Shown here: in pieces, positions 1 through 64,000 of the stretch | Layout: each line of letters begins with the position of its first letter | How positions within the stretch are numbered: position 1 is the stretch's first letter | Virus record (IMG/VR): IMGVR_UViG_3300037116_000062 | Span: 6,120 to 70,119 of that record | DNA length: 64,000 bases | DNA from: a virus | Reading direction: 5' to 3' (one strand) | The notes under the pieces: generated by a model | What the model was told of the DNA's origin: nothing | Database searches by the model: none | Seen by the model: the letters and a program-made list of their open reading frames with translations, nothing else | Translations under genes and position numbers: made by a program

Positions 1-29
1 AAACGGCGCACATAAAGCCTCCAAAAAGT

Positions 30-297
30 TTGAACCGTTTCTGTTGCTAGGTACGGTTCCAACCCCGAGCGAACTACATTCCTGCAGTCGCGCTCATCGC
101 TTTCGGCTTTTCAGTCGTAGCGGTTATTGGTTTAGTCTCCCGTAACGTGGGCAACTCATCCGACACGCAAGCAGTCTCTATTCCAAGCAATCGAATCAAT
201 TTCACCCCCACTCTAGACTTCTAATAGAAGCCCACAGTGGAGGTGGCGGGTACGACCCGCGTCTTGCCAGTATAGCTAAAGCCCTCGACGTGTGTAA
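30..297 (-). ncRNA. ssrA: Circularly permuted (two-piece) tmRNA
   Basis: On the - strand, the acceptor piece ends GACGCGGGTCGTACCCGCCACCTCCA (263-238). A 28-nt spacer follows, then the coding piece starts GGGGGTGAAATTGATTCGA (209). The acceptor stem GGGGGTG/CACCTCC has G3:U70. The tag frame follows ATAACC at 121-74. Confidence 0.9.
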
Positions 298-301
298 TTT
301 T

Positions 302-430
302 AGGGGCGTCACGCCCACCGGGATGGACTCGATAGCCCTCTGGAGTTCAGCCATATGAACCTCGCCCCAGCGTCTGACACGCTACCGACCTTCAGGGAAT
401 CCAACCCGGTGGACGTGACGTCCTCCACCA
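302..430. ncRNA. Unidentified structured RNA (~125 nt, long closing stem plus two internal hairpins)
   Basis: GGGGCGTCACGCCCACCGGG (303-322) pairs with CCCGGTGGACGTGACGTCCT (405-424). Internal hairpins are GTTCA/TGAAC and AGCGT/ACGCT. Confidence 0.55.
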
Positions 431-488
431 GTGATTTTTATGAGGGCTTGCCCAGACTTTCGTCGTGTAGTTTCCCTCTCACTATTTA

Positions 489-517
489 ACTCTATCAAAA
501 GGCGGACGTGAAGTCAA
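489..517 (-). promoter_or_regulatory. sigma70-type promoter facing the ncRNA cluster
   Basis: TTGACT-17nt-TAGAGT with an extended -10 TG. Confidence 0.6.
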
Positions 518-695
518 CATCTTTTTTCGGCATGCTTTCCCCGCAATAAATGCAGGGATTAAGCCCCTCATCCGACGCATGGTAGGGGAAGTCTTCCCAA
601 GGTACGTCCCTGAGAACGTTCCGTAGAAACTGTTTGAATCCCCACTCGCTAGTTGGTGTTTCCATAAATCCTCCTGATATGGTTTCTCGTTTCAT
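495..695 (-). CDS. Small hypothetical protein (CxxC)
   Basis: 66-aa ORF whose start overlaps the polymerase stop; CIYCG motif. Confidence 0.45.
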   Translation of the reverse strand: MKRETISGGFMETPTSEWGFKQFLRNVLRDVPWEDFPYHASDEGLNPCIYCGESMPKKDVDFTSAF

Positions 696-2686
696 TTTTT
701 ATAATAAAACCCCTCCCACCCTTCAGCGGCAAGTATAAAACCCATTCCTTCCGCCCACTCAGGGGTCGTAGTCATACATTTCAATAGTACCTCAAGGTTG
801 AAGGCGGAGTCAATGGGCACTTCCAACACTATCTCGTCGTGAATCGTCATAATCACAGTTCCGCCTGCTTTTTCGGCAAGTAGCATACCCGACAATAGGA
901 TGTCGCGCGCGATCGCCTGGACAACGTTTTCGCAGATGAGTCCGCCGTAAAGCCGCTTGATCTGCTTGCCCTTCTTGTCCCACGCCTCATATGAGACTTG
1001 CTTGCGCTTCGGCCCGCCCCACGGGGGAGCCTCCATGCTCACCTTCGGATTGTGGTAGTGGATGCACCTGCCGCTGGGCAGCTTGATCTTGAGCACGAGC
1101 GGATTGCGCCCGTCGACTATGACACCTTTCACATACACGCAGATGTTGCAATCGGTCGCGGTGACGACGGCTTTGTTCAGCGCCTCCCAGTACGCAGGGA
1201 TCTCACTATACTTCTCACGGAACGCGTTCACATACTTCTTGGACGTCGCCTCGTCGATTGTGAGCCCGAATGTGGCAGCGTAGTCGATGAACTTCTCCCA
1301 GCCCATTCCGAACCCGCAACCCAAGATGATGACCTTGCCGTTTGCGCGCTCTGCCTTCGTGATGTCCTTGTATAGCTTCTCCAACAGGAAGGCCATGATG
1401 TCCTTGTACAGATCCAGCCCGCTCGCGTACGCGCCCATCATCGTCTGGCAGCCCGCGAGGACCGCGAGAACGCGCGACTCGATTTGCGCCAAATCGCCCG
1501 CTACTAGCTTGTGCCCTGGCGCGGCAGCGAACGCGCTGCGGATGGTGGATGCGACCAGACTCATTTGGCTGTTCTTGCTGTAGATCTTCTTGCCGTTGCG
1601 GATGGCCCTTGTGTAGGTGTCTAAGAATCGTGAGACGTCCTCATCGCTCTTGTACAGATTCTGCAACTGAACTCCGCGCCCCGCCCACCGCGCGGTGTGC
1701 GCGCCATGGTAGACGAACTGGTCACGCAGCCTGCCGTCCTCACCCATGAGTGAGAGGATCTTCTCCAGCTTCTTATATGCGGACCCGCCCAGCTTCACTT
1801 TCAGTTCTAGGATTTCGCGGGCTTCGCCTTTCAGGTAGGGCAACTTCAAAGCCTCTTCAACGTGCTCCGCGTCAAGCGAATCGTACGGGTACTTCCTGTC
1901 GCGGAGCCACGGGCCGAGTTGCGCTCCTGAGTTCGGGTTCTCCAGTTCCGTGATCGCCTTCATCGCGTCTAAGATCTGATTCGACTCCGCTTCGGCCATC
2001 TTGGACGCATTGACCACGTACGGCTGGTCGATCCAAACGCCCGTCTCGTTCATCCGTTGGTCGAGCAGCCACGCGGCCTTCTCGCCCTCTGTGAATGGGC
2101 ACTTGAGAGCGATCGCGGCATCATCGACATCCCGCTCCGCGATGACGTCCTGAATACAATACTGCTTGAACTCTTCCCACTTCTCGGGGTGGGTATTCCA
2201 ATCCTTGAAGTAAAACTCGGGCGCGGTCGGGTCTTTCTTCAACACGCGTTTCATCTGTTTGGACAGAACGGAAACGATCTTCGTCAACCGATCGTCGCCG
2301 ATCAGGTGCGTCTTCTGCTCGCTCACACCCAGCGCCTGCCCCGCGCGGTGCAGTCCGACTGGCAGCGACATGTTCGCGCAGGTGATGGACGGGTCGTACC
2401 ACCGCTCTTGAGGAATGGTGATCCCGAGTTGGTACTGCAGGATGTCTTTTTCGAAGTTGTAGTTCCACGCGCACAGTTCCACGTTCGGGTCCGCTAGAAG
2501 GGCGGCCAGCTTTGCGGGCATAGGTTCGCCAAGGCAGGGCAGCCACAACTGGGGGTGGTTGCGGTCGATCGCCCAAGCGAGCATCAGGACTTCCGTCAAT
2601 TTGGACTTCGCGTACCGATCCAAGCCAACCTTTTTCAGGTCGAGCCGCGAACGAGTTTCGAAGTCTAACCATAGTCGTGTCTTCAT
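692..2686 (-). CDS. polA: Family A DNA polymerase with 3'-5' exonuclease (SPO2-like)
   Basis: Exonuclease motifs LDFETRS, AWNYNFE and YCIQDV; motif A DLAQIESR, motif B RANGKVIILGCGFG, motif C TIHDEI. Start set at ATG 2686 (GGAGG RBS). Confidence 0.95.
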   Translation of the reverse strand: MKTRLWLDFETRSRLDLKKVGLDRYAKSKLTEVLMLAWAIDRNHPQLWLPCLGEPMPAKLAALLADPNVELCAWNYNFEKDILQYQLGITIPQERWYDPSITCANMSLPVGLHRAGQALGVSEQKTHLIGDDRLTKIVSVLSKQMKRVLKKDPTAPEFYFKDWNTHPEKWEEFKQYCIQDVIAERDVDDAAIALKCPFTEGEKAAWLLDQRMNETGVWIDQPYVVNASKMAEAESNQILDAMKAITELENPNSGAQLGPWLRDRKYPYDSLDAEHVEEALKLPYLKGEAREILELKVKLGGSAYKKLEKILSLMGEDGRLRDQFVYHGAHTARWAGRGVQLQNLYKSDEDVSRFLDTYTRAIRNGKKIYSKNSQMSLVASTIRSAFAAAPGHKLVAGDLAQIESRVLAVLAGCQTMMGAYASGLDLYKDIMAFLLEKLYKDITKAERANGKVIILGCGFGMGWEKFIDYAATFGLTIDEATSKKYVNAFREKYSEIPAYWEALNKAVVTATDCNICVYVKGVIVDGRNPLVLKIKLPSGRCIHYHNPKVSMEAPPWGGPKRKQVSYEAWDKKGKQIKRLYGGLICENVVQAIARDILLSGMLLAEKAGGTVIMTIHDEIVLEVPIDSAFNLEVLLKCMTTTPEWAEGMGFILAAEGWEGFYYKK

Positions 2687-2695
2687 CCCGCCTCC

Positions 2696-2946
2696 AATCG
2701 CTGTCAACTCGAATCGAATCGCTGTCAATTCGCTGTCAAACGCTGACAGCGATTCATCTCTTGTGTTATCAACCGCTTAGGTCGAATCGCTGTCCGCTGT
2801 CATCTATATATACACATAGAAAAAAAAATTCGTCACGTATATATAGAGAAAAACTTGACAGCGATTCAAAACTTTCGTTGATTCTAAAGGTACTTAACCT
2901 CAAACGAATCGCTGTCAAACGGTTGACAGCAATCTGACAGCGATTC
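2696..2946. repeat. Putative replication origin: direct and inverted iterons around an AT-rich core
   Basis: About 10 copies of (GAAT)CGCTGTCA(A) in both orientations. The core has the inverted pair TCTATATATAC...GTATATATAGA and an A run. Confidence 0.75.
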
Positions 2947-4981
2947 AACCCTCGTTCAGCCCGAACTTCTCTGTGCCTTTGTGGGTCTTGCCGACCACCA
3001 CGATGACGCCCCCCATCAGCATAGCCTTCCACGAACGGTTGAACGTGTCCATGCCGCCGCTGCCCGCCCGATGAACGTTGCACGCGTCCTGCAGTTGCTT
3101 CTTGGTCAGGAACTCGTGCTTGCGGAGTGACCGCCGCATGCTTTGTTCCATGCGCTCGACAAGATTGCCGTCGTCCACGGGGTACAGTTCCTCACGGAGG
3201 TAGATCTCATGTTCCGCCCAGGCGATGGCGCGGCTGACCTTCTCCTCGGTGATAGTCTGGTCGTCACTGAAAATCGTCCTCAGCAACAGGTCACGCTTGA
3301 AGTGAGACTCAAGGCGGGACGTCATGCCAGCGTCGACATAGTCGATGTCCATCTTGACTTTCTTCTTGGCGAGCGCCTTCTGGAACTCCTGCCGCATGGC
3401 GTTAGCCTCGTGCGTCTCGACAGGGATCCAACGTTCGCCCGATTGGGACATAGCCGTCGTCAACTCCCCCCAGCGGACTAGCATCTTGGCCGCGAGTGCA
3501 TTGACTGCCGCCGTGTCCTGTTCGGCCCAATCGCCAATGTGAGTCACGCCATTGGTGTAGGCGAGAACGCAGCGGGACATGAACCCACTCCCCGCCGCAC
3601 CCTTACCCGTGACCACTCGATCGAACGATGCTCTCGTGAAGCCGCCCGTGAACGAGATGGAGATGTCGCTGAACTCGCCGCCCTTGTTGGACAACGATCC
3701 CGCGCTACCTTCGCTGCGGTCATACAACTCGATCATCTTCGAGAGCAGTGTCGAGTTTTGTGCGGCCCCCTTCTCGAATAGCGTCTTCATCTCATCGAAG
3801 TAGACGACGACGTTGCTGTTGTCAAACCCCTCGCTGAGGTACTTCACCATGTGCTCGCCCGACGAGAACAGTCCCGCCTTCGGCAAGCCTACGCTGGTCT
3901 TGTTGATGTAATTGAGCAACGCGGACTCGCCTGTGCGCTTCCACGATTCGCCCTTGCCAGATTCGGGGTGGGCCGAGATCAGCATTGTCCAGTGCTTCAT
4001 GTGCAGATCTTTTTGGTTCGGGAATCCGACCATACCATCTACGGACGCGCCGAGGATCGTCTTCAGTTGCGCACGAGCAAACGCGGGCGGGATGAATGTC
4101 CCGTCGGTCACGAGGTGCGTCATGTCGCCAATCCAGTCGCCGTCAATCGCTATGTTGGGCGTCTCCACCAGACCTGTGTCGAGTTTCTTGCCCTCACCGA
4201 AGAACACGACGGGCGTTGACTCCGCCGCGTCGAACTTGTTGAATGCCGCGCTCGATATTTCCTTCAACTTGTCGTCGGGATAGTTCTCGCCATCCTCGCA
4301 GTTGTTCGCCGCGAAGTTTTTCAGCGCCTCGTAAATCCCGTCTTCGTCCAAGCCCGCGTTGCGGAACTTCCCCGCCGCCGACATGATGTGGGTACGGCGG
4401 TTGCCCAGCGAGATGAGATCCCCGCCGTCGGCCTTCGTCTTGAATACAGGCTTCTCCTTCTCAGCGGCCAACGCGACGAGCCCGGGCGGCAGAGGGATGA
4501 TATCCACGTTCTTGTATATTGTATATTGCTTGCCTGAGGGGTGCCAGGATCCCGCCCCTACTACGTAACCACCAATCCCTTTGAAATCGCCCGAGGCTGT
4601 GCCGATCTGAAATTTCGTAGTGGGAACAGAGCCGCTGAAATATAAGTGCGCGCCAAATCCGTCGCGGCCAGACAGGACGGTGAACGTCTCAGGGATGCCG
4701 TGTTCTTTCTTCCACGCCTCGAATTGGGCGACGTCCTCAATACCCTTGTCTACGTCCAGCACGGTCAGGTTGGACATCCCGCAGGAGATTCCATAGTTGG
4801 CCTCTTCTCCAGCGGCCCACGGGGCGAGCGCAATCTTCGGATCACGGGTGCCTGAGTTGCAAGCATGCGGCGAGTACTTCGCGTAAGGATCCTTGCCATG
4901 GGGCATGCACGTGATGATGGCCAACCCGCGAGAGAGCGCGTCCTCAGCAGCGGCCTTCAGATCATTGACGATTTCGTTCAT
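2945..4981 (-). CDS. Bifunctional primase-polymerase fused to a P-loop helicase-like domain
   Basis: Prim-Pol motifs NYGI, VLDVD, GAHLYF and GGYVVGAGSWHPSG; PriCT-like helical region; Walker A HPESGKGES and Walker B VVYFDE. Confidence 0.88.
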   Translation of the reverse strand: MNEIVNDLKAAAEDALSRGLAIITCMPHGKDPYAKYSPHACNSGTRDPKIALAPWAAGEEANYGISCGMSNLTVLDVDKGIEDVAQFEAWKKEHGIPETFTVLSGRDGFGAHLYFSGSVPTTKFQIGTASGDFKGIGGYVVGAGSWHPSGKQYTIYKNVDIIPLPPGLVALAAEKEKPVFKTKADGGDLISLGNRRTHIMSAAGKFRNAGLDEDGIYEALKNFAANNCEDGENYPDDKLKEISSAAFNKFDAAESTPVVFFGEGKKLDTGLVETPNIAIDGDWIGDMTHLVTDGTFIPPAFARAQLKTILGASVDGMVGFPNQKDLHMKHWTMLISAHPESGKGESWKRTGESALLNYINKTSVGLPKAGLFSSGEHMVKYLSEGFDNSNVVVYFDEMKTLFEKGAAQNSTLLSKMIELYDRSEGSAGSLSNKGGEFSDISISFTGGFTRASFDRVVTGKGAAGSGFMSRCVLAYTNGVTHIGDWAEQDTAAVNALAAKMLVRWGELTTAMSQSGERWIPVETHEANAMRQEFQKALAKKKVKMDIDYVDAGMTSRLESHFKRDLLLRTIFSDDQTITEEKVSRAIAWAEHEIYLREELYPVDDGNLVERMEQSMRRSLRKHEFLTKKQLQDACNVHRAGSGGMDTFNRSWKAMLMGGVIVVVGKTHKGTEKFGLNEG

Positions 4982-5038
4982 CTAGCCTCCAAGAACTGCG
5001 AGGGCCCTGTGCGGGCCCCCGTTCGTACATTGTAGAAC

Positions 5039-5428
5039 TTAGACTTCCGCGCTCTTGCGATTCTTGAGCACGGAGGTGATGTTGGCGTAGGTGCGGCCAT
5101 CATTCTCTTTGTGCTCAATCACCACTTGGCACTTGACCCCGACCACGTCGTTGAGGTCGAACTCATCGGCGCTGCCGTCAATGCCCAGCTTGTCGAGCAG
5201 GATGCCCAGGGACGACTTGCTGGTGATGACCTTGTTCACGCTCATGACAGCGTCAACGGCATCGCCCGCCTTGTCCTTCTGGTCAAGCGCGGTGAAAACG
5301 ATGCGCGCCTTATCCTTGGTTCCGTACATCGTCTCCTGCGGGCCGAGATCATCGACTCGCGTAATAGTGACGTTGTGCAGACCTTCAGACATCAACTCGT
5401 ACTGCTTTTTCTTAATCACAAGACTCAT
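5039..5428 (-). CDS. Probable OB-fold ssDNA-binding/replication protein
   Basis: EGLH...DLG...FDLNDVVGVKCQVVIEH...YANI pattern; lies in the replication operon. Confidence 0.65.
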   Translation of the reverse strand: MSLVIKKKQYELMSEGLHNVTITRVDDLGPQETMYGTKDKARIVFTALDQKDKAGDAVDAVMSVNKVITSKSSLGILLDKLGIDGSADEFDLNDVVGVKCQVVIEHKENDGRTYANITSVLKNRKSAEV

Positions 5429-5523
5429 GGCATACCTCTTTCTGCCCTCAAAAGGGCTAGTTCGTGTACTTCGTATACAGCGTTGGTCGTACAGGTGGGA
5501 ACGGACTGCTCCCTTACTTTTCT

Positions 5524-5595
5524 AGAATAGCAGACCGCGAACCGAAAGTCAAGTGACGATTTTCGTTGACATCGGCCCACCCCCTCTGCTAGAGT
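5524..5595. promoter_or_regulatory. Back-to-back divergent sigma70 promoters
   Basis: Leftward TTGACT-17-TATTCT (5552-5524) and rightward TTGACA-18-TAGAGT (5566-5595), both with extended TG, at the strand switch. Confidence 0.7.
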
Positions 5596-5622
5596 TAAGA
5601 AGTGGAACTGAAAGGGGCACTC

Positions 5623-5817
5623 ATGAATATTGACCGCAAGACGAACCAAATCCTCAAACACGCCGACCTGTACGGTTCGGACAGCGATTTCCGCAAAATG
5701 GTCGACAACACTGTGACCCTCACCCTGGAGCAGAAGTACGCGTCCGCCCGAGTGATGGACGACACCTACGGGACTGTCGCAGTGGATGACGCCGAGCGAG
5801 GGGCTCATGGCGCGTAA
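5623..5817 (+). CDS. Hypothetical protein
   Basis: ATG with AAGGGG RBS; first ORF after the rightward promoter. Confidence 0.55.
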   Translation: MNIDRKTNQILKHADLYGSDSDFRKMVDNTVTLTLEQKYASARVMDDTYGTVAVDDAERGAHGA

Positions 5818-6022
5818 GCGTAAGAAACAGAAAGACTTGCGGGGCGTAAATCCTGAATCGGCTTCATACTGGGATGAGGTTCTACAGCGAGAAGGTCTGC
5901 AGATGGCCCGGGGGCGACACGAGAAGCTGTCCTACATCGGGTCCGCCCAGAATGTCGACTACGTGAACGACGTCGTTTCGACAAAAAACGGAAGAGTTAC
6001 CCCAAAAGGCGGAGCGGAGTAA
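5807..6022 (+). CDS. Hypothetical basic protein
   Basis: GAGGGG RBS; overlaps the previous stop. Confidence 0.55.
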   Translation: MARKRKKQKDLRGVNPESASYWDEVLQREGLQMARGRHEKLSYIGSAQNVDYVNDVVSTKNGRVTPKGGAE

Positions 6023-6379
6023 CTTTATTTTGGTTACTGATTCTAAAGGAGTTATAGGCATTTTCGAGGCGCAAAACACCCTCAAACCCTGGTGAAATCC
6101 TGTAGGGGTGAAGAGGAGAAACAAAACAGACTTTTGGCCAGCCGCGGGCCCACGGATTGAGTAGCGAATCGCAAGCTCAAACACAGTAAACCACGGCACC
6201 CATTGATCCACACGAGAAACGGTGCCCTAAGTCGCTCAAAAGGCGGCTCTCCTCCACCCGCCCAAAGCGGGAAGGGCACCGACATTGAGCCCCTCCGCCG
6301 CTCTGGCGTCGAGGGGCTCTTACTTTTCGGATTGGCCGATTTGGCTTTTTCGTCTACGACATACATTTTAGGAGGAGAC

Positions 6380-7216
6380 ATGCGCACACTTTTGGCCATT
6401 TTCAGTTGCCACCAGTACGACTACAAGCATCCGCAGTTCGTGGACTGGTTCAAGCGGCCAGTTGCCGATCGCGTGGGTGCCATCCGCGACACTTGGCTCA
6501 AGGATGTCATCGCCAGTGGCATCGATTACAAAATATTTTATGGACGCCCGCCCGCGAAACGTAGGATCGTTGACGCGCATTGGGTTGCTGACAAGAGTTT
6601 CCGTCAACCCGAAGCGGACGAAGTGTTCCTGCAGTGCCCCGACGATTATTACAATTCGGCCACCAAGATACGGCACATAGTTAACTACGCGTTGGACAAC
6701 GGGTACGAGCGGTTAGTCAAGATAGACGACGATGTCTACACCTATGTCGAGCGGTTACTCGCCAACTTACCCACTAGGTGGACAGGCGGCGGCAAACCTA
6801 ACACTCCCGCGGGCCCATGCTACATACTAAGAAAAAGTGACCTACTTCTTCTTAGAGAGAACAGCGCGCCACCTTGGGCGGAGGATGCCTGGGTAGGCAC
6901 CGTGTTACTCGGCCAAAATCAGACGCCCGTGTTTGACGACCGATACTACATCGCGCCGCAGACGCAGCACAATCAGTACATCACTGACGAAGCCCTCGCG
7001 GAGCCGAACGATTACTTCACGATCCATAGTCTGAGCCCCGAGCAGATGCGCCGACATTACAAGGAGGAGTTATGCAAAAGATTAAGTGCTCCCACTCCCC
7101 TTGCTATTGAACCCTCGGCAATCGTGCCTAGCATGACGCCGTCTTTGGTATCTCTAGGAACGTCGGTTCCTAAGGAGGAGAGCGATGCAAAGGATAAAGA
7201 CGTATCCGTCATCTAG
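6380..7216 (+). CDS. Glycosyltransferase, GT31/Fringe-like GT-A fold
   Basis: AIRDTW, DDYYNSATK, KIDDDVY and AEDAWVG motifs; AGGAGG RBS. Confidence 0.8.
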   Translation: MRTLLAIFSCHQYDYKHPQFVDWFKRPVADRVGAIRDTWLKDVIASGIDYKIFYGRPPAKRRIVDAHWVADKSFRQPEADEVFLQCPDDYYNSATKIRHIVNYALDNGYERLVKIDDDVYTYVERLLANLPTRWTGGGKPNTPAGPCYILRKSDLLLLRENSAPPWAEDAWVGTVLLGQNQTPVFDDRYYIAPQTQHNQYITDEALAEPNDYFTIHSLSPEQMRRHYKEELCKRLSAPTPLAIEPSAIVPSMTPSLVSLGTSVPKEESDAKDKDVSVI

Positions 7217-8069
7217 TATCGGATGGGACGTGGACATCAGCCATCACTTCATGCAACGCGAGGAATCAGTTTCCATTCAATGGGATGACGCGTTCAAGTT
7301 CGAAGACAAGGCGTGGTTCCGCGCGATGCACCATTGCGAACCCACGGACATCTTGAACGTCCAAGACAAACTCATCGCGAACCACAAGTTCTACGATCTG
7401 ATTATGACTTGGGACGACAGGGTGCTCAACTCCTGTCCCAACGCGAAGTTCTTGACGGAGTCGTGTTGTTCTTGGTTGCCACGCATAGTGGGCAACCCGC
7501 AGAGCCATTTCATCCCTTCGGAACATCCCAACACCGTCGTGAAATACGACGCGCCAGACACCTCCGCTAAAAGGTTTGAGGTATCCTTCCTTACTAGCTC
7601 AAAAGGTTGGGCGGTAGGGCACCAACTCCGCCAGGAGATTTACGACCGTTTGTCGACAGCCCTCTCCACCCCCGCGGGCACGCTTCCGATTTGGAAGCAT
7701 CGCAGTCCGCCCCGCATTGATGATAAGCGGGTGATTCTTGAACCCGTTCAGTTCAGTATCGTGCCCGAGAACTCACGGCACAACGGGTACTACACGGAGA
7801 AGATCGTCGACTGCTTCATCGCGAAGACCATCCCTATTTACTGGGGATGCCCCAGCATCGGGAAACATTTCAACCTTGACGGGATCATTCAGTTCGAGAA
7901 CTACGATGACCTCGTTGTGAAATTGCAAAGCCTGACACCAGACTTTTACCACGACAGAGAACCTGCTATTGAGGAAAATTTCCGTCGGGCATTGCAAGGC
8001 ACGCCACAGTGGACGCTGATAGAGAATTATCTCACTGAGGGTATCGCGGAGAAACATCGGAGGGGCTAA
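7185..8069 (+). CDS. Glycosyltransferase family 10 (alpha-1,3-fucosyltransferase-like)
   Basis: FSIVPENS...YYTEKIVDCF...TIPIYWG GT10 signature. Confidence 0.88.
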   Translation: MQRIKTYPSSSIGWDVDISHHFMQREESVSIQWDDAFKFEDKAWFRAMHHCEPTDILNVQDKLIANHKFYDLIMTWDDRVLNSCPNAKFLTESCCSWLPRIVGNPQSHFIPSEHPNTVVKYDAPDTSAKRFEVSFLTSSKGWAVGHQLRQEIYDRLSTALSTPAGTLPIWKHRSPPRIDDKRVILEPVQFSIVPENSRHNGYYTEKIVDCFIAKTIPIYWGCPSIGKHFNLDGIIQFENYDDLVVKLQSLTPDFYHDREPAIEENFRRALQGTPQWTLIENYLTEGIAEKHRRG

Positions 8070-8758
8070 TGAACGTAGGCGTGTACATTGCAGCGGGCCC
8101 GAACCCGATTTTCCTCCGGCTGTTTATGGCTCAATTGGCCCGACAGATAGTCCTCCCCCGATTCTTGTCCATCTACGAAAATGGATGCGACAAGTCGGCC
8201 TTCGACTGGGCATGCAGCGCAATCGTGAAAGAGTTGACTGCGAAGGGCGTGCAAGTCCTGCACACCCACGAGTCCGCCCCCGCGAACACTATCAAGCGGT
8301 ATTTCCTGCCGCTCCAGACCCTGCAGCACAAGACGGCCACCGACATCTTCTTGAAGATGGACCTGGACGACTTTTACACGGACGATTATGTCCCGAACAT
8401 GGCTCTCGCTCTCGGCAAGCACGACATCGCCATCAACTTGAACAACGCTATCTTGCTCGTGCGCCCCTTTCACGGAGACTTCAAGTACAAGCCTGTCGTG
8501 CAGATGAAGCACTCCCCGATTGGCGCGGCACCCGCGCACGTCTCATTCAACCGTAAGTTCGCTGAGAAGTATCTCGGCTCCCTCGCGGGCGCGATCGACC
8601 GTATAGACGTCGCTGATGACGAAATCATGGCGGCTGCGATGGAAGGAATGGACGTTCACCGTTTTGACGGACCCGTCGACTACACCTACGTGAGTCACGG
8701 GAACAACCATTCGTCATACGCGTGGCAAGCGACAGGCGGACGAATCTATCTCGACTAG
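8069..8758 (+). CDS. Putative GT-A glycosyltransferase
   Basis: FLKMDLDDFY DxD motif; C-terminal YVSHGNN. Confidence 0.65.
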   Translation: MNVGVYIAAGPNPIFLRLFMAQLARQIVLPRFLSIYENGCDKSAFDWACSAIVKELTAKGVQVLHTHESAPANTIKRYFLPLQTLQHKTATDIFLKMDLDDFYTDDYVPNMALALGKHDIAINLNNAILLVRPFHGDFKYKPVVQMKHSPIGAAPAHVSFNRKFAEKYLGSLAGAIDRIDVADDEIMAAAMEGMDVHRFDGPVDYTYVSHGNNHSSYAWQATGGRIYLD

Positions 8759-8766
8759 GAGGGGAA

Positions 8767-9498
8767 GTGATAACCCTAACGCTGAGTGGCGGGTTGGGCA
8801 ACCAACTTTTTCAGTATGCATTTGGCCGATCGCTCATGGCAAAACACGACGTGACCTTTCTGCGGAATACTGGCGAGCGCGGATACCAACTGGGGAATTT
8901 CAACACGAAGGTGACCCTAGTCGATAAAGCGAACGGGCCATACCTCGATCAGCGAGATACGCGCTACAACCCAGACTATGCGAACCTGCCAGACCCGAGC
9001 ACAGTGTGCTGTGGCTGGTGGCAAAGCGAGAAATATTTCTCAAACGTTTCCGCGGAACTCCGCGAAGAACTGACCCTCAAGAGTTGGCCGAGCCAATCCG
9101 CCCAGGACATAGCGCGTAAGATGCGCAACTGTGACAGCATCATTCTCTCGTTTCGACGAGGCGACTGTTACGAAACTGACAACCGCCTGCCGATGAGTTA
9201 CTACAACCACGCAATCGAACAGATGAGCGGATTGAAGGATCCACATCTGTTCATATTCAGTGACGTGCCGATCACCGAGACGTTTCCGATCCCGGCTACG
9301 ATCGTGCCGCATAGCACGCCTGGGGGCATCTGGCTCATGAGTATGTGCAAGCACGCCATCCTTGCGAATTCCACCTATCCGTGGTGGGGCGCATGGTTGA
9401 GACGTGAGGAAGGAATTACGATTGCCCCCAAGATGTGGTATCCCACGGGCGATCAGGACATAGTCCCCGAACGTTGGGCACAAGTACAGAGTTTTTAG
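8767..9498 (+). CDS. Glycosyltransferase family 11 (alpha-1,2-fucosyltransferase-like)
   Basis: GGLGNQLFQYA, GWWQSEKYF, FRRGD, FIFSD and ANSTYPWWGAWL. Confidence 0.9.
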   Translation: MITLTLSGGLGNQLFQYAFGRSLMAKHDVTFLRNTGERGYQLGNFNTKVTLVDKANGPYLDQRDTRYNPDYANLPDPSTVCCGWWQSEKYFSNVSAELREELTLKSWPSQSAQDIARKMRNCDSIILSFRRGDCYETDNRLPMSYYNHAIEQMSGLKDPHLFIFSDVPITETFPIPATIVPHSTPGGIWLMSMCKHAILANSTYPWWGAWLRREEGITIAPKMWYPTGDQDIVPERWAQVQSF

Positions 9499-9506
9499 GA
9501 GGGCGT

Positions 9507-10505
9507 ATGGCACGGATTCTCGTTACAGGCGCAGGTGGATTCATCGGACACCACTTGGTGAAGAAGTTGAAAGCCGCCGGGCATTTTGTCCGCGGCATTG
9601 ACATCAAATATCCTGAGTACGAGAAGACCGCCGCGGACGAGTTCTGGATTAAGGATTTGCGTTGGGACTACAACGCTTTTGCTTCGTTCAATGGCGAACC
9701 GTTCTGCAACCGAGAGTTCGACGAAGTGTACAGCCTCGCGGCAGATATGGGCGGGATCGGGTACATCACTAGCCATCTCGCGGACATCGCACGGAACAAC
9801 ATCCTCATCAACGTGAACATGCTGGAAGCCGCGCGCCTCTTCGGAGTAAGCAAGTATCTCTATACATCCTCCGCGTGCGTGTACGCGCAGTCCAAACAGC
9901 ACGACGCGAATGTCATCCCCCTCAAAGAGGAAGACGCATACCCCGCCGATCCCGAACCTGGGTACGGTTGGGAGAAACTGTTCGCTGAAGAAATGTGCAA
10001 GTACTACCGCAAAGACTTCGGGATGGACACGAAGATCGTGCGATTCCACAACGTGTACGGCCCCCTCGGAACATATGACGGCGGGCGTGAGAAATCCCCC
10101 GCGGCATTGAGCCGCAAGATCGCCAAGACCGCAGATGGTGGCGTTCTCGAAATTTGGGGTGACGGGAAGCAGACGCGCTCCTACATGTACATCGACGACT
10201 GCGTCAAAGGGCTCATGCACCTAATGGCGTCAGACTACCACGAGCCTTTGAACCTCGGCACGGATGAACTTCTTACCATTGACCAGCAGGCGGAAATCAC
10301 CTGCAAAGTGGCGGGCAAGACTCTTACCTTTCAGCACGACTTGACTAAACCGCAGGGCGTGCGCGGGCGCAACAGTGACAACACGCGGCTCCGCGAAGTA
10401 CTCGGATGGGAGCCAAAGACGACGTTCGCCGAAGGCATGGCAAAGACATATCCTTGGATCGCAGAACAGGTAACGTCCATAACTATGGACACTAACCCCA
10501 GTTAG
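9507..10505 (+). CDS. GDP-mannose 3,5-epimerase-like NAD-dependent epimerase
   Basis: GAGGFIG, LAADMGGIG, SSACVY, YGWEK, GGREKSPAA and GVRGRNSDN. Confidence 0.9.
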   Translation: MARILVTGAGGFIGHHLVKKLKAAGHFVRGIDIKYPEYEKTAADEFWIKDLRWDYNAFASFNGEPFCNREFDEVYSLAADMGGIGYITSHLADIARNNILINVNMLEAARLFGVSKYLYTSSACVYAQSKQHDANVIPLKEEDAYPADPEPGYGWEKLFAEEMCKYYRKDFGMDTKIVRFHNVYGPLGTYDGGREKSPAALSRKIAKTADGGVLEIWGDGKQTRSYMYIDDCVKGLMHLMASDYHEPLNLGTDELLTIDQQAEITCKVAGKTLTFQHDLTKPQGVRGRNSDNTRLREVLGWEPKTTFAEGMAKTYPWIAEQVTSITMDTNPS

Positions 10506-10537
10506 CGACCATAACTGTGAACCCTAAGAAGGTGAGT

Positions 10538-10636
10538 ATGTGGATGAGGCGTTGCCCAAAGTGCGGCACGGATCTTCGCAAAAAACATCTAGGGGATATC
10601 CTGTGGTGTTTGTGTGGCTGGGTTTGGGGGGACTAA
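10538..10636 (+). CDS. 32-aa zinc-ribbon microprotein (not in the ORF track)
   Basis: MWMRRCPKCGTDLRKKHLGDILWCLCGWVWGD; AAGGTG RBS; TAAATG coupling to the next gene. Confidence 0.55.
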   Translation: MWMRRCPKCGTDLRKKHLGDILWCLCGWVWGD

Positions 10637-11308
10637 ATGCCAAAGGTCTTAGTTGCCATATCTTCTTGTCAGAGTTATGAAGCATCTGGTCTGAATGACC
10701 CGATGCGCGAGACGTGGTTGACAGCCCTCCCCCAAGGCTGGGACTATAAGTTCTTCCACGGTCGCGGCGCACAGTCGAAGCATGACGTCGTAGTACTTGA
10801 CGTAGATGACGGGCTTGGCGGACTCACTGAGAAGGCGAAGGCAAAAGCGCGCTGGGCGATTGACAACGGATACGATTACATCTTCTCCTGCTTCCCCGAT
10901 ACGTACGCGAACGCAGATCGTCTCGCGGCGAGCGGGTTTGAGAAGTTCGATTACCTCGGAAACGTATACAAGTTCCCGAACGCGAACTCCAGTTTCTGTC
11001 AGGGCGGTCCTGGGTACTTCATGAGTCGCAAGTCTTGTGTGTATCTCGTAAACAATTCGGCCAGTTACCTGAACGACGATACCTTCATCGGCGACACACT
11101 AAATCGCGCGGACATCCTGCGGTTCGACCACCGCGGCTTCACCACATGCGGCCCAGGTCCACTGAAGACAAATGACTCGATCACGAACCACTTGAGCACG
11201 CAGCCCGGGGGGTTCACGGGGCACAACATGCGCGAGGAGCACGAGAGATGGCTAAAGTCTTTTACACATATTTGTGGCTCAGAGAAGACGGAACCCCCTA
11301 CTATGTAG
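10637..11308 (+). CDS. GT31/Fringe-like glycosyltransferase paralog
   Basis: MRETW, YKFFHGR, LTEK, DNGYDY, QGGPGY and NDDTFIG; the DxD position reads FPD. Confidence 0.7.
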   Translation: MPKVLVAISSCQSYEASGLNDPMRETWLTALPQGWDYKFFHGRGAQSKHDVVVLDVDDGLGGLTEKAKAKARWAIDNGYDYIFSCFPDTYANADRLAASGFEKFDYLGNVYKFPNANSSFCQGGPGYFMSRKSCVYLVNNSASYLNDDTFIGDTLNRADILRFDHRGFTTCGPGPLKTNDSITNHLSTQPGGFTGHNMREEHERWLKSFTHICGSEKTEPPTM

Positions 11309-11736
11309 GTAAAGGTTCTGGGAATAGGGGATTTACAAGCAAGAGACATAGGTTCAGACGCCCGCCCTGCGCCGAGCGTATTGTTGCTCAGGAGTTTGTT
11401 TCAGAGAGGGATGCCCTCTTTGCCGAACAGTTGCTAATCGCCGTCTACGGAAGACAAGACCTCGGGACCGGGATATTGAGGAACCTAACAGATGGTGGAG
11501 ACAACCCCCCTAGGGGCACCCCGTCCAGTTATGCTAAAGCGTCTCTGTCTCTACAAGGACGCCCCGGGGGTTTTAAGGGACGCAGACATACTGAAGAGAC
11601 GAGGGAAAAGATGCGCGCTGCTGCCGCTGCGATTGGCGCACGGAGGGGTCGCAATCGCGGTTTCCTTGTCTCCGAAGAGACAAGAAAGAAACTGAGTGAC
11701 CGAGCATGGCAACAACATCACCTGTTCGTATACTAG
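11248..11736 (+). mobile_element. Free-standing GIY-YIG-like homing endonuclease with NUMOD3 tail
   Basis: FYTYLWLREDGTPYYVGKG, NLTDGG and HTEETREKM; overlaps both neighbours. Confidence 0.85.
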
Positions 11737-12362
11737 TTGGAGTCCCGTTCTTCCGCATCCCAGAACTATCGCGGCAGTGCTTGTCGTCCCTCATGGGGAC
11801 ACCCGCGGACATCCTTGCGATAGACAACGCCGCCGACGGCGACGTGAAGCAAGTCATCAGAGAATTCGGCAGCAGGGTGAAAGTCATATCGAACCCGACC
11901 AATGGATTTTGCAACGGTGGGTGGAATCAAATTCTGGAGTACGGTTTGGAGCACGAGTACGACATCATCGGACTCGGGTCTTCAGACGTAATCCTTCACA
12001 GGGGATGGTACGAATCCCTCGTAGCGCGCTCAACCGCCGCTACCGACGAGGTGTGGATCCCTCGGATAGGAACCCCGACATCGGGAGTTGAAGTAGCCCA
12101 GAACATCGCGGGTTTCTTCACCTTCCTCCCGCTCGCCGCGGCGCGATTGGTTTGCCCAATCCCCCGAACGGTGAGGCATTGGTTTGGTGACCTGTACATG
12201 TTTCAGACGCTCCGCGCCGCGGGGTGGAAGACGGTCGTGTTGAACAGCATTTCCGCGGACCACAGTTGGTCTGCCGTCACCGCGAGAACACCTGAGGCTT
12301 ATGCCGTAATTGCTCAGGACAAGATTGCATGGAGGGCCCTCGGATATCCGTGGGTCGATTAG
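11706..12362 (+). CDS. GT2-like glycosyltransferase
   Basis: ILAIDN, NGFCNGGWNQ and WFGD. Confidence 0.75.
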   Translation: MATTSPVRILVGVPFFRIPELSRQCLSSLMGTPADILAIDNAADGDVKQVIREFGSRVKVISNPTNGFCNGGWNQILEYGLEHEYDIIGLGSSDVILHRGWYESLVARSTAATDEVWIPRIGTPTSGVEVAQNIAGFFTFLPLAAARLVCPIPRTVRHWFGDLYMFQTLRAAGWKTVVLNSISADHSWSAVTARTPEAYAVIAQDKIAWRALGYPWVD

Positions 12363-12369
12363 GGGGACT

Positions 12370-13236
12370 ATGAGAATCGACGCGTTTCCGTTCAGTGATG
12401 AATTGAACATGCTGGAACTCAGACTCGGCCAACTGGACGAAGTCGTTGACAAGTTCGTTCTCGTAGAGACTGGCCGAACGTACAGCGGTCTGCCTAAGCC
12501 GCGCTACTACCAAGAGAACAAGGAACGGTTCGCAAAGTGGAATCACAAGATCGTCGCGTCCGCCCCCGAGTTGGGCAACGCGGGATCCTGGGCATTCGAA
12601 GCGATCCAGCGGGAAGTCATCCCTGGCTTGATTCGCAGCTTCAACCCCGATCCGCAAAGCACGCTGACATTCTCTGATTTGGACGAGATCCCGAACCCCG
12701 AAGTCATCGCGTCGTACACGCCAGACATGGGATTGCGGAACCTCCTGCAGTGGACGTACTACTACAATTTCAATCGCCTGTTCAACTACGGCGAACGCTC
12801 ATGGTCACGCGCACGCATCGGCACCGTCCAGCACATGTACGATCATGGCGCGGTCGGTTTCCGCGGCGGCTGGCCAGCAGGGCGCGACATGGATCACTCC
12901 TTCCCCTCCATCCCGAATGGTGGATGGCACGGGAGCTACTTTCACCCGACAGTTGACATCATCCGTAGGAAAGTCCACAGCATCTCCCACGACGATTTGT
13001 GGGCCGAGTTCGACGCACGGACTGACGCGCAAGTTGCAGCAGACATCCACGAGGGCAAGGACATCTACCATCGCTACAACGCGACACGTGGCGTGGATTC
13101 GTTCTGGGGCACTTGGGTTGACACGGCTGGCGTAACTGCCGACCATCGTCTGCCGCCTTACTTCCTCGCGAATCAAGAGCGTTTCAAGATGTTCACGGAC
13201 GCGCACTTCGTCGAGACGAACAAGCACCTATTCTAG
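12370..13236 (+). CDS. Glycosyltransferase family 17 (beta-1,4-GlcNAc transferase-like)
   Basis: DAFPFSDELNMLELRL, VDKFVLVE, SDLDEIP and GGWHGSYF. Confidence 0.88.
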   Translation: MRIDAFPFSDELNMLELRLGQLDEVVDKFVLVETGRTYSGLPKPRYYQENKERFAKWNHKIVASAPELGNAGSWAFEAIQREVIPGLIRSFNPDPQSTLTFSDLDEIPNPEVIASYTPDMGLRNLLQWTYYYNFNRLFNYGERSWSRARIGTVQHMYDHGAVGFRGGWPAGRDMDHSFPSIPNGGWHGSYFHPTVDIIRRKVHSISHDDLWAEFDARTDAQVAADIHEGKDIYHRYNATRGVDSFWGTWVDTAGVTADHRLPPYFLANQERFKMFTDAHFVETNKHLF

Positions 13237-13244
13237 GAGGAGTC

Positions 13245-14483
13245 ATGGGGATGCCGCCCTACGCATCAAATTTTAGCGAAGGGTTCATCCCAGGCGTCAC
13301 CCCCGTCCTTTACTCGGGCCCCTACTGGGATCACCGCGAGTTGGAAATGGGGACGCAAGCGTTCCTCACGGGCAAGTGGCTCACGACAGGCGAGTACGTC
13401 GCCCGCTTTCAGAACAAGTTCGCCCAGCACTTTGGCGTGAAGTACGCGCACATGGTCAACTCGGGTAGTTCCGCGAATCTCGTGATGATCGCGGCGCTCA
13501 AGAAGCACATGGACTGGCAAGACGGAGATGAAGTCATCGTATCACCTGTTGGATTCCCGACAACGATTGCCCCACTTGTTCAGAACAATCTCAAGCCAGT
13601 TTTCGTCGACATCGAGATGAGCACGCTGAATTTCGACCTGAATTTGTTCAAATCGGCGATCACCCCAAAAACGGTAGCGATTTTCGTATCGCCTGTTCTC
13701 GGCAACCCGCCGCACATGGACGAACTGAAGTCGATCGGCCTCCCCCTCATCGGGGACAATTGTGACAGCCTCGGCTCTAAGTGGAACGGGAAGTATCTCA
13801 CTGAAGCCTACATCGCATGGAGCACTTCGTTCTACCCCGCCCACCACATTACGACGGGAGAGGGCGGAATGGTCTGCTCAGACGACGCCGAACTCATGAA
13901 GACAGTGAAAAGCATGTCTTGGTGGGGCAGGGACTGCTACTGCGTGGGCGCAGCCAACCTTCTATCCTGCGGAACATGCGGCAAGCGTTTCGACAAGTGG
14001 ATCGAGGGATCCGACTCTATCGTCGACCACAAATATCTGTTCACGAACATAGGCTATAACCTGAAACCGCTGGACATGCAGGGCGCAATCGGACTCGCGC
14101 AGATGGAGAAGATCGAGGAGATTGAACTCCTCCGCAGGAAGAACTTCCGCCAATTGGCCTGTCTGTTTGACATCCCAGGCGTGCGCGTGGCGACTTCCCA
14201 TTCCCAAGCGGATGCATGTTGGTTCGGTGTTCCGATCATCTGCGATACCGCGGAGATCAAGAACAGCCTCGTCGCGCACTTGGAAGCGAACAAGATTCAG
14301 ACTCGTCCGTACTTCGCGGGCAACATCCTACGCCACCCAGGATACAAAGCCTTGGGAGACGCGAGCATGTTCCCCAACGCAAATCAGGTGTGGGACAAAG
14401 TGTTCTTCATCGGTTGTCCGCCTCACTACGACAACACCATCATAGACTACATCGAGGGGGTTGTCGGGTCATGGAAAATCTAA
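13245..14483 (+). CDS. rfbH: CDP-4-keto-6-deoxyglucose 3-dehydrase E1 (DegT/DnrJ family)
   Basis: NSGSSANL and DNCDSLG; SFYPAHHITTGEGG has His in place of the PLP Lys; GRDCYC...CG Fe-S ligands. Confidence 0.88.
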   Translation: MGMPPYASNFSEGFIPGVTPVLYSGPYWDHRELEMGTQAFLTGKWLTTGEYVARFQNKFAQHFGVKYAHMVNSGSSANLVMIAALKKHMDWQDGDEVIVSPVGFPTTIAPLVQNNLKPVFVDIEMSTLNFDLNLFKSAITPKTVAIFVSPVLGNPPHMDELKSIGLPLIGDNCDSLGSKWNGKYLTEAYIAWSTSFYPAHHITTGEGGMVCSDDAELMKTVKSMSWWGRDCYCVGAANLLSCGTCGKRFDKWIEGSDSIVDHKYLFTNIGYNLKPLDMQGAIGLAQMEKIEEIELLRRKNFRQLACLFDIPGVRVATSHSQADACWFGVPIICDTAEIKNSLVAHLEANKIQTRPYFAGNILRHPGYKALGDASMFPNANQVWDKVFFIGCPPHYDNTIIDYIEGVVGSWKI

Positions 14484-14971
14484 CTTTTTACACATATTTG
14501 TGGCTCCGAGAAGATGGCACTCCCTACTATGTCGGGAAGGGAACAAAAAAGCGTGCATGGCGTAAAGGGAGCCCTCCGTCAGAACGTGTCCTAATCCAAG
14601 AGTTCCCTTCTGAAGAAGACGCCTTCCTGTCTGAAAGATTTCTTATCGCCCTGTACGGGCGTGAAGATTTGTTAGAAGGATGTCTCATAAATCTTACAGA
14701 TGGTGGCGATAATCCGCCCCTAAGTACCCCCGCAAGTAGGGCGAAGGCGGCAGCGACGACAAGAGGTCAGAAGCGACCTCCGCTTACGGCGGAATGGAGA
14801 CGAAAAATATCCGAAGCTAAGAAAGGCAAGCCCCGTCCGTGGGAAGTGCTGACTGAATCGTCAAAGAAAAAGATTTCGATGGCCTTACGAGGTCGAACAG
14901 GTATTCCAAGAAGTCATAAAGGAAAACCTTGGTCTATCGCCCGACGAGCCGCTTATGAGAAGATGATATGA
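14471..14971 (+). mobile_element. Free-standing GIY-YIG-like homing endonuclease (NUMOD3)
   Basis: FYTYLWLREDGTPYYVGKG, NLTDGG and RRKISEAKKG; start set at ATG 14471. Confidence 0.85.
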
Positions 14972-15840
14972 GCCTTACTATTTTGGGCGGACGAGGTTTC
15001 GTCGGCAGCAATTACGTGAAAGCCTTCTACGACCCCGCGGTCGGCAACATCGCATCGATCAACGGTCGCGATAACTACAACGTCTTCAGTAAGGACGTCC
15101 TGTACTTTATCAGCACCGTTCACAACTACCACGTGTTTGACGCGCCCTTGCGTGACATCGACACGAACCTGACCACCCTTGTTCAGGTGCTGGAATCATG
15201 GAGAGCGCGCCCTGACGCGCGTGATGGGGTGTTCAACTTCATCAGTTCATGGTTCGTTTATGGAGGCAGCAAAATTCGGCACGACGTTCACGAGAGCGAG
15301 TATTGTGACCCGAAGGGGTTCTACTCGATCACCAAGCGTTGCGCGGAGCAACTGCTCGCATCCTACTGTGCGACGTACGGGCTGAAGTATCGCATCCTGC
15401 GATTGGCCAACGTCCTCGGGGATGATCTGAAAGCGTCCGCGAAGAAGAACGCGCTGCAGTATATGATCGGCCAGTTGAGCAGGAACGAACCTGTGCAGAT
15501 CTACGGCACGGGCGACTTCCACCGGGATTACATCCATGTGAACGACTGCGTGACCGCGATCGACCTCGTCATCACCCACGGCGATCTGAATCAGATCTAC
15601 AACATTGGCAACGGGAAGACGTGGAAGTTCAAGGATATCATTCAGCACGTCCGCGAACGCCTGGGCTCTAAGAGCGACGTAACATTCATAGAGCCAAAAG
15701 ATTTCCACAAGATTGTGCAGTCCACCAGCTTCTATATGAACGTGGACAGTTTGAAAGGGTTGGGTTACATCCCCACATTGACGGAGGAGACATTATGGGA
15801 GTCAACCTATGAAAACTTTGATAGCAGTGGTGAATGCTAG
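14968..15840 (+). CDS. NAD-dependent epimerase/reductase (SDR; possible 3,6-dideoxyhexose 4-reductase)
   Basis: GGRGFVG, YSITK (YxxxK) and RDYIHVND. Confidence 0.85.
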   Translation: MSLTILGGRGFVGSNYVKAFYDPAVGNIASINGRDNYNVFSKDVLYFISTVHNYHVFDAPLRDIDTNLTTLVQVLESWRARPDARDGVFNFISSWFVYGGSKIRHDVHESEYCDPKGFYSITKRCAEQLLASYCATYGLKYRILRLANVLGDDLKASAKKNALQYMIGQLSRNEPVQIYGTGDFHRDYIHVNDCVTAIDLVITHGDLNQIYNIGNGKTWKFKDIIQHVRERLGSKSDVTFIEPKDFHKIVQSTSFYMNVDSLKGLGYIPTLTEETLWESTYENFDSSGEC

Positions 15841-16561
15841 ACACCGCAGTGATTGGCGCGAGAGAATTCGCAAGACATGGGGCCCGCAAGTTCCCAGAGA
15901 CTTAGGCGTTGACGCCTTTTTCTTTGTGGGGCGCGGCGCACCTATCGCTGACATGGACAGCGTGGTCGAACTCGACTGCAATGACGACTACAAGTCGATC
16001 CCAGAAAAGGTACGATCGGTCGCAAAATGGGCCCGCGAGCACGGGTATCACTACATGCTCAAGTGCGACGATGACGTCGTCCTTCGCCCCAAAGATTTCG
16101 CAGCAAGCGGGTATGAGGCGCACAAGTATTCAGGTCGGGCCAACCGCCCGCCGCAACCGTACACAGTGCCCTACGGGTTCTGCTACGTGTTGGACGGCGA
16201 GTGTATGGATGTGGTTATCCAGAGCCCGCTGCCCACGGGTCACCCCGAGCCGTTCGACGACGAGCGGTGGGTCGCAGAGATCCTGTGGAACCGAAACATC
16301 TCACTCACGGACGTGCGCAGGTATCAACTCTGCCACTACGTGAACTACGACAGGGATCCAAAGAACGCTTTCGCCTTCTGCATCCATCTACCCGATGCCC
16401 AGGCGGTCAAGCTGCTTGAGTACGACAAGGTTTTCGCTCGATATGGCGACTCTGCTGGCGTCCCCTCGCTGGCCTTGCGCAACGGGCAGGAGTTCGTGAA
16501 TCGCCGACGAGGCTACGCGGACAACACCAATCTAGTTCAGAACTGGTGGGACACACATTAG
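15809..16561 (+). CDS. GT31/Fringe-like glycosyltransferase paralog
   Basis: RERIRKTW, DDYKSIPEK and LKCDDDV. Confidence 0.8.
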   Translation: MKTLIAVVNARHRSDWRERIRKTWGPQVPRDLGVDAFFFVGRGAPIADMDSVVELDCNDDYKSIPEKVRSVAKWAREHGYHYMLKCDDDVVLRPKDFAASGYEAHKYSGRANRPPQPYTVPYGFCYVLDGECMDVVIQSPLPTGHPEPFDDERWVAEILWNRNISLTDVRRYQLCHYVNYDRDPKNAFAFCIHLPDAQAVKLLEYDKVFARYGDSAGVPSLALRNGQEFVNRRRGYADNTNLVQNWWDTH

Positions 16562-16569
16562 GAGATAAC

Positions 16570-16941
16570 ATGTCAGGAGCCGTTTTGAAACCCGCTGGCG
16601 ACCAAACCGCTGGCGTACAACCCAAAGGCATTACGCAGCAGTATCAATTGGCTGCAACCAACAGCAACGTGGATACGTCCACAGGCATCACCCCGTATGA
16701 CAGCGGCACAATCCTCGGAACCGTGCCCCCGGGCAAAGCGGGACTGAAATTAGTTGACGGAACCGTTCAGCGTGCGTCACAGTTGCTGAGTGATTCTACC
16801 TCGGGTAACGTGGGCAATACCCTCGTTCCTGTGTACAACCTCGCCGGGTCTGGCGCAGCCGCTGGACAAGACGGAGTGCCGACGCCGCCCACGGGCTCAA
16901 CCCCTGCTGACGGTCTGTCGCAAGCACCTTGCACGGAGTAG
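16570..16941 (+). CDS. Hypothetical G/T/P-rich protein
   Basis: AGGAGA RBS; operon context. Confidence 0.6.
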   Translation: MSGAVLKPAGDQTAGVQPKGITQQYQLAATNSNVDTSTGITPYDSGTILGTVPPGKAGLKLVDGTVQRASQLLSDSTSGNVGNTLVPVYNLAGSGAAAGQDGVPTPPTGSTPADGLSQAPCTE

Positions 16942-16949
16942 GAGGATTC

Positions 16950-17114
16950 ATGCACGTAATCATCGCAGCAGTAGTCGGCTTCGGAGTTGGGGTATTCTGC
17001 CCAGCCGTCGCCCGTGAAGTCAAGAAGGCGTTCACCGTCGAAATCTCGAAGGTGGATGCCGCAGTGAAGGCCGATGCGTCCAAGGTTGTAGCGGACGTGA
17101 AGTCGAAACTGTAA
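16950..17114 (+). CDS. Small membrane-anchored protein
   Basis: GGAGG RBS; hydrophobic N-terminus. Confidence 0.6.
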   Translation: MHVIIAAVVGFGVGVFCPAVAREVKKAFTVEISKVDAAVKADASKVVADVKSKL

Positions 17115-17312
17115 ACGTATCGCGCGGGACGCCGCGCTTTAAGGGGCGGGTTGATAGCGGGTATCCCCGCAGTTTCCCCGCCCCACGCGTTCTGAGGAGA
17201 GTCAGGAGTTAGTCGTGAACAAGTTGTACGACTGCCTGCTAGACCCGTATCACGTGTACGAAGTAATAGAATCGGCGATGTCGCCACAGGAAATACAATC
17301 TCGGGGGAGAGT

Positions 17313-17663
17313 ATGCCAAGGCCAAAAAGGAAGAGACGACCAACGCAAAATGTCCTCGCCATCCGCCTCTGGGAAGAGATAGCCCACGATCCAAAATGTC
17401 CGTACACGTTAAAAGTGTTCTGCGCGAACGCGATCGCGGTAGCGACGAAAGTCATTGAAATGGAGTTGGTACTTCCCACTACGAAGCCGCGCGCGCCCCT
17501 TGGGCGACCGACGCTAGACCAAGCCCCCGCGCTGGATGAAATGCCCCCGACGGAAGAGTTTGACGAGAACGCAGAAGCAACCAAAATGTTGGAGGATCTC
17601 AATGCCACTCATCCCCAAGGTAACGAAGGAACAGACAGCGGCATTCGCCAAATGTTGGGATAG
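17313..17663 (+). CDS. Hypothetical protein
   Basis: GGGGAG RBS; basic N-terminus and acidic C-terminus. Confidence 0.55.
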   Translation: MPRPKRKRRPTQNVLAIRLWEEIAHDPKCPYTLKVFCANAIAVATKVIEMELVLPTTKPRAPLGRPTLDQAPALDEMPPTEEFDENAEATKMLEDLNATHPQGNEGTDSGIRQMLG

Positions 17664-17877
17664 TGGTGGTATCAAAATCATCCTAGATAACACCGCAATC
17701 TCTTTTGCATGTGATTGGGCCAATATCGCACTGAAAAGTTTCGTAGCAGAAATCGCCCAAGACATGGCGAAGAAAATTGAAGCAAAGAAAGCAGCAGGCC
17801 CTCCTCCCGCGAAGATGCAGGGGGACATCACTGTTGCTCCCGAACCAAAGAAATCCAGCATCATTTTGACCGACTAG
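17602..17877 (+). CDS. Hypothetical protein
   Basis: GGAGG RBS before ATG 17602. Confidence 0.6.
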   Translation: MPLIPKVTKEQTAAFAKCWDSGGIKIILDNTAISFACDWANIALKSFVAEIAQDMAKKIEAKKAAGPPPAKMQGDITVAPEPKKSSIILTD

Positions 17878-18055
17878 TTCGGTCATATCTCACGCCGCAT
17901 TTCACGGCGGGGCGACGACTCGATCGTTCGCAGAATATAAACCCGGTGCAGAATCCTGCGCTACAACCCAAGCGGAACAATCTGTTATCACTTGATTTGT
18001 AGTTGTCTTTCGGAATGTCCACGATCCTGCAATGTGGAATACCGAAAGGATAACT

Positions 18056-18587
18056 ATGCCTATACTAGAAGGCGCGGGCGTTCCTCCCCCGCAACAGCAA
18101 GCCTTTACTCAGTGGAATGACCCGCAGGGAACGAAACTCATCGCGTTAAATCGCGACGGAACTATCTTCTGCGAGGGAGTTACTCTTGATAGCGGGGCGA
18201 CGCTTACATTTTTCCCCAACGGTCCAGTGATAAGGCGCGACCAACATACCTGTCATTTCACAGAGGCTTCAAGTCCTCAATGCAACATCACCAGAATCTG
18301 TTTCGTTAACCGTCAGTTCTACCCAGATGGTCGCGGTGTCTCTGTATCTCTCCTCGTCGGGTTTGTCTGGAGCGGGGCATGAGGTGGTAGTGACTGTCTC
18401 CTACACTTGTGAACTCGGACCAGAGACTATTACTCTTACCGTGCCTCTGGACTCCCGAACTATCATGATGGAGACGTACCCGCTGCTGTGCCTTGCAGGG
18501 ACGACTATTACTCTGAGCACAGTCTACGCTGGTGGGGCCACGAACGACCCCTATAATATTGACGCTAGATTGGTGCAAATGCCATGA
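18056..18587 (+). pseudogene. Probable virion beta-protein gene split by a +1 frameshift near 18232
   Basis: Frame 1 (MPILEG...GPVI) continues plausibly in the +1 frame (GATNIPVISQRLQV...MVAVSLY) to the stop at 18587. Confidence 0.5.
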
Positions 18588-19411
18588 GCGATAACAAAAG
18601 AATGGGAAGTACCTCGGTAGACACAAGTACTCAGGGCATTCGATTTGCCGACGGAACATATCAGACCACTGCAGCGGTCCCCGTAACCAGCGCAGGAAAC
18701 ACAATCACTCTAGACAACACGGGCATCACCATGACAGACCCGTTCGGAGATGTTTTTCAACTCTCCCAAGACTACGCATTCTTCTCGCTGGACAATAGTG
18801 GTGGTGGTGTCTCGGTTTTCTATGACGGGGCGAACTACGGGGCGAGCATCTCCGACGGCAACGGGAACGCCCTATTGCTGGGTGACGGCTTCGGAAATTT
18901 CAACCTCTCAAACGAATCGGGACATGCGGGGATTATAAGCGCCAGCGGGGATACGTGTTCGGTTTATGGCAACCCTCTCTTTCTCGGAGTTGCTGGCGGC
19001 GTAGGCATCACGATTTCTCCATCAGGTATTTCTCTAGATGGCGTTGTGGTTTCGACAACTCCTCCCACAGCAGGACAAGTCCTAACCGCTTCATCCCCCA
19101 CAGCGGCAGGATGGGTTACACCCGCGGGTGGTGCCACCAAGACAGCCCGCGTGGATATGGGGACTATCGCGTCCGCAACCCCGTCGTTGGTTACCACGTA
19201 CACGTGGCCGACCGCTTTCGCGGATAACAACTATACCATCAATGGCTCCGTCGTCATTTTAGAGACGCCCCCTGCGAGTGCAGCGACTGCGATTGTTTGC
19301 GTCGGCAGCATTGAGTTACTGGCGAATGGCACGGGCTTCAATTTCGTAATTTGCAACGCAGACGGATTGTCACATCACGTCATAGCCCAATTCATCGCAG
19401 TTCATGACTAG
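18584..19411 (+). CDS. Putative fibre/spike-like virion protein
   Basis: GIRFADGTYQTTA and GQVLTASS linker motifs; G/S/T-rich; beta-rich C-terminal domain. Confidence 0.6.
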   Translation: MSDNKRMGSTSVDTSTQGIRFADGTYQTTAAVPVTSAGNTITLDNTGITMTDPFGDVFQLSQDYAFFSLDNSGGGVSVFYDGANYGASISDGNGNALLLGDGFGNFNLSNESGHAGIISASGDTCSVYGNPLFLGVAGGVGITISPSGISLDGVVVSTTPPTAGQVLTASSPTAAGWVTPAGGATKTARVDMGTIASATPSLVTTYTWPTAFADNNYTINGSVVILETPPASAATAIVCVGSIELLANGTGFNFVICNADGLSHHVIAQFIAVHD

Positions 19412-19418
19412 GAGGTCT

Positions 19419-19586
19419 ATGATGTCAGGAGTTCTTTTGAAGAAAGGCAACGCGAACGGGTTGGTGAATATGTACCTCGCCGTCCCCGCGGATGACACCG
19501 CGCACGTGAGCACAGAACGAATAATTTTCGTCCCCGTCCCGCTCGATAGCACCTTCAAAGCCGAAGTCTGCAAGATTGCGAAATAG
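19419..19586 (+). CDS. Small hypothetical protein
   Basis: AGGAGG RBS. Confidence 0.5.
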   Translation: MMSGVLLKKGNANGLVNMYLAVPADDTAHVSTERIIFVPVPLDSTFKAEVCKIAK

Positions 19587-19657
19587 GCTGTAGGAGATTA
19601 GCTCCAACAGCGATGTATCTGAAGTAAACGCGGCTACGCCGCAGAAGGAAAAACAAC

Positions 19658-20848
19658 ATGGCATCACCTAACCCAACCACAGGCCTGGGCGTAGCGACGA
19701 ACGTAGTTCTCACGGGCACGGGCGTAGTTCGCACAGTCCCCAAAGTCGCGGGCACCCGCGGCGTAAGCGAGTTCTCAGTTTCGATTCCGATCGGCGGCAC
19801 CGTGCAGATCACGGCCCTCCCGTTCGATGACGCGGGCAACGCAGTATCCGTCGGCAATGGCGGGCTGTTGGACGCCCATCTCGGCACCGCTGCGAATTTC
19901 GCCATCCTCGGCGCAAGCGCGGTCACAGGCAGCACTGGTGGCGGATCCACCATTAGCGGCGGAAACCTCGGTATCGCTCCGAACAACTCTTCGTCTGTCA
20001 CGAACTTCCCGCCTTCCGTTCTGGTCGCCCCTGGCGTGGCTCATTACGCTGACGCGGTCGCGACACAGGCGCAGGTAGATTTGGCCGCGGCTATCGTCTA
20101 CTTCCAAGGATTGACCCCGACCCTGTCGGGCCTTGGCAACCTTTCAGTCGGCGGCAACGGTTCGACCGCTGCAACTTACACCGCTGGGAACTATTTCGGC
20201 GCGTCAAGTCTCGACATCCCTACCAGCATCACTCTGGACGCACAGGGCAATCCGAATGCAGTCTTCGTATTCGTGGCGGGCTCGACCATCACGCTGGAAA
20301 GCGGCGCATCGGTCATTCTCGCGAACGGAGCATTGGCCAGCAACGTCTATTGGGTGAACGGATCATCCTTCACTTCAGTCGACGGCGGCGTCTCTGCTAT
20401 GGTCGGAACGATCATGGCGCACACGTCTATCACGCTGGGTGGCGGAACCCTTTCGGGTCGCGCACTCGCGAACGTGGGCGCGGTTACCTTGAGCACGACC
20501 GAGGTTATCACGGTCCCTCCGACGGGCGTCACCCCCGGAGTTGGATACACAAACGCAGTGACCTTCGCCAGCGCACCGATCAGTGTCCCCGCGTGGTACA
20601 GGCCGAGTGCACAGGGCAAGAATTATCCTGGCGCATACATGGCTCCCGCAGTCGTGGACGACAACGACGCGAACCCGTGGACGGTTCGCGGGCGCAGCGC
20701 AGGCCAGACGGTTATTGACTTCCAGATCCCGACCTTCGGGAATACGGAAGGTCAGAGTTTGGTGGACGTGAACGCAGTCATGGACGAAACGTTCATCGAC
20801 ACTATTTACGCTTCTCTGCTCGTGACGGTCACAGGCGGCACAAGCTAA
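19658..20848 (+). CDS. Ig-like decoration protein with an inserted DUF3494 ice-binding domain
   Basis: LGTAANFAILGASAVT, AQVDL, ITLDAQGNPNAVFVF, VILANGALASNVYWV and GRALA; the flanks align with ORF 29757. Confidence 0.85.
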   Translation: MASPNPTTGLGVATNVVLTGTGVVRTVPKVAGTRGVSEFSVSIPIGGTVQITALPFDDAGNAVSVGNGGLLDAHLGTAANFAILGASAVTGSTGGGSTISGGNLGIAPNNSSSVTNFPPSVLVAPGVAHYADAVATQAQVDLAAAIVYFQGLTPTLSGLGNLSVGGNGSTAATYTAGNYFGASSLDIPTSITLDAQGNPNAVFVFVAGSTITLESGASVILANGALASNVYWVNGSSFTSVDGGVSAMVGTIMAHTSITLGGGTLSGRALANVGAVTLSTTEVITVPPTGVTPGVGYTNAVTFASAPISVPAWYRPSAQGKNYPGAYMAPAVVDDNDANPWTVRGRSAGQTVIDFQIPTFGNTEGQSLVDVNAVMDETFIDTIYASLLVTVTGGTS

Positions 20849-20860
20849 ACGGAGGCAACC

Positions 20861-21376
20861 GTGTACAAGTCCGTCTTTACTAAGATCATCGACGGCTTGT
20901 ATTTGGGTGACAAGGAAGGCTTACCTGAAGCAGAGCGGCGGGGATATTCAGTTCTCGCCGCCTGCAAAGATGGCTCACCCGATTGTCACCGCGCGGTCCT
21001 CGGCTACACAGAACTGGGCGCGCCCAAGGGCAAGAACTATTACTTCGTACAGCGTGGCGACCACATGGCGCTGAACCTTATTGACGCGGAGACTGCAGAC
21101 TTCATCCCCGATGAAGCGATTGACGCAGGATTGGACTTTCTTAAACAAGAAAGAGATGCAGGGAAGAAAGTTTTCGTCCACTGCATCGCGGGCCACTCCC
21201 GCTCAGTAGGTATAATGATGCTTTTTCTCAGAGCCATTGGGGAACTGCCTGAAGGATTTCATAGGGCGTTGCACAAGTTCACCGTTCTCTATCCAGAAGC
21301 GGATATGGGAAAAGGAATGTACCAACACGTCCGCCGTCGTTGGGCGGATATGAAAGACAAGTTTCTGTCGGCTTAA
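20861..21376 (+). CDS. Dual-specificity protein phosphatase
   Basis: IIDGLYLGD and the VFVHCIAGHSRS (HCX5R) P-loop. Confidence 0.9.
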   Translation: MYKSVFTKIIDGLYLGDKEGLPEAERRGYSVLAACKDGSPDCHRAVLGYTELGAPKGKNYYFVQRGDHMALNLIDAETADFIPDEAIDAGLDFLKQERDAGKKVFVHCIAGHSRSVGIMMLFLRAIGELPEGFHRALHKFTVLYPEADMGKGMYQHVRRRWADMKDKFLSA

Positions 21377-21434
21377 TTACCCGATGGAGGGCGAGGCTAG
21401 TCCCTCGCCCAACTCTAGACTAGGAGAGATTATG
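21366..21434 (+). promoter_or_regulatory. Hairpin + RBS-pairing pseudoknot leader (copy 1)
   Basis: TGTCGG-CTTAATTAC-CCGATG, then GGGCGAGG-[CTAGTC]-CCTCGCCC; the loop is complementary to GACTAG at the RBS. Confidence 0.65.
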
Positions 21435-21896
21435 CCTTACAAAACCAAAGAAGAAAAAGCTGCGTATGACCATGCCCGAGTAGCACAAAATCGAGAAGAA
21501 AAATCTGCTTATGATAAAAACTATCGTAGCACTCACCGCACGGAAAAAGACGCGTACAGTCGCAAACATCATCTTCAGAAGAACTTCAATCTGTCTTTTC
21601 AAAAATTTTTTGAGATGCTTACTGCACAGGATAATAAATGTGCCCTTTGTAGTGACTTATTCGAAGTAACTCCCGCTATCGACCACGACCATTCGTGTTG
21701 CTCAGGAGTTAAGAGTTGCGGTAAATGTGTCAGGGGATTGCTCTGTCACCGTTGCAATACCGCTCTTGGAAGTTTCAGAGATTCTCCAGAACTTCTTCGC
21801 AAAGCAGCAGATTACATAGAAAGAAAACGAAACGAGAATTTCAATGTCCCCATTTCGCTCGAAAGCACAAGCGGGCTACCTACACAGTCATCCTGA
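21432..21896 (+). mobile_element. Endonuclease VII-family homing endonuclease
   Basis: QDNKCALC, IDHDH and VRGLLCHRCNTALG; AT-rich. Confidence 0.88.
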
Positions 21897-22326
21897 AATC
21901 CTTGGAAAAGAGGGTTTAAAAGAGTGGGACGCTTCGTCAAAAGGTAAGCAATTACCTGAACATGTGAAACAGTACGACCAAGGCGGGGTAGTTTCACCGC
22001 AGAAGGATACCTCAATGACGGGAATATTTGACCAAATTACCAAAGGCGGTGACAAACCGAAAAAAGAAATTAAAGAAATGGTGCATACCAAAAGCCACAA
22101 CGGGAAACACATTGTCACTCATAGACACCATTCGCCCGCGCATCACCCTGACGAAACGCACGTCATGAACGACATGGCGCAGTTGCACAGCCACATGGAC
22201 GCCCACGCTGGTACACCGAACGACGGCGAAGCGGCTCCCGCCGATGGCGCGGCTGCTCCGGCTCCGATGACGGCAGCCCCGTCACCCGCGCCTGCTGGCC
22301 CCGCTGGCCCTGCAATGGGGGCGTAA
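21844..22326 (+). CDS. Hypothetical His-rich protein with a YDQGG motif
   Basis: MSPFRSKAQ N-terminus; His-rich core; P/A-rich tail. Confidence 0.7.
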   Translation: MSPFRSKAQAGYLHSHPEILGKEGLKEWDASSKGKQLPEHVKQYDQGGVVSPQKDTSMTGIFDQITKGGDKPKKEIKEMVHTKSHNGKHIVTHRHHSPAHHPDETHVMNDMAQLHSHMDAHAGTPNDGEAAPADGAAAPAPMTAAPSPAPAGPAGPAMGA

Positions 22327-22327
22327 T

Positions 22328-23023
22328 ATGGGAATCTATGACAAAGTAGTCAACGCCGCGAAGGGTGCTGCCGCCGCAGTGAAAGCGGGCAACTCTGAGA
22401 CGGAAGGTATTGGAAGCGAACTCGCCGAGCGCGCGAAAATGAATCGCCTCGCGATGGGAAAGAGCGACGAAGCAAAGCCTGTCGACAAGGAATCAGTCAG
22501 CCCGACCGCTGGCGGAAACTCCCCCTACGGATCCCGTAAGGGTGAGAAGAAATTGGACACGTCCTATCTGGACAAGCCCACCGCGGTCAAAGCCCCCGTG
22601 TACGACAAGGGCGGCAAGATTATCGGGGGAACCAACATCCCAGCCCGCGTTTATGATAAGGGCGGCAAAGTCGATGTGAATGACGGCAAACACCAAGTCG
22701 CGATTCTCAAGGAAGGCGAACGCGTTCTGACTGAGAAGCAGGACAAAGAGTATCAGAAGACGAAGGGCGAGCACGCCGAGCCCGACGCGGACGACTATGA
22801 CGACGGCGGAAAGGTTCACACGCCTGAAGAGAAAAACCACTTCGCCCGCTCTATGAACCATCTGAACGCAGGTGGGTTGCACCGTCACCTGGGCATTAGT
22901 GAAGACAAGCCGATTCCCCACTCTAAGAAAGTGGAAGCGTCAAAATCTGACAACCCACACGTTGCTGCGATGGGACGCCTTGCGGTTGCGATGTCGGGAT
23001 GGAAACACCCCAAAAAGAAATAG
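22328..23023 (+). CDS. Hypothetical protein with three YDxGG motifs
   Basis: YDKGG twice and YDDGG; AILKEGERVLT; GGLHRHLG module. Confidence 0.7.
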   Translation: MGIYDKVVNAAKGAAAAVKAGNSETEGIGSELAERAKMNRLAMGKSDEAKPVDKESVSPTAGGNSPYGSRKGEKKLDTSYLDKPTAVKAPVYDKGGKIIGGTNIPARVYDKGGKVDVNDGKHQVAILKEGERVLTEKQDKEYQKTKGEHAEPDADDYDDGGKVHTPEEKNHFARSMNHLNAGGLHRHLGISEDKPIPHSKKVEASKSDNPHVAAMGRLAVAMSGWKHPKKK

Positions 23024-23034
23024 TCGGAGGATCT

Positions 23035-25026
23035 GTGAACGTAAACGAACTGGTAGGCTTAGTCCAGAAACACAAGAACGACAAAAACTACCAGTTCCGA
23101 GACTGGTCGTGGGAGCAGATTGACGCTGCCGCAAAGACCAGTTTCGATCGAATCACACCCGATCAGAAAATCCAAGTCATGAAGGTCTGTGCAGCCTATG
23201 GGCTCACGGACTCGAAGCAGATCGTCCGCTTCCGATTCATGGCGCAAACAAACCTTTTCTTTCTCTGCAAGCTGCTGGGGACTTACAAGGACGTCTCGGA
23301 CAAAGAGTATGTCTGGACGGATGGCAAGGTTCACAATACGCATGAGGAAATTTGCAATTCTTTTTTCGTAGAAAAGAACCCGACGTTCCCCTCATTCAAA
23401 GAGTTCGCGGCCCAGTACATCGATAAGAAAGAGCGTCTTCTGCTCGTACCCCGCGGCGGCTACAAGTCGTCGATGGATATGGCGGATTGCGCCCAGTGGG
23501 TGATCAACTTCCCCGAAGTGACTATCCTCGTACTCTGCGGAGTCCTCGCCCTGGCGAATGACTTCGTCGGCGAAATCAAGGGACACTTCACGTTAGAGCA
23601 AGGCGGGTCCGCGGGGCTGTTTGGTAAAACCCCTCTGCGCCCGAGAACGATGCACAGTGGTACTGGATCCATGTTTCAAGTCCTGTTCCCAGAGCACTGC
23701 ATCGCGCCTGACACAGGCAAGAGTGATGAATATCAGACCCCAGCCGTCGCTGTCCGAGAGAAGGAAGGCACTGTATCTGCTGCCTCTATCGAACAGAGTC
23801 TGACAGGCTGGCACGTGTGCGTTCTGAAACTGGATGACGTTGTCACCAACGAAAACTCCCAGACTGTTGACCGCATGCGGAACATCAACAAGCAAGTCAG
23901 CATCAACCAAGCCATGTTGCACCCGTACGGATTTTACGACAAGATCGGAACGTGGTACGACACTGAAGATACTTACGGTCAAGACATCAAGAGTTCCAAG
24001 AAGTACGCCGAAGACGGCGAAGACTTCCCGATGAAGATCTACATCCGTGCCGCGTGGTGGGCAACGGAAGACGCGATCAAGCAAGGTAAGATCGCGGACG
24101 AGATGGTTGAGACGGATTACAACTATTGGTTCAACGATCCGACCAACGCATCCTCGCTGACGTTCAAGTTCCTCAACCACAAGCGGAAGACCGATCCGTG
24201 GTACGCGATTAAGTACCTCAACGATCCGACGCAGATGCATGTGATCAAGTTCCCGCGAGAACTCCTCGTGCGGCGCACTATCAACGCGGTCGAACTCCCC
24301 AGCACAGGGATGATCGTCTCCTGCGTTGACACGGCCTACTCGACCAAGACTTGGGCGGATTACACGGTCATCATCACCTCGCTGATTTACGGCGGGCGCT
24401 TCTACATCATTGACATGAAGCGTGGGCGATACAACGAATACGAACTCCCCGCAATGATTGCAGCGACGGCCCAGCAATGGAAGCCGAAGCGAATCTGCAT
24501 CGAAGAAACTGGAGCGATCAAGTACATCCAGCGGGAAGTCTATCGTGAGATGGACAAACTGAAGGTGCGGGTTCCAATCGAACTCGTCCCCCTCGGTCAA
24601 GGCAGCAAGGCCACTTCGAAGAAAACGAAAGCAGGCCCCGTCCTCAGGTTCCTGGGAGACGACAGGCTGCGGTTCATCAACACCTGCCCGTTTCTAGAAG
24701 ACCTGTACGACGAACTCTCCAAGTTCGGTACGGCGGCAAGCACCCACGACGATATCGTGGATGCTCTGTCCATCCTCATAAATCAGTTCTCATCCTACGC
24801 TGACATCGAAGGAAAGATGACGGCGTCCGGCGCGGGGTTTACCTCCGACCAGAAGATGCAGAACGCGCACAATCTGATGCACTGCGACGGTAAGTACGGG
24901 AAACTGAATCAGCGGAACGACGTTCAACTGGAGTTCCCCGACCAATCACCGCAGTCCCTATCAAGAGACGCGGCATTAGATGCGTATGAGGCATCCCAAG
25001 ATCCATTGGGCGAACTTTTTGGTTAA
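23035..25026 (+). CDS. terL: Terminase large subunit
   Basis: LLLVPRGGYKSS Walker A, VLKLDDVV Walker B, VDTA..ADYT and HDDIVDA nuclease motifs; GTG start with GGAGG. Confidence 0.9.
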   Translation: MNVNELVGLVQKHKNDKNYQFRDWSWEQIDAAAKTSFDRITPDQKIQVMKVCAAYGLTDSKQIVRFRFMAQTNLFFLCKLLGTYKDVSDKEYVWTDGKVHNTHEEICNSFFVEKNPTFPSFKEFAAQYIDKKERLLLVPRGGYKSSMDMADCAQWVINFPEVTILVLCGVLALANDFVGEIKGHFTLEQGGSAGLFGKTPLRPRTMHSGTGSMFQVLFPEHCIAPDTGKSDEYQTPAVAVREKEGTVSAASIEQSLTGWHVCVLKLDDVVTNENSQTVDRMRNINKQVSINQAMLHPYGFYDKIGTWYDTEDTYGQDIKSSKKYAEDGEDFPMKIYIRAAWWATEDAIKQGKIADEMVETDYNYWFNDPTNASSLTFKFLNHKRKTDPWYAIKYLNDPTQMHVIKFPRELLVRRTINAVELPSTGMIVSCVDTAYSTKTWADYTVIITSLIYGGRFYIIDMKRGRYNEYELPAMIAATAQQWKPKRICIEETGAIKYIQREVYREMDKLKVRVPIELVPLGQGSKATSKKTKAGPVLRFLGDDRLRFINTCPFLEDLYDELSKFGTAASTHDDIVDALSILINQFSSYADIEGKMTASGAGFTSDQKMQNAHNLMHCDGKYGKLNQRNDVQLEFPDQSPQSLSRDAALDAYEASQDPLGELFG

Positions 25027-25035
25027 GGGAGTGAT

Positions 25036-27165
25036 ATGGATGACGCTTTGATTGTATCTGACGGCAATGCCGATCAACACCTGACGACCGATAGCGTCAA
25101 CAAAGACGGCATGATGAAGACGGTCGACCTAGACCTGTCCCTCGTCGTGCAGTCCGCGAGGATGTCCAAAGCGTTCATTTCGAACAAGCAATGGACACTC
25201 CTGTGGCGCGACGCTGACCTACTGTTCCAATCACCCCGACCGATGTCGACGTACGAAAATACGTACGTCCTTGAACCCAACGTTCAGCGGTTCACGGTCG
25301 CGAAGGTCTGCAACGCGGTAGTTCCGCAACTTTACAAGGGTCTGTTCTACGATGACCCACCGATGTTACTCCGCCCGCGTCCTGGCACAAGTCAGAAGAC
25401 GATCGACGCGAAGACAGCGATGTTCTCGTTCGTCCTCGACCAATGCGACTTCAAGAACCACGTCAAGTGGGGCTTGGAACAGATGGCCCACCAGGGAACG
25501 GGAATTTTCAAGTGGGGTTACGACTGGAAAGAGATTACCACTATCAAGCGCAAGGCGACTACGATCAAGGTAGAAGCCCCGCAGCCTGATGGGACCACAG
25601 ACACTATTCACATCCCGAGTGACGAATCGCCGAGTATTACAGAAACGAGCAAGGTTCTACCCTTGCCGTTCTTCGAGTGGCGGCCCTTGGACAAAGTCCT
25701 TGTCGACTCGCAACTGGCGGTCAGCGATATCCGCATGGCGCGCTGGGTGATCGACGTCCGATACATGGACTGGTATCAGCTTAGTGACATCAAGAAGGCG
25801 ATCGACGACGCGCGCGAAGCTGGTGAGACAGGCGCGGCAATCGAAGGATGGGACTTCCCAGACGACGCTGCCCTCAAGGCGATGTGGGATCGGCCATTCA
25901 ACGGCACGACCAATGAGGTGACGCAAGCCTCCTACATGGAAGGCATCATCCATCACAGCGAGAAGGAAAATCAGGACACCAGTCCCGACCCTCTCCGCCG
26001 CAAGATGGAAGTCCTCGAATACTGGGACAAGGGACGAAAGATCCTGGCCCTGAACGAAGAGAAAGTAATCTTCCGCGGCAAGAACGAATTCAAACGAATC
26101 CCGTTCCTGAGTGCGAACTGGTGGAACCGACCCCGTGCATTTTACGGCATGGGACTTGGGCTCATCGTGGGACAGAATCAACGCGTCGACCAAGGCACCA
26201 TTAACGCCATTCTTAAGATTCTGTCGTATGGCGTCAACCCTATCTATCTCCGCAATCGATCGGAGAACGCACCAACTCAGACCATCCGCACCAACCTCGG
26301 CAAGATCATGTCGGTGACGGATGTGAAAGAATCATACGCCCTACTTGAGCAACCCAAAGTCCCCTCGGACATCTGGGGAGCGATCAAGGAAAGCGAATCG
26401 GCCACCGAGTCTTCCTCGGGCGCAGACCAAACGCTCGTACAGGGCAGTTCGGCTGGACCCCGTGCAGGTATGGGACGCTCCGCTACAGGCGCAAACCTGA
26501 TGGCTGGCGCGTCCGCAACCCGACTGGACGGCCCGCTCGATAACTTCATCGAGCAGGTGTTCAAGCCGTGGTTGAGCATCATTGACATGCTCGTGTTCAA
26601 CTTCATGTCGGATGCCGCCATCCTCCACGTCCTGGGCAAGGAAATGGGTACGGAGTTCCTAACGGACGCCGACAGCCCGTTCCAGATCCAAGACTACCAC
26701 GATGCTCAGATCGAGTACGAAGTGCTTGCTGGATCCTCACTCGCTGCAAAGCGGACGATGGCCCAGAGCATGGTCATGCTCACCCAGATCCTCGACAACC
26801 CGAACATCCAGTCAATGCTGGCCGAAGCGGGCAAGAAGATCAACATCGAAGCAATCATCTCGATGTGGCTCGAAGCAAGCGAATGGAAGAACAAGAACGA
26901 CATCGTTGTTCCGATGTCCCCCGCGGACATCCAGAAGCGGGATGCGAACTCAAAAGCCGCACTCCAGCAGCAACAGATGCAAATGAAACAGCAAGGCGAC
27001 CAAGCAAAGTTCGCCGAGAAACAACAGTTGGAAGACCAAGCAAGTGACAACCGTATTAAGCGCGACATCACCCGAGAAGCAGCGAAGGCATCTTCGCTGA
27101 GTCAGACGGTTGAAGGCGTGCCGAGTACGGGTGGCTTGCAAGGTCAGATGCCGACTGTTGAGTAA
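25036..27165 (+). CDS. Portal protein
   Basis: 709 aa directly after terL; GTGIFKWG, FYGMG, RSATG and a Q-rich C-terminal barrel. Confidence 0.88.
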   Translation: MDDALIVSDGNADQHLTTDSVNKDGMMKTVDLDLSLVVQSARMSKAFISNKQWTLLWRDADLLFQSPRPMSTYENTYVLEPNVQRFTVAKVCNAVVPQLYKGLFYDDPPMLLRPRPGTSQKTIDAKTAMFSFVLDQCDFKNHVKWGLEQMAHQGTGIFKWGYDWKEITTIKRKATTIKVEAPQPDGTTDTIHIPSDESPSITETSKVLPLPFFEWRPLDKVLVDSQLAVSDIRMARWVIDVRYMDWYQLSDIKKAIDDAREAGETGAAIEGWDFPDDAALKAMWDRPFNGTTNEVTQASYMEGIIHHSEKENQDTSPDPLRRKMEVLEYWDKGRKILALNEEKVIFRGKNEFKRIPFLSANWWNRPRAFYGMGLGLIVGQNQRVDQGTINAILKILSYGVNPIYLRNRSENAPTQTIRTNLGKIMSVTDVKESYALLEQPKVPSDIWGAIKESESATESSSGADQTLVQGSSAGPRAGMGRSATGANLMAGASATRLDGPLDNFIEQVFKPWLSIIDMLVFNFMSDAAILHVLGKEMGTEFLTDADSPFQIQDYHDAQIEYEVLAGSSLAAKRTMAQSMVMLTQILDNPNIQSMLAEAGKKINIEAIISMWLEASEWKNKNDIVVPMSPADIQKRDANSKAALQQQQMQMKQQGDQAKFAEKQQLEDQASDNRIKRDITREAAKASSLSQTVEGVPSTGGLQGQMPTVE

Positions 27166-27215
27166 GACTCACTGCTGGGCAACAGGATAAACTGCCCAAA
27201 TTTTTCGGAGGAGAA

Positions 27216-27554
27216 ATGCTGAAACCTTCCACAGAACCAAACATGTTCCGACCGACGTTCACCCTCGACAGTCGCCAACTCGGCGTGATGGCGGCAGCGA
27301 TCAAGCAGGAGTGGTTCGATATCCTGCAGCGAATCATGGAGGAAGAACTCAGACTCATGAACGTGAACATGATGAACCAAGGTAGCGACGAAGCTATCCT
27401 GCAGGCCCATAAGTGGTCCCGCGGGGCGAGCATGTTCTACTCAGGCGTCATGGATCGTCTGCAGGAGATTACGCAAGTCGACACATACAACAACTCAGGC
27501 GTCGGAACCCCCGAAAACCCTGAGACGTTGGCACTACCGCAAGAGTTCGAATAG
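27216..27554 (+). CDS. Hypothetical head-module protein
   Basis: GGAGG RBS; lies between portal and scaffold. Confidence 0.7.
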   Translation: MLKPSTEPNMFRPTFTLDSRQLGVMAAAIKQEWFDILQRIMEEELRLMNVNMMNQGSDEAILQAHKWSRGASMFYSGVMDRLQEITQVDTYNNSGVGTPENPETLALPQEFE

Positions 27555-27563
27555 GAGGAGCCT

Positions 27564-28643
27564 ATGCTTACGATTACAGAATTGAACAACATGGACGCGG
27601 ACGTTTACCGCGAGAACCTGAAGGATCCCGCATTCATGGAAGCGGTCAACCGCCTGAATACCCAGGCCGCGCCCCCACCTGCTCCCATCGTTGAGACGGT
27701 TGAGCCCGTAGTCGAGCCCGCCGCCCCCGCAGCGGAGCCCGTCATCCCCGAGTCGCGCTACGAGTATCAGCCGACCGACGAGCAAGGTCGCCCACTCGGC
27801 GGCAAGCAAGTTATTAAGTACACGACCCAGGAAGACTTCGCGGAGAAGTTCGCCGCGCAGAACACCCTCCTGATTCGCCAACTCCGCAAGGTCAACAGGG
27901 AGCACCGTCTGGGCATCGCCCCGGAAGAGACGGTTCCCGACGCGTCCGAGCGGTTCAACGGCGACCTTCTTGAACTGAAGCCGAAGTCGTTGACAGTGGA
28001 CGAGCGATTCCAACTCGCCCAGGATCTGACCGATCCCGAGAAGTTCACTGCCGCGCGCGACAAACTGATCGAGTCTGGACTGGGGATTCCCCTGGCGGAC
28101 CTCGCGAAGGCGTTCAACGAACAGAAAATGGCCACACTCCAAGTGATGGCGAAACAAAATTTTGACATCTTCGCAGCGAACACGCCCGATTTCCTGAGCG
28201 CCGATGTGGAGAACAGACAGAACCTGACGGATTGGATGTTCAAGAAAGGGCTGGCACCCACCGTCGAAAATTTTCAAGCAGCCTACTCAAGCCTCAAGTC
28301 AGTTGGATTACTGAATGAGGCTCCGATCGTGCGATCGGAACCCGTACCCGTGGTGGAACCCGCTCCGAAAGCGCAGGAGCCAGTTGTAGCAGAGGTCCGC
28401 ATTGACCCGACGCCGCAGCCGCAACCAAAGCGACATAGTCAAATACCGTCTGGCTTGAATGACCGAGTGTCTTCAGCAGCGGGCCCCGCGCCCGTGGACG
28501 CTTCTTTGACTCTTGCTGACATTGACCAAATGACTCCAGACGATTACAAGGCGAAGATCAGAGATCCGCGCTTTGCAAAACTCGTCAACGAACTTGAACA
28601 GGCAGCCCTGCTCAAGCGGAGACAGCGTCTCGGTCAAGTCTAA
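27564..28643 (+). CDS. Capsid scaffolding protein
   Basis: P/E/A-rich and helical; repeated LTxxxxxxMxxDxY helix at both ends; directly before the capsid gene. Confidence 0.7.
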   Translation: MLTITELNNMDADVYRENLKDPAFMEAVNRLNTQAAPPPAPIVETVEPVVEPAAPAAEPVIPESRYEYQPTDEQGRPLGGKQVIKYTTQEDFAEKFAAQNTLLIRQLRKVNREHRLGIAPEETVPDASERFNGDLLELKPKSLTVDERFQLAQDLTDPEKFTAARDKLIESGLGIPLADLAKAFNEQKMATLQVMAKQNFDIFAANTPDFLSADVENRQNLTDWMFKKGLAPTVENFQAAYSSLKSVGLLNEAPIVRSEPVPVVEPAPKAQEPVVAEVRIDPTPQPQPKRHSQIPSGLNDRVSSAAGPAPVDASLTLADIDQMTPDDYKAKIRDPRFAKLVNELEQAALLKRRQRLGQV

Positions 28644-28658
28644 AAAGGATAAACCTGT

Positions 28659-29690
28659 ATGAGTTTTTCTCCTAGCGGCAACCAACTCAGTAACCTGCCC
28701 CAGTCCACGGTGAAGTACTACGACAAAAGATTCCGTGAGAACCTGAAGGCGCAGACCCCCTTCGTCCGTTGTTCCGAGCGTTTGGAACTGCCGATGAAGT
28801 CCGGTAACCAGTACGAACTGTTCATGTACGTTCCGCTGGCTGCCAACACCACGCCGACCACCGAAGGCACCGTGGGTTCGTCTCTGAGCATCAACGTGCT
28901 CACGAACACCGCGACCATCGGCGAGTACGCGGATTACGCCAACTTCTCGTCCTTGTCTCTCGCTACCGCGATCGACAACACGGTCGAGAACGTCGCGAAG
29001 GAAATGTCCTATCGCTTGGGCGAGTCCCTCTCGGCTCTGGTGCGCGCGACTGCAGACGGTGCGAACAGCATCGACTCCAGCGTGCTGACTCAGCTTGCTG
29101 CGTCGAGCACCTCCAGCTTCACCGCCCTGTCGTTGTCTCAGATTCGCAACAGTGTCCAGTCTCTGGCTGGCCGCAGTGTGCGTCCGTTCAACGAGGCGAA
29201 GAAGACCTTCGCTGGCGTGATCCATCCGTTCGCTCTCGGCGATGTCCTCGCCGACAACAGCAACGACTCCCCCATCGACATCCTGAAGCACACGCCTCAG
29301 GGTCAGATGAAGATGGAAGACCTGATCTCGGTCGATCTGACCGAAGTCATCGAACTGCCCTCCACGGGCGTGGAATTCCTGCAGACCAACTTGGTCACGC
29401 AGACCACGAACTACAAGGGTCAGACTGGTCTGACTGCTCTCCGTACCTACATTTTCGGTAAGGACGGCATTTTCTCCATCAACCTGGGAGCCACCAACGA
29501 CACCACCTTCGGTGATGGCGATTGGCGCAACATTAAGTGCAACGTGGTTCAGAACGCCGAGCCGACGGTTGCCGATCCCGAAGGGTTGATCCCTGGCTGG
29601 ACCTCGTATCGTGTGCACTTCACCACGAGCTTGGGCCCAGACACCACCATCCGCATCCGTGAGATTGATGCGGCTTCGGCCATCAGCTAA
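28659..29690 (+). CDS. Major capsid protein (N4-gp56-like)
   Basis: 343 aa; LPMKSG, TEG, GVIHP, TYIFGKD and ADP motifs; followed by a terminator. Confidence 0.85.
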   Translation: MSFSPSGNQLSNLPQSTVKYYDKRFRENLKAQTPFVRCSERLELPMKSGNQYELFMYVPLAANTTPTTEGTVGSSLSINVLTNTATIGEYADYANFSSLSLATAIDNTVENVAKEMSYRLGESLSALVRATADGANSIDSSVLTQLAASSTSSFTALSLSQIRNSVQSLAGRSVRPFNEAKKTFAGVIHPFALGDVLADNSNDSPIDILKHTPQGQMKMEDLISVDLTEVIELPSTGVEFLQTNLVTQTTNYKGQTGLTALRTYIFGKDGIFSINLGATNDTTFGDGDWRNIKCNVVQNAEPTVADPEGLIPGWTSYRVHFTTSLGPDTTIRIREIDAASAIS

Positions 29691-29697
29691 GTGAACC

Positions 29698-29726
29698 TGG
29701 GGCGGTAACCCCGCCCCTGTTCTTTA
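29698..29726 (+). terminator. Rho-independent terminator
   Basis: GGGGCGG-TAAC-CCCGCCCC followed by TGTTCTTT. Confidence 0.65.
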
Positions 29727-29756
29727 GTTTCAGCATTTGCTGAAGAAAGGTTTTTC

Positions 29757-30299
29757 ATGGCTAATCCTTCTCCCCAACCCACCCCCACGAGCGGCGTGGG
29801 CACTGCAGCGTACGTCCAAGTTAGCGGAACGAACGTCGGCAACTGCTCACAGCCAGTCGCAGGGACAGGGCAGGGCACGGGCGCGATTCCTTCCACGAAT
29901 CACCCTGTTGCGCAGTACGCACTCACGTTGAGTCTGGCAGCTAAGACCATCAACGGGGTCGCGTATGCTGCCACCTGCCAGTTGACCACGACCATTAAGG
30001 ACGTGGCAGGCACGACTTTCACGGGCACCAATAGCCCTGTGTACAAGTCGTATGCGGATCCAGTCGGCGCTTGGTACAACCCGAGCAACGTTCCCGCCCC
30101 CGCGGGCGCGCCCGCATACAGCGGTCTGATCGCTTCCGTCAGCGGCAGCGGTTTGATCACTGGTTTGCACGTTGGCCAGTGCATCGTTGAAGTGCAGTAC
30201 TCGACTTTCGACGATGTGCAGAACCCCGCGACCAACACGGGAACGGGCAATCCGTGGGCGATGATCTATGCACAGATCGTCGTCAACGTTGTGCCCTGA
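29757..30299 (+). CDS. Ig-like (Big_2-type) capsid decoration protein
   Basis: IASVSGSGLITGLHVGQCIV; directly after the capsid gene. Confidence 0.65.
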   Translation: MANPSPQPTPTSGVGTAAYVQVSGTNVGNCSQPVAGTGQGTGAIPSTNHPVAQYALTLSLAAKTINGVAYAATCQLTTTIKDVAGTTFTGTNSPVYKSYADPVGAWYNPSNVPAPAGAPAYSGLIASVSGSGLITGLHVGQCIVEVQYSTFDDVQNPATNTGTGNPWAMIYAQIVVNVVP

Positions 30300-30314
30300 G
30301 CACCAATTCGACAT

Positions 30315-30392
30315 CTTCGGACTAATTACCCGAAGCCAGAGCGACCAGCACCTAGAATGCTGGTCGCTCGCTCTTTTCTAGGAGAGAATATG
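30315..30392 (+). promoter_or_regulatory. Hairpin + RBS-pairing pseudoknot leader (copy 2)
   Basis: CTTCGG-ACTAATTAC-CCGAAG, then a 12-bp stem whose loop CCTAGAA is complementary to TTCTAGG at the RBS. Confidence 0.7.
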
Positions 30393-30809
30393 CCCCGAAA
30401 CACTGAAGCAGGAAGGCTCGCGTACAACAAATACATGCGAGAATATCGAAAGCGCCCCGAACAAGCCGCTAAAGAAACCGCACGAAAAGCGGCTTGGATA
30501 GCGGCAAACCCAGAGAACGCGGAGAAACACCGTTTGAGCAGGTTTCGCGCCGCGAGAAGGGCCAGATGGGGTAACCCAGAAGAGTACGCCGCACGTCTCG
30601 CTAAACAGAATGGTTTGTGTGCGCTCTGTGGCGAACCTTTTGACGACACTAAGTTAGGCAGCCCTGTTCAAGATCACGACCACGATACTGAAGAACTAAG
30701 AGAATTTTTGCACTGCCGTTGTAACCTTGCGATAGCAAATCTGCTGGATAGCCCTAGCGGATGTCGCAAAGCAGCGGAGTATTTAGAGAAGCACGGGAGG
30801 AGAGGATGA
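30390..30809 (+). mobile_element. Endonuclease VII-family homing endonuclease
   Basis: QNGLCALCG, QDHDH and REFLHCRCNLAI. Confidence 0.85.
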
Positions 30810-30907
30810 AAGATACGAAGGCAGTAGTCAGAACTGTGTGCTCCATCGTGTCCGTCATTCTGCAGTCGATCGGGCTTTGGTTCATCATCACGCATACAGC
30901 AAAGTAA
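30806..30907 (+). CDS. 33-aa single-TM microprotein (not in the ORF track)
   Basis: MKDTKAVVRTVCSIVSVILQSIGLWFIITHTAK; GGAGG RBS; ATGA overlap. Confidence 0.5.
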   Translation: MKDTKAVVRTVCSIVSVILQSIGLWFIITHTAK

Positions 30908-30922
30908 CACCAAGGAGGACAC

Positions 30923-31198
30923 ATGTCGGAGGAGACATTCACGATTCAGGCTCTGCTCGAATCGAACAACATTTTGCAGGAAGAAGTCAGCCGTCTGCGC
31001 AACAGCAATAGGATTCTGCGCACAGTTCACAGCGCACTGCGCGCGGCCAACGAGAGCCTACGGGCCCAAGTCGAGTTGGCGAGGTTCAACGATGAGACAT
31101 TCAAAGCGTTTTGTCAAGGTGAGTTTGATGCCCCATTTACCGAGTACGCGGAAGGTGGATTACTGACCGCGTCAAGTGTAGTGGAGCCCCTGGTCTAG
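30923..31198 (+). CDS. Coiled-coil hypothetical protein
   Basis: AAGGAGG RBS; heptad pattern. Confidence 0.65.
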   Translation: MSEETFTIQALLESNNILQEEVSRLRNSNRILRTVHSALRAANESLRAQVELARFNDETFKAFCQGEFDAPFTEYAEGGLLTASSVVEPLV

Positions 31199-31353
31199 AA
31201 CGGGGAGGAAGCGTCAGTGACGAGCGGAACTTATAATCCCGCGACGGGCTGATATGAAGGCATGAAAGGGCGGCTACCTCCAGCTTGACGAGTTGATATC
31301 TCGCCAATGGAGACTTATCGGGCTGGGGGAGCCACTTACAATTCGGAGGAGCA

Positions 31354-31548
31354 ATGAGAATTCATTTCGAGAGCAAGGTCCAGTGGCAGAAAAGATTCAC
31401 GGGCACTGCCGTAGTCGGCGTATTTCTTATGGTATACGAAGGTCAACCGTCTATCGCGGACCCCGCGGGCATAGGCCTAAAAGGATTCAAGATAGGGGCT
31501 AGTGTCGGTTTCGGCACACTCTCTTGGGAAGTGAAATGTGCCAACTAA
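31354..31548 (+). CDS. Small hypothetical protein
   Basis: GGAGG RBS. Confidence 0.45.
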   Translation: MRIHFESKVQWQKRFTGTAVVGVFLMVYEGQPSIADPAGIGLKGFKIGASVGFGTLSWEVKCAN

Positions 31549-32224
31549 CGCGGAGTACCTGGAGCGTTGGGAAAACGCCGCGCCAACCGCAGTAGTCAGC
31601 GACACACCAGTAGAAGCCAAGCGCACGAACGGGGACAACGGACTCCAGAGTTACATGGACGACCGCGAAGACCCCGCACTGCTGGAAGCCATCGCGGAGT
31701 ACGCCGAACGAATCAGCGATGCAAAGCCCACTCAGGAAACTCTTGAGACGTACGCCGAGCGCAAAGAATACAACGACAACGTCGCCCGAGAATACCAGTG
31801 GGTGACCCCCGATGAGTACGCAGACGGCGGCGCTCGCATCGGAAGGATCATGCACTCATCTGCGTTCATCATCCGCCTTCAGCGGGCGGGAGTGAAGTGC
31901 TGGTATCGTAGGCATCCACAGCCGGGGAAGATGACTCTCGTTGTCCAACCGAAGCAAGCGACTCTACCGCCCGAAGTGGGCTGCTGGGTTCAGGGCGGCT
32001 TCATGCCTGAACTGAGCATCATGCGATTCGATGATCACGGAGTTCCAACCACGGAGAAGAACCGCGGCTGGCGAACTTGTCTGTTGCAACTGATCCTCAA
32101 GAGTCACATCAGCCAGCAAGTGGCTGACGAAGTTTTCGGAAAGCCCCCAACCACGGAGGCGTTCCACCGATACAACAACACCCTCCGAGTATTTCGGGAT
32201 CAGGGTGGAAGACTAGCAAGTTAA
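31538..32224 (+). CDS. Hypothetical protein
   Basis: 228-aa ORF with genome-typical codon usage. Confidence 0.7.
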   Translation: MPTNAEYLERWENAAPTAVVSDTPVEAKRTNGDNGLQSYMDDREDPALLEAIAEYAERISDAKPTQETLETYAERKEYNDNVAREYQWVTPDEYADGGARIGRIMHSSAFIIRLQRAGVKCWYRRHPQPGKMTLVVQPKQATLPPEVGCWVQGGFMPELSIMRFDDHGVPTTEKNRGWRTCLLQLILKSHISQQVADEVFGKPPTTEAFHRYNNTLRVFRDQGGRLAS

Positions 32225-32234
32225 AAGGAGGAGT

Positions 32235-32912
32235 ATGTCTAACGAATTGAAGAAGGAACTATCCGAGATTGAGAAGATCCAACTGGAAGCCGCGCAGATG
32301 GCTCTCGAAACCGCCAAGATGGACCGCGAACTGAAGAAGGCGGACTTGGAAGCGAAGCAGCTTGAAAAGCAGGAGCGAGAATATCACATTCGGGATTTGA
32401 AGGGCAGTCTTGCCAAACGCGATCTCGAAGAGATGCAGTTGAAGGAAAATCGCCAGCAACAGGGCGCGACCTTCGCCCAGCAAGCGGCCACTGACAAGTA
32501 CCGTTTCAGCATCTGCACCCACAAGAAGGGCGGAACGGCCAACGCGCGCGACACCCGCTGCCTGACCACAGGCGGCAACGGTAACCAGTACGCAATCATG
32601 AAGCATCAGATGATCAACGGCGACATCTGGATCCGCTGCCTCCGCTGCGGCAAGACTTGGTGCCCGCCAGTCGAAATCAACTTCTATTTCGACAAGCAGG
32701 GTCGTCAGGTCGCCCCGATCGACGGAATCTTCAGCAAGGAAGCGTTCAACGCGGCCACCGTCGAGTACCAGAAGGCGACGATGTTTGAGACGAACAATAC
32801 GATGTCAGGATCCGTGCAAGTTCGATTCTCCCGATACGATGCTGTCTCAGGCAAGATTGTGGACGGAAGCGACGTCTATCGTGAGTCCATCGCCAGCACC
32901 AACCTGCGCTAA
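32235..32912 (+). CDS. Coiled-coil + zinc-binding (CxH...CxxC) protein
   Basis: CTHKKGG and CLRCGKTW; AGGAGG RBS. Confidence 0.7.
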   Translation: MSNELKKELSEIEKIQLEAAQMALETAKMDRELKKADLEAKQLEKQEREYHIRDLKGSLAKRDLEEMQLKENRQQQGATFAQQAATDKYRFSICTHKKGGTANARDTRCLTTGGNGNQYAIMKHQMINGDIWIRCLRCGKTWCPPVEINFYFDKQGRQVAPIDGIFSKEAFNAATVEYQKATMFETNNTMSGSVQVRFSRYDAVSGKIVDGSDVYRESIASTNLR

Positions 32913-32972
32913 ACATTGTGCACAAACCCCTGAAAAAAGGGGGTTTGGTGCATAAGAATATAAAAGGACATC

Positions 32973-34040
32973 ATGGGCAACTCCAGCTACCGACTTCAGG
33001 ATCTCGTAGATATAGCAAGATCGCTAGGCGATCTCGCACCCACACTCCCTACAGGCGGAGCATATGAAACCGTCGCCACCTCGGCGGCCAATGACGTCAT
33101 GACTAGCATGGTCGCGGGGAGCAGCAAGGGTTCCCCGTTCAATTTCAAGTGGAACCGCGTCATCATCCCGCCGTTCTTCATCAACTCGTGGCAGCAAGAT
33201 TACGCTTCCTCAGTTGTGAACCTCGGCTGGCTCGAATCGTGCGGCGCGTACAACACGTCCACCACTCAGACACCGAAGCCCTATCGCGTGGTTGAAGTGA
33301 AGCGGGACGTCCTGATTACGAACGCCCAGACTGCGTCCACCGCGAAGATCCAGTGGGAGCAGAACAACTCGCTCACATTCGGAACGTGGGGACAGTCTAC
33401 CCCCAACAGCATTACGGGGATCCCAAACCCTGGCCCGGGCGCGGTGTACCAGAACCCGCTGGGCATGATTTCTCTTCCCTCCAACCCGATCACTCAGGTG
33501 AAAGACGCCTTCGGCAACCTGTGGATCGTGACAGGCTACGGAACCTGCGGCGGAGTCAACCCTTTTCTCACGAATCTCAATCCCGTATTCCCCGACATCA
33601 ACAATCCGACCACCGTCGCGACGACAGCCGCGGACGGGGGTGTCACTTGGACCGCGGTCAACCCGTTCGGACAGGGATTCCGTCTCAACCCGATGCCATC
33701 TCAGACAGGCCCCGTGTGGGAAGTCTGCCCCGTTGGCCAAGCCAAGATCGCGAAGTTCACATCCCTCGGTCAGTATCTTGAGCCGATCCCAGATGACTAC
33801 TTCACGTATTTTCAGAACGGGTTCTTCGCCCAGTGCTATCGTCGATCGCCCGATCCGAAAGTAAGATCCAAGTTCAAAGACGAGTGGGCGATTTTCATGA
33901 AGTCGCTCGATGAGTGTGTCGACCAAGCAAGTAGAGAACAGGACGACTGGGGATTCGTCCCGACCTATAACGTGATGGACACGGGCTGGGCGTTTAACCC
34001 AGTCAACCCCGCAATGCCTTATGGGCCCTGGGCGGGCTAA
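32973..34040 (+). CDS. Putative head-tail adaptor protein
   Basis: AANDVM...FNFKWNR...QQDY...PIPDDY pattern; position. Confidence 0.6.
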   Translation: MGNSSYRLQDLVDIARSLGDLAPTLPTGGAYETVATSAANDVMTSMVAGSSKGSPFNFKWNRVIIPPFFINSWQQDYASSVVNLGWLESCGAYNTSTTQTPKPYRVVEVKRDVLITNAQTASTAKIQWEQNNSLTFGTWGQSTPNSITGIPNPGPGAVYQNPLGMISLPSNPITQVKDAFGNLWIVTGYGTCGGVNPFLTNLNPVFPDINNPTTVATTAADGGVTWTAVNPFGQGFRLNPMPSQTGPVWEVCPVGQAKIAKFTSLGQYLEPIPDDYFTYFQNGFFAQCYRRSPDPKVRSKFKDEWAIFMKSLDECVDQASREQDDWGFVPTYNVMDTGWAFNPVNPAMPYGPWAG

Positions 34041-34050
34041 GGAGTACCAG

Positions 34051-34446
34051 ATGGAACAAAGTATCATGGATTCACAACTTGCTGCATTGAAGGAGTTGAC
34101 AGATACGCGGTTCAAGGCATCGGAAACCGCAGTCAACACCGCGCTGGCAACACAGGAAAAAGCCGTCAACGCTGCACGCGAGACGGATCAAAAGGCGCTG
34201 GCTGCTGCATTGCAAGCGTCAGAGAAAGCCATCGCCAAAGCCGAAGCCGCACAGGCCGAAGTCAACAAGGTAATCGCTGAGTTACAGAAAGACGTTATCT
34301 CCCTCCGGGAATCCCGATCGCAGGGCACAGGAAACGACGCCGCTAAGAAGGGTGATAAGCAGCAGTCCAACTGGACGGTAAGTCTGTTGGTGACCATTGC
34401 TTTGGCGCTGATCGCAGTGGCTTTGAAGATGTTCATGCTTAGATAG
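34051..34446 (+). CDS. Coiled-coil protein with a C-terminal TM helix
   Basis: Ala-rich heptads; hydrophobic C-terminus. Confidence 0.65.
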   Translation: MEQSIMDSQLAALKELTDTRFKASETAVNTALATQEKAVNAARETDQKALAAALQASEKAIAKAEAAQAEVNKVIAELQKDVISLRESRSQGTGNDAAKKGDKQQSNWTVSLLVTIALALIAVALKMFMLR

Positions 34447-34451
34447 GAGGA

Positions 34452-34883
34452 GTGATGTTCAAATTTCTTCGTAAGACTTTCCTGTGGGTGCTCTTAGCCC
34501 CGCTCGCATTCACGTGGCTTGGCGCACTATCCAATCAGGTAGTTTTGTACGTGAATCACGACACCTTCCCTGTAAGGTGGAATGACTACAAGATATATCA
34601 ATACAAGTTCGATCTTGAAACCAAATCCCAGAGTGAGGATGAGGACGTTGCTCTACAAGCCCAGATGAGTTTGGTGGCTCTTAAATCGGGATATCTCGAC
34701 GATACCCACGTCATCATGACGAAGGATACGCACCTGAACCTTCTCGCGGATTGGTTTGACCTCCGCGGCGACGGGACTTACAGCATCGGTGACGGGTTGA
34801 TCTACCTCGGCGAATGGCTGAGTAGTTTTGCCGTCTACGTCTGGGGCGCGCTACTACTCAACAGCTTAAGGAAACAAGAATAG
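34452..34883 (+). CDS. DUF5317-like membrane protein
   Basis: NQVVLYVN..FPV, LADWF and YSIGD with flanking TM helices. Confidence 0.55.
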   Translation: MMFKFLRKTFLWVLLAPLAFTWLGALSNQVVLYVNHDTFPVRWNDYKIYQYKFDLETKSQSEDEDVALQAQMSLVALKSGYLDDTHVIMTKDTHLNLLADWFDLRGDGTYSIGDGLIYLGEWLSSFAVYVWGALLLNSLRKQE

Positions 34884-34893
34884 GACAATCCCG

Positions 34894-35838
34894 ATGGCGA
34901 TCTCTACCAAAACGATTAGCAACACGATTGACTTTTGCAAGCGGCTGAGTTTTAACCGCAACCCCGTCATCGGGAATTCTCTTGAGCCCGCGCTCACAGC
35001 GGCACAGATTGTCATGCAAGTCATCCTTGGCCCGCCGTTCGAATGGTGGTGGAATAACGAGGAACTGGTCTTCACGTGCAACCCTGTTCCGAACAGTGCT
35101 ACGAGCACCGTGGTTAGCATCGTCAGCGGCACAATCACCGTGACCGCTGCGAACACCTTCTCTACAGGCGACTTAGTCCTGCCGAAGGGTTTTGTCACGC
35201 TCACCTCTTTGAACGGTTTACTGCTGGAGGTTGTAACCGCGACCGCGTCCACATTTACCGCAGCCGTAAACCTCCCGAACGGAACCGATACTGCGGGGAC
35301 GTTCACGAACATCACCACTCAGGACTACCCCGTTGCCACACCAGAATTCTCACACATCGAGCATGCCTCGGTTCTGGACATTGACGCGACAGGCAAGCCA
35401 CTGAAGTGGTACGAACTGACCGTCAAGAACATGCTGTCTCTCGAAACTTCGGCCAACCGTCCTGAGTTCATCTCTCCCCACACGGAGAATGGGCAGGGCG
35501 TAACCGTGTTCCGCGTGACATCTGCTCCCGATAAGAAGTACCCCATCTCCATCCACATCCAGAAGGCCGCGCCCACCGTCACCAGTATCAATCAGACATG
35601 GGCACCCATCCCCGACTTCATGCAATACATCTACACCTGGGGATTCATGGCACTCATCTGGCAGTTTGCGGACGACCCGCGCGCGACCTACGCGAACAAC
35701 AAATTTGTTGCGGGCATACTCGCTCGATCCGAAGGTTTGGACGACGAACAGAAAAATATTTTTCTAAATAATTGGGATGAGATGCGAATGAGTTTCGGCC
35801 CGATGAAACAGCAAGGTATCGCAGCGCGAGGACAATAA
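34894..35838 (+). CDS. Putative adaptor/tail tubular A-like protein
   Basis: PFEWWWN, TQDY, APDKKY and PIPD; resembles ORF 32973. Confidence 0.6.
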   Translation: MAISTKTISNTIDFCKRLSFNRNPVIGNSLEPALTAAQIVMQVILGPPFEWWWNNEELVFTCNPVPNSATSTVVSIVSGTITVTAANTFSTGDLVLPKGFVTLTSLNGLLLEVVTATASTFTAAVNLPNGTDTAGTFTNITTQDYPVATPEFSHIEHASVLDIDATGKPLKWYELTVKNMLSLETSANRPEFISPHTENGQGVTVFRVTSAPDKKYPISIHIQKAAPTVTSINQTWAPIPDFMQYIYTWGFMALIWQFADDPRATYANNKFVAGILARSEGLDDEQKNIFLNNWDEMRMSFGPMKQQGIAARGQ

Positions 35839-35849
35839 GGAGTTCCCGT

Positions 35850-36146
35850 ATGCCCCAGCTAGTCACTGTGTATGGGGGTTCCTTTCAGGACCCTAGTGGC
35901 AACCCGCTAACAGGCGGATTGACTTGCAGACTCGTGCAGGACATCGCCGAGAGTTCCAACCAAATCGCTGCAGGCCGATGGACGAAGCTCTCGCTCGATG
36001 CGAACGGGAATATATCCCCGAGCCCGGGGGCGAAACTCTGGGGTCCCGCTCTCTACGACGTGATTGCATACACCTCGCAGGGTCTGGCCGCGTGGAGTGG
36101 GCAGATTACAGTTCCAGACGTGACATCATTCAGTTTTACCCCATAG
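35850..36146 (+). CDS. Tail-fibre anchor-like small protein
   Basis: GGSFQDPSGNPL...LDANGNI...WG, paralogous to the N-terminus of 36154. Confidence 0.6.
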   Translation: MPQLVTVYGGSFQDPSGNPLTGGLTCRLVQDIAESSNQIAAGRWTKLSLDANGNISPSPGAKLWGPALYDVIAYTSQGLAAWSGQITVPDVTSFSFTP

Positions 36147-36153
36147 GAGCAAC

Positions 36154-37194
36154 ATGCCCGCAACTAAATGCGTACTAACTGGCGGGGCCTTTCAGGACGC
36201 CGAAGGGAATGTCTTGGCGAACGGTTATCTGACGATGACTCTGTCCCAGGACTCTTCCGTATCTGGCGTTGGGAACATTGCCGCGGGGATTACGATTACC
36301 ATCACTTTGGACACGAACGGAAACGTTGCAGGCAGTCCTGCGCAAGCAGTCTGGGGCAATGACGTTCTCTCGGGGAACACATTCTATAGTGTTACGGGAT
36401 ACACACTCGCGGGCCAACCCGCCTACGGTCCCAATAATCAGCAAGTCGTAGGCAGCACTTTCAATGTAGGCACGTGGGTTCCAAATCAAGTCATCTCGTG
36501 GAGCCCTTCTGTCCAATCGACTCTGCTGGAGACGAACGGGACAAAGAACGGTTCGCAGGCTACGCTGAATCTCGCGGCAGGGGCGAACATCACCCTCGCA
36601 GATAATGGAAGCGGCACGATTACGATTGCCGCTGCAGCAGGCGGGAGCAGCTTCAGTGTCACCAATCAAGGCTTCTTCATCGCTTCAGGCATGACGGACC
36701 TCGCCTCAGCTTTCGTGGGTACTTTCATCGCCCCGATAACCGACTACAGTGCTAACGAGGTGATGGTCAACCAGTTCGTCCTACAGTCGGCGTGGACGCT
36801 CTCCAGCGTATCTTACCAGCTAACCACGACCAGTTCTGGCGGGTCTAATTTCAGCTTCGGCATATATAGCGCGGCTGGCGTGAAACTCATTGATAGTGGC
36901 GCGTTCGACGGCACCAGCAGCGCTGTCCAGACCCTATCATTCACCCCGGTCACTCTTCCCGCGGGCGTGTACTACTTCGCCGCGAGCGCAACTGACCTCA
37001 CTATGCGTGGTATCGCAATGCAAACCGCCAACCCCGCGGTTATGCTGGCAACCATCAGCACTTCTTACCCATACATCGCAACCGCGGCGAACGCCACCTC
37101 AGGGGGTGTTATGCCTGCCACCCTCGGCACGTTGACCGCGATCCTTACCGCGGCAAGCTGGGAAGGTATCCCGCTTTGTATCTGGAAGGTCTAA
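36154..37194 (+). CDS. Tail fibre/spike protein
   Basis: Anchor domain, LNLAAGANITL linker and beta-rich head. Confidence 0.65.
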   Translation: MPATKCVLTGGAFQDAEGNVLANGYLTMTLSQDSSVSGVGNIAAGITITITLDTNGNVAGSPAQAVWGNDVLSGNTFYSVTGYTLAGQPAYGPNNQQVVGSTFNVGTWVPNQVISWSPSVQSTLLETNGTKNGSQATLNLAAGANITLADNGSGTITIAAAAGGSSFSVTNQGFFIASGMTDLASAFVGTFIAPITDYSANEVMVNQFVLQSAWTLSSVSYQLTTTSSGGSNFSFGIYSAAGVKLIDSGAFDGTSSAVQTLSFTPVTLPAGVYYFAASATDLTMRGIAMQTANPAVMLATISTSYPYIATAANATSGGVMPATLGTLTAILTAASWEGIPLCIWKV

Positions 37195-37207
37195 GGAAAG
37201 GTTCACC

Positions 37208-37717
37208 ATGAGTCAGATTGCAGCGAATGGCGGCCAGCCGCAGGTGGGGGATGTATTCGGGAAATGGACTCTCCTGTCTAAAACGGGACGAGGCTCCTAC
37301 GTTTGTCGCTGCGAGTGTGGTATAGAAAAGCCTATTGGCTCTACTGAATTACTTCGTGGGGCTAGAAAGAAAGGGTGTCGTCGTTGTCAGATTGGTTTTT
37401 CAAAAGAGACTGCTCGTAGGAACGAGCTATATGGCAGCTATGTCCTGAATGCAAAAAAGAGGAAGTTGGATTTTGCGCTCTCTCGTCAAGAAGCAGAATT
37501 GATGTTTGTATCCACATGCCACTATTGTGGGAAACTCCCCTCTCCCAACAATGGGATTGACCGAATGGATAACTCTATAGGGTATTTTCCAACGAACTGT
37601 GTGGCATGCTGTGGTTTGTGTAATCGCATAAAGAATGTCTTGGGTTATGAGGAGTTTTTTGCTCACCTAAAGTCGATTCTGGAATTCCGGGGGTATCATG
37701 TCACAAATCGCGGCTAA
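37208..37717 (+). mobile_element. HNH homing endonuclease carrying the first 12 residues of the downstream tail gene
   Basis: FGKWTLL, CRCECG, CHYCG and GIDRMDNSIGY...CCGLCN; N-terminus MSQIAANGGQPQ. Confidence 0.85.
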
Positions 37718-40700
37718 TGGTGGGCAACCTCAGAAGTCCCCTCGCTACGCGCCAATCTACTCGGGAAGGTTCTTTAACGGTCTGAACACAAATCGGTCCC
37801 CACTGCGTGCTGCGAGTGCGAATCACATTTACGAGAAGTTCTACAGCGACTCCTCAGGTGACGCACTCATCGCGGGTCTGAATCTGGAAGTGTCGAACAG
37901 GCTGACCCTTATCCGTCGCCCAGGCAATCCGATTTACGATAACACGCACACGTACAACGACCCGTGGCACTTTGACGAGTTCCGCGTCAACAAGTTGCAG
38001 GATGACGTCCTCGGCTCCGTGCAAGAGCAAATCTTCACGCTCGTTGACGAGAGCGCGGGAAGCCAATACGGCGCGGGAACCGTTTACTCACTGACCCCGA
38101 CTTTCGAACGCGGCGGCGACGCGACTGATGGCGGACTCAGTTTTGTGAAGGGCGCAGGCGCAGGCCAGACGTACTTCCAAGCAGTAGGCAACGAACTCTA
38201 TTTTGGCGACGGCGTCGAGAACAAGAAATGGCTGCAGTCGATAATCAACCGCAATGCCGTAGGTGCGAATGGTTTCTACCTCCAAGGACCGCCCAACAAT
38301 CCGTCGGGCGCGTACCCGTTTGGGACGTACCTCCTCGATTGGAATACGGGCAATCCCCAAGAGTTCATCGGAATCACGATCGGCACGGTGACGAATGTCG
38401 CCATGTCAGCGAACGTGCTCACCCTCACAGTAGACCTCGCAACCCCCTCAGCGGGGCTAACCGTTCCGAACGCTGATGTAAACGATTACGTCGTGAACAC
38501 GCCCTTCCAGTTGTGGGGCTTCACAGACGCGGACAACTTGTGGTTGAACGGGATTACGATTTTCCTTCAAGCGGCGTACACCCACACCAACTCCTCGTCC
38601 ACGACTTTCGTCGCGCAGGTGAATCACGCGACGAACTACACCCAGGCAGTCACATCCCCGAATTTGACTTACATCATCCAATCGGGAACCGCGCCCGTAG
38701 TCGCACAACTCAGTACGACCACTATACCCACTTACAACACGCAAGTTCCGACTGCCGCGAATCTGTACCAGAGCGGACTGACCCTAGACGGCAACACGGT
38801 CTGGGCAAATCGCGGAACTCCGTCCACGGGTGGATACAACCAGAATCCGAACGTAGAAAACTGGGGAATCCAACCCCCGACAGGGAAACCGACATACTCC
38901 GTTTCGGGGTCTGAGCAGTCGTGGCAGAAGAACACCTATTACTCCCCTGCGTCCGTCTATGTTGGCCCAGGTGGGTATCTCTGGCAAATTTCCAAGGCGG
39001 GCACCACGGGAACGGGAACAGTGTTCCCGAATCCTCCCCCCGCCGTCGGCATAGTGCCTGCTACGTCCCAACAGGCTCTAATCACGAATGTCTATATCTC
39101 AGGGAATGTCGCCTACTTCACGACGGCCACTCAATCTCTCGCGACGGGTAACATCGTGAATATTAGTGACCTCTCCGTCGCAACCTTCTTGAACGGAGAA
39201 CAGCTTACTGTTCTTTCGGGGGCGACTCCTACATCTTTCTCGGCGACCGTATCCACTGTGTCTTACCCGACCACGCCCGACTCAGGTCTTGTGACTCTGC
39301 CAGGGTATGTGTTACAGGACGGAACCGCGCAATGGACGGCGATCCAAACTCCTGCATCTCTCATCTGGGAACCGAATACGCATTACAACATCGGGTCTTT
39401 CATCATAGCGACGACGTCCGCTGGACCGCAACTATTCCAACTCAGTGTGAATACCACATCCCTTGCGTTGAGCACCGCGATTACCGCGGGGTGGATTGCC
39501 CAATCCAGCAGTTGGCAAGGCGCAGTTAGTCTATGGAATACAAACGACCCGAACGCTACCACACACGGTGGTGGTGGGCCTGTATTCTCTGCATTCCCAG
39601 GCGGCCAAACTGGACCCGTCCCCTCCCTTGATTGGAATGGCGTAGGCCCCGGCGGAACGATTATCGTTAACACGCTGAATGGCGCGGGCGCAATCATCCC
39701 GCCTCAAGTCCCTCTCCCGGGCAGCCCCGCTAATGGGCCATTCTGGGCAGCCGCGACAGGTTCTATGTTCATCCCAGCCCCGGGATCTTACGTCTTCACG
39801 ATCACAACCGAAGACGCAGGGTTCTTCTCCTTCCAGACGACAGCTAATGCGTCTGGCGGAATCGCCTCTGTGTCGGGGAACACTTTCATTCCCCAAACAG
39901 GTGGGGTCGCACGACAGGTCACGGTAGTAGATGGGTACGGTAGCCTAACAGGAGGCACGTCCCTTTGTGGCACGGACAACACTGGCGGGACAGGCACCAC
40001 AGGGATGTCCTGCACATGGACATTCACGAAGGCGGGGAACTACAACTACGAAGTGGACTACGGACACAGGACGGGGACTCCCCGTTACATGACGCTCAAG
40101 TATGGCACGGCGCTCGAAATCCCGCCCTACCCGAGCGAGTCAGGAGCAACCGCGCCCCTATGGACACCTTTCACCACCACAGGGATGCAGTATGTGAACG
40201 GTCAGATTGTATGGCCCGCGACCGCGACCGACGGACAGTACACGTGGAACAACCTTGGCCCGATGACGGATTACGTCTATGTGGCCAACACTCCATACAC
40301 GCTGCCCGCGAGCACGATTATCGATTCAAACGGCAACCAAGAAGGCGTGGCCGAAACGGGCATTTCGGATACGACTCAACCAACATGGCCCACGGCAATC
40401 AACACGGTTACCCCCGACACGGGATATCCGACCCTTCAGTGGCTTAATGAAGGCCCACTGGCCTCGTCAACCACTCCTGGCACGATCGCAGCGACGTCCG
40501 TGCAGGGCTACCTTTATTGGATTGCCCTTGTGAACACGCTGGACAATTCTGTGTCAAACCTCGGCCCTGTGTCGTTGTCGACGGGTTCGTTCATCAATGG
40601 GGTGGTATCCTTCAGCCCAGGTTCAGGATTGCCCACGGTAAATGGGGTGGTCACTGTTGACCCACAAGACGACTATGTCGCCATCTTCAGAACTGCGGAT

Positions 40701-41963
40701 GGGTTTACGACGCCTCTGCTCATCCCAGGGTTTGTCACCTCGCCGTACACGGTTCCGCTGACTCAGTACATCCGAAATGGTTTCGTGGACAACTTCCCCG
40801 ACACTGAATTGAATGACCTCGTGCAGGGTGCTGAAGCAGGCGAGAACACTCCCCCAATTGTGGGAGCAATCAATCTCACATATGCACTCAACCGCATCTG
40901 GTACAGCCTTGGAAACACCGTCTATTACACGACGGGCCCGCAAGCCCCAAGTGGGAACGGAATTGATGGCGCGTCCCCGACTAACCTCTCTCCTTGTCCC
41001 TCACAGGTCAAGAGATTGGTGCCGACGGCGATTGGTATGCTGGTGTTCACCATCAGCGATATCTATATCATCCCAGGAAACGGTACGACTCAAAGCCCCA
41101 TCCAACCCGCGCTCCCGTATCTCACGGGCGTCGGCTTGGGAAATTACAACGGACTCGACATCAACGGTGGCATCATGGGCTTCTTCACGACTGACAAACA
41201 GTTCGTGATATTCGACCCGAGTGCCGGATTGAGTTACGTGGGTTATAACATCGGCGACCAACTCCGCCTCAACAACGGCACGGCTGGTCAGTCATGGAAC
41301 CCATCCACCGCATATGTCGCGTGGTATATCAACGGCGAAGACCAAGCGTGGTTCCTTGGTGACGCTGTCAATGGCTGGTACAAACTCATCGCAACGCCTG
41401 CCCCCGAAAGCGGGAACGGCGTAGTCGCATGGAGCCCCTTCGGGACTATCGCAGGCGGATCCGTGAGTGCGATCAAGGCAACGGAAGTCAGCCCTGGAGT
41501 CCACAGGCTGCTTGTTGGACAAACAAGTGCAACGGGTAGGATCCTGAATCGTGACCTGTCCGCAACCACGGACGCGGGCTCGACAGGAATCAACGGAACC
41601 ACTTACCCCGCGTACGGAGTAATCGGATCCATCGTGTTGGCGCAACCTGGGCAAATCGCCAAGGTCGCGTTCATTACGACGGTCTGTGTTCGCACAGGAA
41701 GCCCGCCAATCCTTGGCGTTCTTCTGGACGAGGCTCTACCGTATTACACGGGCAGCTTCGACGTCCTGAAACGCTGGACGAACGATCCCCCGAACCTGCC
41801 ACAAGGTAAATCATTCTACAGGCAGCGATTTTACCTTTGTGAAGACGAGGAGACTTCGGCGTACTGCATGGACATGCAGATCATGGTGCAGTTTCCAACC
41901 GAAGCCGCGCTCAACGAACTGCAGACGCTCACCGTGTTCGGTGCCTACGAAGTTGAGATGTAA
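37698..41963 (+). CDS. Large tail nozzle/tubular-B-like protein with inserted carbohydrate-binding modules
   Basis: 1421 aa; NLEVS...LIRRPG N-terminus and NRIW propeller region; PA14-like segment and WxxNTxY repeats. Confidence 0.7.
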   Translation: MSQIAANGGQPQKSPRYAPIYSGRFFNGLNTNRSPLRAASANHIYEKFYSDSSGDALIAGLNLEVSNRLTLIRRPGNPIYDNTHTYNDPWHFDEFRVNKLQDDVLGSVQEQIFTLVDESAGSQYGAGTVYSLTPTFERGGDATDGGLSFVKGAGAGQTYFQAVGNELYFGDGVENKKWLQSIINRNAVGANGFYLQGPPNNPSGAYPFGTYLLDWNTGNPQEFIGITIGTVTNVAMSANVLTLTVDLATPSAGLTVPNADVNDYVVNTPFQLWGFTDADNLWLNGITIFLQAAYTHTNSSSTTFVAQVNHATNYTQAVTSPNLTYIIQSGTAPVVAQLSTTTIPTYNTQVPTAANLYQSGLTLDGNTVWANRGTPSTGGYNQNPNVENWGIQPPTGKPTYSVSGSEQSWQKNTYYSPASVYVGPGGYLWQISKAGTTGTGTVFPNPPPAVGIVPATSQQALITNVYISGNVAYFTTATQSLATGNIVNISDLSVATFLNGEQLTVLSGATPTSFSATVSTVSYPTTPDSGLVTLPGYVLQDGTAQWTAIQTPASLIWEPNTHYNIGSFIIATTSAGPQLFQLSVNTTSLALSTAITAGWIAQSSSWQGAVSLWNTNDPNATTHGGGGPVFSAFPGGQTGPVPSLDWNGVGPGGTIIVNTLNGAGAIIPPQVPLPGSPANGPFWAAATGSMFIPAPGSYVFTITTEDAGFFSFQTTANASGGIASVSGNTFIPQTGGVARQVTVVDGYGSLTGGTSLCGTDNTGGTGTTGMSCTWTFTKAGNYNYEVDYGHRTGTPRYMTLKYGTALEIPPYPSESGATAPLWTPFTTTGMQYVNGQIVWPATATDGQYTWNNLGPMTDYVYVANTPYTLPASTIIDSNGNQEGVAETGISDTTQPTWPTAINTVTPDTGYPTLQWLNEGPLASSTTPGTIAATSVQGYLYWIALVNTLDNSVSNLGPVSLSTGSFINGVVSFSPGSGLPTVNGVVTVDPQDDYVAIFRTADGFTTPLLIPGFVTSPYTVPLTQYIRNGFVDNFPDTELNDLVQGAEAGENTPPIVGAINLTYALNRIWYSLGNTVYYTTGPQAPSGNGIDGASPTNLSPCPSQVKRLVPTAIGMLVFTISDIYIIPGNGTTQSPIQPALPYLTGVGLGNYNGLDINGGIMGFFTTDKQFVIFDPSAGLSYVGYNIGDQLRLNNGTAGQSWNPSTAYVAWYINGEDQAWFLGDAVNGWYKLIATPAPESGNGVVAWSPFGTIAGGSVSAIKATEVSPGVHRLLVGQTSATGRILNRDLSATTDAGSTGINGTTYPAYGVIGSIVLAQPGQIAKVAFITTVCVRTGSPPILGVLLDEALPYYTGSFDVLKRWTNDPPNLPQGKSFYRQRFYLCEDEETSAYCMDMQIMVQFPTEAALNELQTLTVFGAYEVEM

Positions 41964-41992
41964 CTCGTTGAAAACAAAGAACATTTAACCTC

Positions 41993-42039
41993 TTGACAAT
42001 CTTCTCCTATTGCTGTAAACTTAAGTAATAGGAGAAGAT
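41993..42039 (+). promoter_or_regulatory. sigma70 promoter embedded in an RBS-sequestering hairpin
   Basis: TTGACA-17-TAAACT; ATCTTCTCCTATTGCT pairs with AGTAATAGGAGAAGAT. Confidence 0.75.
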
Positions 42040-42633
42040 ATGGAGAACAATCATCCACGATTCCGCCTTCAAGGGCGGGAGCAAGAGGTTATCGCCGCCT
42101 ATCAAGGCGGCAGTTCAACTCCAACGATAGGGAAACTCTTTGGGGTAAGCCACGCTTCCATTCTGCAGGTGTTGAGGAAATTCAACGTCCCTCGACGCAC
42201 GCGAAGTGAAGCCAACATACAAACGCATTGCAAGAGGGGACACCCAATGGTGGAGGGCAACCTCTACTACATGAAGGGCGGGGTACGGAGTTGTTTGACT
42301 TGTCGCAAGGCAAATGGCAGACGTAGTCGATTTGGACTACGGCCTGAGGATATCGAAAGACGACTTCAGCAGCAGGAAGGGAAATGTGCTGTTTGTAGAA
42401 AGACTTTGAAAATCCCCCAAGCAGACCACGATCATTCCTGTTGTCCTGCGAAAACTAAAACTTGTGGAAAGTGTGTGCGAGATTTGTTGTGCAGGAACTG
42501 CAACCTCGCTGTCGGGAACGTGAAGGACGATATCTCAATAGCAGAATCCCTCGTCGCTTACCTGAAGAAATGGAAAACCCCCAATGTCCACCCTAGCAGA
42601 ACGACTGAAAACGCAATCGCTGCCGGGGTTTGA
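42040..42633 (+). mobile_element. Endonuclease VII-family homing endonuclease with an N-terminal HTH
   Basis: HTH (IGKLFGVS), THCKRGH, CAVC, DHDH and CRNCN. Confidence 0.87.
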
Positions 42634-43285
42634 GGCAGCCGAAAAATCAGTGAGCGCGCCCCCGGTATTACCCCCCGGGGTCGCTCCTCCTGCGAACAAA
42701 TATATTCGCTGTCCGTTGCCGCCGTTCGCGGTGAACATCGACACGCTAAGGCAGTACAACGAGGGCGGCGCGGTGCCAACACGCCGCGTCATCCCACTCC
42801 CTATTTCCGTGCAAGCGGGGTCGGGAACAACCATCAACAACTCTTTCGTTCAAAGTAGCAGTGGTGGAAGCAGCGGAGGAAGCAGCAGTGGAACAACACT
42901 GAAGGCGGTCACCGCGTTCGTGAACGTCTCTCCCTTGTCACCAATTGGCGTGTTCGCTACGACAGTTCAGATGGCAAAGTCGTTTCAACTCCTGCAGGTG
43001 ACTTTCAGCCAGCCCTTGGAAATTCGGCTGTATGGAACCTCGCTCGCGCAGGTGAGCGATATGGCCCGGCTCACAGACAACGCTCCGCCGTTCGAAATCA
43101 ATCACGTGATCACAGATGTCGTACTTGACACGGCTCCATACCAGTGGAGTTGGCAGAATAGGATTTGCGCAAACGCGGACAACCCCCAGACTACGACGAT
43201 CTACATCACCATCGTCAACCCCTCAGGGAGTGTGGGAACGTCATCCGCGAGTGTGGCTATAACATATCTTCCTTTAGAGGTGTGA
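42584..43285 (+). CDS. Putative tail protein
   Basis: P-rich N-terminus, S/G linker and beta domain; tail module. Confidence 0.6.
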   Translation: MSTLAERLKTQSLPGFEAAEKSVSAPPVLPPGVAPPANKYIRCPLPPFAVNIDTLRQYNEGGAVPTRRVIPLPISVQAGSGTTINNSFVQSSSGGSSGGSSSGTTLKAVTAFVNVSPLSPIGVFATTVQMAKSFQLLQVTFSQPLEIRLYGTSLAQVSDMARLTDNAPPFEINHVITDVVLDTAPYQWSWQNRICANADNPQTTTIYITIVNPSGSVGTSSASVAITYLPLEV

Positions 43286-43286
43286 T

Positions 43287-43589
43287 TTGAGTAACCGTGA
43301 AACGTATCCAGCTTCCCAATCGCCCCTGAAGGGCGACGTGTCAGGTCCCGCGGGCGCGACCCTAGTTACAGTGGTCGGGTTACTCGGGATTCCAATCACG
43401 CCAAGCGCCCCCGTACAAGGGAACACGCTCGTCTATAACTCAGTTACTAACACCTGGGTGCTGGGCGGGGCGAACTCGAATAACACGAGTATCCTGATCA
43501 ATGGGGCGGGTTACAGCGACGACTATGACATCGCGTGTAACCTCGTTCTAGGTATAGCCAAAAGTCCTACGTTAGTCAATGGTGCATAG
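43287..43589 (+). CDS. Putative tail fibre-associated protein
   Basis: LKGDVSG and GNTLVYN...W fibre linker motifs. Confidence 0.55.
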   Translation: MSNRETYPASQSPLKGDVSGPAGATLVTVVGLLGIPITPSAPVQGNTLVYNSVTNTWVLGGANSNNTSILINGAGYSDDYDIACNLVLGIAKSPTLVNGA

Positions 43590-43597
43590 GAGGAGTG

Positions 43598-44020
43598 ATG
43601 GGTAGAGATAAAGAACATTGGAACGCTTACATGCGGGAGTTTCGCAAGACCCATCCCAGGACCGCGGAGAAACGCGCGGCTCAAAATGCACGTAATAGCC
43701 GCAACCAACAGAATGAAAAGACAACCCCCGAAGGGCGGCTCAGGGTGAAGAACCGCTACTTTCTTCGGGAGCACGGGATTACCCTAGAGCAGAGAAATGC
43801 CATCATTGTAGAACAGGACAATCTCTGCTTAATTTGTGGGCGTCTTTTAGGAGACGACAACATGGGGGCGCTCTCTCCTGTTGTCGACCACAGCCATCTC
43901 ACAGGCAAACGTCGAGGCATACTACATCGAGTTTGCAATTCCGCCATAGGGTTGCTGGAAGATAGCCCTGATTTGCTCAGGCGTGCTGCTGACTACTTGG
44001 AGAAATCACAGTGTCCATAA
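43598..44020 (+). mobile_element. Endonuclease VII-family homing endonuclease
   Basis: QDNLCLICG and VDHSHLTGKRRGILHRVCN. Confidence 0.87.
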
Positions 44021-44484
44021 ATCTGAACGATTCAATCCCTGCGGCCCCAGCGGGTTCAACAAACGTAAAGTGGGCTGAGGACACTTCTGGCAACGTAAGT
44101 GCATACACTTCGGGCGCGCCCGTGATCACTACGAGTTCCGTCGACCTGACGGGCCGAGTGGCCAACATCGGCGGGACGAACCTCATCGCTTCACCGACAG
44201 CGGGATGCTATCGCATCTCGGTTTACATCGCAGTCACGACCGCAGGCGGGTCATCCTCGACTCTGCCAGCCACAGTGTTCACGTGGAACGACCAGCAGAG
44301 CGGCTACGCAATGAGTCTGACACTCACACCAACCAACAGTGGCGACTCGCTGGGCACCTTCCAAGACGCCGTCGGATTCATATCGGCGAATACGTCCGCT
44401 ATTCAGTACTCGACCACAGGGTATGTTTCCGCGGGCTCGCCCCAAATGGCCTATGCCCTCCATATAAGAATTGAGCAGATGTAG
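44011..44484 (+). CDS. Putative tail protein
   Basis: T/S-rich beta protein in the tail module. Confidence 0.55.
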   Translation: MSINLNDSIPAAPAGSTNVKWAEDTSGNVSAYTSGAPVITTSSVDLTGRVANIGGTNLIASPTAGCYRISVYIAVTTAGGSSSTLPATVFTWNDQQSGYAMSLTLTPTNSGDSLGTFQDAVGFISANTSAIQYSTTGYVSAGSPQMAYALHIRIEQM

Positions 44485-44502
44485 AGCGGTTTAAGGAGTT
44501 TC

Positions 44503-46068
44503 ATGGCAACGAACATCAACCTCAAAGGTGTCACGGAACTTCTAATCACAGGGATTACTTCCCCCTCCATCTCGCATGGCGTCGTATCATTCACGATCCC
44601 GGGGGCAGCCCCTGGCGGGTCAAGTGGCGACATTCAATACAATAACGCGGGAGTGTTTGGCGGCTCTGCTGCAACGGTGGATGCCTCTGGCAACATCTCC
44701 GCGCTCACCGTGAATGCTACTACGGGATTTCAGATCGCAGGCGCAGCCCCTTCAGGGCATTTCCTTGTCGGCAACGGGACGAACTATGTAGACTCCACAT
44801 CCCTGCCCTCAGGCACGGTATTGTGGAATCAGATCGGCAACGCCGCAGGCAACCTCACGCTCGCAAACGCGGGCTATACGACGACCTTCAACCAGACAGG
44901 CGCGGTTGCTTGGATTTGGGCTAACACTACGGTAGGGACCGTAGGGAGTACCAACGCATCTCCACTGCTAGAACTCGCAGCACAGTACTGGGCGACAGGG
45001 GGAGTAACTGGCACGGACTTGTGGACAGTCGGTATTGCAGCGTTGACTGCGGGATTGAACAGTCCTAGCACGCTGACGTTCACCCATACAGGCAGCACAG
45101 GGGTAGCAGCCGTGCGAGTTCCCCTGCTTGACATCGGCGGAACCGACACTGGCCTCTCCCGCCTTGGCGCGGCATCTATTGCTGTTGGCAACGGTACTGC
45201 GGGGGACTTCACAGGAAACCTGAAACTAGCAACCGCGCAGCTAGTTTCAGGCGGGTCGGTGTTCCCCCAGTTGTCCGTCACGAATACTTCTGCTGCAAAC
45301 AGAGCGTCTTTCGATGTTACCAATGACATAGGTACTCAGTTTGGTGGTGAAGTGTTTGGGTCCGCATTCGGCGGTGGATTCAGCAACGGGGTGTTCATAT
45401 ATGCAGCCAGCGGGTCTACTCCTGCCCCGTTTCTTAGGTTTGTTTCCAGCGGGGAGGTAGCCAGCGGGGGAACCACGCCAATTCAATTTTGCGCAGGTGG
45501 ATTCAGTGTGCTCCCACAGTTGTCAATTCTGCCTACTGGAGCATTGCAAATTGGGGGAACAGATTTATCACTTTTCCGAAACAGTGCGGGAGTCATCGGC
45601 ATTGGCGATGGTACTGTCACCAACTTCGGCTCTATTCTAGCTGCTAACTACGGTGCTTTGGCTAATGGTCTGTTCAGATGGACTAACGTAGCTAATACTG
45701 TGTATGACACAGGCATCTCCCGCCTCGGTGCAGCGTCCTTGGCGATTGGCAACAGTACTGCTGGGAACACGACTGGCAACCTGAGTTTCAATCGCGTTAG
45801 TTTAGCAGGAGCAGACTTTGCGGGGCAAGCAACCATTACGGCAGCGGCAACAACCGTCGCAGTGACCTTTGCAGCCAACTACACAGGCACAAGGCAACCT
45901 GTAATTGTGTTGACGCCAACATCCGACCCACTCGCACTTGGTGTCCCTGTTGGATACTGGGTTACCTACAGCGGTAGTGCTGGAGCGTGGACGGGCTTTA
46001 CTGTGAACATTCAGGCTGCATTGGCAGGTAATGTTACTTTCAACTACTTGGTTGTGGGACAAGCGTAA
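44503..46068 (+). CDS. Tail fibre protein
   Basis: GGSSGDIQYNNAGVFG motif; internal repeat DTG(L/I)SRLGAAS(I/L)A(V/I)GN. Confidence 0.7.
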   Translation: MATNINLKGVTELLITGITSPSISHGVVSFTIPGAAPGGSSGDIQYNNAGVFGGSAATVDASGNISALTVNATTGFQIAGAAPSGHFLVGNGTNYVDSTSLPSGTVLWNQIGNAAGNLTLANAGYTTTFNQTGAVAWIWANTTVGTVGSTNASPLLELAAQYWATGGVTGTDLWTVGIAALTAGLNSPSTLTFTHTGSTGVAAVRVPLLDIGGTDTGLSRLGAASIAVGNGTAGDFTGNLKLATAQLVSGGSVFPQLSVTNTSAANRASFDVTNDIGTQFGGEVFGSAFGGGFSNGVFIYAASGSTPAPFLRFVSSGEVASGGTTPIQFCAGGFSVLPQLSILPTGALQIGGTDLSLFRNSAGVIGIGDGTVTNFGSILAANYGALANGLFRWTNVANTVYDTGISRLGAASLAIGNSTAGNTTGNLSFNRVSLAGADFAGQATITAAATTVAVTFAANYTGTRQPVIVLTPTSDPLALGVPVGYWVTYSGSAGAWTGFTVNIQAALAGNVTFNYLVVGQA

Positions 46069-46078
46069 AGGGATAAAA

Positions 46079-46432
46079 ATGATAACACTAGCAGCACAAG
46101 ACATAACCAGCACCGCCAAGATGTTCAACGGTACCACCCTCACCACGGTCACTGACACGCTGTTCGTCTCCTATATTGAGATCAACTTCGCAAGTGGCAC
46201 GGTTGTCGCGATGATTCAACGCGGAACCATGGTCAATGGGGTCTTCACAGTGAACTACCCGACAATGCGGGTGGACGTCGCCCCCGACGGCACCTTCCAA
46301 TCGCAAGACGGTCTATGGAGTGGCACTATCCCGAACTGGACAGCATCGCTCTCAGCCATCGCGGCACCTTTTGACGGACTACTGTTGTCGTCTACAGTGA
46401 CTAGCGGGACGGTAATCAAGGGGTCGCTGTAA
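46079..46432 (+). CDS. Hypothetical protein (possible fibre chaperone)
   Basis: AGGGA RBS; follows the fibre gene. Confidence 0.55.
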   Translation: MITLAAQDITSTAKMFNGTTLTTVTDTLFVSYIEINFASGTVVAMIQRGTMVNGVFTVNYPTMRVDVAPDGTFQSQDGLWSGTIPNWTASLSAIAAPFDGLLLSSTVTSGTVIKGSL

Positions 46433-46737
46433 TGCTTCCCGACCAGATTAACGTTCCCGTCGCAGAGGCTTCTGCGTCACAGGATGGATACGTCCACCGT
46501 GTGCTGGTCGCATTTGACGTCTTCGTGAACGTCCTCTTTAGGGGGCGGATGGACGAGACGATTTCGGCCCGATCCTATAGGGCAGCTCTCCAGGGCAAAC
46601 TGTGGGGGAAAGTCATGAACGCCTTCCTCAACCTGTTCCAAGCGAACCACGGGGCGCTCGCCGCCGCGGGAGATTTGGAGCGCGCGGATAGCGTAGCAGG
46701 CACTGAACAAAAGACACTTGACACGCCGTCCAAATAG
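46432..46737 (+). CDS. Conserved phage hypothetical protein
   Basis: VAFDVFVNVLFRG..DETISAR motif. Confidence 0.65.
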   Translation: MLPDQINVPVAEASASQDGYVHRVLVAFDVFVNVLFRGRMDETISARSYRAALQGKLWGKVMNAFLNLFQANHGALAAAGDLERADSVAGTEQKTLDTPSK

Positions 46738-46746
46738 GTGTAATAT
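46718..46746 (+). promoter_or_regulatory. sigma70 promoter
   Basis: TTGACA-17-TAATAT. Confidence 0.65.
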
Positions 46747-46764
46747 CAAGATAGGAGGAAATCT

Positions 46765-46995
46765 ATGTCCGAACCAACCACACCCCGAGTATCCGTCCCA
46801 TTAACCGCTGAACAGGCCACCGCACTGCTGAAAGCGCACCACGAGTATCTGGCAGCGAAGGTCGCCCGATTGGAAGCGAGCGAAGTGGAACTGAAGGCGG
46901 CGAACGCCGTGAATCAGGTCATCCAATCAATCCCGCGTCCCGACGCAGGAAACTGGGAAGTAAACCTGAAGGATGGAACGATCGACCCCAAGTAG
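46765..46995 (+). CDS. Small hypothetical protein
   Basis: AGGAGG RBS. Confidence 0.65.
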   Translation: MSEPTTPRVSVPLTAEQATALLKAHHEYLAAKVARLEASEVELKAANAVNQVIQSIPRPDAGNWEVNLKDGTIDPK

Positions 46996-47397
46996 GTGAC
47001 CGTGATCCAGATCAACCCGTTTGACCCAACTCAGGACAGCCCCGCATTGCAGAAAGCGATCGACGGGGCTGTCTTCCATCCTGGCGCTTGGAAATTGGCC
47101 GATTTCCTGCCTGACGAGTCTACTAAAGTGTGTGCCGTCATCAGCGATCAAAATGGCCCTATCGCGTATACGAGATACACGAAGGTGCTCCGCGTCTGTT
47201 GCGTCTGGAATGATGAAGCAGACTATTCGCGCAATGCGAAAGCGGTCATCTTCGGAATCAAAGACGCCGTAACTCGGGCGCGCGCGAGCGGATTTTCTGA
47301 AGTCATTATCCAATCGGCCAATCCGAAATTGGCCACATTTCTAGAAAACGTCCTCAAGATGAAAAAGAGTGACGGCGAATTTCTGCTATACGTTTAA
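46996..47397 (+). CDS. Degenerate GNAT-fold-like protein preceding the ejection genes
   Basis: Position typical of podophages; ARASGFSEV...LATFLE pattern. Confidence 0.45.
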   Translation: MTVIQINPFDPTQDSPALQKAIDGAVFHPGAWKLADFLPDESTKVCAVISDQNGPIAYTRYTKVLRVCCVWNDEADYSRNAKAVIFGIKDAVTRARASGFSEVIIQSANPKLATFLENVLKMKKSDGEFLLYV

Positions 47398-47411
47398 CCA
47401 AGGACACCCCC

Positions 47412-48200
47412 ATGTGCAACGGCGATACTCTCATCGGCAAGGCGTTAGGCACTTCGACAAGCGCAGAGAACAATATCAACAAATCGATTCAGCAGTTCTC
47501 TGGCACGCTATTGAGCGAAGCGAAAACTGTGTTCGGGGACGCGAACCAAACCTTCAACACCCTCTCTGGACAGGCCACGTCAATATTTAATGGCGGGCCA
47601 AGCCAACTGGGTTGGAGCGCGGGCCAAGTGTCCGCGACGAATGCAGGTATCGTGAACAACGCCGCGACTGCAGAGCGCAACTTGAAAGGTGCGGTAGTAG
47701 GCGGGTCCGCTCCTGGAGTTGGCGGAACTGAGAACCCGAACTTCGTAAACGCGGAAGCGAACCTGCAAAACCAGCAAGCAGTCGCAGAGAACCAAGCGAC
47801 TCAGGAAGATTACGCCCAGGGCAACAAAAACTGGCAGACTTCTGCGGGGATATTGCAGAATGCCCCGAGCGTGTTTAACGCCGCCCAAGGGTATAACTCA
47901 GAAGCAGCGAGCGAACTGAACACCGCGCAAAAGTCTCAAACGGCCCTTGACAAGCAGAACAACTGGCAAGGCGGGCTCATAAAGAGCGGCCTCAATATGG
48001 CAGCGGATTTCGCCACGGGCGGGGTCAGCGGCGCGGTTGGCGCAGGACTAGGCAACATGTCCAGCGACAGTTCTCTCGGCGAGAACCTGGGCAACTTCTG
48101 GAGTGGGGCAATCAATCCGGGCGGCACAGGTACTATGCCTGGAGGTGCTGGTACGACCTCAGGACCGAATGGTATCGGTATGGGACAATCGCAGGAATAA
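47412..48200 (+). CDS. Internal virion (ejection) protein, small
   Basis: MC start; N/Q/G/A-rich helical. Confidence 0.6.
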   Translation: MCNGDTLIGKALGTSTSAENNINKSIQQFSGTLLSEAKTVFGDANQTFNTLSGQATSIFNGGPSQLGWSAGQVSATNAGIVNNAATAERNLKGAVVGGSAPGVGGTENPNFVNAEANLQNQQAVAENQATQEDYAQGNKNWQTSAGILQNAPSVFNAAQGYNSEAASELNTAQKSQTALDKQNNWQGGLIKSGLNMAADFATGGVSGAVGAGLGNMSSDSSLGENLGNFWSGAINPGGTGTMPGGAGTTSGPNGIGMGQSQE

Positions 48201-48209
48201 GGAGACAGC

Positions 48210-50537
48210 ATGCCAGTTAATCCGCCTACTACCACCGCAGGACAGAACGATCCGAATCCCCAGCCGATCCAGAATCCGAACGCCCCTATGGGCTCGACGA
48301 TTCAGCAAGATCCGACGCAGCCCAACACCTCGGCACAGCCCACGCAACCCACGGACAATAGCGCGTATGTCGAGAACCAAGGACGCCCCCAGCCGCAGGC
48401 ACCCGCAAACGCGCCCATTATGGCCCATACGCCAGCCACGCCCCAAGCATCTCTACACGCGCGCTTATTTGACGGCATCCTGAAGAACCTTTCGGGCGGG
48501 CCGATCAAGGTTCAGCAGACCGACCCGACCACGGGCGACACCCGGGAAGTTGAAGTCCCGCGCTCAAAATCATCCATGGCGAACAGCGTCCTCGCTGGCG
48601 TCCTCAGTTCCATGTTCACGGGCGCACAAGGCCGAGGCTCTGATCCCGACTACAAGCCCGTCATGGGCAGTCACGGCACCCAGCACGCGGAAGACCAAGC
48701 CGCACAGCAGGCGAAACTCGACCAGATGCAAGACCGCAAGATGAAGGTTCTGGACACGAACCTGAAGACGATCCAAACCCAGATGGCCGCCGCTCGTTTG
48801 GGCGACGAAACCATGGACAAGCAGATCGCCGACGGCTCTCAGCAGATGGAGATGTCGCGGACGTATGACCAAGGCCTGCAGCCGGGGGAAGAACCGTCTA
48901 TCAAGAAAGAACACCTCACGCACGATCAAGCCATGAGCATGATCGGCGATGGGAAACTCGGGCTGATTGCCGTCCCAAGTGGGCGCGCGAGCCACCTAGA
49001 CCCCGCCACAGGTAAGGTCGTCAATGACGTCCAGTACTCGGTCATCGACCCCCACGTGAAGGTAAAACTGACTGAAGACGATGTCAAAGCGATGGCACAG
49101 ACCCGCCCCGCGCTCGCGAACGCATATCAGCAGAGTGGCGGAAACATAGAACTCCCGTTGGACGTGGTCAACAGCGCCCGTCTCGAACGTGGGAAGGTCT
49201 ACAACGTTCAGGCAGGATTAGATCAGATCGTAAGCGACAAGGACGCCGCGAAGACGCTTGGGGTTAAAGACGGCAAGATCGGCAATCTGATGTCGATCGC
49301 TTCTGACCCGACATATCGCCAAGCACTTCAGAATACCGAAGCCCAGTTGGCGGCGCACGCGAATAGCGACAGGCACTACTCAGTTCTTGACGCCATGCTG
49401 TCAGTCCCAGGTGGACCCGCGCTCGCCAAGAAATTGGGTATTGACCCGACCAAGGCGAATGCGTGGCTCGACAGTGAGCATGAGAAGCGCACCGCGGCAG
49501 ACGCGATGGCGAAACTCGGCGGAGTCGGCGACAAGGCTATCGCAACCCCCGAAGCCAAGAAGGAAGTGGTCAACACGATTAGCGAAGACCCGACGCTGAC
49601 CGACCCGCAGAAAGCAATCCTGCAGGCTGGCTTGTCCGATAACATGACAAACGGCCAAATCAAGGCTTTGAAGATGCAGGCCGAAGGGTTCAATAAGGCG
49701 AACCAGAACGATGCCGCGAAGACCAAACTGGCAGGCGGGGATCCGAAGGTCGCCGCGGAAACGGCCACCAGCATCGTTGACGGTAACTTCGGAACGATCG
49801 AGAAACTCGCATCCCTCAGGGGTGACGCTCGACAAATTCTGAGCAACTCCGTTATTGCTGAAGCTAAGAAGCGCGGCTTGACTGAGAGCAACTGGGGCCC
49901 CGACGCACTGGACGCCAAGTCCAAGATGTGGGCGGATTACCACAGCAACGACAAGAACAAGACGGGCTCAAACATCGGAGCGTTCCGTACGTTCTTGAAC
50001 CACGCAGACGAAGCGTCGGAAATCAGTGACAAATGGAAACGCGTTGGCAGCCCAATTCTCGACAAGCCGATGGGCGAACTGGAGAAGACGGGATTCGGCG
50101 GCACTGAATTCGCGAACTTCGAACGCTCCTTGGAACCTGTCCGCAAAGAGTACATGTCGTTCTTGAATGCGAATAGGGCAGAACACGACGCTGACATCAA
50201 AGTCATGCAGACCGTTCTGAACTCCGCATCCACTCCGAAGCAAGTGACTGAGGCACTCTCGTACTTGGCGGAATCCGCCGATAAGCGATTGGCCGAAGTC
50301 GCGCGTACATACAACGGGACGATGGGCACTACGATGCCCACGATTCTTTCGCCGCAAGCAAAGAATGTCCTACAACGGTTTGGCGTGAAGAGTATGACCG
50401 AACCTTTGATTGCCGATCTACCCAAGGGACAGGGTCAGAAGATCGACCCGAAGACTGCTGCGATATTCCAGGGCGCGGCAGGTGGGGATCTGAAGACCGC
50501 GCGTGAGATGGCGAAGCAAGCTGGATGGACTCTATAA
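48210..50537 (+). CDS. Internal virion (ejection) protein, medium
   Basis: 775 aa helical; Q/P-rich N-terminus; ends AKQAGWTL. Confidence 0.6.
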   Translation: MPVNPPTTTAGQNDPNPQPIQNPNAPMGSTIQQDPTQPNTSAQPTQPTDNSAYVENQGRPQPQAPANAPIMAHTPATPQASLHARLFDGILKNLSGGPIKVQQTDPTTGDTREVEVPRSKSSMANSVLAGVLSSMFTGAQGRGSDPDYKPVMGSHGTQHAEDQAAQQAKLDQMQDRKMKVLDTNLKTIQTQMAAARLGDETMDKQIADGSQQMEMSRTYDQGLQPGEEPSIKKEHLTHDQAMSMIGDGKLGLIAVPSGRASHLDPATGKVVNDVQYSVIDPHVKVKLTEDDVKAMAQTRPALANAYQQSGGNIELPLDVVNSARLERGKVYNVQAGLDQIVSDKDAAKTLGVKDGKIGNLMSIASDPTYRQALQNTEAQLAAHANSDRHYSVLDAMLSVPGGPALAKKLGIDPTKANAWLDSEHEKRTAADAMAKLGGVGDKAIATPEAKKEVVNTISEDPTLTDPQKAILQAGLSDNMTNGQIKALKMQAEGFNKANQNDAAKTKLAGGDPKVAAETATSIVDGNFGTIEKLASLRGDARQILSNSVIAEAKKRGLTESNWGPDALDAKSKMWADYHSNDKNKTGSNIGAFRTFLNHADEASEISDKWKRVGSPILDKPMGELEKTGFGGTEFANFERSLEPVRKEYMSFLNANRAEHDADIKVMQTVLNSASTPKQVTEALSYLAESADKRLAEVARTYNGTMGTTMPTILSPQAKNVLQRFGVKSMTEPLIADLPKGQGQKIDPKTAAIFQGAAGGDLKTAREMAKQAGWTL

Positions 50538-50546
50538 AGGAGCAAC

Positions 50547-53500
50547 ATGGGCGACGCATTCGATCAACTAGGTAATCAACCTCAACCGAATCAGACCGTC
50601 GCCCAACCTGCGGGCGGCGGGGATGCGTTCGATCAACTCGCCCCGTCCACTACCCAACCTGTACCTGTACCTGTTCCGCACTACACGGACCCGCATCCTA
50701 CAGGTACGATCTCAGCGACCACGCCCACCATCTTCGACCGTATTGAGAACATGTTCCGATACGCGAACCCGAACACCCGTCCGAACATCCAGCCCGAAGA
50801 CAAGGCTGCGAATCGTGCGGGGGACATGCAACTCATCCGGCCCGAAGAGGCGATGACGGCGAGCGAACAGAAAGATCACCCGATGGCTACCGCTATCGGA
50901 CAGGCAGCGGGCGGCATGACGTCGCCTGAGTCCCTCGCAATCATGGCGGCATTGCCTGTGGCAGGGCCGATGGCTCTGCAATTGGCATCGGCGGGGTTCA
51001 CCGCGCAGGCGCTAAAGAGCGCGTACGACACCTACCCTGAAATCAAAGCTGCGTTTGATCGCGGCGACGAGAGTGAAGTCGAACGTCTCGTCACCCACGC
51101 CACGCTGGATCTTGGGATGGCGGCGATGACTGCGAAGCACACTATCTCGGGAGAGCCCTACCTCAAAGGTAAGTCCACTCAGTTCGAGAAGGCTGTCGCA
51201 GATCGTGTTACTTCCCCTGAAGCACGCCAGGGCTTCGCGAACTATGAAGCGAAGACGGATGAAATCCACAACCCGCATGCGCCGAAGGCCGATCCTAAAC
51301 TGCCAGCCTTCCGTCCGCACGACAAGACGATCGCAGGAGTCACGGCGAAGGAATCCGCACTGCAGCAGGAGAACCCAGGTTTGGCGACCCGCACTATGGG
51401 CGCTCTGACCTCGGACACCGCAGCGAAGGAATTCCAAGCAGGGCAGGCACCCGATTACACGAAGCAGGCAGTGAGCACGGTTGGCCAGAAGGTCGAAGAC
51501 CGAGTGGCATCACACGACGCTCTCGTGAACGGCCAACCCGAGCCCGACCAGATCACTGGCACCGATACTGTGTCCAAACACGACACGCTCGATGACATGC
51601 ACAATGCTATGCGCAAGTCGTCTGAGCAGACGTATCAGAAGGCGGACGTCGAAGACCGCAAAGACATCGCGGCGTGGCAGCAGGAAGTCGCGAAGGCCCA
51701 GGCGGATTACAAGGACTCCGTCGCGCGCCACAACCAGAATATCGCCGACTATAACTCCACGGAGGAAGGCAAGAAGAACCCGATGGAGCCCGAAGCGTAC
51801 AACCCCGAAGACGCTAAGGTTCCCGAGAAGCCAGACACCTACGCCCAGATGAAGAGTGATCTTCAAGCGGCACAGGAGAACGCGAAGAGTGCTGATCCTG
51901 TCGTACGCCAGAAGGCGTTTGAGACAGAGATCCCGAAGGCGAACAAATCCATCGACAAATGGTTCTCCGATCACAGCGATGCAATCAGCGACCCCGAGTA
52001 CCAATCGGCAAAGCGATTGCGCGCGGATTCTGAGAAGGTCAAGACGATGGCGCAGATGTTGCGCCAGCCCATACTGGACGGCAACCTGTCGTCTGGCAAG
52101 ATGTCCTCAGTCGAAGCGGCCATCAACAAGAAGTCCGTTCGTGGCGGTTTCAGTGAGAACGCTTTCGCCAACCTACTCGGTCCCGAAGGGTACGAGAACT
52201 GGAATAGCGTAAAGGATTTGTTCAAGCCGATCAACGCAGGCAGTGGTGATTCGTGGGGTACGAGAACTCTGACCTATGTCGCCCAGAACCTTCTGGGGCA
52301 CATCGTCGGACTTCCAGCGGCAGTCACGGGCATCGGCGGCGTCGGTACGGCGCTCGCTACATCCCGCGGCATGGAATGGTTTTCAAACAAGGTCATGTTC
52401 GATCCTGAGTTCGGTTCTTGGTTCAAGGATGCGACTGACGCACTGAAGAGTGCGCGAGGCACTGTTGCATCAATCCCAGGTGAACTCCGCAATCGTCTTG
52501 TCAGTTTGATGGACAAGATCAAGTCGAGTTCGCGGGGGTCCGCAGGTGCAGATGTTCCGCAAGGCAACGAGCCGATCACCAACAAGTTCGGACGTAGTGG
52601 TCTGGGCGGCGGCGCAGCGGCAGACGCGGCAGCATCCGATCAGGCAGCGCAGATGAAGGCAGCGCAGATGAAGGCACAGAGCGACGCGCAAGCGGCCAAA
52701 CCCGAGCCCCAGGTCGCATTTGACATGGAGCACGGCGTAGTGCCTGATGCAGACGGAACCCTTCACCACACGATGTCAATCGCCAAAGGCGACGAACATC
52801 TAGGCATGCTCAACATTGAACAGCAGACGCCCGATTCATGGACGGTCAAAGACGCAGCACTGAAACCTGATGCACGCGGGAAGGGTCTAGGCCCTCAAGC
52901 GTACGAGCAGGCATTTCAGAAGGCGACTGAGGCGGGCATGAAAACGGTGGAGAGTGACATCTCTAATACCCCTGCGGCACAAGGCGTATGGGAGAAACTA
53001 AAGGCGAAGTATCCTGCAGCCATCACCGAAGAGAACGGTCAGTATACTGCTGACCTCTCCAAACTGAATGGCCTACAGGAAGCGCCCCCAACCCCGAAGG
53101 CTCCGCGGGAGTCAATCGGCCCAGGTCACAACCCTGATCTGGAAATTTCTACGCGCGACGCAGGTGCGAACAACCCGACAGAGCATGTCACAGGTTGGGA
53201 CGCGATTGAACAGGCGGAAGCGTCCAAGCCTGGGCACATCAAAAAACTTCTGAACGAAGTCATGAAGTATCCCGACTTAGGCGTGAAACTCAGTGAGGAT
53301 GATATCGCCAACCCACGTCAAGGTTTGGAGAAGGTCGTCAATCAGTGGGCTAAGAATCTGGAATGGTTGCACAACAAGATTCCCGCGTCCATCAGGAATA
53401 TCTCCAAGTTATGGTACGATTCGGCCAACAAGATGTCGAACCAATGGGCGGACACGTACAACGTAACCAAGCAGCAGGCGGCGGGCGTGATTGCATCACT

Positions 53501-54407
53501 CTCTCCGAAGAACCCATGGGACGTCAACGCAGGCCAAGGCAAGCGTATGATGGACATGTGGGCTAACCAACGCGGTCACGAGTGGTCACCTGAGATGGAG
53601 ACGGAACTCAATCGGGCGATCGATAAGATCGAACCGAAGCTCGACAAGAAAACGGGGAAGGTGAAGATCGACAAGAAGACAGGCAAGCCGCAAGTCGACG
53701 CGTACAAGGAAGGGCTCCAGAGCATTCGCGGGAAAACGTTCGCGGAACTCGAAGATCCCCTCAAGCCGAAAGAATCTGCATACAAGCAGGCGCTTTGGTT
53801 CCGTATGATGGACGTCGCGCACGGATCGAAGATGACCGAACTATATGCCCCCGACGGAAGCGTCCGTGGACATATCAAGTTCAACTGGGGCATGCCAGAG
53901 CCTATGGCGAAAGCAGTCCAGATGTTGAAGAGTGACGGATCCACAGATGCCATCCACCAGATCATCGGTGACGGCCACAAGATTCGGAACTTCTATAACA
54001 ACATTATCAGTCCGAACTCCCCGAACGGTCACGCTACGATCGACACGCATGCGGGCAATGCCGACATGCTAGTCCCTCGCGGCAGCAATGACGCAGAGGT
54101 CACGGGCATCTTCGGCGGCGCACCATCTAACGCGAAGACGGGGCAGGCGGGGATGTACAGTCTCCACCACGAAGCCTACCGCAGGGCAGCCGAAAAGCTA
54201 GATCTTAAACCGCGGGAACTTCAGTCGATCACCTGGGAGGGCGTAAAGTCCCTCATGGGAGATGACAAGAAGACCCCCGCGCTGAAGACGGCGATCAGCG
54301 AGGTTTGGCAGAAGCACGTGGCAGGCGAACTAACCCTTGACGGCGCACGCGAGGCGATCGTGAAAGTGGCCAACGGATTCACCCGTCCACCGTGGATGAA
54401 CAAATAG
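50547..54407 (+). CDS. Large polyvalent ejection protein with GNAT and C-terminal DNA-glycosylase-like (DUF7178-like) domains
   Basis: GDAFDQL twice; RGKGLG GNAT motif A; WY...AAGVIASLSP..W..N, KIRNFYNNI, TIDTHA and LQSITW. Confidence 0.65.
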   Translation: MGDAFDQLGNQPQPNQTVAQPAGGGDAFDQLAPSTTQPVPVPVPHYTDPHPTGTISATTPTIFDRIENMFRYANPNTRPNIQPEDKAANRAGDMQLIRPEEAMTASEQKDHPMATAIGQAAGGMTSPESLAIMAALPVAGPMALQLASAGFTAQALKSAYDTYPEIKAAFDRGDESEVERLVTHATLDLGMAAMTAKHTISGEPYLKGKSTQFEKAVADRVTSPEARQGFANYEAKTDEIHNPHAPKADPKLPAFRPHDKTIAGVTAKESALQQENPGLATRTMGALTSDTAAKEFQAGQAPDYTKQAVSTVGQKVEDRVASHDALVNGQPEPDQITGTDTVSKHDTLDDMHNAMRKSSEQTYQKADVEDRKDIAAWQQEVAKAQADYKDSVARHNQNIADYNSTEEGKKNPMEPEAYNPEDAKVPEKPDTYAQMKSDLQAAQENAKSADPVVRQKAFETEIPKANKSIDKWFSDHSDAISDPEYQSAKRLRADSEKVKTMAQMLRQPILDGNLSSGKMSSVEAAINKKSVRGGFSENAFANLLGPEGYENWNSVKDLFKPINAGSGDSWGTRTLTYVAQNLLGHIVGLPAAVTGIGGVGTALATSRGMEWFSNKVMFDPEFGSWFKDATDALKSARGTVASIPGELRNRLVSLMDKIKSSSRGSAGADVPQGNEPITNKFGRSGLGGGAAADAAASDQAAQMKAAQMKAQSDAQAAKPEPQVAFDMEHGVVPDADGTLHHTMSIAKGDEHLGMLNIEQQTPDSWTVKDAALKPDARGKGLGPQAYEQAFQKATEAGMKTVESDISNTPAAQGVWEKLKAKYPAAITEENGQYTADLSKLNGLQEAPPTPKAPRESIGPGHNPDLEISTRDAGANNPTEHVTGWDAIEQAEASKPGHIKKLLNEVMKYPDLGVKLSEDDIANPRQGLEKVVNQWAKNLEWLHNKIPASIRNISKLWYDSANKMSNQWADTYNVTKQQAAGVIASLSPKNPWDVNAGQGKRMMDMWANQRGHEWSPEMETELNRAIDKIEPKLDKKTGKVKIDKKTGKPQVDAYKEGLQSIRGKTFAELEDPLKPKESAYKQALWFRMMDVAHGSKMTELYAPDGSVRGHIKFNWGMPEPMAKAVQMLKSDGSTDAIHQIIGDGHKIRNFYNNIISPNSPNGHATIDTHAGNADMLVPRGSNDAEVTGIFGGAPSNAKTGQAGMYSLHHEAYRRAAEKLDLKPRELQSITWEGVKSLMGDDKKTPALKTAISEVWQKHVAGELTLDGAREAIVKVANGFTRPPWMNK

Positions 54408-54425
54408 GGAGGGCACCGAGGGGGG

Positions 54426-54455
54426 TTGACAACAACCCCCGTCCTCTGTTACTAT
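54426..54455 (+). promoter_or_regulatory. sigma70 promoter within an inverted repeat
   Basis: TTGACA-18-TACTAT; GGGGGTTG-ACAA-CAACCCCC. Confidence 0.55.
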
Positions 54456-54473
54456 TCAAATAGGGAGAAAACT

Positions 54474-54950
54474 ATGAGCGAGCCAACCGGGCCGCCCGCT
54501 GATTTCGGCGGAGCGATCCTACCTAACCCGACGAACATCCAGCCTGAGGACGACAGCGTCCACACGCCTAAGGCTCAGGTTCATCCTGGCGGGGCTGTCA
54601 TGGACGTGGGGAACGCGCCCCTCGGCGATATGAAGGGGGACACAGACAACGGGGTGAAAGACCCTGCGTCATTCCCCGCACAGAAGCCTGATCAGGACTT
54701 CCGCAAGCTGTCTCATGAGCGGCCAACCGACAACGCAACGATGGCGGCGATGCGCGGCGCAGGGGTCGATATGACCCTTGACAACTATCTGACGTGGGCG
54801 TACATGGGCGACGCGCCCGATCTGGACAAGTTGGACGGCGAGGACATCGCGATGATGCCCAAAGAGTTCCAGAAGGAAGTACGAGACACGCTCGCGAAGG
54901 AAGCCGCGGCTAAGGCGAAGCCGAAGGCAGGCGAGAAGTCTACGAAATAG
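54474..54950 (+). CDS. Small acidic protein (candidate partner/immunity for the upstream domain)
   Basis: AGGGAG RBS; MTLDNYLTWAYMGDAP core. Confidence 0.6.
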   Translation: MSEPTGPPADFGGAILPNPTNIQPEDDSVHTPKAQVHPGGAVMDVGNAPLGDMKGDTDNGVKDPASFPAQKPDQDFRKLSHERPTDNATMAAMRGAGVDMTLDNYLTWAYMGDAPDLDKLDGEDIAMMPKEFQKEVRDTLAKEAAAKAKPKAGEKSTK

Positions 54951-54971
54951 ACGAATCGGCCAAACAGTTAT

Positions 54972-55066
54972 GCGGTGTGGTACGCTCAGGTAGATAGAGC
55001 GGTATCCAGTTGGTGGCCACCACTGGTGTCAGTCGCAGGCGGCGGTTTCCTGCCCACCCGCTCCCA
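54972..55066 (+). ncRNA. Degenerate tRNA-like element
   Basis: GCTC-AGGTAGATA-GAGC D-arm, GCAGG/CCTGC T-stem lacking TTC, GCGG..GTGG/CCAC.CCGC acceptor and CCA end. Confidence 0.4.
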
Positions 55067-55080
55067 TATCAGGAGGAAGA

Positions 55081-55608
55081 GTGTTCTACGCGTACTTGTG
55101 GCTCAGATACGACGGCACCCCTTACTACGTCGGCAAGAGCCACGATGGGAAGAACAGTCGTGCGTTTAAGAGCGTTGGGCATCACGTTCACAGACCGTCA
55201 GAAGAGTCTAGGATAATCGTTCAACACTACGACTCCGAAGACGAAGCGTTCGCCGCGGAGAAGTTCTTGATCGCGTTTTACGGCAGGGCGGACTTAGGAG
55301 AAGGTTGCCTGAGAAACCTCACGGACGGCGGGGAGGGTACGACAGGCGCAATCCGCACGGAGCAGTGGAAACAGAACATCTCCAAGGGGTTGACGGGCAA
55401 GAAGAGAACTGGGCCTCAATACCAACGTACTGAGGAGCATCGTCGGCAACTTCGGGAGAGAATGAAATCGGGAGATGCAGCTAAGGCAGGACGCATAGGG
55501 GGTAGACGTATGGTAGAGAATCTAAAAGGTAGGTTTACCTTAGAGCAACGGCAAGCATGGTCTAAAAAAGTGCATGCAGCCCGTTGGGGGAAGGTGTCAA
55601 ATTCTTAA
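55081..55608 (+). mobile_element. Free-standing GIY-YIG-like homing endonuclease
   Basis: FYAYLWLRYDGTPYYVGK and NLTDGGEG; NUMOD3-like repeats. Confidence 0.85.
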
Positions 55609-56011
55609 ACAAGACGCGTTCATCCAGGCGCAACTCGTCAACATGGGTTGGCGTTTCACTCAGTTCTACAACCAAGGGCATATGGGCGGCCAGATGGTCA
55701 TGCATGCGCTCGCTAATAGATGCAGAGTTGGGTGGGCTCCTTGGCTACAAGTGATTGAGCGAGTCCCGCAGTTTATGGCGGAGAACGAACTCCCGCCTCT
55801 CGTATTCCCGTCCGTCTGGGATCCTGCCTTCGTGAAGCTACTTCACGCGGTCGAGGGTGTCATGGACGGCAGCGCCCCTGATCTTACGAAGGGCGCTCTG
55901 TACTTCGGCGACCTCGCAAGGATTGAGCGGTCGTGGTTTATGGAGAAAGTGGTTCATGGGGAGAACCACGCTCGCGTGGCATCCATGAACGGGTTGAATT
56001 TCTGGCGTTAG
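55574..56011 (+). CDS. SleB/Hydrolase_2-like cell-wall hydrolase (start uncertain)
   Basis: QMVMHALANR and DLTKGALYF patterns. Confidence 0.5.
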   Translation: MQPVGGRCQILKQDAFIQAQLVNMGWRFTQFYNQGHMGGQMVMHALANRCRVGWAPWLQVIERVPQFMAENELPPLVFPSVWDPAFVKLLHAVEGVMDGSAPDLTKGALYFGDLARIERSWFMEKVVHGENHARVASMNGLNFWR

Positions 56012-56155
56012 GGCCAATATTTACGGGTATTTGGTCATCTTCAGCAACCTGACCTAGGTAACTTTCATCATACCGAGAGGTAGCTTAGGTTGAACTTGAC
56101 AGTCCTTGAAATGGGGTTTAGTGTGGCGGCGCAAAACAAATACGAAAAGGGTCAG

Positions 56156-56365
56156 ATGCCAAAATCGGTGAACATCTCTGAAATGGAGTATAACTCGCTC
56201 AAGGCTGCTGCAGAACTCGTTCGCTATCCGGATGTTCTGATGCGAACGCTGGATGCGGTAAACAATCGACAGCGAGCGGAATCCGTGGAGGATGCTTTTA
56301 GTCAACCGGCTGGCCACTCTTCTGTGCGCGCATCGCATTTAGGGGGAGGGATTTGTGAGGTTTGA
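56156..56365 (+). CDS. Hypothetical protein
   Basis: AAGGG RBS before ATG 56156. Confidence 0.45.
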   Translation: MPKSVNISEMEYNSLKAAAELVRYPDVLMRTLDAVNNRQRAESVEDAFSQPAGHSSVRASHLGGGICEV

Positions 56366-56576
56366 AATGTTCAGTAAGTGGCTCAACAAATTAAACACAG
56401 ACGGACACCTCGCTATCGGTTCCGCCATTTTTCTAATAGGTAGCGCGATTCACATTTACCACGGGCTAGATGCTTCGTTCGTGGCGTTCACTACCACCGT
56501 TTTGGGGTTTGTCGGGGGACATTCCTGGGTAAAATCACAAGGAGACTCCGATGATTCTGGACAGCCAAAACCCTAG
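56355..56576 (+). CDS. Putative holin (2 TM)
   Basis: Two hydrophobic helices; 73 aa. Confidence 0.55.
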   Translation: MRFEMFSKWLNKLNTDGHLAIGSAIFLIGSAIHIYHGLDASFVAFTTTVLGFVGGHSWVKSQGDSDDSGQPKP

Positions 56577-56844
56577 CCCGATTGTTTGGACGATCGAACA
56601 CTTCTCAGCGGTAGGTTGGCCGACTTTGATTTACGCCGTGTGGCGCGTCACCCGCTTCTTCACTGTTGTCGAAACCCGAGTATTGACTGCGGAGGAGCAC
56701 ATCACCAAGATGAGTTCCAACTGCTTCCCAACAATGCAGGCGAGTTTGCAGACGCAGGACGGTCTGATGAAGTCGATGGACAGCTCACTGAAGACGCTGG
56801 CGAACGGCGCAGGCGGAACACCGCGTAGGCCAAGGAAACGGTAA
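56551..56844 (+). CDS. Putative holin/membrane protein (1 TM + coiled coil)
   Basis: N-terminal TM; basic C-terminus. Confidence 0.5.
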   Translation: MILDSQNPSPIVWTIEHFSAVGWPTLIYAVWRVTRFFTVVETRVLTAEEHITKMSSNCFPTMQASLQTQDGLMKSMDSSLKTLANGAGGTPRRPRKR

Positions 56845-56854
56845 AAGGACTGAC

Positions 56855-56883
56855 TTGACAACCGACAGAGGAACTGCTAAGAT
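56855..56883 (+). promoter_or_regulatory. sigma70 promoter
   Basis: TTGACA-17-TAAGAT with extended TG. Confidence 0.7.
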
Positions 56884-56900
56884 TAAGAAATAGGAGGACT

Positions 56901-58517
56901 ATGGCCAAAACTGATGGAACCATGCGCGACAAGATTGTCGCCGCGTTCACCAAGAACCAGGGCAACATCGCCGCCGTATCCCGTGAAGTGGGATGCAGCC
57001 GTAGCTCCGTGCGCCGCAACATCGCCAAGGTCGGCATGGGCAAGAAGCCCCTCGCTGGCGGCAAGCGCAAAGCCAAGATCCAGAAGAACACCGTTCCGAA
57101 CACTGGCGTGAAACGGTATGTCATCACCTCCGCCCAGAACAACACACATATCCATCCCGAGTTTTGGGCGAACGTCCAGGCCCTCGCGAAGCACTACTCT
57201 GCGGAGATCCTCATCGGAACGTACTCCTATAACCAGAACAATTACGGCAAGCTCGCGGTCAAGAAGGGCACGAAGAAATCATACCAGACGGAACTCTGGT
57301 TCGACCCCGCGCTCATGCATTACATCGCAGACGGCGACAGGAAGATCGAACTGGCCCCAGGGCTCACGTGGATCGGCACCATGAATATCCTGCCGACCGA
57401 AGACAACCCGATCTCGGGGTTGGAGACGTACGGCGGTTCGTCCAGTGTGATCTTCCCACACGCTAAAGTGGAGATGCGCAGCATCGCAACCCCGCCCGAC
57501 ATGCCTGTCAAAATGATCTACACGACGGGTAGCGTCACGCTCATGAATTACCTGCAGAAGAAACTGGGCATCAAAGCCGAGCACCATCATCGCTACTCCT
57601 GCCTCGTCGTTGAAGTCAACGCGAAGGGAGAGTGGTGGGTTCGCCAAGTGAGCGCGCGCAAGAACGGGCTGAACATCCAAGACTTGAATGTCATTGTAGA
57701 CAGTGGCAAGGTCATCTCCACGGACGCGCCAATCGCGGCAATCGCGTGGGGCGACCTGCACGGGACTATCGCAGACCTGACGGTTGTTGAGTCATCGCAG
57801 AAGATGCTGGATACGTTGCGCCCCAGGGTGCAGTACCTCCATGATGTCATGGAAGGCATCTCCATGAACCCGCACATGCGGAAGCATAATGCGATCCATG
57901 AGGGTTTCACGCGCTGGCTACGCGGCCTGAATAGGGTTGAGGAAGAGTTCAAACAGACTCGCGTAGTTCTTGAGAAGTACCTTCGCCCTTGGATAAAGAC
58001 CGTCGTTCCCGATGCGAACCACGACAGGGCTTGGCTGGTGAAGTGGCTCCGCGATTACGACTATCGCAAGGACGCTTCCAATAGTGAGTTCTTCTTGGCT
58101 CTGCAGAAGTTCATGTATAGCGAACTTCGTGATGGCAAGATGGCTAAGAACGTCAACCTGATGGAGTTTGCATTCCAAGCAGTTGGGCTCCCGAAGGGCG
58201 CAGTTAAATTCTTGCTTCCAGACGAATCGTCTCTAGTGGGCGATGTCGCATATGACATGCACGGGCACCTGGGGCCGAATGGAACGTTTGGCGCGCCGAA
58301 CAACCTGTCCAAGATTGGCAGGAAGGCGACCACTATGCACACGCATTCTGCGGGGATTTACCACGGCCTGTTTGTGGGCGGCACGTCTTCCAAACTGACA
58401 CAAGGTTGGGACTACTGTGCGGGGCCTAGTTCTTGGTCATGGAGCCATGTCATACAGTATGGAAACGGGCAACGCAGCATTGTGACTATGGGAGGGGATG
58501 GGAAGTGGAGAGCCTAA
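56901..58517 (+). CDS. HTH + metallophosphoesterase (T5 A1-like)
   Basis: N-terminal HTH; YVITSAQNNT; GDLH, LHD, ANHD, HGH and HTHS calcineurin-like motifs. Confidence 0.75.
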   Translation: MAKTDGTMRDKIVAAFTKNQGNIAAVSREVGCSRSSVRRNIAKVGMGKKPLAGGKRKAKIQKNTVPNTGVKRYVITSAQNNTHIHPEFWANVQALAKHYSAEILIGTYSYNQNNYGKLAVKKGTKKSYQTELWFDPALMHYIADGDRKIELAPGLTWIGTMNILPTEDNPISGLETYGGSSSVIFPHAKVEMRSIATPPDMPVKMIYTTGSVTLMNYLQKKLGIKAEHHHRYSCLVVEVNAKGEWWVRQVSARKNGLNIQDLNVIVDSGKVISTDAPIAAIAWGDLHGTIADLTVVESSQKMLDTLRPRVQYLHDVMEGISMNPHMRKHNAIHEGFTRWLRGLNRVEEEFKQTRVVLEKYLRPWIKTVVPDANHDRAWLVKWLRDYDYRKDASNSEFFLALQKFMYSELRDGKMAKNVNLMEFAFQAVGLPKGAVKFLLPDESSLVGDVAYDMHGHLGPNGTFGAPNNLSKIGRKATTMHTHSAGIYHGLFVGGTSSKLTQGWDYCAGPSSWSWSHVIQYGNGQRSIVTMGGDGKWRA

Positions 58518-58906
58518 CATTCAAGTGTGGACACCCTAGAGACGAACGGAATTCGATGCCCCGTACTCGGCTAGGAACGGAAGGCATGTGTTGTCGAACG
58601 TGCAAGGCCGCAAGCAACTTGAAATGGCGTAGGGCTCACCCCGAGTGGCAAGTCGAAGAGAACCGTAAAGTAAAAAAGTTACGGGTAGAATCTTTGATGG
58701 AAACACAAAAGGGGCTATGTGCCATCTGCGAGCGAAGGATGAATTACCCCTATGAGGATCATAGACACTCTTGTTGCCCAGCAGGCGGTGGGTGCGTTAA
58801 GTGCAGGAGAGGCCTTCTGTGCCCCAGTTGCAATGGGGGACTTCATTTGATCGAAGACGAGCGGCTACACGAAGCCGCGAATGCGTATTTGAAGTTTTGG
58901 GAGTAG
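58505..58906 (+). mobile_element. Endonuclease VII-family homing endonuclease
   Basis: KCGH, QKGLCAIC, EDHRH and RGLLCPSCN; GTG start inferred. Confidence 0.82.
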
Positions 58907-58930
58907 TTCAAATTCTCGGAGGAGGATTCT

Positions 58931-59167
58931 ATGGAAGAGCGACAGATTTTAATCCCGCTGGACGGCACGTATGGAACGGGCCCCCAAGCGGAAATCACGA
59001 TTTACACAAATGACGGCGACAAGCAGATGAAGAAAGAAGTCTTCGTCTTCCCGTACGCCCTCGTCAACAGGACTGCCCTGGAGCAGTTCAACACGGCCCA
59101 CCTAATCGCGGGCTATCGCATCCTCAAGGTGGCCAAGCCTTCTCCCCTATCGGAGTTGGGATTGTGA
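58931..59167 (+). CDS. Hypothetical protein
   Basis: GGAGGAGG RBS. Confidence 0.6.
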   Translation: MEERQILIPLDGTYGTGPQAEITIYTNDGDKQMKKEVFVFPYALVNRTALEQFNTAHLIAGYRILKVAKPSPLSELGL

Positions 59168-59547
59168 CGGAAATCAGACGCTGGATTGGTGTCGACCTCG
59201 ATGGGACATTGGCCCATTTTGGGGTCGATTGGCCAAACGACTATAGGCTTATCGGAGAACCAATCCCGTTGATGGTTGAACGGGTTAAAAAATGGCTGGC
59301 GGATGGCGAGGACGTCCGTATCTTCACCGCGAGAATGGACGGATATCATCCAGTAATAGGGCATGTTCCCGCACACATCACTCGACAACTCATCGAAGAG
59401 TGGTGTCTCAAACACATTGGACAGATTCTCCCTGTGACCAACAGGAAGGACTATTTCTGCAAGGCGATTTATGATGACCATGCGCACCGAGTCGAACAGG
59501 ACACTGGGCGCATTATTTCGGAGGAGATGAATGGCCAAGCAAGTTAG
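59164..59547 (+). CDS. HAD-superfamily phosphatase (PNK-phosphatase-like)
   Basis: GVDLDGTL, IFTAR and IYDD. Confidence 0.85.
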   Translation: MTEIRRWIGVDLDGTLAHFGVDWPNDYRLIGEPIPLMVERVKKWLADGEDVRIFTARMDGYHPVIGHVPAHITRQLIEEWCLKHIGQILPVTNRKDYFCKAIYDDHAHRVEQDTGRIISEEMNGQAS

Positions 59548-59869
59548 ACCCCTACTCCCTACAGATCCCACTGCGCGGAAGAAAATCCCCCTCGCCAGCG
59601 GAGTGTTCGATTATTTCACCGCGGCACTAATCGCGGTGGCCGAAGTCTCACAGGCTGGCAACGATCAGCACAACCCAGGCGAGCCCCTCCATTGGGCCCG
59701 CGGGAAGTCCAAAGATCACGCCGATACCATGCTCCGTCACTTCACGGAACGCGGAACGGTTGACACGGATGGAAAACGCCATTCGGCCAAGATGGTATGG
59801 CGCGCTCTCGCTATCCTCCAGATGGAACTGGAAGAGGCAGGCGCACCGATCGCACGCGGAGCACGATAA
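59531..59869 (+). CDS. dATP/dGTP diphosphohydrolase domain protein (DUF5664-like)
   Basis: ALIAVAEVS..GN, W.RG, MLRH and HSAKMVWRAL. Confidence 0.75.
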   Translation: MAKQVRPLLPTDPTARKKIPLASGVFDYFTAALIAVAEVSQAGNDQHNPGEPLHWARGKSKDHADTMLRHFTERGTVDTDGKRHSAKMVWRALAILQMELEEAGAPIARGAR

Positions 59870-59964
59870 GTTTTTACGGGCGTCCAGAAGAAGCGTTCAT
59901 ATATCTTGCGCTGCCCTACCGCCGTCTCAGTCTGGAAACAGGCGGCACCTTTCTGAAAGGACAC

Positions 59965-60153
59965 ATGGACACACCCAAGACCGCGACAAATATGACGGCA
60001 GAGCAAATGAAATCGGCCCAGGCGGAACGAGACGTTCGCCCCCGCACAGGGATCCCCTTTGGCGGAGAGGTAGGAAAGACGACCGAGAGCAAGGGCAGCG
60101 GCTGGGGAGACTGCGACCTGTTCTGCATGTGGAATAAGAACTTCCCGAAATAG
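59965..60153 (+). CDS. Small hypothetical protein
   Basis: AAAGGA RBS. Confidence 0.5.
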   Translation: MDTPKTATNMTAEQMKSAQAERDVRPRTGIPFGGEVGKTTESKGSGWGDCDLFCMWNKNFPK

Positions 60154-60161
60154 GAGGAACC

Positions 60162-60869
60162 ATGACAGGCTATTTACTGTGGATTGAAGCGCACGAGAAA
60201 CTTCTGCTCACCATTATCGTAGGGTTCGCCCTGTGGGCAGGAATAGGCAAGATTGACACGCTGATCGCGAATCACGATCGGGCCAACCTGACTCAGGCGC
60301 AGGTTGTCGACAAGGCCCAGGCGGACAAGGACGCGACCACCGCTGCGCTCGCTCTGCAGCAGGCGAATCAATACTTAGTTCTCGCCCAGCAAGAAGCTGC
60401 TGACAAAGCCCTTCTCATGCAACAGAATACCGCGCTGACCGCCGCACTGACCGCGCGGCAGAAGACAGACGCCACCCTGCCACCTACCGAACTCGTTGCG
60501 CGGTGGAATACCCTCGTGCCCGCAGGGGCAACCGTGTCACCGAACGGTGTCAATGTGACAAGTAACGGAGCGGTTACAACCGTTCAGGAACTTGAAAAGG
60601 TTCCCGTGCTCACTCAAGAATTGGCCAACGAGACAAAGATCGTGGGAGACGACGCCGCGTTGCTTGTAGCTAGAGACGCTCAGGTCGTCACCCTCGACAC
60701 CCAGGTCGCTGGACTCAACACGAAGGCAACACTGGACGCGAAGGTCTACTCCGATACTATCAAGACCGTCAAAGATGACGCGGCCAAATCGAAACGGAAG
60801 TGGTTCACAGCGGGAGTCGTAGTCGGACTCTCGATCCGCGGAGCCGTGAAGATTCTGTTCGGAATCTAA
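60162..60869 (+). CDS. Putative spanin (N-terminal TM, coiled coil, C-terminal hydrophobic segment)
   Basis: TM-coiled coil-TM topology; AGGAGG RBS. Confidence 0.5.
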   Translation: MTGYLLWIEAHEKLLLTIIVGFALWAGIGKIDTLIANHDRANLTQAQVVDKAQADKDATTAALALQQANQYLVLAQQEAADKALLMQQNTALTAALTARQKTDATLPPTELVARWNTLVPAGATVSPNGVNVTSNGAVTTVQELEKVPVLTQELANETKIVGDDAALLVARDAQVVTLDTQVAGLNTKATLDAKVYSDTIKTVKDDAAKSKRKWFTAGVVVGLSIRGAVKILFGI

Positions 60870-60880
60870 AGAAAGGTTTT

Positions 60881-61921
60881 ATGCCACTAGGACTTGTTCG
60901 TTCGGGCGACTTCTGTAACGGGTCGCCTGTCACCCTCCCCCACACCTTCGGCAACCCTGTCACCACTCCTGTGGACTTCGGCAATGATGTCACCTTGCCA
61001 GTATCGTTTGGCAACGCGGTCACTTGGCTCCCCTCCCCCGCGCATTTCGGCAACCCGATTGGCCCAACGACTACGCAACTCGCAGCGCCGACGTTCTCCC
61101 CCGTGGCGGGGGGTTACGTGGGGACGCAGAGCGTCACGCTCACAGTGGACGCGAACGCGACTGCGACATATTACACGACGGATGGCTCAACCCCGACGGT
61201 CCTGAGCACGTTGTATACGGGGGCGATTTCCGTAGCATTGAGCGAAACTATCAAAGCCTTCTCGCACGGCACAGGCTCGTATACAGATTCCTCTGTCGCT
61301 TCCGCGGCATACGTCATCTCAGCGCCACCCGCGTTCGCATTAGTCACGAGTGGCTTCGCTGAGTTCAGTTCACCCGCGCCAACGCTCACGTTGGACACCT
61401 CGGGGGTTACCCTCCTCGTCGCCGTCATGGTTGGGGCAACAGGCTCCGCGCCATTGACGATAATCGACAACAAGGTCAATACGTGGCATTACACTACCAC
61501 TATCACGGGCGGGGCCTCCCAGACACGAGTGGCCTATGCCTTCGCACCTTTAGTTGGCGCAGGGCACGTCTTCACGCCAGGGGGAGCGGGCACTTTCAAC
61601 GCCGTACAGCTTTATGCATTCAACGGTGGGGCAACCACAGCCGCATGCCTCGTTGCCCAGAACGGTCAGGCCACAGTAACCAAGCAGCCGGGAAGCATCA
61701 CCCCAGTCGTCGGCGGCGCGGTGGTTACGTCCTTGGTAAACGCCAACGGGGGCAGTCCCACAGGTATCGACAGCGGGTTTACACAAGCCGTCACTCTCCC
61801 TGACTTCATCACGACGGGTATGGCGTACAAACTCACATCCGATACGACGCCCCTCAACCCAACTTGGACGTATACCGCGACTGCAAGCGCCCTCGCTATC
61901 GTCGCATTCCAAGTCGCATAA
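60881..61921 (+). CDS. Virion-like protein with a chitobiase/Fn3-associated Ig domain and N-terminal FGN repeats
   Basis: AAPTFSP.AG.Y...YYTTDGSTPT...YTGAI...TIKA. Confidence 0.7.
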   Translation: MPLGLVRSGDFCNGSPVTLPHTFGNPVTTPVDFGNDVTLPVSFGNAVTWLPSPAHFGNPIGPTTTQLAAPTFSPVAGGYVGTQSVTLTVDANATATYYTTDGSTPTVLSTLYTGAISVALSETIKAFSHGTGSYTDSSVASAAYVISAPPAFALVTSGFAEFSSPAPTLTLDTSGVTLLVAVMVGATGSAPLTIIDNKVNTWHYTTTITGGASQTRVAYAFAPLVGAGHVFTPGGAGTFNAVQLYAFNGGATTAACLVAQNGQATVTKQPGSITPVVGGAVVTSLVNANGGSPTGIDSGFTQAVTLPDFITTGMAYKLTSDTTPLNPTWTYTATASALAIVAFQVA

Positions 61922-61935
61922 TCAAAACCAGAAAG

Positions 61936-61978
61936 CAAAACGCCCCACATCTCTCACGAGGTGTGGGGCCATTTTTAT
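61936..61978. terminator. Bidirectional terminator between convergent operons
   Basis: AAAA-C-GCCCCACATCTC...GAGGTGTGGGGC-CA-TTTTT. Confidence 0.75.
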
Positions 61979-62466
61979 TCGATCTTCGCGCCTGCGAACT
62001 TATATCGGTAGGCTACCCAGCCAGCGAAATCAACAGCCTCGATAGGGCAGTAGGACGGCTCCACAGATGCGATGGTCACCTTTAAGCTACCCTTGTCGGT
62101 GACGTGGAGTTTGCCGCGCCCCGGACGATATGACCCGTCACAGCGCGCGGTGAGTTCCACGAGCCATCCGTAGGATGACCCCGCGGCGTGCGCAAGCTCT
62201 CTCACGGCAGGGAAAATGACGTCGGGCGTCATCGCCTTCAAATTCCGCCAGTCTGAGTACTCGTCGATCGGGATAATCGTCACCTTGTCGTCGTACGAGT
62301 AGAGTTCAATCGCGGTGTTCCGCGAATTGTCCTCCAGGGCATGGTACTCGATGGAGCCCTCGTACTGCCGCAAGAAGGGTGCCGCGGCCTGATTGAAAGT
62401 CTCTGTGAAAAAATCCGTGTACATCGTGAAGTCTTGCTTTTGATTTTCGCTTGCTATCCTATACAT
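61975..62466 (-). CDS. Hypothetical protein
   Basis: AGGAGG RBS. Confidence 0.65.
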   Translation of the reverse strand: MYRIASENQKQDFTMYTDFFTETFNQAAAPFLRQYEGSIEYHALEDNSRNTAIELYSYDDKVTIIPIDEYSDWRNLKAMTPDVIFPAVRELAHAAGSSYGWLVELTARCDGSYRPGRGKLHVTDKGSLKVTIASVEPSYCPIEAVDFAGWVAYRYKFAGAKIE

Positions 62467-62474
62467 GTCTCCTC

Positions 62475-62972
62475 CTAGTAGCCCAGGTCGGTGAAGACCA
62501 GTTGATCCCAGCCCTTCCGCTTCCTGCGAACGTTGCCGTCGTGGATATCGCTCATGGCAACTCGGCCCACACGGCTCACCAGTTTCCTGACGATCTTGCC
62601 GAGCAGTTCCACCGCGTCTACGGGCTTCAACTCGGGGTAGTACTGCATCACGATGATCCCGTTCTTCCTGTCGAAGTAGAACACCTTAGGCAGGTGGGGT
62701 TTCAATTCGGCCACCCGGGACAGCTTTTCGATGCGCTGCATCTCACTCAGGGAATGCGCGATCCCCTCAGCAGGCCCGTCTTTCTCATGCAACGGGAACT
62801 TGACTACCAGATCGCATCCCGAGATTCGGGCTACCTCGCGGAACACGCCTGCGCCAAGGTATTTGAGCCTGAAGCCCAGCTTGACGAAAGCTGCGGGGGA
62901 TGACGGCGCATGCTTGCGAATCAGTTTAAGTGCTTTGGCCTTTCGCATCGGAACTGTCTGCTTGCTTGTCAT
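62475..62972 (-). CDS. Minimal protein-kinase-like enzyme
   Basis: LGAGVFR Gly loop, VVK, alphaC Glu, VMQYY hinge, DIHDGN catalytic loop and terminal DLGY. Confidence 0.75.
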   Translation of the reverse strand: MTSKQTVPMRKAKALKLIRKHAPSSPAAFVKLGFRLKYLGAGVFREVARISGCDLVVKFPLHEKDGPAEGIAHSLSEMQRIEKLSRVAELKPHLPKVFYFDRKNGIIVMQYYPELKPVDAVELLGKIVRKLVSRVGRVAMSDIHDGNVRRKRKGWDQLVFTDLGY

Positions 62973-63267
62973 TCGTACCCTCCGTGAGCTTCATGTGGTA
63001 CCCGATCTGGTCGATCGTCATCTGGAGCCAACTGCCGTACCCGCTCCCTGACGGGAACTTTGCGAACAGGTCAATCCTGCGCTGAATCGAATCAGCCGCG
63101 TTCTGCAGTCTCACCTGCGTAGCTTTGTCGCTGCCGGTGAGGTAGGAAGGGTTCATGCCCTTAATCACCTCCACGCCAATCATGAAGACCTCACGGAGTT
63201 CGTTGTAATGATCCAGCCGTGTGCCCATCTCGTTCAGGTCAAGTGTTTTGAAATCAGGTTCGCTCAT
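62926..63267 (-). CDS. Hypothetical protein
   Basis: ATG 63267 overlaps the lysozyme stop; AGGAG RBS. Confidence 0.55.
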   Translation of the reverse strand: MSEPDFKTLDLNEMGTRLDHYNELREVFMIGVEVIKGMNPSYLTGSDKATQVRLQNAADSIQRRIDLFAKFPSGSGYGSWLQMTIDQIGYHMKLTEGTNDKQADSSDAKGQST

Positions 63268-63704
63268 GAGTTGAACTCCTGTGTCTCTGAGAGTCTTCGG
63301 CGCAACAGGCCCGCGACAACCACCCCGCTCGCGTGATCCCACCGAGCAAATTCCAAAGCGGCACCCGTGATGTTGCCCTGATTTAGCAGGACGAGCATAG
63401 TACTCCCCGCGAACGCGTGCGTGCCGATGTTGAAGGTCAAATCGGTCACTGCGTCGAACTCTTCCTGATTCAGTTGGAAGGTAACGTCCCGATTGACGGC
63501 GTTGACCGCGTTCTGATAGTCGACAACCAACTGCATGTCGGCCTGCACCTGCGTCCACGTCAAGCCCTCGTGAACTTCGGGGCCGACGTGTCCCCAGCCG
63601 ATAGTCATTATCCCTTTTATGTCAGGGTAGGCAGTTAACCTGCAGGACTCAAACATCTTAGTCAGAGCCTGCCCTGCTATAGAATACTGTAGACGGTTGA
63701 TCAT
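63264..63704 (-). CDS. GH24 lysozyme (endolysin)
   Basis: FE..RLTAYPD...TIGWGH, FDA...FNIG and GLLRRRLSE. Confidence 0.93.
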   Translation of the reverse strand: MINRLQYSIAGQALTKMFESCRLTAYPDIKGIMTIGWGHVGPEVHEGLTWTQVQADMQLVVDYQNAVNAVNRDVTFQLNQEEFDAVTDLTFNIGTHAFAGSTMLVLLNQGNITGAALEFARWDHASGVVVAGLLRRRLSETQEFNS

Positions 63705-63925
63705 ATGACCCCCTCGTTCGTGAACCCAATCCCCCAGCCGTTGAACGTCACGATGAATGTCCTCTCCCATCCGTTTCGAGGATCTCGTTCATTACTGTAG
63801 AGTTTTACGCCAACATCTTCCACCTTCGCATCGAGATGCCTAGCGAGTGCCTTTTTCGTAGCGGGGAGGTACACGCCTGCGTTTCTCGACTCGTCATAGC
63901 TACCCCTTTGTGGTCGGTATATCAT
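63701..63925 (-). CDS. Hypothetical protein
   Basis: GAGGAGG RBS; ATGA overlap with the lysozyme. Confidence 0.6.
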   Translation of the reverse strand: MIYRPQRGSYDESRNAGVYLPATKKALARHLDAKVEDVGVKLYSNERDPRNGWERTFIVTFNGWGIGFTNEGVI

Positions 63926-64000
63926 GTTCCTCCTCAATCGTCACCCAGTGCTGAGTCACTTCAGGGTGGGGTATGCGGTCGACGAACTTCTCCGCCGCCC

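Follow-up and report, generated by a model that had tools for sequence, protein, structure and literature searches.

The locus and its surroundings

The window, that is the whole stretch of DNA that was analysed (64,000 nucleotides), corresponds to bases 6120-70119 of a 70,119-base linear IMG/VR record with a CheckV completeness estimate of 73%. The record is that of a phage and encodes a terminase, an SU10-like portal, a family A DNA polymerase and a primase-polymerase. Close to the start of the window, on the minus strand, lies a circularly permuted gene that encodes tmRNA, by which stalled ribosomes are released. Its parts are the following, with all positions given in the window.

29-297 (-): circularly permuted tmRNA gene, in the order acceptor piece, spacer, coding piece
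238..297 (-): acceptor piece, the upstream half of the gene, with the P2 5' strands (293-288 and 268-264), the T-arm, the 3' acceptor strand and discriminator A238 (5' end approximate)
246..260 (-): T-arm GCGGG-UCGUA-CCCGC, with a stem of 5 bp and a loop of 5 nt (UCGUA)
245-239 (-): 3' acceptor strand CACCUCC, contiguous with the T-arm and followed by discriminator A238
210..237 (-): 28-nt spacer that is presumably cut out of the RNA and holds a 7-bp hairpin (232-226 with 222-216)
29..209 (-): coding piece, with the 5' acceptor strand, D-loop analogue, P2 3' strands, a short region at the position of pseudoknot 1, tag frame and 3' hairpin
209-203 (-): 5' acceptor strand GGGGGUG, which pairs with CACCUCC into a 7-bp acceptor stem including G3:U70
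202-191 (-): D-loop analogue with a single G; the GG doublet is absent
190-186 and 168-163 (-): P2 3' strands, which pair back to the upstream piece
162-122 (-): short region at the position of pseudoknot 1
74..121 (-): tag frame with resume codon GCU (121-119), reading ATTEKPKAMSATAGM in translation, and stop codon UAG (76-74)
59-53 with 38-32 (-): 3' terminal hairpin of 7 bp with loop ACCUAGCAACAGAA, followed by five U at 27-23

An earlier note on this DNA, made from the letters alone, had placed the tRNA-like 3' half upstream of the 5' half on the minus strand, with a 28-nt spacer carrying its own hairpin between them. This is the arrangement found, with the T-arm and 3' acceptor strand at 260-238, the spacer at 237-210 and the GGGGG that opens the 5' acceptor strand at 209. 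The same note had read an acceptor stem with the alanine determinant G3:U70, an unencoded CCA and a non-canonical T-loop, and all three agree with our reading. The acceptor stem has seven pairs and discriminator A, CCA is not encoded because CUG follows directly after A238, and the T-loop has five nucleotides instead of seven on an intact stem.

Folding programs reproduce the structure in part. ViennaRNA folds the T-arm (246..260) with 6 bp and a 3-nt loop, and a minimum free energy co-fold of both pieces recovers the acceptor stem and the T-arm, not P2. No convincing pseudoknot 1 was seen by eye in 162-122 when an H-type structure as in two of the relatives described below (L123 and L126) was sought, only short nested helices. 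The hairpin at 59-32 and the U run at 27-23 likely form the 3' terminus of the coding piece and a terminator; the hairpin is absent from the results of a simple terminator scan because its loop is longer than the limit of 8 set in that scan.

The gene is situated between a replication gene and a phosphoesterase-like gene, all on the same strand.

692-2728 (-): family A DNA polymerase gene (polA), upstream of the tmRNA gene
495-695 (-): ORF of 66 aa between polA and the tmRNA gene
489..517 (-): promoter-like site consisting of TTGACT and TAGAGT 17 nt apart, the -10 element preceded by TG, located at the end of the 66-aa ORF some 190 nt before the acceptor piece
303..426 (-): long imperfect leader hairpin that stops about 6 nt short of the acceptor piece
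13-11 (-): ATG of a downstream gene of 269 aa that runs out of the window (5323-6132 in L002), with GGAGG at 22-18 before the start

A consensus promoter scan gave 4 sites against 0.9 +/- 1.0 expected in shuffled sequences, which is weak evidence. The leader fold (494-294) has an energy of -83.8 kcal/mol (z = -4.74), and none of 200 shuffled sequences was as stable. A related virus (L007) has a shorter hairpin in its leader with the same flanks, and the leader at 299-419 shows a single difference in a strain that has another sequence in place of the tmRNA core. The leader hairpin (303-426) is possibly a processing or termination structure.

The downstream protein is 37% identical to gp132 of Tunturiibacter phage Tunturi_3, named 'phosphoesterase' (E = 6e-34), and has no Pfam match at E <= 0.001. 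A phosphoesterase-like gene is found downstream of the tmRNA gene in four of the six close relatives. Neither an SmpB gene nor an integrase gene (Phage_integrase match) was found in the 70-kb record, which is no proof of their absence since the record is only 73% complete.

Model searches and related genes

RF04321 (tmRNA_permuted) is the only one of 4227 Rfam families that exceeds its cut-off in the 64-kb window, with 53.2 bits against 47 (E = 1.4e-07); in a search of the whole record it scores 49.2 bits. The match is partial and covers model positions 1-175 of 213. The alphaproteobacterial model (alpha_tmRNA, RF01849) can be aligned from end to end at 363-29 (E = 3.8e-11 in a 700-nt search) and stays below its cut-off, with 44 bits against 50. 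Rfam scanning of positions 1-700 at E <= 10 rendered no riboswitch or other family besides these two. Covariance models and ARAGORN had both been put forward as checks in the earlier note, and the outcome is divided: the permuted model supports the gene, the alpha model falls short, and ARAGORN calls no gene either in the window or in the first 7 kb of the record. ARAGORN also misses the homologues in L007 and Tunturi_3 as well as all loci with a 5-nt T-loop (L035, L068, L122 and window/L007), and its failure in the window may be due to the 5-nt T-loop. There is thus an annotation gap, in which the gene of the window, its homologue in L007 and that of Tunturi_3 are found only by the Rfam model. 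Comparison of positions 1-6000 by blastn with 50,697 phage records gave no match, and there are no RNA runs among the listed sequencing runs that hold positions 1-700.

Searching with the PolA protein gave 8 viral loci. A permuted tmRNA gene is located about 1 kb downstream of polA in all six close relatives (L123-L128, PolA 58-61% identical in amino acids), and is called there both by Rfam (62-94.6 bits) and by ARAGORN. The tags according to ARAGORN are AKTNVKAFAAHA, AKTNTLAMGAAAGR, AETKPLAMAAAAGR, ATTEKPKAFAAAA, AETEKPRAFAAAAGR and ATTKPRAMAAAAGR. The tag frame of the window, which begins with an alanine resume codon and has an in-frame stop, aligns with these and is homologous to, for example, ATTEKPKAFAAAA and AKTNTLAMGAAAGR. 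A seventh locus (L129) ends inside polA. The eighth, a more distant relative (L130, PolA 32% identical), has an 82-nt tRNA-like domain of standard order just upstream of polA, at 3917-3998 on the plus strand. This domain scores 56.4 bits with RF00023 (cut-off 47) and has the acceptor strands GGGGGUG/CACCUCC as in the window, with no tag frame and no encoded CCA; it resembles the RNA of mycobacteriophage DS6A that consists of a tRNA-like domain only.

The closest cultured phage according to the large terminase is Tunturi_3, a 97.6-kb podovirus with an acidobacterial host (TerL 45.5% identical over 98%). RF04321 matches it over the full model with 63.3 bits at 88172-88396 of PP885686.1 on the minus strand (1501-1725 in L134). 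The gene sits in an unannotated gap of that record with the homologous phosphoesterase gene downstream, and the words tmRNA, ssrA and transfer-messenger do not occur in the main text of the Tunturi_3 paper (PMC11924767). When IMG/VR was scanned with the exact T-arm of the window, only one other virus was found, represented by two near-identical contigs (L007 and L108). It has the same T-arm, another spacer hairpin and the tag ATDKPKAMAAHA.

Covariation of the paired regions

The sequences of the window, L007 and L123-L128 were aligned, with L007 incomplete at the 5' end and L124 at the 3' end, and a structure of 30 pairs was drawn by hand (T stem, acceptor stem, two P2 helices and the 3' hairpin). 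Standard pairs occupy 93.4% of the cells, compared with 45-51% when the partners are slid by 1-3 columns, a control that is flattered because the structure was drawn from these same 8 sequences. Both sides have changed in 17 of the 30 pairs, and none of 500 shuffles reached any of five measures. Despite the origin of the structure, such a number of double changes would still be hard to get without real pairing.

The acceptor pair 3:70, the alanine determinant, is G:U in all eight sequences, and pair 6:67, which is C:G in six of them, is U:A in those of the window and L007. Double changes occur in the 3' hairpin stem (6 of 7 pairs) and in the P2 helices (8 of 11 pairs, with 97.5-97.7% of cells paired). 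Three pairings between the two pieces had been proposed beforehand. GCAA/UUGC (264-268 with 186-190) and ACACGU/GCGUGU (288-293 with 163-168) are the two P2 helices and covary among the eight sequences, while CUAU/AUAG could not be aligned and has one pair broken in a natural variant. The central claim, that the phage carries a permuted tmRNA gene, is upheld by the covariance model, by homology to the genes called by ARAGORN in all six close relatives and by covariation.

Proposed function

From its sequence and those of its relatives, the stretch 29-297 on the minus strand is probably a working phage-encoded circularly permuted tmRNA gene, belonging to a lineage of soil podophages of about 95 kb with Tunturi_3 as the cultured representative. 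The steps can be modelled on the two-piece tmRNA of Caulobacter, which Keiler and colleagues are said to have described in 2000. The gene would be co-transcribed with the replication genes or transcribed from just downstream of them, RNase P would cut before G209, and the spacer would be trimmed to A238, after which the CCA-adding enzyme of the host would supply CCA. The two RNAs would be held together by pairing in the acceptor stem and P2, be charged with alanine by the AlaRS of the host and be brought to stalled ribosomes by its SmpB. Translation would then resume at GCU (121-119) and add A-ATTEKPKAMSATAGM. Because this tag has no Ala-Ala end, the ribosome may be released without the tagged protein being sent to ClpXP, which is speculation.

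Several traits set the gene of the window apart from those of its six close relatives. Its T-loop is UCGUA (5 nt) where the relatives have UUCGAYU (7 nt), CUG stands in the place of an encoded CCA, and the spacer has 28 nt compared with roughly 100-170 nt. The 5' end reads GGGGGUGAAAUUG with one G, whereas the relatives have GGGGGCGUCAWGG with the GG doublet. The region at the position of pseudoknot 1 is shorter than in L123 and L126, which by eye seem to form this pseudoknot. The tag ends in SATAGM and not in the usual Ala-Ala, unlike tags of the host type; within the lineage, the tags end in LAA in Tunturi_3 and in AAAA, AAHA, AAAAGR and AGM in others. The length of the T-loop, CCA and the GG of the D-loop all matter for the elbow of the tRNA-like domain. 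With a T-loop two nucleotides shorter, no encoded CCA and no GG, charging or the binding of SmpB and EF-Tu could be impaired.

These traits would also be expected if a once-functional tmRNA had ceased to work after losing part of its T-loop, CCA, pseudoknot 1 and the greater part of its spacer. The failure of ARAGORN, the alpha_tmRNA score below cut-off, the partial match to RF04321 and a tag that has drifted to SATAGM fit with such decay. We nevertheless consider it unlikely, on account of the pattern of conservation. In L007, the T-arm and acceptor strand are identical to the window in 26 of 26 positions and the 5' strand and D-loop analogue in 18 of 19, while the remaining blocks of the gene are only 12/33 to 25/47 identical (about 35-50%); the unusual core is thus what has been kept. 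Furthermore, acceptor pair 6:67 has changed on both sides, and the tag frame is uninterrupted up to its stop codon.

Natural variants in peat point in the same direction. Over the tmRNA core, the window is matched without any difference by contigs from three other peat runs, so that the odd T-loop cannot be put down to an error of assembly. A variant contig from a fourth peat run covers 95-296 with 20 differences and 1 insertion, none of the differences falling in 238-265 or 189-209, which hold the T-arm, both acceptor strands and the D-loop analogue. Ten of the changes (9 substitutions and the insertion) are found in the 28 nt of the spacer, which reads ACCA after the acceptor strand, so that CCA is encoded again. 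Two pairs have changed in a compensatory manner, 228:220 from U:A to C:G with the spacer hairpin kept and 266:188 in P2 from C:G to U:A; the broken pair is in CUAU/AUAG (272-275 with 178-181). An untouched core, changes concentrated in the spacer and compensatory pairs are the pattern of a selected RNA with a discarded spacer. There is also a second, unrelated viral lineage with a 5-nt T-loop (UCGAU) among 120 viral loci with the permuted pattern (L035, L068 and L122). It too is without the GG doublet, whereas most loci with a 7-nt loop among the 120 keep it, which suggests a coordinated change rather than damage. Taken at the level of sequence, the gene of the window is probably not decaying.

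In the run with the variant contig (X6) there is also another contig (record 12) in which 346 other letters replace positions 122-298 (177 nt), with near-identical flanks at 95-121 and 299-419. Strains seem, from these sequences, to differ by whole tmRNA cores that are exchanged as a cassette.

The altered tRNA-like domain might instead act as a decoy or modulator that binds SmpB (or AlaRS) of the host and damps or redirects its trans-translation, as has been proposed for the DS6A RNA, which we rate as slightly less probable still than decay. The elbow is restructured, with a 5-nt T-loop and no GG, and since no SmpB gene of the phage was found the RNA must compete for that of the host. The distant relative L130 has a tRNA-like domain without a tag, and a precedent is the DS6A RNA with its inhibitory effect, as described by Hudson et al. 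2014 (PMC4131195) and in the 2025 tmRNA database paper (PMC11915505). However, the gene of the window differs from the DS6A type in having a tag frame. This frame has been kept together with the sequence around the resume codon and the 3' hairpin, all are homologous to those of the relatives, and all would be superfluous in a pure decoy.

Subtype, host and origin

For a working permuted tmRNA, the preferred reading, the question of subtype arises. The best subtype model is alpha for the window and L123 and beta for L126 and Tunturi_3, and only L123 passes its cut-off (alpha, 72.8 bits). The 3' terminal hairpin had been likened in the earlier note to the alphaproteobacterial form, a likeness that stands up: the alpha_tmRNA model aligns the hairpin, and the loop motif ACCTNGNAACAGAA recurs in many viral loci of alpha type. 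In all, the motif was found in 55 of 264 loci (with the stretch of the window and Tunturi_3 counted twice each), comprising about 48 viral permuted loci together with L123, L126 and L127. It was found in none of the bacterial loci fetched by the standard 5' motif, but the flanks of these loci may be too short to include it. By resemblance in sequence, the loop motif would tie the clade to the permuted tmRNAs of alpha type. The alpha form is a matter of resemblance and not of membership, because the alpha_tmRNA score is below cut-off and the relatives are split between alpha and beta.

The sequence of the window occurs in peat metagenomes, and an acidobacterial host is plausible for the phage. 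The first 19 nucleotides of the tRNA-like 5' end in the relatives are identical to those of Acidobacteriaceae tmRNAs, a 19-mer that is also widespread in other phyla. Eight of the nine acidobacterial loci sharing it are standard one-piece genes, with the tag AEPQFALAA in seven cases and ANDNLALAA in one. If the host is acidobacterial, the form of tmRNA in the phage thus differs from that of its host. The cut-off of RF04321 is exceeded in two of 121 genomes of the class to which a Granulicella MAG belongs. One of these is a standard tmRNA according to ARAGORN. The other, at 1470-1835 on the plus strand of L260 (G101:C5), is a true permuted tmRNA of 104.5 bits with the tag ANSYENALPLAA. Its neighbours are a gene for a PD-(D/E)XK nuclease and one that looks ERF-like by eye, and it probably belongs to a prophage or a binned viral contig. 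No tmRNA gene of an acidobacterial phage is described in the titles and abstract openings of the literature matches listed.

That the locus is a remnant of an attachment site, a piece of host ssrA in a temperate phage integrating into the tmRNA gene of its host, is very improbable: integration often takes place at tmRNA genes and pieces of ssrA can be present in phages, according to PMC9004378 and PMC4383910, and the relatives share the 19-mer with Acidobacteriaceae, but the gene of the window is complete and permuted rather than a partial gene beside an integrase, eight of nine acidobacterial loci are standard one-piece genes, no integrase was found in the record, and the stems covary among phages.

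Comparison with known systems

Viewed as a functional permuted tmRNA, the gene has several published counterparts. A two-piece tmRNA is described in phage Melnitz (an OM43 phage), pelagimyophages and others by Buchholz et al. 2022 (PMC9004378), where tmRNA genes are reported in 402 of 18,146 phage genomes and 53 of 133 unique structures are of the two-piece type; the two-piece form in a phage is not new. A list of phage tmRNAs that includes the DS6A RNA is also given by Hudson et al. 2014 (PMC4131195), and the 2025 database paper (PMC11915505) explains RF04321 and counts 79 bacteriophage sequences.

The phages of PMC9004378 are like that of the window in having a complete permuted ssrA with a tag of its own, a lytic appearance, a relation to the alphaproteobacterial type and a host tmRNA thought to be different. 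They are marine T4-like myophages, in contrast to a peat-soil phage with an SU10-like portal that is related to a cultured podovirus. The Melnitz gene is preceded by a glutamine riboswitch, and positions 1-700 of the window have no riboswitch match. The window also differs from them in its 5-nt T-loop, unencoded CCA and tag ending in GM instead of Ala-Ala.

Tunturi_3 shares with the window a short spacer, the 3' loop motif, the downstream phosphoesterase and the phage lineage. Unlike the window, it has a 7-nt T-loop, an encoded CCA and another acceptor stem, and its tag is longer and ends in LAA (by eye). The alphaproteobacterial two-piece tmRNA (RF01849, Caulobacter type) agrees with the window in gene order, P2 between the pieces and an upstream hairpin, and its 3' loop ACCUGGCAACAGAA differs from ACCUAGCAACAGAA by one substitution. 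The T-loop of the window is shorter than in that type, and its tag starts with ATTEKPK where viral tags of alpha type start with AND. The one-piece tmRNA of Acidobacteriaceae (Granulicella MAG, L136) shares at least the first 19 nt of the tRNA-like domain with the relatives of the phage, and its T-arm is nearly the same as that of L126. It is unlike the window in its standard order, its length of about 354 nt and its tag AEPQFALAA, and the tRNA-like domain of the window differs (GGGGGUGAAAUUG...).

The presence of tmRNA genes in phages suggests that some of them look after the translation machinery of the host during infection. Published examples are mostly aquatic, and the locus extends them by a lineage from soil, whose phages are probably acidobacterial. 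One member of this lineage, Tunturi_3, is in culture together with its host Tunturiibacter psychrotolerans, and its tmRNA gene carries no annotation. As natural variants, the trimmed tRNA-like domain and the atypical tag ends could show which parts are needed for charging, for SmpB binding and for targeting to proteolysis.

A broader and quite tentative proposal, which we regard as possible and would not expect to hold in full, is that soil podophages, probably on Acidobacteriota with a one-piece tmRNA and the tag AEPQFALAA, keep a two-piece tmRNA of foreign type. Their tags would have moved away from the Ala-Ala degron, and in the branch of the window the elbow would have been pared down to a 5-nt T-loop without GG. 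If this is true, the phage would run its own trans-translation and free ribosomes without handing tagged proteins to ClpXP, and the tRNA-like domain would tolerate far more reduction than textbook models allow.

Other genes of the phage

Genes of the homing-endonuclease type with HNH and AP2 domains are found in L002 (85-576, minus strand) and L131 (3507-4007, plus strand), both phages that share the tmRNA with a 5-nt T-loop; the two genes are 50% identical over 64 residues (tblastx). On the plus strand of the window, a run of sugar-modification genes extends over 6203-16561, with two weak glycosyltransferase matches below the Pfam cut-offs and a DegT/DnrJ/EryC1 aminotransferase at 13245-14483 (233 bits). 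A protein of 396 aa with an Ice-binding-like domain (PF11999, 121 bits) is encoded at 19658-20848 (+), shortly before the terminase and portal genes. At 50547-54407 (+), among large genes without known family, there is a protein of 1286 aa with a GNAT acetyltransferase domain and DUF7178, which may be a virion protein or an ejected protein.

Follow-up and report, generated by a model that had tools for sequence, protein, structure and literature searches.

Free-standing homing endonucleases need enough expression to spread, but not enough to harm the phage that carries them, and to our knowledge almost nothing is known outside T4 about how this balance is set. Two sequences in a 64-kb stretch of phage DNA, hereafter the window (bases 6120-70119 of the 70-kb IMG/VR virus record IMGVR_UViG_3300037116_000062), raise the question again, because each stands directly before a gene for an endonuclease VII-type nuclease. 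Do they represent one conserved RNA leader, how far does it extend among other phages, and what would it do to the translation of the gene behind it?

Two leaders of shared architecture

The record contains five matches to PF02945 (endonuclease VII), two of which, HEG1 and HEG2, follow the leaders described here as copy 1 and copy 2 (Table 1). A reading made from the letters alone, without database searches (the sequence-only reading), had proposed that the same architecture occurs at 21366 and 30315, and all three of its elements are indeed present at both sites, in the same order: a first hairpin (HP1) with the loop NN-UAAUUAC, a G+C-rich second hairpin (HP2), and the sequence CTAGGAGAGAWTATGCC. 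HP1 has in both copies a stem of 6-8 pairs ending GG/CC and a 9-nt loop. The HP2 stems are unrelated in sequence, with 8 pairs in copy 1 vs 12 in copy 2. That HP1 and HP2 are separated by 2-3 nt, as also proposed, does not hold for copy 1, where the linker is 0-1 nt. Copy 2 HP2 is followed by GCUCUUUUCU and is therefore flagged as terminator-like as well.

The shared two-site architecture is confirmed as real. A 17-mer pattern for HP1 occurs exactly twice in the 64-kb window, both times with 0 mismatches, and so does CTAGGAGAGAWTATGCC, for which the expected number is only 0.14 even with 3 mismatches tolerated. The two-hairpin parts fold more stably than 200 of 200 shuffles (z = -3.8 and -6.4). 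A covariance model (R1), built from eight leaders with copy 2 left out, recovered copy 2 at 38.7 bits (E = 1.7e-7) and gave no hit in the remaining intergenic regions of the window. Since the HEG1 and HEG2 proteins share just 28% identity, the leader is better conserved than the proteins that it precedes.

Table 1. Positions of leader elements and associated genes in the window (SD, Shine-Dalgarno sequence; HP3, third hairpin).
Feature	Position	Strand	Description
ORF upstream of copy 1	20861-21376		TAA stop (21374-21376) lies within the copy 1 HP1 loop
Copy 1 HP1	21364-21388	+	Fold with 8 pairs, including two G-U; 9-nt loop CTTAATTAC (RNA CUUAAUUAC)
Copy 1 HP2	21389-21410	+	GGGCGAGG/CCTCGCCC (RNA 3' arm CCUCGCCC); 6-nt loop CUAGUC, 21397-21402
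Copy 1 spacer AACUCUA	21411-21417	+	CUCU able to pair with AGAG of the SD region; 5' arm of HP3
Copy 1 target GACUAG (DNA GACTAG)	21418-21423	+	Exact complement of the HP2 loop
Copy 1 SD AGGAG	21422-21426		First two bases are the last two of the target; ATG at 21432
HEG1	21432-21896	+	154 aa, endonuclease VII (His-Me finger) type; Pfam PF02945, E = 2.4e-19
Large terminase	22999-25026		
SU10-type portal	25036-27165		
Copy 2 HP1	30315-30335	+	6 pairs, CUUCGG/CCGAAG; loop ACTAATTAC (RNA ACUAAUUAC)
Copy 2 HP2	30339-30369	+	12 pairs; loop CCUAGAA (DNA CCTAGAA), 30351-30357
Copy 2 3' module	30370-30389	+	Spacer GCUCUU; target UUCUAGG, 30376-30382, complementary to the HP2 loop; SD AGGAG, 30380-30384; CUCUUU pairs with GGAGAG as HP3; ATG at 30390
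HEG2	30390-30809	+	139 aa, endonuclease VII type; Pfam PF02945, E = 1.7e-11
Classical SD hairpin of the 42040 gene	41994-42037		Fold prediction

Several other interpretations of these letters were considered and rejected. A promoter within HP1 is contradicted by the TAATTA region, which lacks the -11 A, and by the presence of the motif at just two intergenic sites in the window; the recurring upstream AAGAAATAA is the end of the upstream gene; and comparison by eye across members showed no conservation of an NtcA box, a boxA or a 16S complement in HP1 or the spacer. A third TAATTACCCGA in the 70-kb record lies outside the window, on the minus strand, within an ORF and without a hairpin.

Relatives of the leader and covariation of its helices

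The HP1 pattern matched at least 118 IMG/VR stretches. Among the matches listed there were 82 distinct contexts, consisting of two real groups (A and B) and chance matches, for example to sigma-70 promoters. Group B has the window-type architecture and was enlarged with further patterns, protein homology and model R1; nearly all of its contigs are related to the window phage and syntenic with it. Most members were found by DNA patterns containing TAATTACCC, often GGGCG, so the constancy of these letters is partly a product of the search. An HP1-independent pattern (ACCGCCCAATTCTN{6,9}GGAG) returned 14 stretches, of which seven came from two known leader groups and seven had no hairpins. In a scan of genome contigs, nearly all of the 120 matches listed were due to chance; among the rest were the clear member L374, whose 59.9-kb contig is binned with a Bacteroidetes MAG, and the variant L418. 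Further homologs with covariation, for which a covariance-model search had been suggested as a check, were found by these routes together.

Searching through the proteins gave a narrower picture. Across 80 loci with relatives of HEG1, the leader was found only at the closest (L127, 73% identity), and across 15 loci with relatives of HEG2 the closest (L321, 47%) had the same design with a different HP1 loop. A scan for G+C hairpins with complementarity between loop and pre-SD segment recovered these same 2 of 95 loci, and 0 with a control target. Three leaders were found without UAAUUAC as a search key, of which L127 has this loop and L321 and L228:11125-11215 have others; judged by this comparison, the UAAUUAC loop is not universal in the leader architecture.

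HP1 and HP2 were compared in 15 leaders, in an alignment that was fitted to the model structure and so favours it; 98.0% of its cells pair vs 77.3% in shuffles (0/500 as high), and slid controls reach at most 51%. Both sides have changed in 11 of the 14 pairs. The pair types on the sense strand include G-U and U-G, which would not pair on the opposite strand. These compensatory changes and pair types agree with the earlier proposal of a structure-conserved RNA in front of homing endonuclease genes and place it on the sense strand.

The strongest feature of the leader, as far as alignments can tell, is the pairing of the HP2 loop with its target. In 20 leaders with 12 distinct HP2 loops, each loop matches its own pre-SD segment, with a mean of 6.65 nt against own targets and 3.43 nt against the segments of others (132 cross pairs, 4 reaching 6 nt). 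The observed mean was reached in 0/20000 permutations, a test that ignores kinship among members, and the first set of ten leaders led to the same conclusion. A compensatory pairing of the HP2 loop with the ribosome-binding site (RBS) region, already proposed from the two window copies, is thus upheld both by their exact complementarity and by the wider set. The loop is 6-7 nt long and starts with CU or CC. Its target ends 7-10 nt 5' of the ATG in the first ten leaders, and its last bases run into the SD in most members. Some loops recur across the 20 leaders (CUGAUAC four times, four others twice each), and because identical loops occur behind different stems and ahead of different ORFs, leader and cargo reshuffle independently, which bears on the evolution of the cassettes.

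A further helix is formed by the spacer after HP2, whose anti-SD letters pair with the purines of the SD to give a third hairpin (HP3), so that the target of the HP2 loop becomes the HP3 loop. MFE folds contain an SD-pairing hairpin in eight of ten core members (copy 1, copy 2, L041, L099, L209, L225, L245, and L228). HP3 is 3-7 pairs long and its arms vary, from CUCU/AGAG in both window copies to UUCUC/GAGAA, AUCU/AGAU, UUCUUC/GAAGAA, ACCUUU/AAAGGU, and UUUUCU/AGAAAA. Own stems average 5.0 pairs vs 3.96 for cross combinations (0/20000 permutations, kinship ignored).

HP3 changes how the loop-target contact is to be seen. The two leaders had been described as pseudoknots, and the covariation of loop and target supports the pairing on which that description was built; the contact is better described as a loop-loop kiss, the partner of HP2 being a small hairpin that sequesters the SD. 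An H-type pseudoknot without HP3 was rejected as sterically awkward, because the whole 6-7-nt HP2 loop is complementary, and the modelled contact is best read as a kiss between the HP2 and HP3 loops. Computed energies for copies 1 and 2 were -6.0 and -7.6 kcal/mol for the kiss, -2.8 and -4.3 kcal/mol for HP3, and -7.3 kcal/mol in both for the SD with the anti-SD; when the kiss is left out, SD bases are unpaired at 11-46% in copy 1 and 4-44% in copy 2. At the level of sequence comparison, the three helices are established as conserved potential, and HP1, HP2, the loop-target pairing and the spacer-SD pairing all covary. What recurs with many loop sequences is a compact covarying RNA design, an SD hairpin that would be locked by a loop-loop contact.

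Insertion sites, cargo and kinship with int-alpA

Leader and nuclease gene occur together at four or more intergenic sites among relatives of the window phage, and HP1 begins 0-15 nt past the stop codon of the upstream phage gene. At site 1, after a phosphatase-like gene, the cassette is present in the window (copy 1), L228 and L127, the last with an ortholog of HEG1 at 73% identity behind the same leader; in L099 this site is empty and the flanking genes overlap. At site 2, just before the terminase gene, leader and nuclease gene are found in L041, L099, L209, and L245, and the site is empty and free of the leader in the window (an 11-nt gap holding the terminase SD) and in L228 (a short gap). 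In the filled alleles the distance from the upstream stop to the start of HP1 is 0-9 nt. Because the empty alleles at both sites lack the leader, it arrived there with the nuclease gene.

Site 3, the place of copy 2, is more varied. In L228 it is occupied by a relative of HEG2 (55% identical over 73 aligned residues) behind a leader that has the same loop-target pair but differs in the HP1 loop and in the letters of the HP2 stem. L121, which is syntenic with the window, has no HEG2 at this site and keeps HP1 together with an HP2 whose loop, ACCUAGAAC, has the same loop core; the hairpins are followed by a strong terminator and stand ahead of a small membrane-protein gene. L059 carries HP1 alone, and leader-like elements precede other genes in L306 and in L221/L308, one a ParB-methylase gene and one without a Pfam match. 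The link between the element and nucleases is therefore not a strict one.

These distributions qualify two expectations. Linkage to PF02945 genes is borne out by 12 of the 16 leader-linked proteins, which match this family (L466, L478, L481, and L374 have no Pfam match), and is limited by three of the five PF02945 genes of the window phage, whose upstream regions were inspected and hold no leader. That the leader travels with one homing endonuclease lineage agrees with the leader-free empty alleles at two sites, and it is too strong a statement for an element found at only 2 of 95 related loci and also with other cargo.

HP1 itself reaches further. Group A, with 43 distinct sequences among the matches listed, comes from phages sharing almost no genes with the window and carries an identical HP1 within a three-way junction, in which CUAG, HP1, GAAAAG, a region of hairpins and CCUG occur together with a closing stem. 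Two of five group A loci searched gave sub-threshold matches to the Rfam family int-alpA (RF02996), at 34.4 and 26.6 bits against a gathering threshold of 35.8, and in these leaders HP1 fills the P2 position. As in the window leaders, the second hairpin loop of the int-alpA-like leaders pairs behind a U/C-rich spacer, with covariation. Among the matches listed, 19 of the 37 group A leaders having the first target site contain a second, RBS-proximal copy of it, and in L221 and L308 the target CGCAGGAG occurs twice, once within a hairpin loop and once as the SD.

The window leaders nevertheless differ from int-alpA in several respects. They lack the closing stem P1, and folding predicts no stem around the hairpins; the junction letters CUAG, CGAAAAG, and CCUG were not found flanking HP1 and HP2 of the window group; and their loop target abuts the SD, which is closed by a third hairpin. 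Searches with RF02996 gave no match at E <= 10 in window positions 21300-21500 and 30250-30450 and none in the 70-kb record, nor any in L127, L225, L221, and L321 (E <= 5) or in L041 and L022 (E <= 1). With no Rfam match, no P1 stem and no junction letters, group B is not a member of int-alpA; by sequence, the window leaders lie outside this family and are akin to it in design.

The leader had also been put forward as an undescribed motif. Permissive Rfam searches over both leaders and six related loci returned nothing relevant, and literature searches by the loop letters, and by kissing, homing endonuclease and Shine-Dalgarno together, did not find the element described. The claim of novelty survives to that extent and is qualified by the identical HP1 at P2 of the sub-threshold int-alpA leaders. 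Rfam lists int-alpA as an sRNA gene without a known role, and the name has 0 occurrences in the main text of PMC5737381, its presumed source; the window leaders offer a functional lead for this family. Over the whole window at the gathering threshold, Rfam matched only a permuted tmRNA.

Candidate translational control and its alternatives

On sequence comparison the structured leader is real and well supported. It is probably a new form of control by RBS occlusion in the nuclease cassettes of phages, and we lean, on modelled structures, towards a cis-acting attenuator of translation. This leaning draws on the computed energies, on a classical SD hairpin elsewhere in the same phage and on the RBS occlusion documented for T4-type homing endonuclease genes. 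The third endonuclease VII gene of the window phage, at 42040, is preceded by a 16-pair SD-sequestering hairpin (-25 kcal/mol) with the promoter-like TTGACA-17-TAAACT inside it. For T4, passages of PMC2988022 document RBS occlusion as the control of I-TevI/II/III and segB, and likewise of Aeh1 mobE. As in the window leaders, the genes described there are promoter-less or late nuclease cassettes in polycistronic mRNA whose SD is closed by structure (PMC2988022). The T4 structures are single long hairpins, relieved by a late promoter within the hairpin.

The window leaders differ from the T4 cases in combining a short SD hairpin with a loop-loop contact to a separate G+C-rich hairpin, with HP1 in front. 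An SD paired in local structure directly 5' of the nuclease ORF, the hallmark of T4-type control, is predicted for them as well, and neither leader contains a sigma-70-like site on the + strand, the consensus being that of sigma-70, which may not be the phage's own. A further parallel is seg43(25) of Aeromonas phage 25, where a free-standing nuclease gene has a very stable hairpin, similar to HP2, directly ahead of its RBS, which lies outside the hairpin; the passages on this hairpin in PMC2988022 describe neither loop-RBS pairing nor extra hairpins, unlike what is seen in the window leaders.

The attenuator would work as follows. The leader would head homing-endonuclease cassettes that have no promoter of their own, in a single clade of phages from peat and soil, with HP1 at its 5' edge, then the stable G+C-rich HP2, then HP3, in which the pyrimidine spacer pairs with the SD purines. 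The HP3 loop, as the exact complement of the HP2 loop, could kiss it, in a helix that would also cover the first two SD bases. Together, HP3 and the kiss would keep the ribosome-binding site closed, so that the nuclease would be translated weakly from read-through late mRNA. We infer a net effect of repression, which may be mild because HP3 is short and the SD lies mostly outside the kiss helix. HP1 could serve as a buffer or as the site for a factor; its position could keep a ribosome terminating upstream from opening HP2, but this would leave the conserved loop unexplained.

The sign of the effect could also be the opposite, as is illustrated by repZ of IncI-alpha plasmids. According to passages of PMC9977716, a pseudoknot adjacent to the RBS of repZ mRNA is required for translation, and since repZ needs this RBS-side structure, activation is conceivable for the window leaders too. 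The likeness lies in a hairpin loop that pairs with letters immediately ahead of the RBS, with a translated ORF further upstream (PMC9977716); the difference is that the repZ pseudoknot is blocked by an antisense RNA, and no antisense partner was seen for the window leaders. A translational activator or context insulator, in which hairpins that fold independently give a mobile gene constant RBS geometry wherever it inserts and the loop-target helix presents the SD, would also suit the GGAG core just 3' of the kiss helix, the cassettes' different intergenic sites and the short distance from the upstream stop to HP1, because of which a ribosome that terminates there would unfold HP1 and leave HP2 intact. 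We regard it as rather unlikely: the spacer is complementary to and covaries with the SD purines, which is predicted by a hairpin closing the SD but not by a platform presenting it, and in the nested ensemble the paired state prevails for the SD bases.

The conserved loop of HP1 invites a different reading, an ON/OFF switch in which a protein, ligand or RNA binds UAAUUAC, or the RBS and a decoy site are rivals for pairing with the HP2 loop. Its appeal comes from the other phages, in which the same 17-nt HP1 stands in the 43 int-alpA-like sequences among the matches listed, second target copies are frequent in group A, and CGCAGGAG is present in L221 and L308 both within a hairpin loop and as the SD. 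Neither of the two window copies nor any other core member has a second full target site, the complementary GUAAUUA was not found elsewhere in the window, and the int-alpA-like junction letters (CUAG, GAAAAG, CCUG) are missing from the window leaders. The protein- or ligand-operated switch of the sequence-only reading thus found no support, its loop being different in two of the three leaders that were found independently of the motif, and we consider a switch of either kind quite unlikely.

Another possibility is that HP1 and HP2 are a phage backbone element, serving as a terminator or in RNA processing or stabilisation, and that nuclease genes land beside it and adapt their RBS region. L121, with both hairpins, a strong terminator and no HEG2, would be explained in this way, as would HP1 alone in L059 and the terminator-like score of copy 2 HP2 with its GCUCUUUUCU. 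The empty alleles at sites 1 and 2 contain neither HP1 nor HP2, however, R1 gives no additional intergenic hit in the window, and the bases after HP2 are AAUUCUC-like in most members rather than a U-tract, all of which makes a backbone element improbable. We hold a broader idea to be just as improbable, namely that the window leader is a stripped-down member of a large cross-phage "anti-RBS loop" int-alpA superfamily with exchangeable parts, an invariant UAAUUAC hairpin on which a conserved factor of host or phage would dock and a re-addressable loop-target pair, in which the different addresses, 12 of them seen, would prevent cross-talk among cassettes of the same genome and leaders would silence incoming nuclease mRNAs of matching address in trans. 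If this were true, solo leaders left after nuclease loss would act too, as an RNA-based immunity against homing.

Action in trans has also been considered by itself, on the model of phage P1 c4: a released HP2 would serve as an antisense or immunity RNA by base-pairing at the RBS of nuclease mRNAs that match it and come from other genomes. Loop-target pairs do form discrete "addresses", one and the same address turning up with unlike stems and unlike ORFs, and in L121 a leader stands by itself, no nuclease gene following it. Loop and target invariably lie in cis, however, 15-25 nt apart, and the idea, with the processing that it requires, is purely speculative; we rate such an RNA as highly improbable. 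A DNA-level signal (a nuclease recognition site, cruciform or operator) is hardly tenable, even though TAATTA is palindromic and endonuclease VII-type enzymes cut branched DNA, because the G-U/U-G pairs of the sense strand would be A-C mismatches if read on the opposite strand, the repeats of loop-target and HP2 are interleaved, with the former held to the position of the SD, and the empty alleles lack the sequence, which excludes a homing target.

The cis-acting attenuator remains the reading towards which we lean. A blastn search with window positions 20800-22400 against a phage GenBank collection gave no match, and 30042-30775 had no cover in sequencing runs X7, X10, and X11. The window stretch is present in peat metagenomes. 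In metatranscriptome X20, available as contigs only, relatives of a capsid-like gene were covered and neither leader was, and a single X20 contig joins 29966 to 30913, one side resting on just 23 letters.

Start sites and SD hairpins of the endonuclease VII genes

In both HEG1 and HEG2, the endonuclease VII-type (PF02945) genes that carry the studied leader, an in-frame ATG lies within the leader, upstream of the SD-proximal start, and the ORF list accordingly gives them as 170 and 150 aa long, respectively. Neither leader-internal ATG is preceded by an SD, and in homologues the SD-proximal ATG is the start.

The third endonuclease VII gene follows a hairpin predicted to form 16 pairs (−25 kcal/mol, z = −7), within which the SD of the gene is paired. 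The 5′ arm and loop of this hairpin contain TTGACA-17-TAAACT, so that transcription initiated at this site would yield an RNA without the inhibitory arm. This arrangement, an SD hairpin with a promoter-like site inside it, matches the classical T4-type layout. Of the other two PF02945 genes, both leaderless, one starts directly after the upstream stop codon with GGAGG in front, which may reflect translational coupling, and the other overlaps the end of an upstream 538-aa ORF.

Features of the window and of related loci (prefix L; IMG/VR or metagenomes)
Feature	Position	Strand	Context
Leader-internal ATG	21384	+	HEG1
Leader-internal ATG	30357	+	HEG2
SD-closing hairpin (predicted fold)	41994-42037	+	before PF02945 gene 42040-42633
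PF02945 gene	43595-44020	+	without leader
PF02945 gene	58433-58906	+	without leader
Leader-like element	L221:965-1076		before ParB-methylase gene
Leader-like element	L308:195-302		before ParB-methylase gene
Solo leader	L121:6754-6870		before homologue of window 30807-30908
Second two-hairpin element	L121:9690-9772		before homologue of window 32973-34040
RF04321 match	118-293	-	near window start

Leaders in related loci

The metagenome locus L472 carries a leader identical to that of L041, a locus in which leader and nuclease lie just before the terminase gene. Its nuclease ORF spans only 53 aa, an internal deletion joining MPY to DHACC..., and by its sequence L472 reads as a decaying cassette with the leader still intact. 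The solo leader of L121, a syntenic relative without HEG2, consists of the first hairpin (HP1), the G+C-rich second hairpin (HP2) and then a strong terminator, and the gene after it encodes a 33-aa membrane protein. The second two-hairpin element of L121 has a different HP1 loop.

In the leader-like element before the ParB-methylase gene, the HP2 loop contains CUCCUGCG. The complementary sequence CGCAGGAG is present in two copies: one sits in the loop of an 8-pair A-U hairpin, and the other forms the SD.

Other RNA elements

Near the window start, Rfam returned an above-threshold match (53.2 bits) to the permuted tmRNA family RF04321, which may be a fragment, either phage-borne or from an attachment site; ARAGORN reported neither a tmRNA nor a tRNA for the window. 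A distinct conserved element holding TCGGAGTAATTACCCGAAAAGTAA ... GGTGGGGTAAGAGTCCC, unrelated in layout to the studied leader, is present in IMG/VR loci L034, L045, L046, L101, L114, L119 and L126. At two of these loci, L046 and L119, the element is found immediately upstream of a putative tRNA gene, as judged by eye.

Follow-up and report, generated by a model that had tools for sequence, protein, structure and literature searches.

A covarying match between a hairpin loop and the Shine-Dalgarno region in a candidate leader RNA of phage nuclease genes

Homing endonucleases have to be tolerated by the genomes that they invade and, to our knowledge, the T-even device of a hairpin combined with a late promoter is the only solution of phages that has been worked out. 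In preQ1-II, SAM-II and the ribosomal protein S15 mRNA a pseudoknot helix occupies the ribosome-binding site; these elements are responsive to a ligand or a protein, and their sequence is conserved. For phage endonucleases, the available part of a published account names I-TevI, I-TevII, I-TevIII, segB and mobE of Aeh1 as genes controlled by RNA structures that sequester the ribosome-binding site (PMC2988022). The T-even leaders are presented there as simple nested hairpins with an internal late promoter, just upstream of the gene, that bury the Shine-Dalgarno (SD) sequence in cis on read-through transcripts and let late transcripts escape (PMC2988022). The same excerpt describes, for the free-standing endonuclease gene seg43(25) of Aeromonas phage 25, a very stable hairpin immediately upstream of the ribosome-binding site and excluding it (PMC2988022).

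Here we report on a leader found at positions 30315 to 30392 of a window of 64,000 nucleotides of phage DNA, i.e. bases 6120-70119 of a 70,119-base IMG/VR record estimated to be 73% complete. Going by the sequence alone, it resembles the T-even leaders in that the SD is base-paired in a stable cis structure just upstream of the gene, which would bury it on read-through transcripts, and a further short pairing (HP3) can cover the rest of the SD. It differs from them in that the predicted partner of the SD is a hairpin loop further upstream, the main covarying pairing being a pseudoknot and not a simple nested hairpin that includes the SD, and in that a further hairpin (HP1) precedes. The leader revealed no internal promoter or other relief device; 24000-36000 has a single sigma-70-like match, on the minus strand, and none on the plus strand, a count made for a site type from which the phage's own promoters may differ. 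The very stable hairpin is shared with the seg43(25) leader, for which a loop-to-SD pairing is absent from the available part of the description, the only basis of this comparison (PMC2988022).

Anatomy of the leader and of its second copy

The letters of 30315-30392 were re-read and match exactly the parse of an earlier sequence-only reading, which had taken the stretch for the second copy of a nuclease leader. We refer to it as copy 2. The features of the region are the following.

28659-29690, major head protein gene (PHROG major head protein)
29757-30299, plus strand, 180-aa ORF from the ORF list, stop TGA at 30297-30299, 15 nt upstream of HP1
30315-30335, plus strand, HP1 of copy 2, 6-bp stem (30315-30320 with 30330-30335) and 9-nt loop ACTAATTAC (30321-30329)
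30339-30369, plus strand, HP2 of copy 2, perfect GC-rich 12-bp stem (30339-30350 with 30358-30369) and 7-nt loop CCTAGAA (30351-30357)
30370-30375, plus strand, pyrimidine-rich spacer GCTCTT, the U-rich tail of HP2 and loop 3 of the proposed pseudoknot
30376-30382, plus strand, TTCTAGG, exact reverse complement of the HP2 loop CCTAGAA, covering the first three SD bases
30380-30384, plus strand, Shine-Dalgarno sequence AGGAG as read from the sequence, 5 nt upstream of ATG 30390
30390-30809, plus strand, 139-aa gene of the Endonuclease_7 family, a putative free-standing homing endonuclease (Pfam PF02945, 44.3 bits against a cut-off of 23.6, E 1.7e-11; PHROG endonuclease VII)

The complementarity between loop and SD region is thus a direct observation. 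The HP2 loop contains the anti-SD letters CCU, and its duplex with TTCTAGG has an energy of -7.6 kcal/mol. HP2 itself, which starts 3 bases past HP1, amounts to -22.0 kcal/mol; its 12-bp hairpin occurs a single time in the window and was obtained in 0 of 100 shuffles. In folds of the region the spacer can alternatively form HP3, in which CUCU (30371-30374) pairs with AGAG (30383-30386). The 78-nt stretch as a whole folds at -34.3 kcal/mol compared to -17.0 +/- 2.9 for shuffled sequences (z -6.0, 0 of 200 as good).

A leader of the same plan precedes the nuclease gene at 21432, as the earlier reading had it. It has a different loop with a different complement:

21367-21434, plus strand, leader copy 1
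21367-21385, plus strand, HP1 of copy 1, loop CTTAATTAC, with the stop TAA (21374-21376) of the upstream gene inside the loop
21389-21410, plus strand, HP2 of copy 1, 8-bp stem and loop CTAGTC (21397-21402)
21418-21423, plus strand, GACTAG, complement of the loop CTAGTC
21422-21426, plus strand, Shine-Dalgarno sequence of copy 1, followed by ATG 21432
21432-21896, plus strand, 154-aa Endonuclease_7 gene behind the leader (PF02945, 69.4 bits against a cut-off of 23.6)

The nuclease proteins behind the two copies are just 29% identical; the HP1 loop and the SD region hardly differ, and CTAGGAGAGAnTATG in the SD region is exact in both. Within loop and partner the central CTAG is constant between the copies and the flanking pairs change on both sides (UC:GA versus AA:UU, plus an added C:G). 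With just two or three differing pairs, and with CTAG being a common palindrome that matches itself anyway, compensation judged from these two copies alone is suggestive, and the data could be put down to a chance resemblance of two intergenic hairpins. Relatives were collected for this reason.

Covariation of the loop with the Shine-Dalgarno region

In IMG/VR 256 relatives of the capsid protein were found, with identities of about 80-90%, and the sole cultured relative found is the Tunturiibacter phage Tunturi 3 (capsid 80% identity), in the accessible part of its description a 97.6-kb podovirus whose host is an acidobacterium from Finnish soil (PMC11924767). The leader plan recurs in Tunturi-3-like peat phages. 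Tunturi 3 itself is without the leader and possesses one Endonuclease_7 gene, which overlaps its upstream gene; a weak covariance-model match in its genome (E 0.07) was rejected as a leader.

For the comparison the window and 13 related records fetched whole were combined into a set of 14 genomes (1.17 Mb), and both strands were scanned for a GC-rich hairpin with a perfect complement of its loop within 14 nt, a start codon 1-13 nt further on and an ORF of at least 40 aa. This yielded 19 true reverse-complement matches, compared to 6, 2 and 8 for the reversed, complemented and same-sequence decoys, so that at 6 nt the controls are not clean. At 7 nt or more, 13 true matches stand against 0, 0 and 1. 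The scan replaces an earlier decoy control on redundant loci, which had been weak (14 versus 6, 1 and 5) and was redone on the whole genomes.

A second approach was blind to the pairing, as leaders were taken by HP1 alone and the loop was ignored. Sixteen HP1-type hairpins were found, 14 of them with an adjacent HP2, and in 13 of these 14 the whole loop has a complement downstream, i.e. a second helix can be built from the loop and bases 3' of the hairpin as in an H-type pseudoknot. The complement measures 6 nt in three leaders, 7 nt in nine and 8 nt in one. If loops are combined with the downstream regions of other leaders (178 mismatched pairs), the complement has 0-5 nt in 173 and 6 nt in 5 pairs, and never 7 nt or more. 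Matched pairs also have the longer HP3-type complement (mean 5.0 nt, versus 4.0 nt in mismatched pairs).

A covariance model of HP1, HP2 and HP3, which leaves the loop pairing unmodelled, gave 18 matches at E up to 1 on the collected loci; the complement is present in 16 of them and absent in one, and one match is unrelated. In a lossy search of 42 further records the model retrieved three new leaders, all with the whole-loop complement and two with new loops. The 19 leaders of the HP1 class display 15 different loops. The same-site nuclease ortholog in L101 has a different HP1 loop, a different HP2 stem and a loop CCTATA with its own complement TATAGG.

The formal pair count was limited to 5 of the about 20 leaders, picked for gap-free alignment and equal geometry, as MAFFT alignments were not in structural register. 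In these five leaders 75 of 75 cells are paired, each of the 15 pairs being present in all five, and six of the seven pseudoknot pairs show a change on both sides. None of 500 shuffles was as good, and with a slid partner 36-51% of the cells were paired. Across the leaders HP2 has energies from -13 to -25 kcal/mol and the loop duplex from -5.4 to -8.5 kcal/mol.

Complements in 13 of 14 matched pairs against none at 7 nt or more in 178 mismatched pairs, together with the decoy and shuffle controls, reduce the probability of a chance resemblance to practically nothing, and we regard it as ruled out by the architecture scan, the mismatched-pair comparison and the formal pair count. That the loop covaries with the SD region is read directly from the aligned leaders. 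The compensatory changes claimed by the sequence-only reading, suggestive in the window, thereby become a strong case for covariation across related phages, the predicted loop-to-SD pairing being kept through two-sided changes. Compared to preQ1-II, SAM-II and the S15 mRNA, the pairing bases here change freely between copies and no ligand pocket is apparent.

The position of the covarying partner is of importance as well. The loop complement spans the first 1-3 bases of the SD and 4-6 bases upstream of it; it reaches into the SD in every case, and its short spacing to the start codon is fixed. This is an argument against a role of the inverted repeats in DNA, where they might form a cruciform or provide the nuclease or recombination with a site for recognition or insertion. 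Enzymes of the Endonuclease VII type cleave branched DNA, which would fit such a role, as would the palindrome in the HP1 loop (TAATTA, or TTATAA in relatives) and the fact that the cassette takes the place of a hairpin at an empty site (see below). The match between loop and downstream region is, however, no cruciform, and one and the same leader stands before Endonuclease_7, GIY-YIG and HNH-type genes, for which a common DNA target is not to be expected. Counting G-U versus A-C appositions in HP2 gave no hint as to the strand or to RNA versus DNA (9 G-U in 163 pairs, A/C at the stem base in 8 of 16). We consider a DNA-level role highly unlikely.

The loop type of HP1 with covarying stems is present in 12 strong copies in the 14 genomes. 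Its 9-nt loops (21372-21380, 30321-30329 and relatives) consist of 2 nt, a 6-nt palindrome and 1 nt; the palindrome is TAATTA in most copies, including ACTAATTAC of copy 2, and TTATAA in L101, L115 and L119, a change at two positions that could pair mutually. Judging from this one paired change, the conserved loop could serve protein recognition or RNA-RNA pairing. The layout, with a 6-nt palindrome flanked by 2 and 1 bases, presumably resembles that of the HIV-1 dimerisation hairpin. Inspection by eye around the start codon revealed no conserved stretch that could partner the HP1 loop. A second set of leaders (L107, L113 and the second copy in L101) carries the loop TTAGCG instead.

Comparison with known elements by search gave little. 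At the gathering threshold Rfam has only a permuted tmRNA match in the whole window, and in the 3.2-kb pieces around both copies nothing from Rfam scored at E up to 1. Cultured phages gave no megablast match to 20800-32000, the exact pattern TAATTACCCGA-N15-45-CTAGGAGAG had 0 matches in viral contigs, and in the literature we found no description of a loop-to-SD pseudoknot leader for homing endonuclease genes. We regard the predicted leader as a real, covarying and uncatalogued RNA family, common to unrelated nuclease genes in many related phages, that merits a curated RNA model. The tmRNA match lies on the minus strand at 118-293 and has 53.2 bits (gathering threshold 47); ARAGORN reports neither tmRNA nor tRNA in the window, and the match may be a phage-borne tmRNA-like gene or a false one.

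Genes behind the leader and the site of insertion

The association with nuclease genes can be stated as plainly as the complementarity. All 16 matches to the full architecture lie upstream of nuclease-family ORFs (13 with Pfam Endonuclease_7 and 3 with PHROG endonuclease VII), and further leader-bearing loci are a GIY-YIG homing endonuclease gene in L101 and an HNH-type endonuclease gene in L119. Only 16 of the 87 Endonuclease_7-type ORFs in the 14 genomes carry the leader, and two of the eight nuclease genes of the window do; the other six are without it. To carry such a nuclease gene therefore does not require the leader.

Two loci deviate. In L211 (16409-16472 of G003) HP1 and HP2 stand without a downstream loop complement before an unclassified 320-aa gene, which did not appear nuclease-like to us. 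In L088, from an unrelated phage, a similar hairpin plus complement precedes a probable head-tail connector gene. The module of L211 is flanked by two unclassified genes, neither of them nuclease-looking; it could be left over from a nuclease cassette that was lost, or be used there independently.

The gene behind copy 2 was proposed to be a mobile-type nuclease, and two results bear this out: the Endonuclease_7 match of 44.3 bits exceeds its cut-off of 23.6, and the gene is missing at the same site in a close relative. It is 68% identical over 80 aa to the same-site gene in L101. The relative without the gene is L123, whose capsid protein is 99% identical over the part present. Between the stop of its 180-aa-type ORF and the SD of the next small ORF L123 has about 59 nt, compared to about 496 nt (leader and nuclease gene) in the window. 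These 59 nt hold a 12-bp hairpin with a 7-nt loop followed by CTTTTTT; similarity to the window restarts at GGAGGAGAG, the end of the nuclease ORF in the window and the SD of the small ORF. Presence and absence at one site among close relatives, i.e. window and L123, are in line with mobility. As the best reading of these sequences we favour a mobile cassette, made up of a nuclease gene and of this stretch as its 5' leader.

As to the position of the cassette, it was said to lie behind the capsid and decoration genes. The capsid part is confirmed by the PHROG major head protein; the supposed decoration gene, the 180-aa ORF at 29757-30299, is without a Pfam or PHROG family match, and its name finds no support there. 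The accompanying idea of the sequence-only reading, that holding down a toxic nuclease would pay most behind such highly expressed genes, is kept here as a conjecture.

DNA contigs from four peat metagenomes contain leader and gene unchanged, and among them no contig joins across the site without the nuclease gene. Contig breaks near 30303-30355 differ among the metagenome runs and prove nothing. The RNA runs found contain only 5-6% of the sampled words of the stretch.

The small ORF behind the nuclease gene encodes a hydrophobic, membrane-type protein. In the window (30797-30809) its ATG at 30806 overlaps the nuclease stop TGA (30807-30809) and its SD sits in the last codons of the nuclease gene; in L123 the same SD and ATG stand directly behind the terminator-like hairpin.

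The nuclease load of this lineage is very high. It reaches 14-15 Endonuclease_7-type genes per 97-kb genome: G003, G005 and G013 have 14-15, 11 and 9-10 such ORFs (two of these records have about 97-99 kb, one has 58 kb), and 85 Endonuclease_7-type matches were counted in 24 related records. In L134 (3546), L151 (3567), L153 (2063) and G013 (minus strand, start 25109 in the scanned orientation) a gene of about 207 aa directly follows the capsid gene; its product combines an N-terminal helix-turn-helix with a PHROG endonuclease VII match. It sits behind a hairpin of 9-16 bp with a 7-nt loop matching the SD region and without the HP1 type of the window.

Three GIY-YIG-type genes of the window (11248-11736, about 14472-14971 and 55081-55608) share a 56-nt repeat with 77-100% identity. 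The one that was scanned matches a PHROG homing endonuclease family, and the pseudoknot leader is present in none of the three. Genes of this type are interspersed in a sugar-modifying cluster at 8722-16561, which by PHROG comprises a glycosyltransferase, two nucleotide-sugar epimerases and an aminotransferase.

A proposed lock of the ribosome site

We consider it probable that the stretch is a portable leader which locks the ribosome site through a loop-to-SD pseudoknot and thereby keeps nuclease production low. That the structure forms in the mRNA and represses translation is what we infer from the pairing pattern. HP2 would fold first, and its pre-formed loop would then pair with 6-8 bases that overlap the 5' part of the SD. 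The result would be an H-type pseudoknot with HP2 as stem 1, the pairing of loop and SD region as stem 2 and a connecting loop of 6-8 nt. In an alternative state the pyrimidine spacer would pair with the remaining SD bases (HP3), so that the ribosome-binding site would be hidden in both states. Transcripts entering from the strongly expressed genes upstream would then yield little nuclease.

In such a pseudoknot all loop bases pair, so that loop 1 would have 0 nt; loop 3 has 4-12 nt over stems of 8-16 bp. For copy 2 this means bridging a stem of 12 bp with only 6 nt in loop 3, and some of the end pairs may not form. By geometric reasoning, as opposed to computation, HP2, HP3 and the full loop pairing should be unable to coexist with a linker of 0-3 nt, and for this reason we read the structure as an H-type pseudoknot with HP3 as its alternative state.

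HP2 also has the look of an intrinsic terminator. Copy 2 and 16 of the 28 tabulated leaders share with this class the GC-rich stem, the short loop and the U-rich tail (5 T or more among the 8 nt that follow the stem). In 24000-36000 the best terminator-like site is formed by HP2 of copy 2 together with GCTCTTTTCT as its tail (12 pairs, 8 of them G-C, at least 5 T in 8), and the gene-less L123 has its 12-bp hairpin with T-rich tail at the same place. Were HP2 primarily a terminator, closing the transcript of the capsid module and insulating the inserted gene from it, a secondary or minor role would be left for the match of loop and SD. Termination, however, offers no reason for the loop bases to covary with a downstream SD. 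The U-rich tail is moreover absent in 12 of the 28 leaders, and all 12 keep the loop complement. Copy 1 is among them: with 2 T in 8 it lacks the tail that, along with a GC-rich stem and a loop of 3-8 nt, marks a terminator. Termination in place of the lock therefore appears rather unlikely to us. The two functions are compatible, and termination is better regarded as an addition than as a replacement: as HP2 of copy 2 stands where L123 has its terminator-like hairpin, transcriptional insulation may be part of the function, and read-through would also be cut wherever HP2 has a U-rich tail, which applies to copy 2 and to roughly half of the relatives.

A further question is whether the proposed lock is a constant brake or a timing switch, opened by a phage factor on HP1, by RNA cleavage or by ribosomes that finish the upstream gene. 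The conserved 9-nt HP1 loop with its covarying stems would suit a recognition site. The stop codon of the upstream gene is found in the leader or within about 50 nt of it, 12-52 nt before HP2 in 20 of the 24 leaders examined, and T-even nuclease hairpins are open in late transcripts according to the available part of the account cited above (PMC2988022). At a distance of 12-52 nt, on the other hand, a terminating ribosome would reach HP2 in few cases only; a promoter-like site was not found in the leader, and a partner of the HP1 loop was not seen by eye. Timing as the main function is in our opinion quite unlikely.

Leaving the switch aside and returning to the portable lock, one may go further and picture the leader as a self-contained 'expression governor' that moves along with unrelated homing endonuclease genes (Endonuclease_7, GIY-YIG and HNH) and is exchanged between them in a large group of uncultured phages from soil and peat. 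HP2 would stand in for the resident terminator, which the insertion destroys, the loop would lock the ribosome site, and HP1 would be a recognition or RNA-RNA pairing site that times the opening of the lock. In that case the leader would be more than a passive brake and represent a class of regulated cis-RNA that is so far uncatalogued. We offer this wider picture tentatively and hold it to be possible with a limited likelihood.

Beside the T-even device the leader would be a second solution to the problem of tolerating a homing endonuclease, one that is compact, shows an unusually clean covariation and serves unrelated nuclease families. If it represses translation, this would help to explain how many nuclease genes can reside inside highly expressed structural modules, and it would be a small natural lock of a ribosome site with a specificity set by 6-8 freely exchangeable bases.

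The window also contains a leader of the classical T-even form. It belongs to a third Endonuclease_7 gene (ATG 42040, 197 aa) and occupies 41993-42042. The SD is buried in a perfect inverted repeat of 13 bp (41999-42011 with 42027-42039), and a sigma-70-like site TTGACA (41993) - N17 - TAAACT (42016) is so placed that the inhibitory arm would be missing from transcripts started there, as it is for T4 I-TevI. Endonuclease_7 genes in G016 and G003 are preceded by similar arrangements.

Follow-up and report, generated by a model that had tools for sequence, protein, structure and literature searches.

A phage HNH endonuclease gene that begins with the first 12 codons of a virion-module gene, followed by a diverged second copy of those codons

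Introduction

To our knowledge, the safe entry of a homing endonuclease into coding sequence has been thought to be limited to introns and inteins, or to cases in which the invaded gene is split. Among the described systems closest to the locus studied here is MobA of T4-type phages, an HNH homing endonuclease in the topoisomerase gene (gene 39/60) (bioRxiv 10.1101/2022.08.31.505936). That work reports that the insert encodes a copy of the target segment, homR, with 67–81% DNA identity to the parental gene; that the nick falls in the middle of homR, with 28–36 diverged bases on each side; that the overlapping ORFs are in different frames and share from a few nt to about 30 nt; and that relatives without MobA exist, while others lost the nuclease yet kept the flanking changes (bioRxiv 10.1101/2022.08.31.505936). 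Fungal mitochondria harbor endonuclease “gene hybrids,” found in atp6 of Allomyces and in atp6, atp9, cox2, and nad3 of Glomus; their native duplicated end is 91–98% identical to relatives and their inserted end 64–81% (PMC3630166). The seg and mob endonucleases of T4, associated with “intronless homing,” sit between genes, and a review gives as exceptions Aeh1 nrdA, T4 gene 39/60, and phage 25 gene 43, in which the host gene is split (PMC2988022).

In this study, we analyzed a locus in 64,000 nucleotides of an uncultured peat phage of about 95 kb (positions 6,120 to 70,119 of IMG/VR record IMGVR_UViG_3300037116_000062; this whole stretch is called the window). A first-pass annotation, made from the letters of the window, had proposed that an HNH nuclease inserted in frame at codon 12 of a tail gene, took over its ribosome-binding site and start, and repaired the gene with a recoded 5′ end. 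We found no phage nuclease fused to the start of a host gene with a duplicated 5′ end in the open-access papers searched.

Results

The HNH nuclease ORF (37208–37717, plus strand, 169 aa) and the large virion-module ORF behind it (37698–41963, plus strand, 1421 aa) share the N-terminus MSQIAANGGQPQ. Copy 1 of the underlying DNA, here also called version 1 (37208–37243, plus strand), reads ATG AGT CAG ATT GCA GCG AAT GGC GGC CAG CCG CAG, and copy 2, or version 2 (37698–37733, plus strand), reads ATG TCA CAA ATC GCG GCT AAT GGT GGG CAA CCT CAG. The two differ at 11 of 36 bases and in 9 of 12 codons, and none of the 11 differences alters an amino acid. Coordinates and sequences agree with the first-pass annotation. 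The only 8-residue peptides shared anywhere in the window were those of this pair and of paralogous GIY-YIG genes, overlapping and reverse frames included. Chance does not account for two ORFs that start with the same 12 residues. The nuclease ORF ends 20 nt into the second ORF, in a different frame. Since the virion gene restarts at its own ATG, 490 nt 3′ of the first one, it stays whole, and its reading frame runs from 37698 to 41963 with no internal stops or gaps.

As read from the sequence, the resident ribosome-binding site AAGGAAAGG (37193–37201, plus strand) now stands in front of the nuclease ORF; relatives have GAAAGG or AAGGAG at equal spacing to the ATG. Behind it lie three segments: copy 1, in which the 12 resident codons that once opened the virion gene have become an N-terminal leader for the nuclease; 454 nt of low-GC, nuclease-specific DNA that is missing from every relative examined (37244–37697, plus strand); and copy 2, with the 12 codons that the intact virion gene actually starts with. 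A G-run within the 3′ end of the nuclease gene (GGGGG, 37689–37693, plus strand), 4 nt before the second ATG, is a possible substitute ribosome-binding site. A Shine-Dalgarno sequence precedes ATG 37208 only, GTG 37244 being without one, and we infer that the nuclease starts at ATG 37208 with the resident ribosome-binding site. RNA structure at either start was no more stable than in shuffled sequences (z = 1.89 and 0.62, the latter at the G-run), and a promoter and terminator scan stayed at chance level.

By motif, profile, and fold, ORF 37208–37717 is an HNH (beta-beta-alpha-metal) nuclease. It matches the PHROG endonuclease VII and HNH families (E = 8.6e-13 and 7.7e-12), its alignment profile leads to PacI (E = 2.2e-10), and a Foldseek search with its predicted model (pLDDT 84.1, with residues 1–5 below 50) returned PacI at a probability of 1.00 and the Gme HNH nicking endonuclease at 0.99; Pfam gave nothing at E ≤ 0.01. 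The protein retains all 13 invariant columns of a 10-sequence alignment, with C104, Y106, C107, D118, R119, D121, N130, C131, C135, C138, N139, and K142 among the invariant residues and His105 between two invariant columns of the CHYC motif. In composition the gene is foreign to the host genome, a low-GC island of 0.435–0.45 against 0.54–0.61 in its flanks and a window mean of 0.554 (SD 0.036). Of its 169 residues, 12 are borrowed and 157 are its own. Homologues carry 6–10 residues of their own ahead of a VGxxFGxxTV motif that begins here at V13, and thus a native leader has given way to the 12 borrowed codons, a replacement alongside which we count the predicted disorder of residues 1–5 in the model.

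A single-protein search of viral contigs returned no close HNH relatives. Homologous HNH genes were compared at 80 loci, and no second case emerged of a start peptide shared with the neighboring gene; the present arrangement is therefore a single instance. Flanking repeats at some of these loci were considered as similar cases and set aside, those at L022–L024 and L041 resembling intron cores instead and those at L078/86 tandem HNH pieces. Six further genes resembling homing endonucleases lie within the window, none of them with a convincing flanking duplicate. We take their presence, together with the low GC of the nuclease gene and its absence from the related loci described below, as signs of mobility. 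An ordinary intergenic HNH gene stands outside the duplication (42040–42633, plus strand; PHROG endonuclease VII/HNH), and its site, directly 3′ of the virion gene, is occupied in locus L122 and empty in L120 and L121.

The gene upstream of the nuclease (36154–37194, plus strand, 346 aa), also a virion gene, aligns with relatives in its 5′ part and not over its 3′ ∼650 nt: BLASTN alignments to 14 relatives extend to about 36550–36573, and the remainder (36574–37195) gave no colinear match in these relatives, the sole match being a noncolinear one of 53 nt in L005. The 1421-aa gene is conserved in complete relatives of ∼95 kb. It belongs to no Pfam or PHROG family, its AlphaFold model for residues 1–300 was unusable (pLDDT 37.4), and all of its Atlas matches fell below 0.9. 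The earlier label of tail gene therefore reflects its position in the structural module.

To place the duplication in its family, we compared 32 related loci, which represent 22 distinct 5′ ends. All 32 show a stop codon, a ribosome-binding site, and a version-1-like start (ATG AGT/AGC CAG AT...) that continues uninterrupted into K13 (K-Q/P/A/S-P-K-Y-A), and tblastn found the HNH gene in none of them. The order of upstream gene and virion gene is preserved, so that relatives that are colinear in other respects differ in having or lacking the nuclease at one site, as is expected of a free-standing homing endonuclease. In 9 of 14 relatives, BLASTN similarity spans only the ribosome-binding site and copy 1 (37196/37203 to 37242/37243) and stops at the junction. 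The prediction that relatives lacking the nuclease carry the first version joined onward at K13 mostly holds in this comparison, which supports the earlier interpretation in part. Copy 1 lies 4–9 of 36 nt (mean 5.8) away from 12 close relatives, the relatives differ among themselves over the same stretch by a median of 6, a mean of 5.8, and a maximum of 11, and each variant base of copy 1 is also present in some relative; by these distances copy 1 is family-typical. The ribosome-binding site together with codons 1–12 forms the only island conserved in DNA to the left of the virion gene, 83–88% identical across the family, and it adjoins the hypervariable upstream gene. Searches beyond this set gave no match for 3.3 kb of the region in phage GenBank records (blastn) and nothing in two pattern scans of genome contigs.

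Copy 2 behaves differently from copy 1. It differs from the same 12 relatives at 8–14 of 36 nt (mean 11.1, against 5.8 among the relatives themselves), and no record came close to it, the nearest relative being 8 of 36 nt away. Codons 13–24 are equally aberrant, with 13–16 of 36 nt different (mean 14.4, against a mean of 8.5 and a maximum of 13 among relatives), and they carry the amino acid changes Q14S and K16R; from codon 25 onward, the gene is typical of its family. Expressed as the ratio of window-to-relative to relative-to-relative distance, the excess is 1.90 in codons 1–12, 1.70 in codons 13–24, and 0.85–1.08 thereafter, and successive 36-nt bins of the gene contain 10, 10, 3, 3, 4, 8, and 0 bases that no more than 2 of 11 relatives share. 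The hyperdiverged tract covers nt 4–70 of the gene (about 37701–37767, plus strand) and is centered on the point equivalent to the insertion site. Version 2 with codons 13–24 is 56–78% identical to relatives, compared with 75–89% for copy 1, and the divergence of this 5′ allele (codons 1–24) is much greater at the DNA level than at the protein level. The earlier idea of a recoding that is purely silent and confined to the duplicated codons does not fit the full tract, which extends to codon 24 and includes Q14S and K16R. That the differences between copies 1 and 2 are all silent fits two orthologous working alleles and not the decay of a remnant. Two further clades (P0012 and P0027) share the S14/R16 signature of the protein, R16 thus recurring in three clades, and the oddity of the tract is therefore partly natural variation. 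A pattern coding for KSPRYAP had no match in viral contigs.

Contigs from metagenome runs other than the likely source run span both junctions with zero differences: from the upstream gene through copy 1 into the HNH gene in X2 record 1 (36000–37577) and X3 record 8 (36820–37466), and from the HNH gene through copy 2 into the downstream gene in X2 record 2 (37566–37726) and X4 record 17 (37477–38137). The peat run X2 also holds a 203-nt contig without the nuclease, in which 30 nt identical to 37697–37726, that is, version 2, lie directly behind ...TATAAGGAGTCC, a stop codon plus ribosome-binding site. The first-pass annotation had named the second version in a relative without the nuclease as evidence against its account, and this contig supplies one such case. 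It follows that version 2 circulates as a natural allele and was not made for the insertion. The 30-letter upstream end of this contig had no match in viral contigs, the window, or 123 loci.

In the same run, a further contig of the nuclease-less strain (X2 record 3) starts at 37697 and is apparently identical to the window over 37697–37901 (plus strand), with the first difference at 37902 and about 13.6% divergence from there on, in a comparison that covers differences about 202 letters or more from the contig end. This strain, here strain B, consists of two short, low-depth Logan contigs from one run with inferred phasing, and as so assembled it shares with the window ∼205 nt abutting the nuclease while being otherwise ∼13.6% diverged. 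A short shared tract that gives way to such divergence is the pattern that localized conversion beside a homing endonuclease would leave, here in a strain that lacks the nuclease. A search of protein records with residues 1–232 of the virion protein gave 25 matches at E ≤ 1e-20 (best, 74% identity), the strain B fragment not being among them, and the 90% protein cluster contains only a 100%-identical C-terminal fragment.

Discussion

The locus resembles MobA in arrangement, in that an HNH gene lies in an essential phage ORF as neither intron nor intein and is accompanied by a diverged copy of a host segment, here version 2 plus codons 13–24. Three features set the two apart: the parental segment is deleted in MobA, whereas here the parental 36 nt are kept as the start of the nuclease ORF; MobA splits its gene into two polypeptides, whereas the host ORF here is single and of full length; and MobA owes its immunity to a 50-nt bypass cassette, whereas we see no bypass here. 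With the fungal gene hybrids, the locus shares an endonuclease ORF at a gene end, sometimes in phase, that brings a foreign copy of the displaced terminal piece, while the native piece persists as a duplicate and the protein is almost unaltered. It likewise shares a native copy nearer to relatives (4–9 of 36 nt) than the inserted copy is (8–14 of 36 nt). The hybrids differ in involving 3′ (carboxy-terminal) ends of organelle genes and LAGLIDADG or GIY-YIG endonucleases, instead of a phage 5′ end and an HNH nuclease, and their native remnant is a downstream leftover, whereas here it has probably become the translation start of the nuclease. The seg and mob genes offer the parallel of a small HNH or GIY-YIG gene variably present at one site with variable flanks, which is exactly how the HNH gene at 42040 behaves; PMC2988022 describes none of them as a fusion to a host start with a duplicated 5′ end.

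We propose that a free-standing homing endonuclease entered the virion gene at codon 12, that it was joined in frame to the start already present there, and that an imported, probably cleavage-immune 5′ allele restored the gene; we put the probability of this reading at about 60%. In a phage with version 1, a break in or close to codon 12 would have been repaired from a coinfecting phage whose nuclease gene directly preceded a version 2 gene. On the right side, repair would have run through homology within the virion gene; on the left, the join would have been illegitimate and in frame, since there is no homology to use in the 3′ half of the upstream gene. The cleavage site, the immunity, and the order of events are what we infer; for a cut near the insertion site that spares the nuclease's own genome, the evidence is indirect and consists in the diverged tract being centered there. 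By analogy with the diverged homR of MobA, version 2 probably escapes cleavage by the nuclease, and it may, as the first-pass annotation had proposed, also resist loss by recombination. The postulated donor arrangement, an intergenic nuclease with its own leader and version 2 behind it, occurs at none of the 32 loci. Mobile DNA that brings along a slightly different end of its target gene and leaves that gene intact is familiar from e14 in icd and from integration into tRNA genes. There the agents are site-specific recombinases acting at an attachment site, unlike the break and repair by a nuclease that we envisage.

Version 2 may also be the sublineage's own allele, unrelated to immunity, and it is possible, if unlikely, that cleavage played no part at all. 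A block made up of the variable 3′ half of the upstream gene, the ribosome-binding site, the 12 version 1 codons, and the nuclease would then have been gained by illegitimate recombination in front of a resident version 2, whose divergence would be ordinary drift and its adjacency to the nuclease a coincidence. The occurrence of version 2 behind a normal stop and ribosome-binding site in run X2 is in keeping with such an exchange, as are the presence of KSPRYAP in other clades, the TCA, GGT, and CAA codons found in distant relatives, and the lack of relationship between the 3′ half of the upstream gene and any of the 14 relatives, which fits frequent exchange of modules. However, drift of a lineage would affect the whole gene, whereas the aberrance is limited to codons 1–24 and centered on the insertion point. 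Moreover, the donor of the block would itself need a nuclease after codon 12 and a restarted gene, which moves the problem of origin back by one step.

We regard it as improbable that the 36 nt were duplicated in place and copy 2 was then recoded under selection against self-cleavage or deletion between the repeats. Nine of the 11 codons open to silent change are indeed changed, at or above saturation, and such changes would destroy the recognition site and the homology of the repeats alike. Yet the aberrant tract runs 36 nt past the duplication, version 2 exists without repeat or nuclease, and at least 11 stepwise changes within 36 nt are implausible next to a family-typical copy 1 and an ordinary remainder of the gene. 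In addition, we know of no HNH cut that produces 36-bp target duplications.

There is very little chance that the insert is removed or bypassed at the RNA or protein level, by a group I intron, an intein, ribosomal bypass, or a frameshift, and that copy 2 is incidental. The homologous HNH genes at L022–L024 and L041 do adjoin group-I-intron-like cores in a capsid gene (a weak Rfam match, E = 0.13), and T4 MobA employs bypass. On the other side, Rfam gave nothing at E ≤ 1 on the region of the window (L003), the 490-nt insert is almost entirely ORF and so leaves no room for a ribozyme core, and an intein is excluded because the length of 490 nt is not divisible by 3 and the two ORFs are in different frames; since the restart is complete, with an ATG and the same 12 codons, removal would also be needless. 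Equally slight is the chance that metagenome assembly stitched two strains together, for even though two strains that share at least 30 identical bases at 37697–37726 co-occur, both junctions are spanned by the zero-difference contigs X2 records 1 and 2, X3 record 8, and X4 record 17.

The arrangement might be an adaptation of the nuclease and not an accident, an idea that we consider doubtful. From its place behind the DNA-conserved island of ribosome-binding site and codons 1–12, the element would gain a portable left homology arm, an expression signal, and its own cut-proof restart of the host gene. If this were so, the left arm and the expression signal would be usable in any member of the family, the cut-proof allele could spread alone (compare strain B and the recurrence of R16), and nuclease attack would cause “vaccinated” 5′ ends to sweep through the phage population.

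For annotation, the locus is a warning that short N-terminal identities between adjacent ORFs can flag insertions of this kind. It also offers a compact, testable system: the nuclease measures 169 aa, the target spans ∼70 nt, and a putatively immune allele occurs in nature, which is enough to study how target-site immunity originates and spreads with and without the nuclease. The reading that we favor would add a third and cheaper route for phages into coding sequence, in which a nuclease appropriates the start signals of a gene and the gene is re-headed with diverged first codons, the host protein remaining unchanged. Given the parallels with mitochondrial endonucleases at 3′ ends and with T4 MobA in mid-gene, such elements may quite generally bring along a diverged spare of part of their target.

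RESULTS

The nuclease locus lies within the structural module of the phage, in a window that covers 64 kb of a 70-kb IMG/VR virus record and belongs to a phage family with genomes of ~95 kb, one member of which has direct terminal repeats. The module includes genes for the terminase (22999-25026), a portal-like protein (25036-27165), the major head protein (28659-29690), and a Gp80 fiber (34894-35838; weak match), followed by a 346-aa gene (36154-37194; the upstream gene), the 169-aa HNH nuclease ORF (37208-37717), and a 1421-aa virion-module ORF (37698-41963; the large gene). The last two ORFs overlap by 20 nt in different frames and share the N terminus MSQIAANGGQPQ. Its two coding copies (copy 1, or version 1, at 37208-37243; copy 2, or version 2, at 37698-37733) differ at 11 of 36 nt, touching 9 codons with no amino acid change, which confirms the duplicated 12-codon start with silently different DNA described in the first-pass annotation. 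The nuclease stop codon TAA (within 37711-37717) is built from version-2 codons 6 and 7 (GCT AAT); version-1 GCG AAT in their place would leave the nuclease frame open. An assembly artifact was ruled out, as both junctions are bridged by zero-difference contigs (X2 records 1 and 2, X3 record 8, X4 record 17) from peat metagenome runs other than the probable source. One partial homolog of the large virion protein (P0021, 43% identical) carries the NCBI label of a Halobacteriota archaeon MAG, possibly a host hint or else a binning artifact.

The 169-aa ORF has no match in Pfam; it matches endonuclease VII/HNH families in PHROGs (E values of 8.6e-13 and 7.7e-12), and a profile of ten homologs retrieves the HNH restriction enzyme PacI (E value of 2.2e-10). 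In the ten-homolog alignment, the motif cysteines, Asp, Asn, and Lys are invariant columns and His105 falls within a CHYC motif, and the AlphaFold model (pLDDT 84.1; residues 1-5 disordered) matches the folds of PacI and the Gme HNH nicking endonuclease. The ORF thus encodes an HNH nuclease with predicted cleavage activity, and the gene is classed as mobile. Its DNA forms a low-GC island (0.435-0.45 versus 0.554 ± 0.036). The VGxxFGxxTV motif, which homologs precede with 6-10 residues of their own, starts here at V13, right after the 12 shared codons, and the Shine-Dalgarno sequence AAGGAAAGG, which serves the large gene in relatives, stands at ATG 37208 only, GTG 37244 being without one. Given this sole Shine-Dalgarno sequence, the position of the motif, and the disorder of residues 1-5, the nuclease is likely translated from a borrowed start.

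Back-translated patterns and protein alignment yielded 32 related loci, among which 22 different 5′ ends occur; two scans of genome contigs for related loci found nothing. None of the 32 carries the HNH gene, and in every one the upstream-gene stop and RBS lead directly into a version-1-like start (consensus, ATG AGT CAG ATT GCA GCC AGC GGC GGA CAG CCA CAG) that continues uninterrupted into K13, bearing out the expectation that HNH-less relatives would join version 1 to the downstream codons. Against 12 close relatives, copy 1 shows 4-9 differences in 36 nt and copy 2 shows 8-14. The copy 1 distance is ordinary, since the median between two relatives is 6 and the largest value 11, and each variant base of copy 1 is also present in some relative. 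When the upstream region of the window was compared with 14 relatives by BLASTN, the sole island of similarity right of about 36570 was 37196/37203-37242/37243 (seen in 9 relatives at 83-88% identity), its right edge coinciding exactly with that of copy 1; over its final ~650 nt, the upstream gene had no colinear match. Together, the uninterrupted version-1 starts and the island's edge indicate that the nuclease DNA starts where codon 12 of a version-1 gene ends, the insertion point originally proposed. The 3′ two-thirds of the upstream gene (36550-37195), with nucleotide similarity to 0 of 14 relatives, resembles an exchanged receptor-binding-type module joined to a conserved linker; conservation in relatives extends to the 5′ part and to the 48 nt following the gene.

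Over the first 80 ungapped codons of the large gene, compared with 11 relatives, the window is an outlier in codons 1-24 only: mean window-relative differences are 11.1 versus 5.8 among relatives in codons 1-12 (ratio, 1.90) and 14.4 versus 8.5 in codons 13-24 (1.70), and ratios are 0.85-1.08 from codon 25 onward. Window bases shared with no more than 2 of the 11 relatives number 10, 10, 3, 3, 4, 8, and 0 per 36-nt bin and are dense across gene nt 4 to 70; the tract is about 67-72 nt long and centered on the point equivalent to the insertion site. The earlier description of purely silent recoding in the first 12 codons thus stands within the duplication but not for the tract as a whole, which spans codons 1-24 and includes Q14S and K16R, the latter altering all three bases (AAG to CGC) of a codon whose lysine all 12 closest relatives share. 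No records similar to the tract were found (minimum distances of 8/36 and 13/36 in its two halves), and the 5′ end of the gene is the most conserved DNA of seven codon bins in the family. At the protein level, the S14/R16 signature (K-S-P-R-Y-A-P) recurs in two homolog fragments of other clades, P0012, otherwise like that of locus L105 (54/56 identical over residues 25-80), and P0027, whose N terminus resembles that of locus L109; the recurrence would reflect a short tract that moves, or else a single site changing in parallel.

Version 2 occurs without the nuclease. One 203-nt contig of run X2 (depth 3.1) holds 30 nt that match 37697-37726 exactly, and the 173 letters before them differ and end in ...ACATTATAAGGAGTCC, a stop and family-type RBS four bases 5′ of the version-2 ATG. 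That HNH-less relatives should not carry version 2 is therefore contradicted once, against 32 loci that agree. A 30-letter end of this nuclease-less contig is absent from the window, 123 loci, and viral contigs. A 697-nt X2 contig with the same start base has its first listed difference at 37902 and about 13.6% differing thereafter (69 letters and 5 gaps in total; the listing omits differences less than about 200 nt from a contig end, and by density the 27 omitted rows fit the far end). Contig depths of 5.8 versus 3.1 and about 6 are consistent with a segment common to both strains that gives way to a strain-specific one. The second strain is known from de Bruijn contig summaries, and its two pieces are presumed to be linked.

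Six further homing-endonuclease-like genes bring the number to seven in 64 kb. Three GIY-YIG-like paralogs (11248-11736, ~14486-14971, and 55081-55608; PHROG 314, "homing endonuclease") have long peptide stretches in common (FYTYLWLREDGTPYYVGKG type), and two of them sit amid sugar-nucleotide enzyme genes (glycosyltransferase, epimerases, aminotransferase; 8722-15840). The others are HNH/endonuclease-VII-like genes at 21384-21896 (within a 1-kb low-GC island, 21201-22200, with GC down to 0.417), 30357-30809, and 42040-42633. The last, just 3′ of the large gene, is an ordinary variable intergenic element: among related loci, its site (region 41963-42584) holds a 40%-identical HNH in L122 and is empty in L120 and L121, and L123 has a homolog past the next gene. 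Homologs of the 37208-37717 HNH in loci L022 and L041 are flanked by paired sequence copies (2302-2487 and 3281-3406; 2344-2465 and 3271-3383) of the form GAGACTAA...GATAGTCCGA, which have the look of a group I intron core, with a truncated capsid ORF immediately before; the match of such copies to Rfam RF00028 is weak (E value of 0.13, below its threshold). These homologs may be intron-borne relatives of the nuclease.

DISCUSSION

The insertion is a single instance in an uncultured phage. Its version-1/nuclease junction can only have arisen by placement of the nuclease into a version-1 gene, and survival of that gene must have required a new 5′ end to arrive together with the nuclease. Most likely, a version-1 phage suffered a break near codon 12, and the repair template was a phage in which the nuclease sat immediately 5′ of a version-2 gene. 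Homology would have guided repair on the right side, and the left end would have been joined illegitimately, because the 3′ half of the upstream gene offers no homology, and the nuclease would survive in in-frame products only. Two working orthologous alleles from different lineages would explain why all 11 differences are silent. Gradual in-place recoding of copy 2, the source of the silent differences under this alternative, is unlikely, as the odd tract extends past the duplication, copy 1 remained family-typical, and an identical allele is found where no repeat needs protecting.

Repair from a version-2 donor may be set beside known systems. Free-standing T4 endonucleases are described as intergenic, with three gene-splitting exceptions given (PMC2988022). 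The MobA element, as its authors describe it, encodes within the insert a copy of a deleted topoisomerase segment (67-81% DNA identity) and nicks in the middle of the copied segment, with 28-36 diverged bases on either side, closely resembling the tract seen here; unlike the window, MobA removes the parental piece, leaves the gene split, and owes its immunity to a bypass cassette (bioRxiv 10.1101/2022.08.31.505936). Fungal mitochondrial "mobile ORF" hybrids are reported with a similar native-versus-inserted pattern (native duplicate 91-98% versus inserted 64-81%) but at 3′ ends (PMC3630166). No phage precedent for start capture with a duplicated 5′ end was found in the open-access literature searched. 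From the position of the tract, the strong conservation of 5′ DNA in the family, and the analogy to MobA, we infer that version 2 would be immune to the nuclease. The nuclease-less strain may represent the empty-site ancestor of the donor lineage, or a phage that acquired the immune allele by conversion but not the nuclease.
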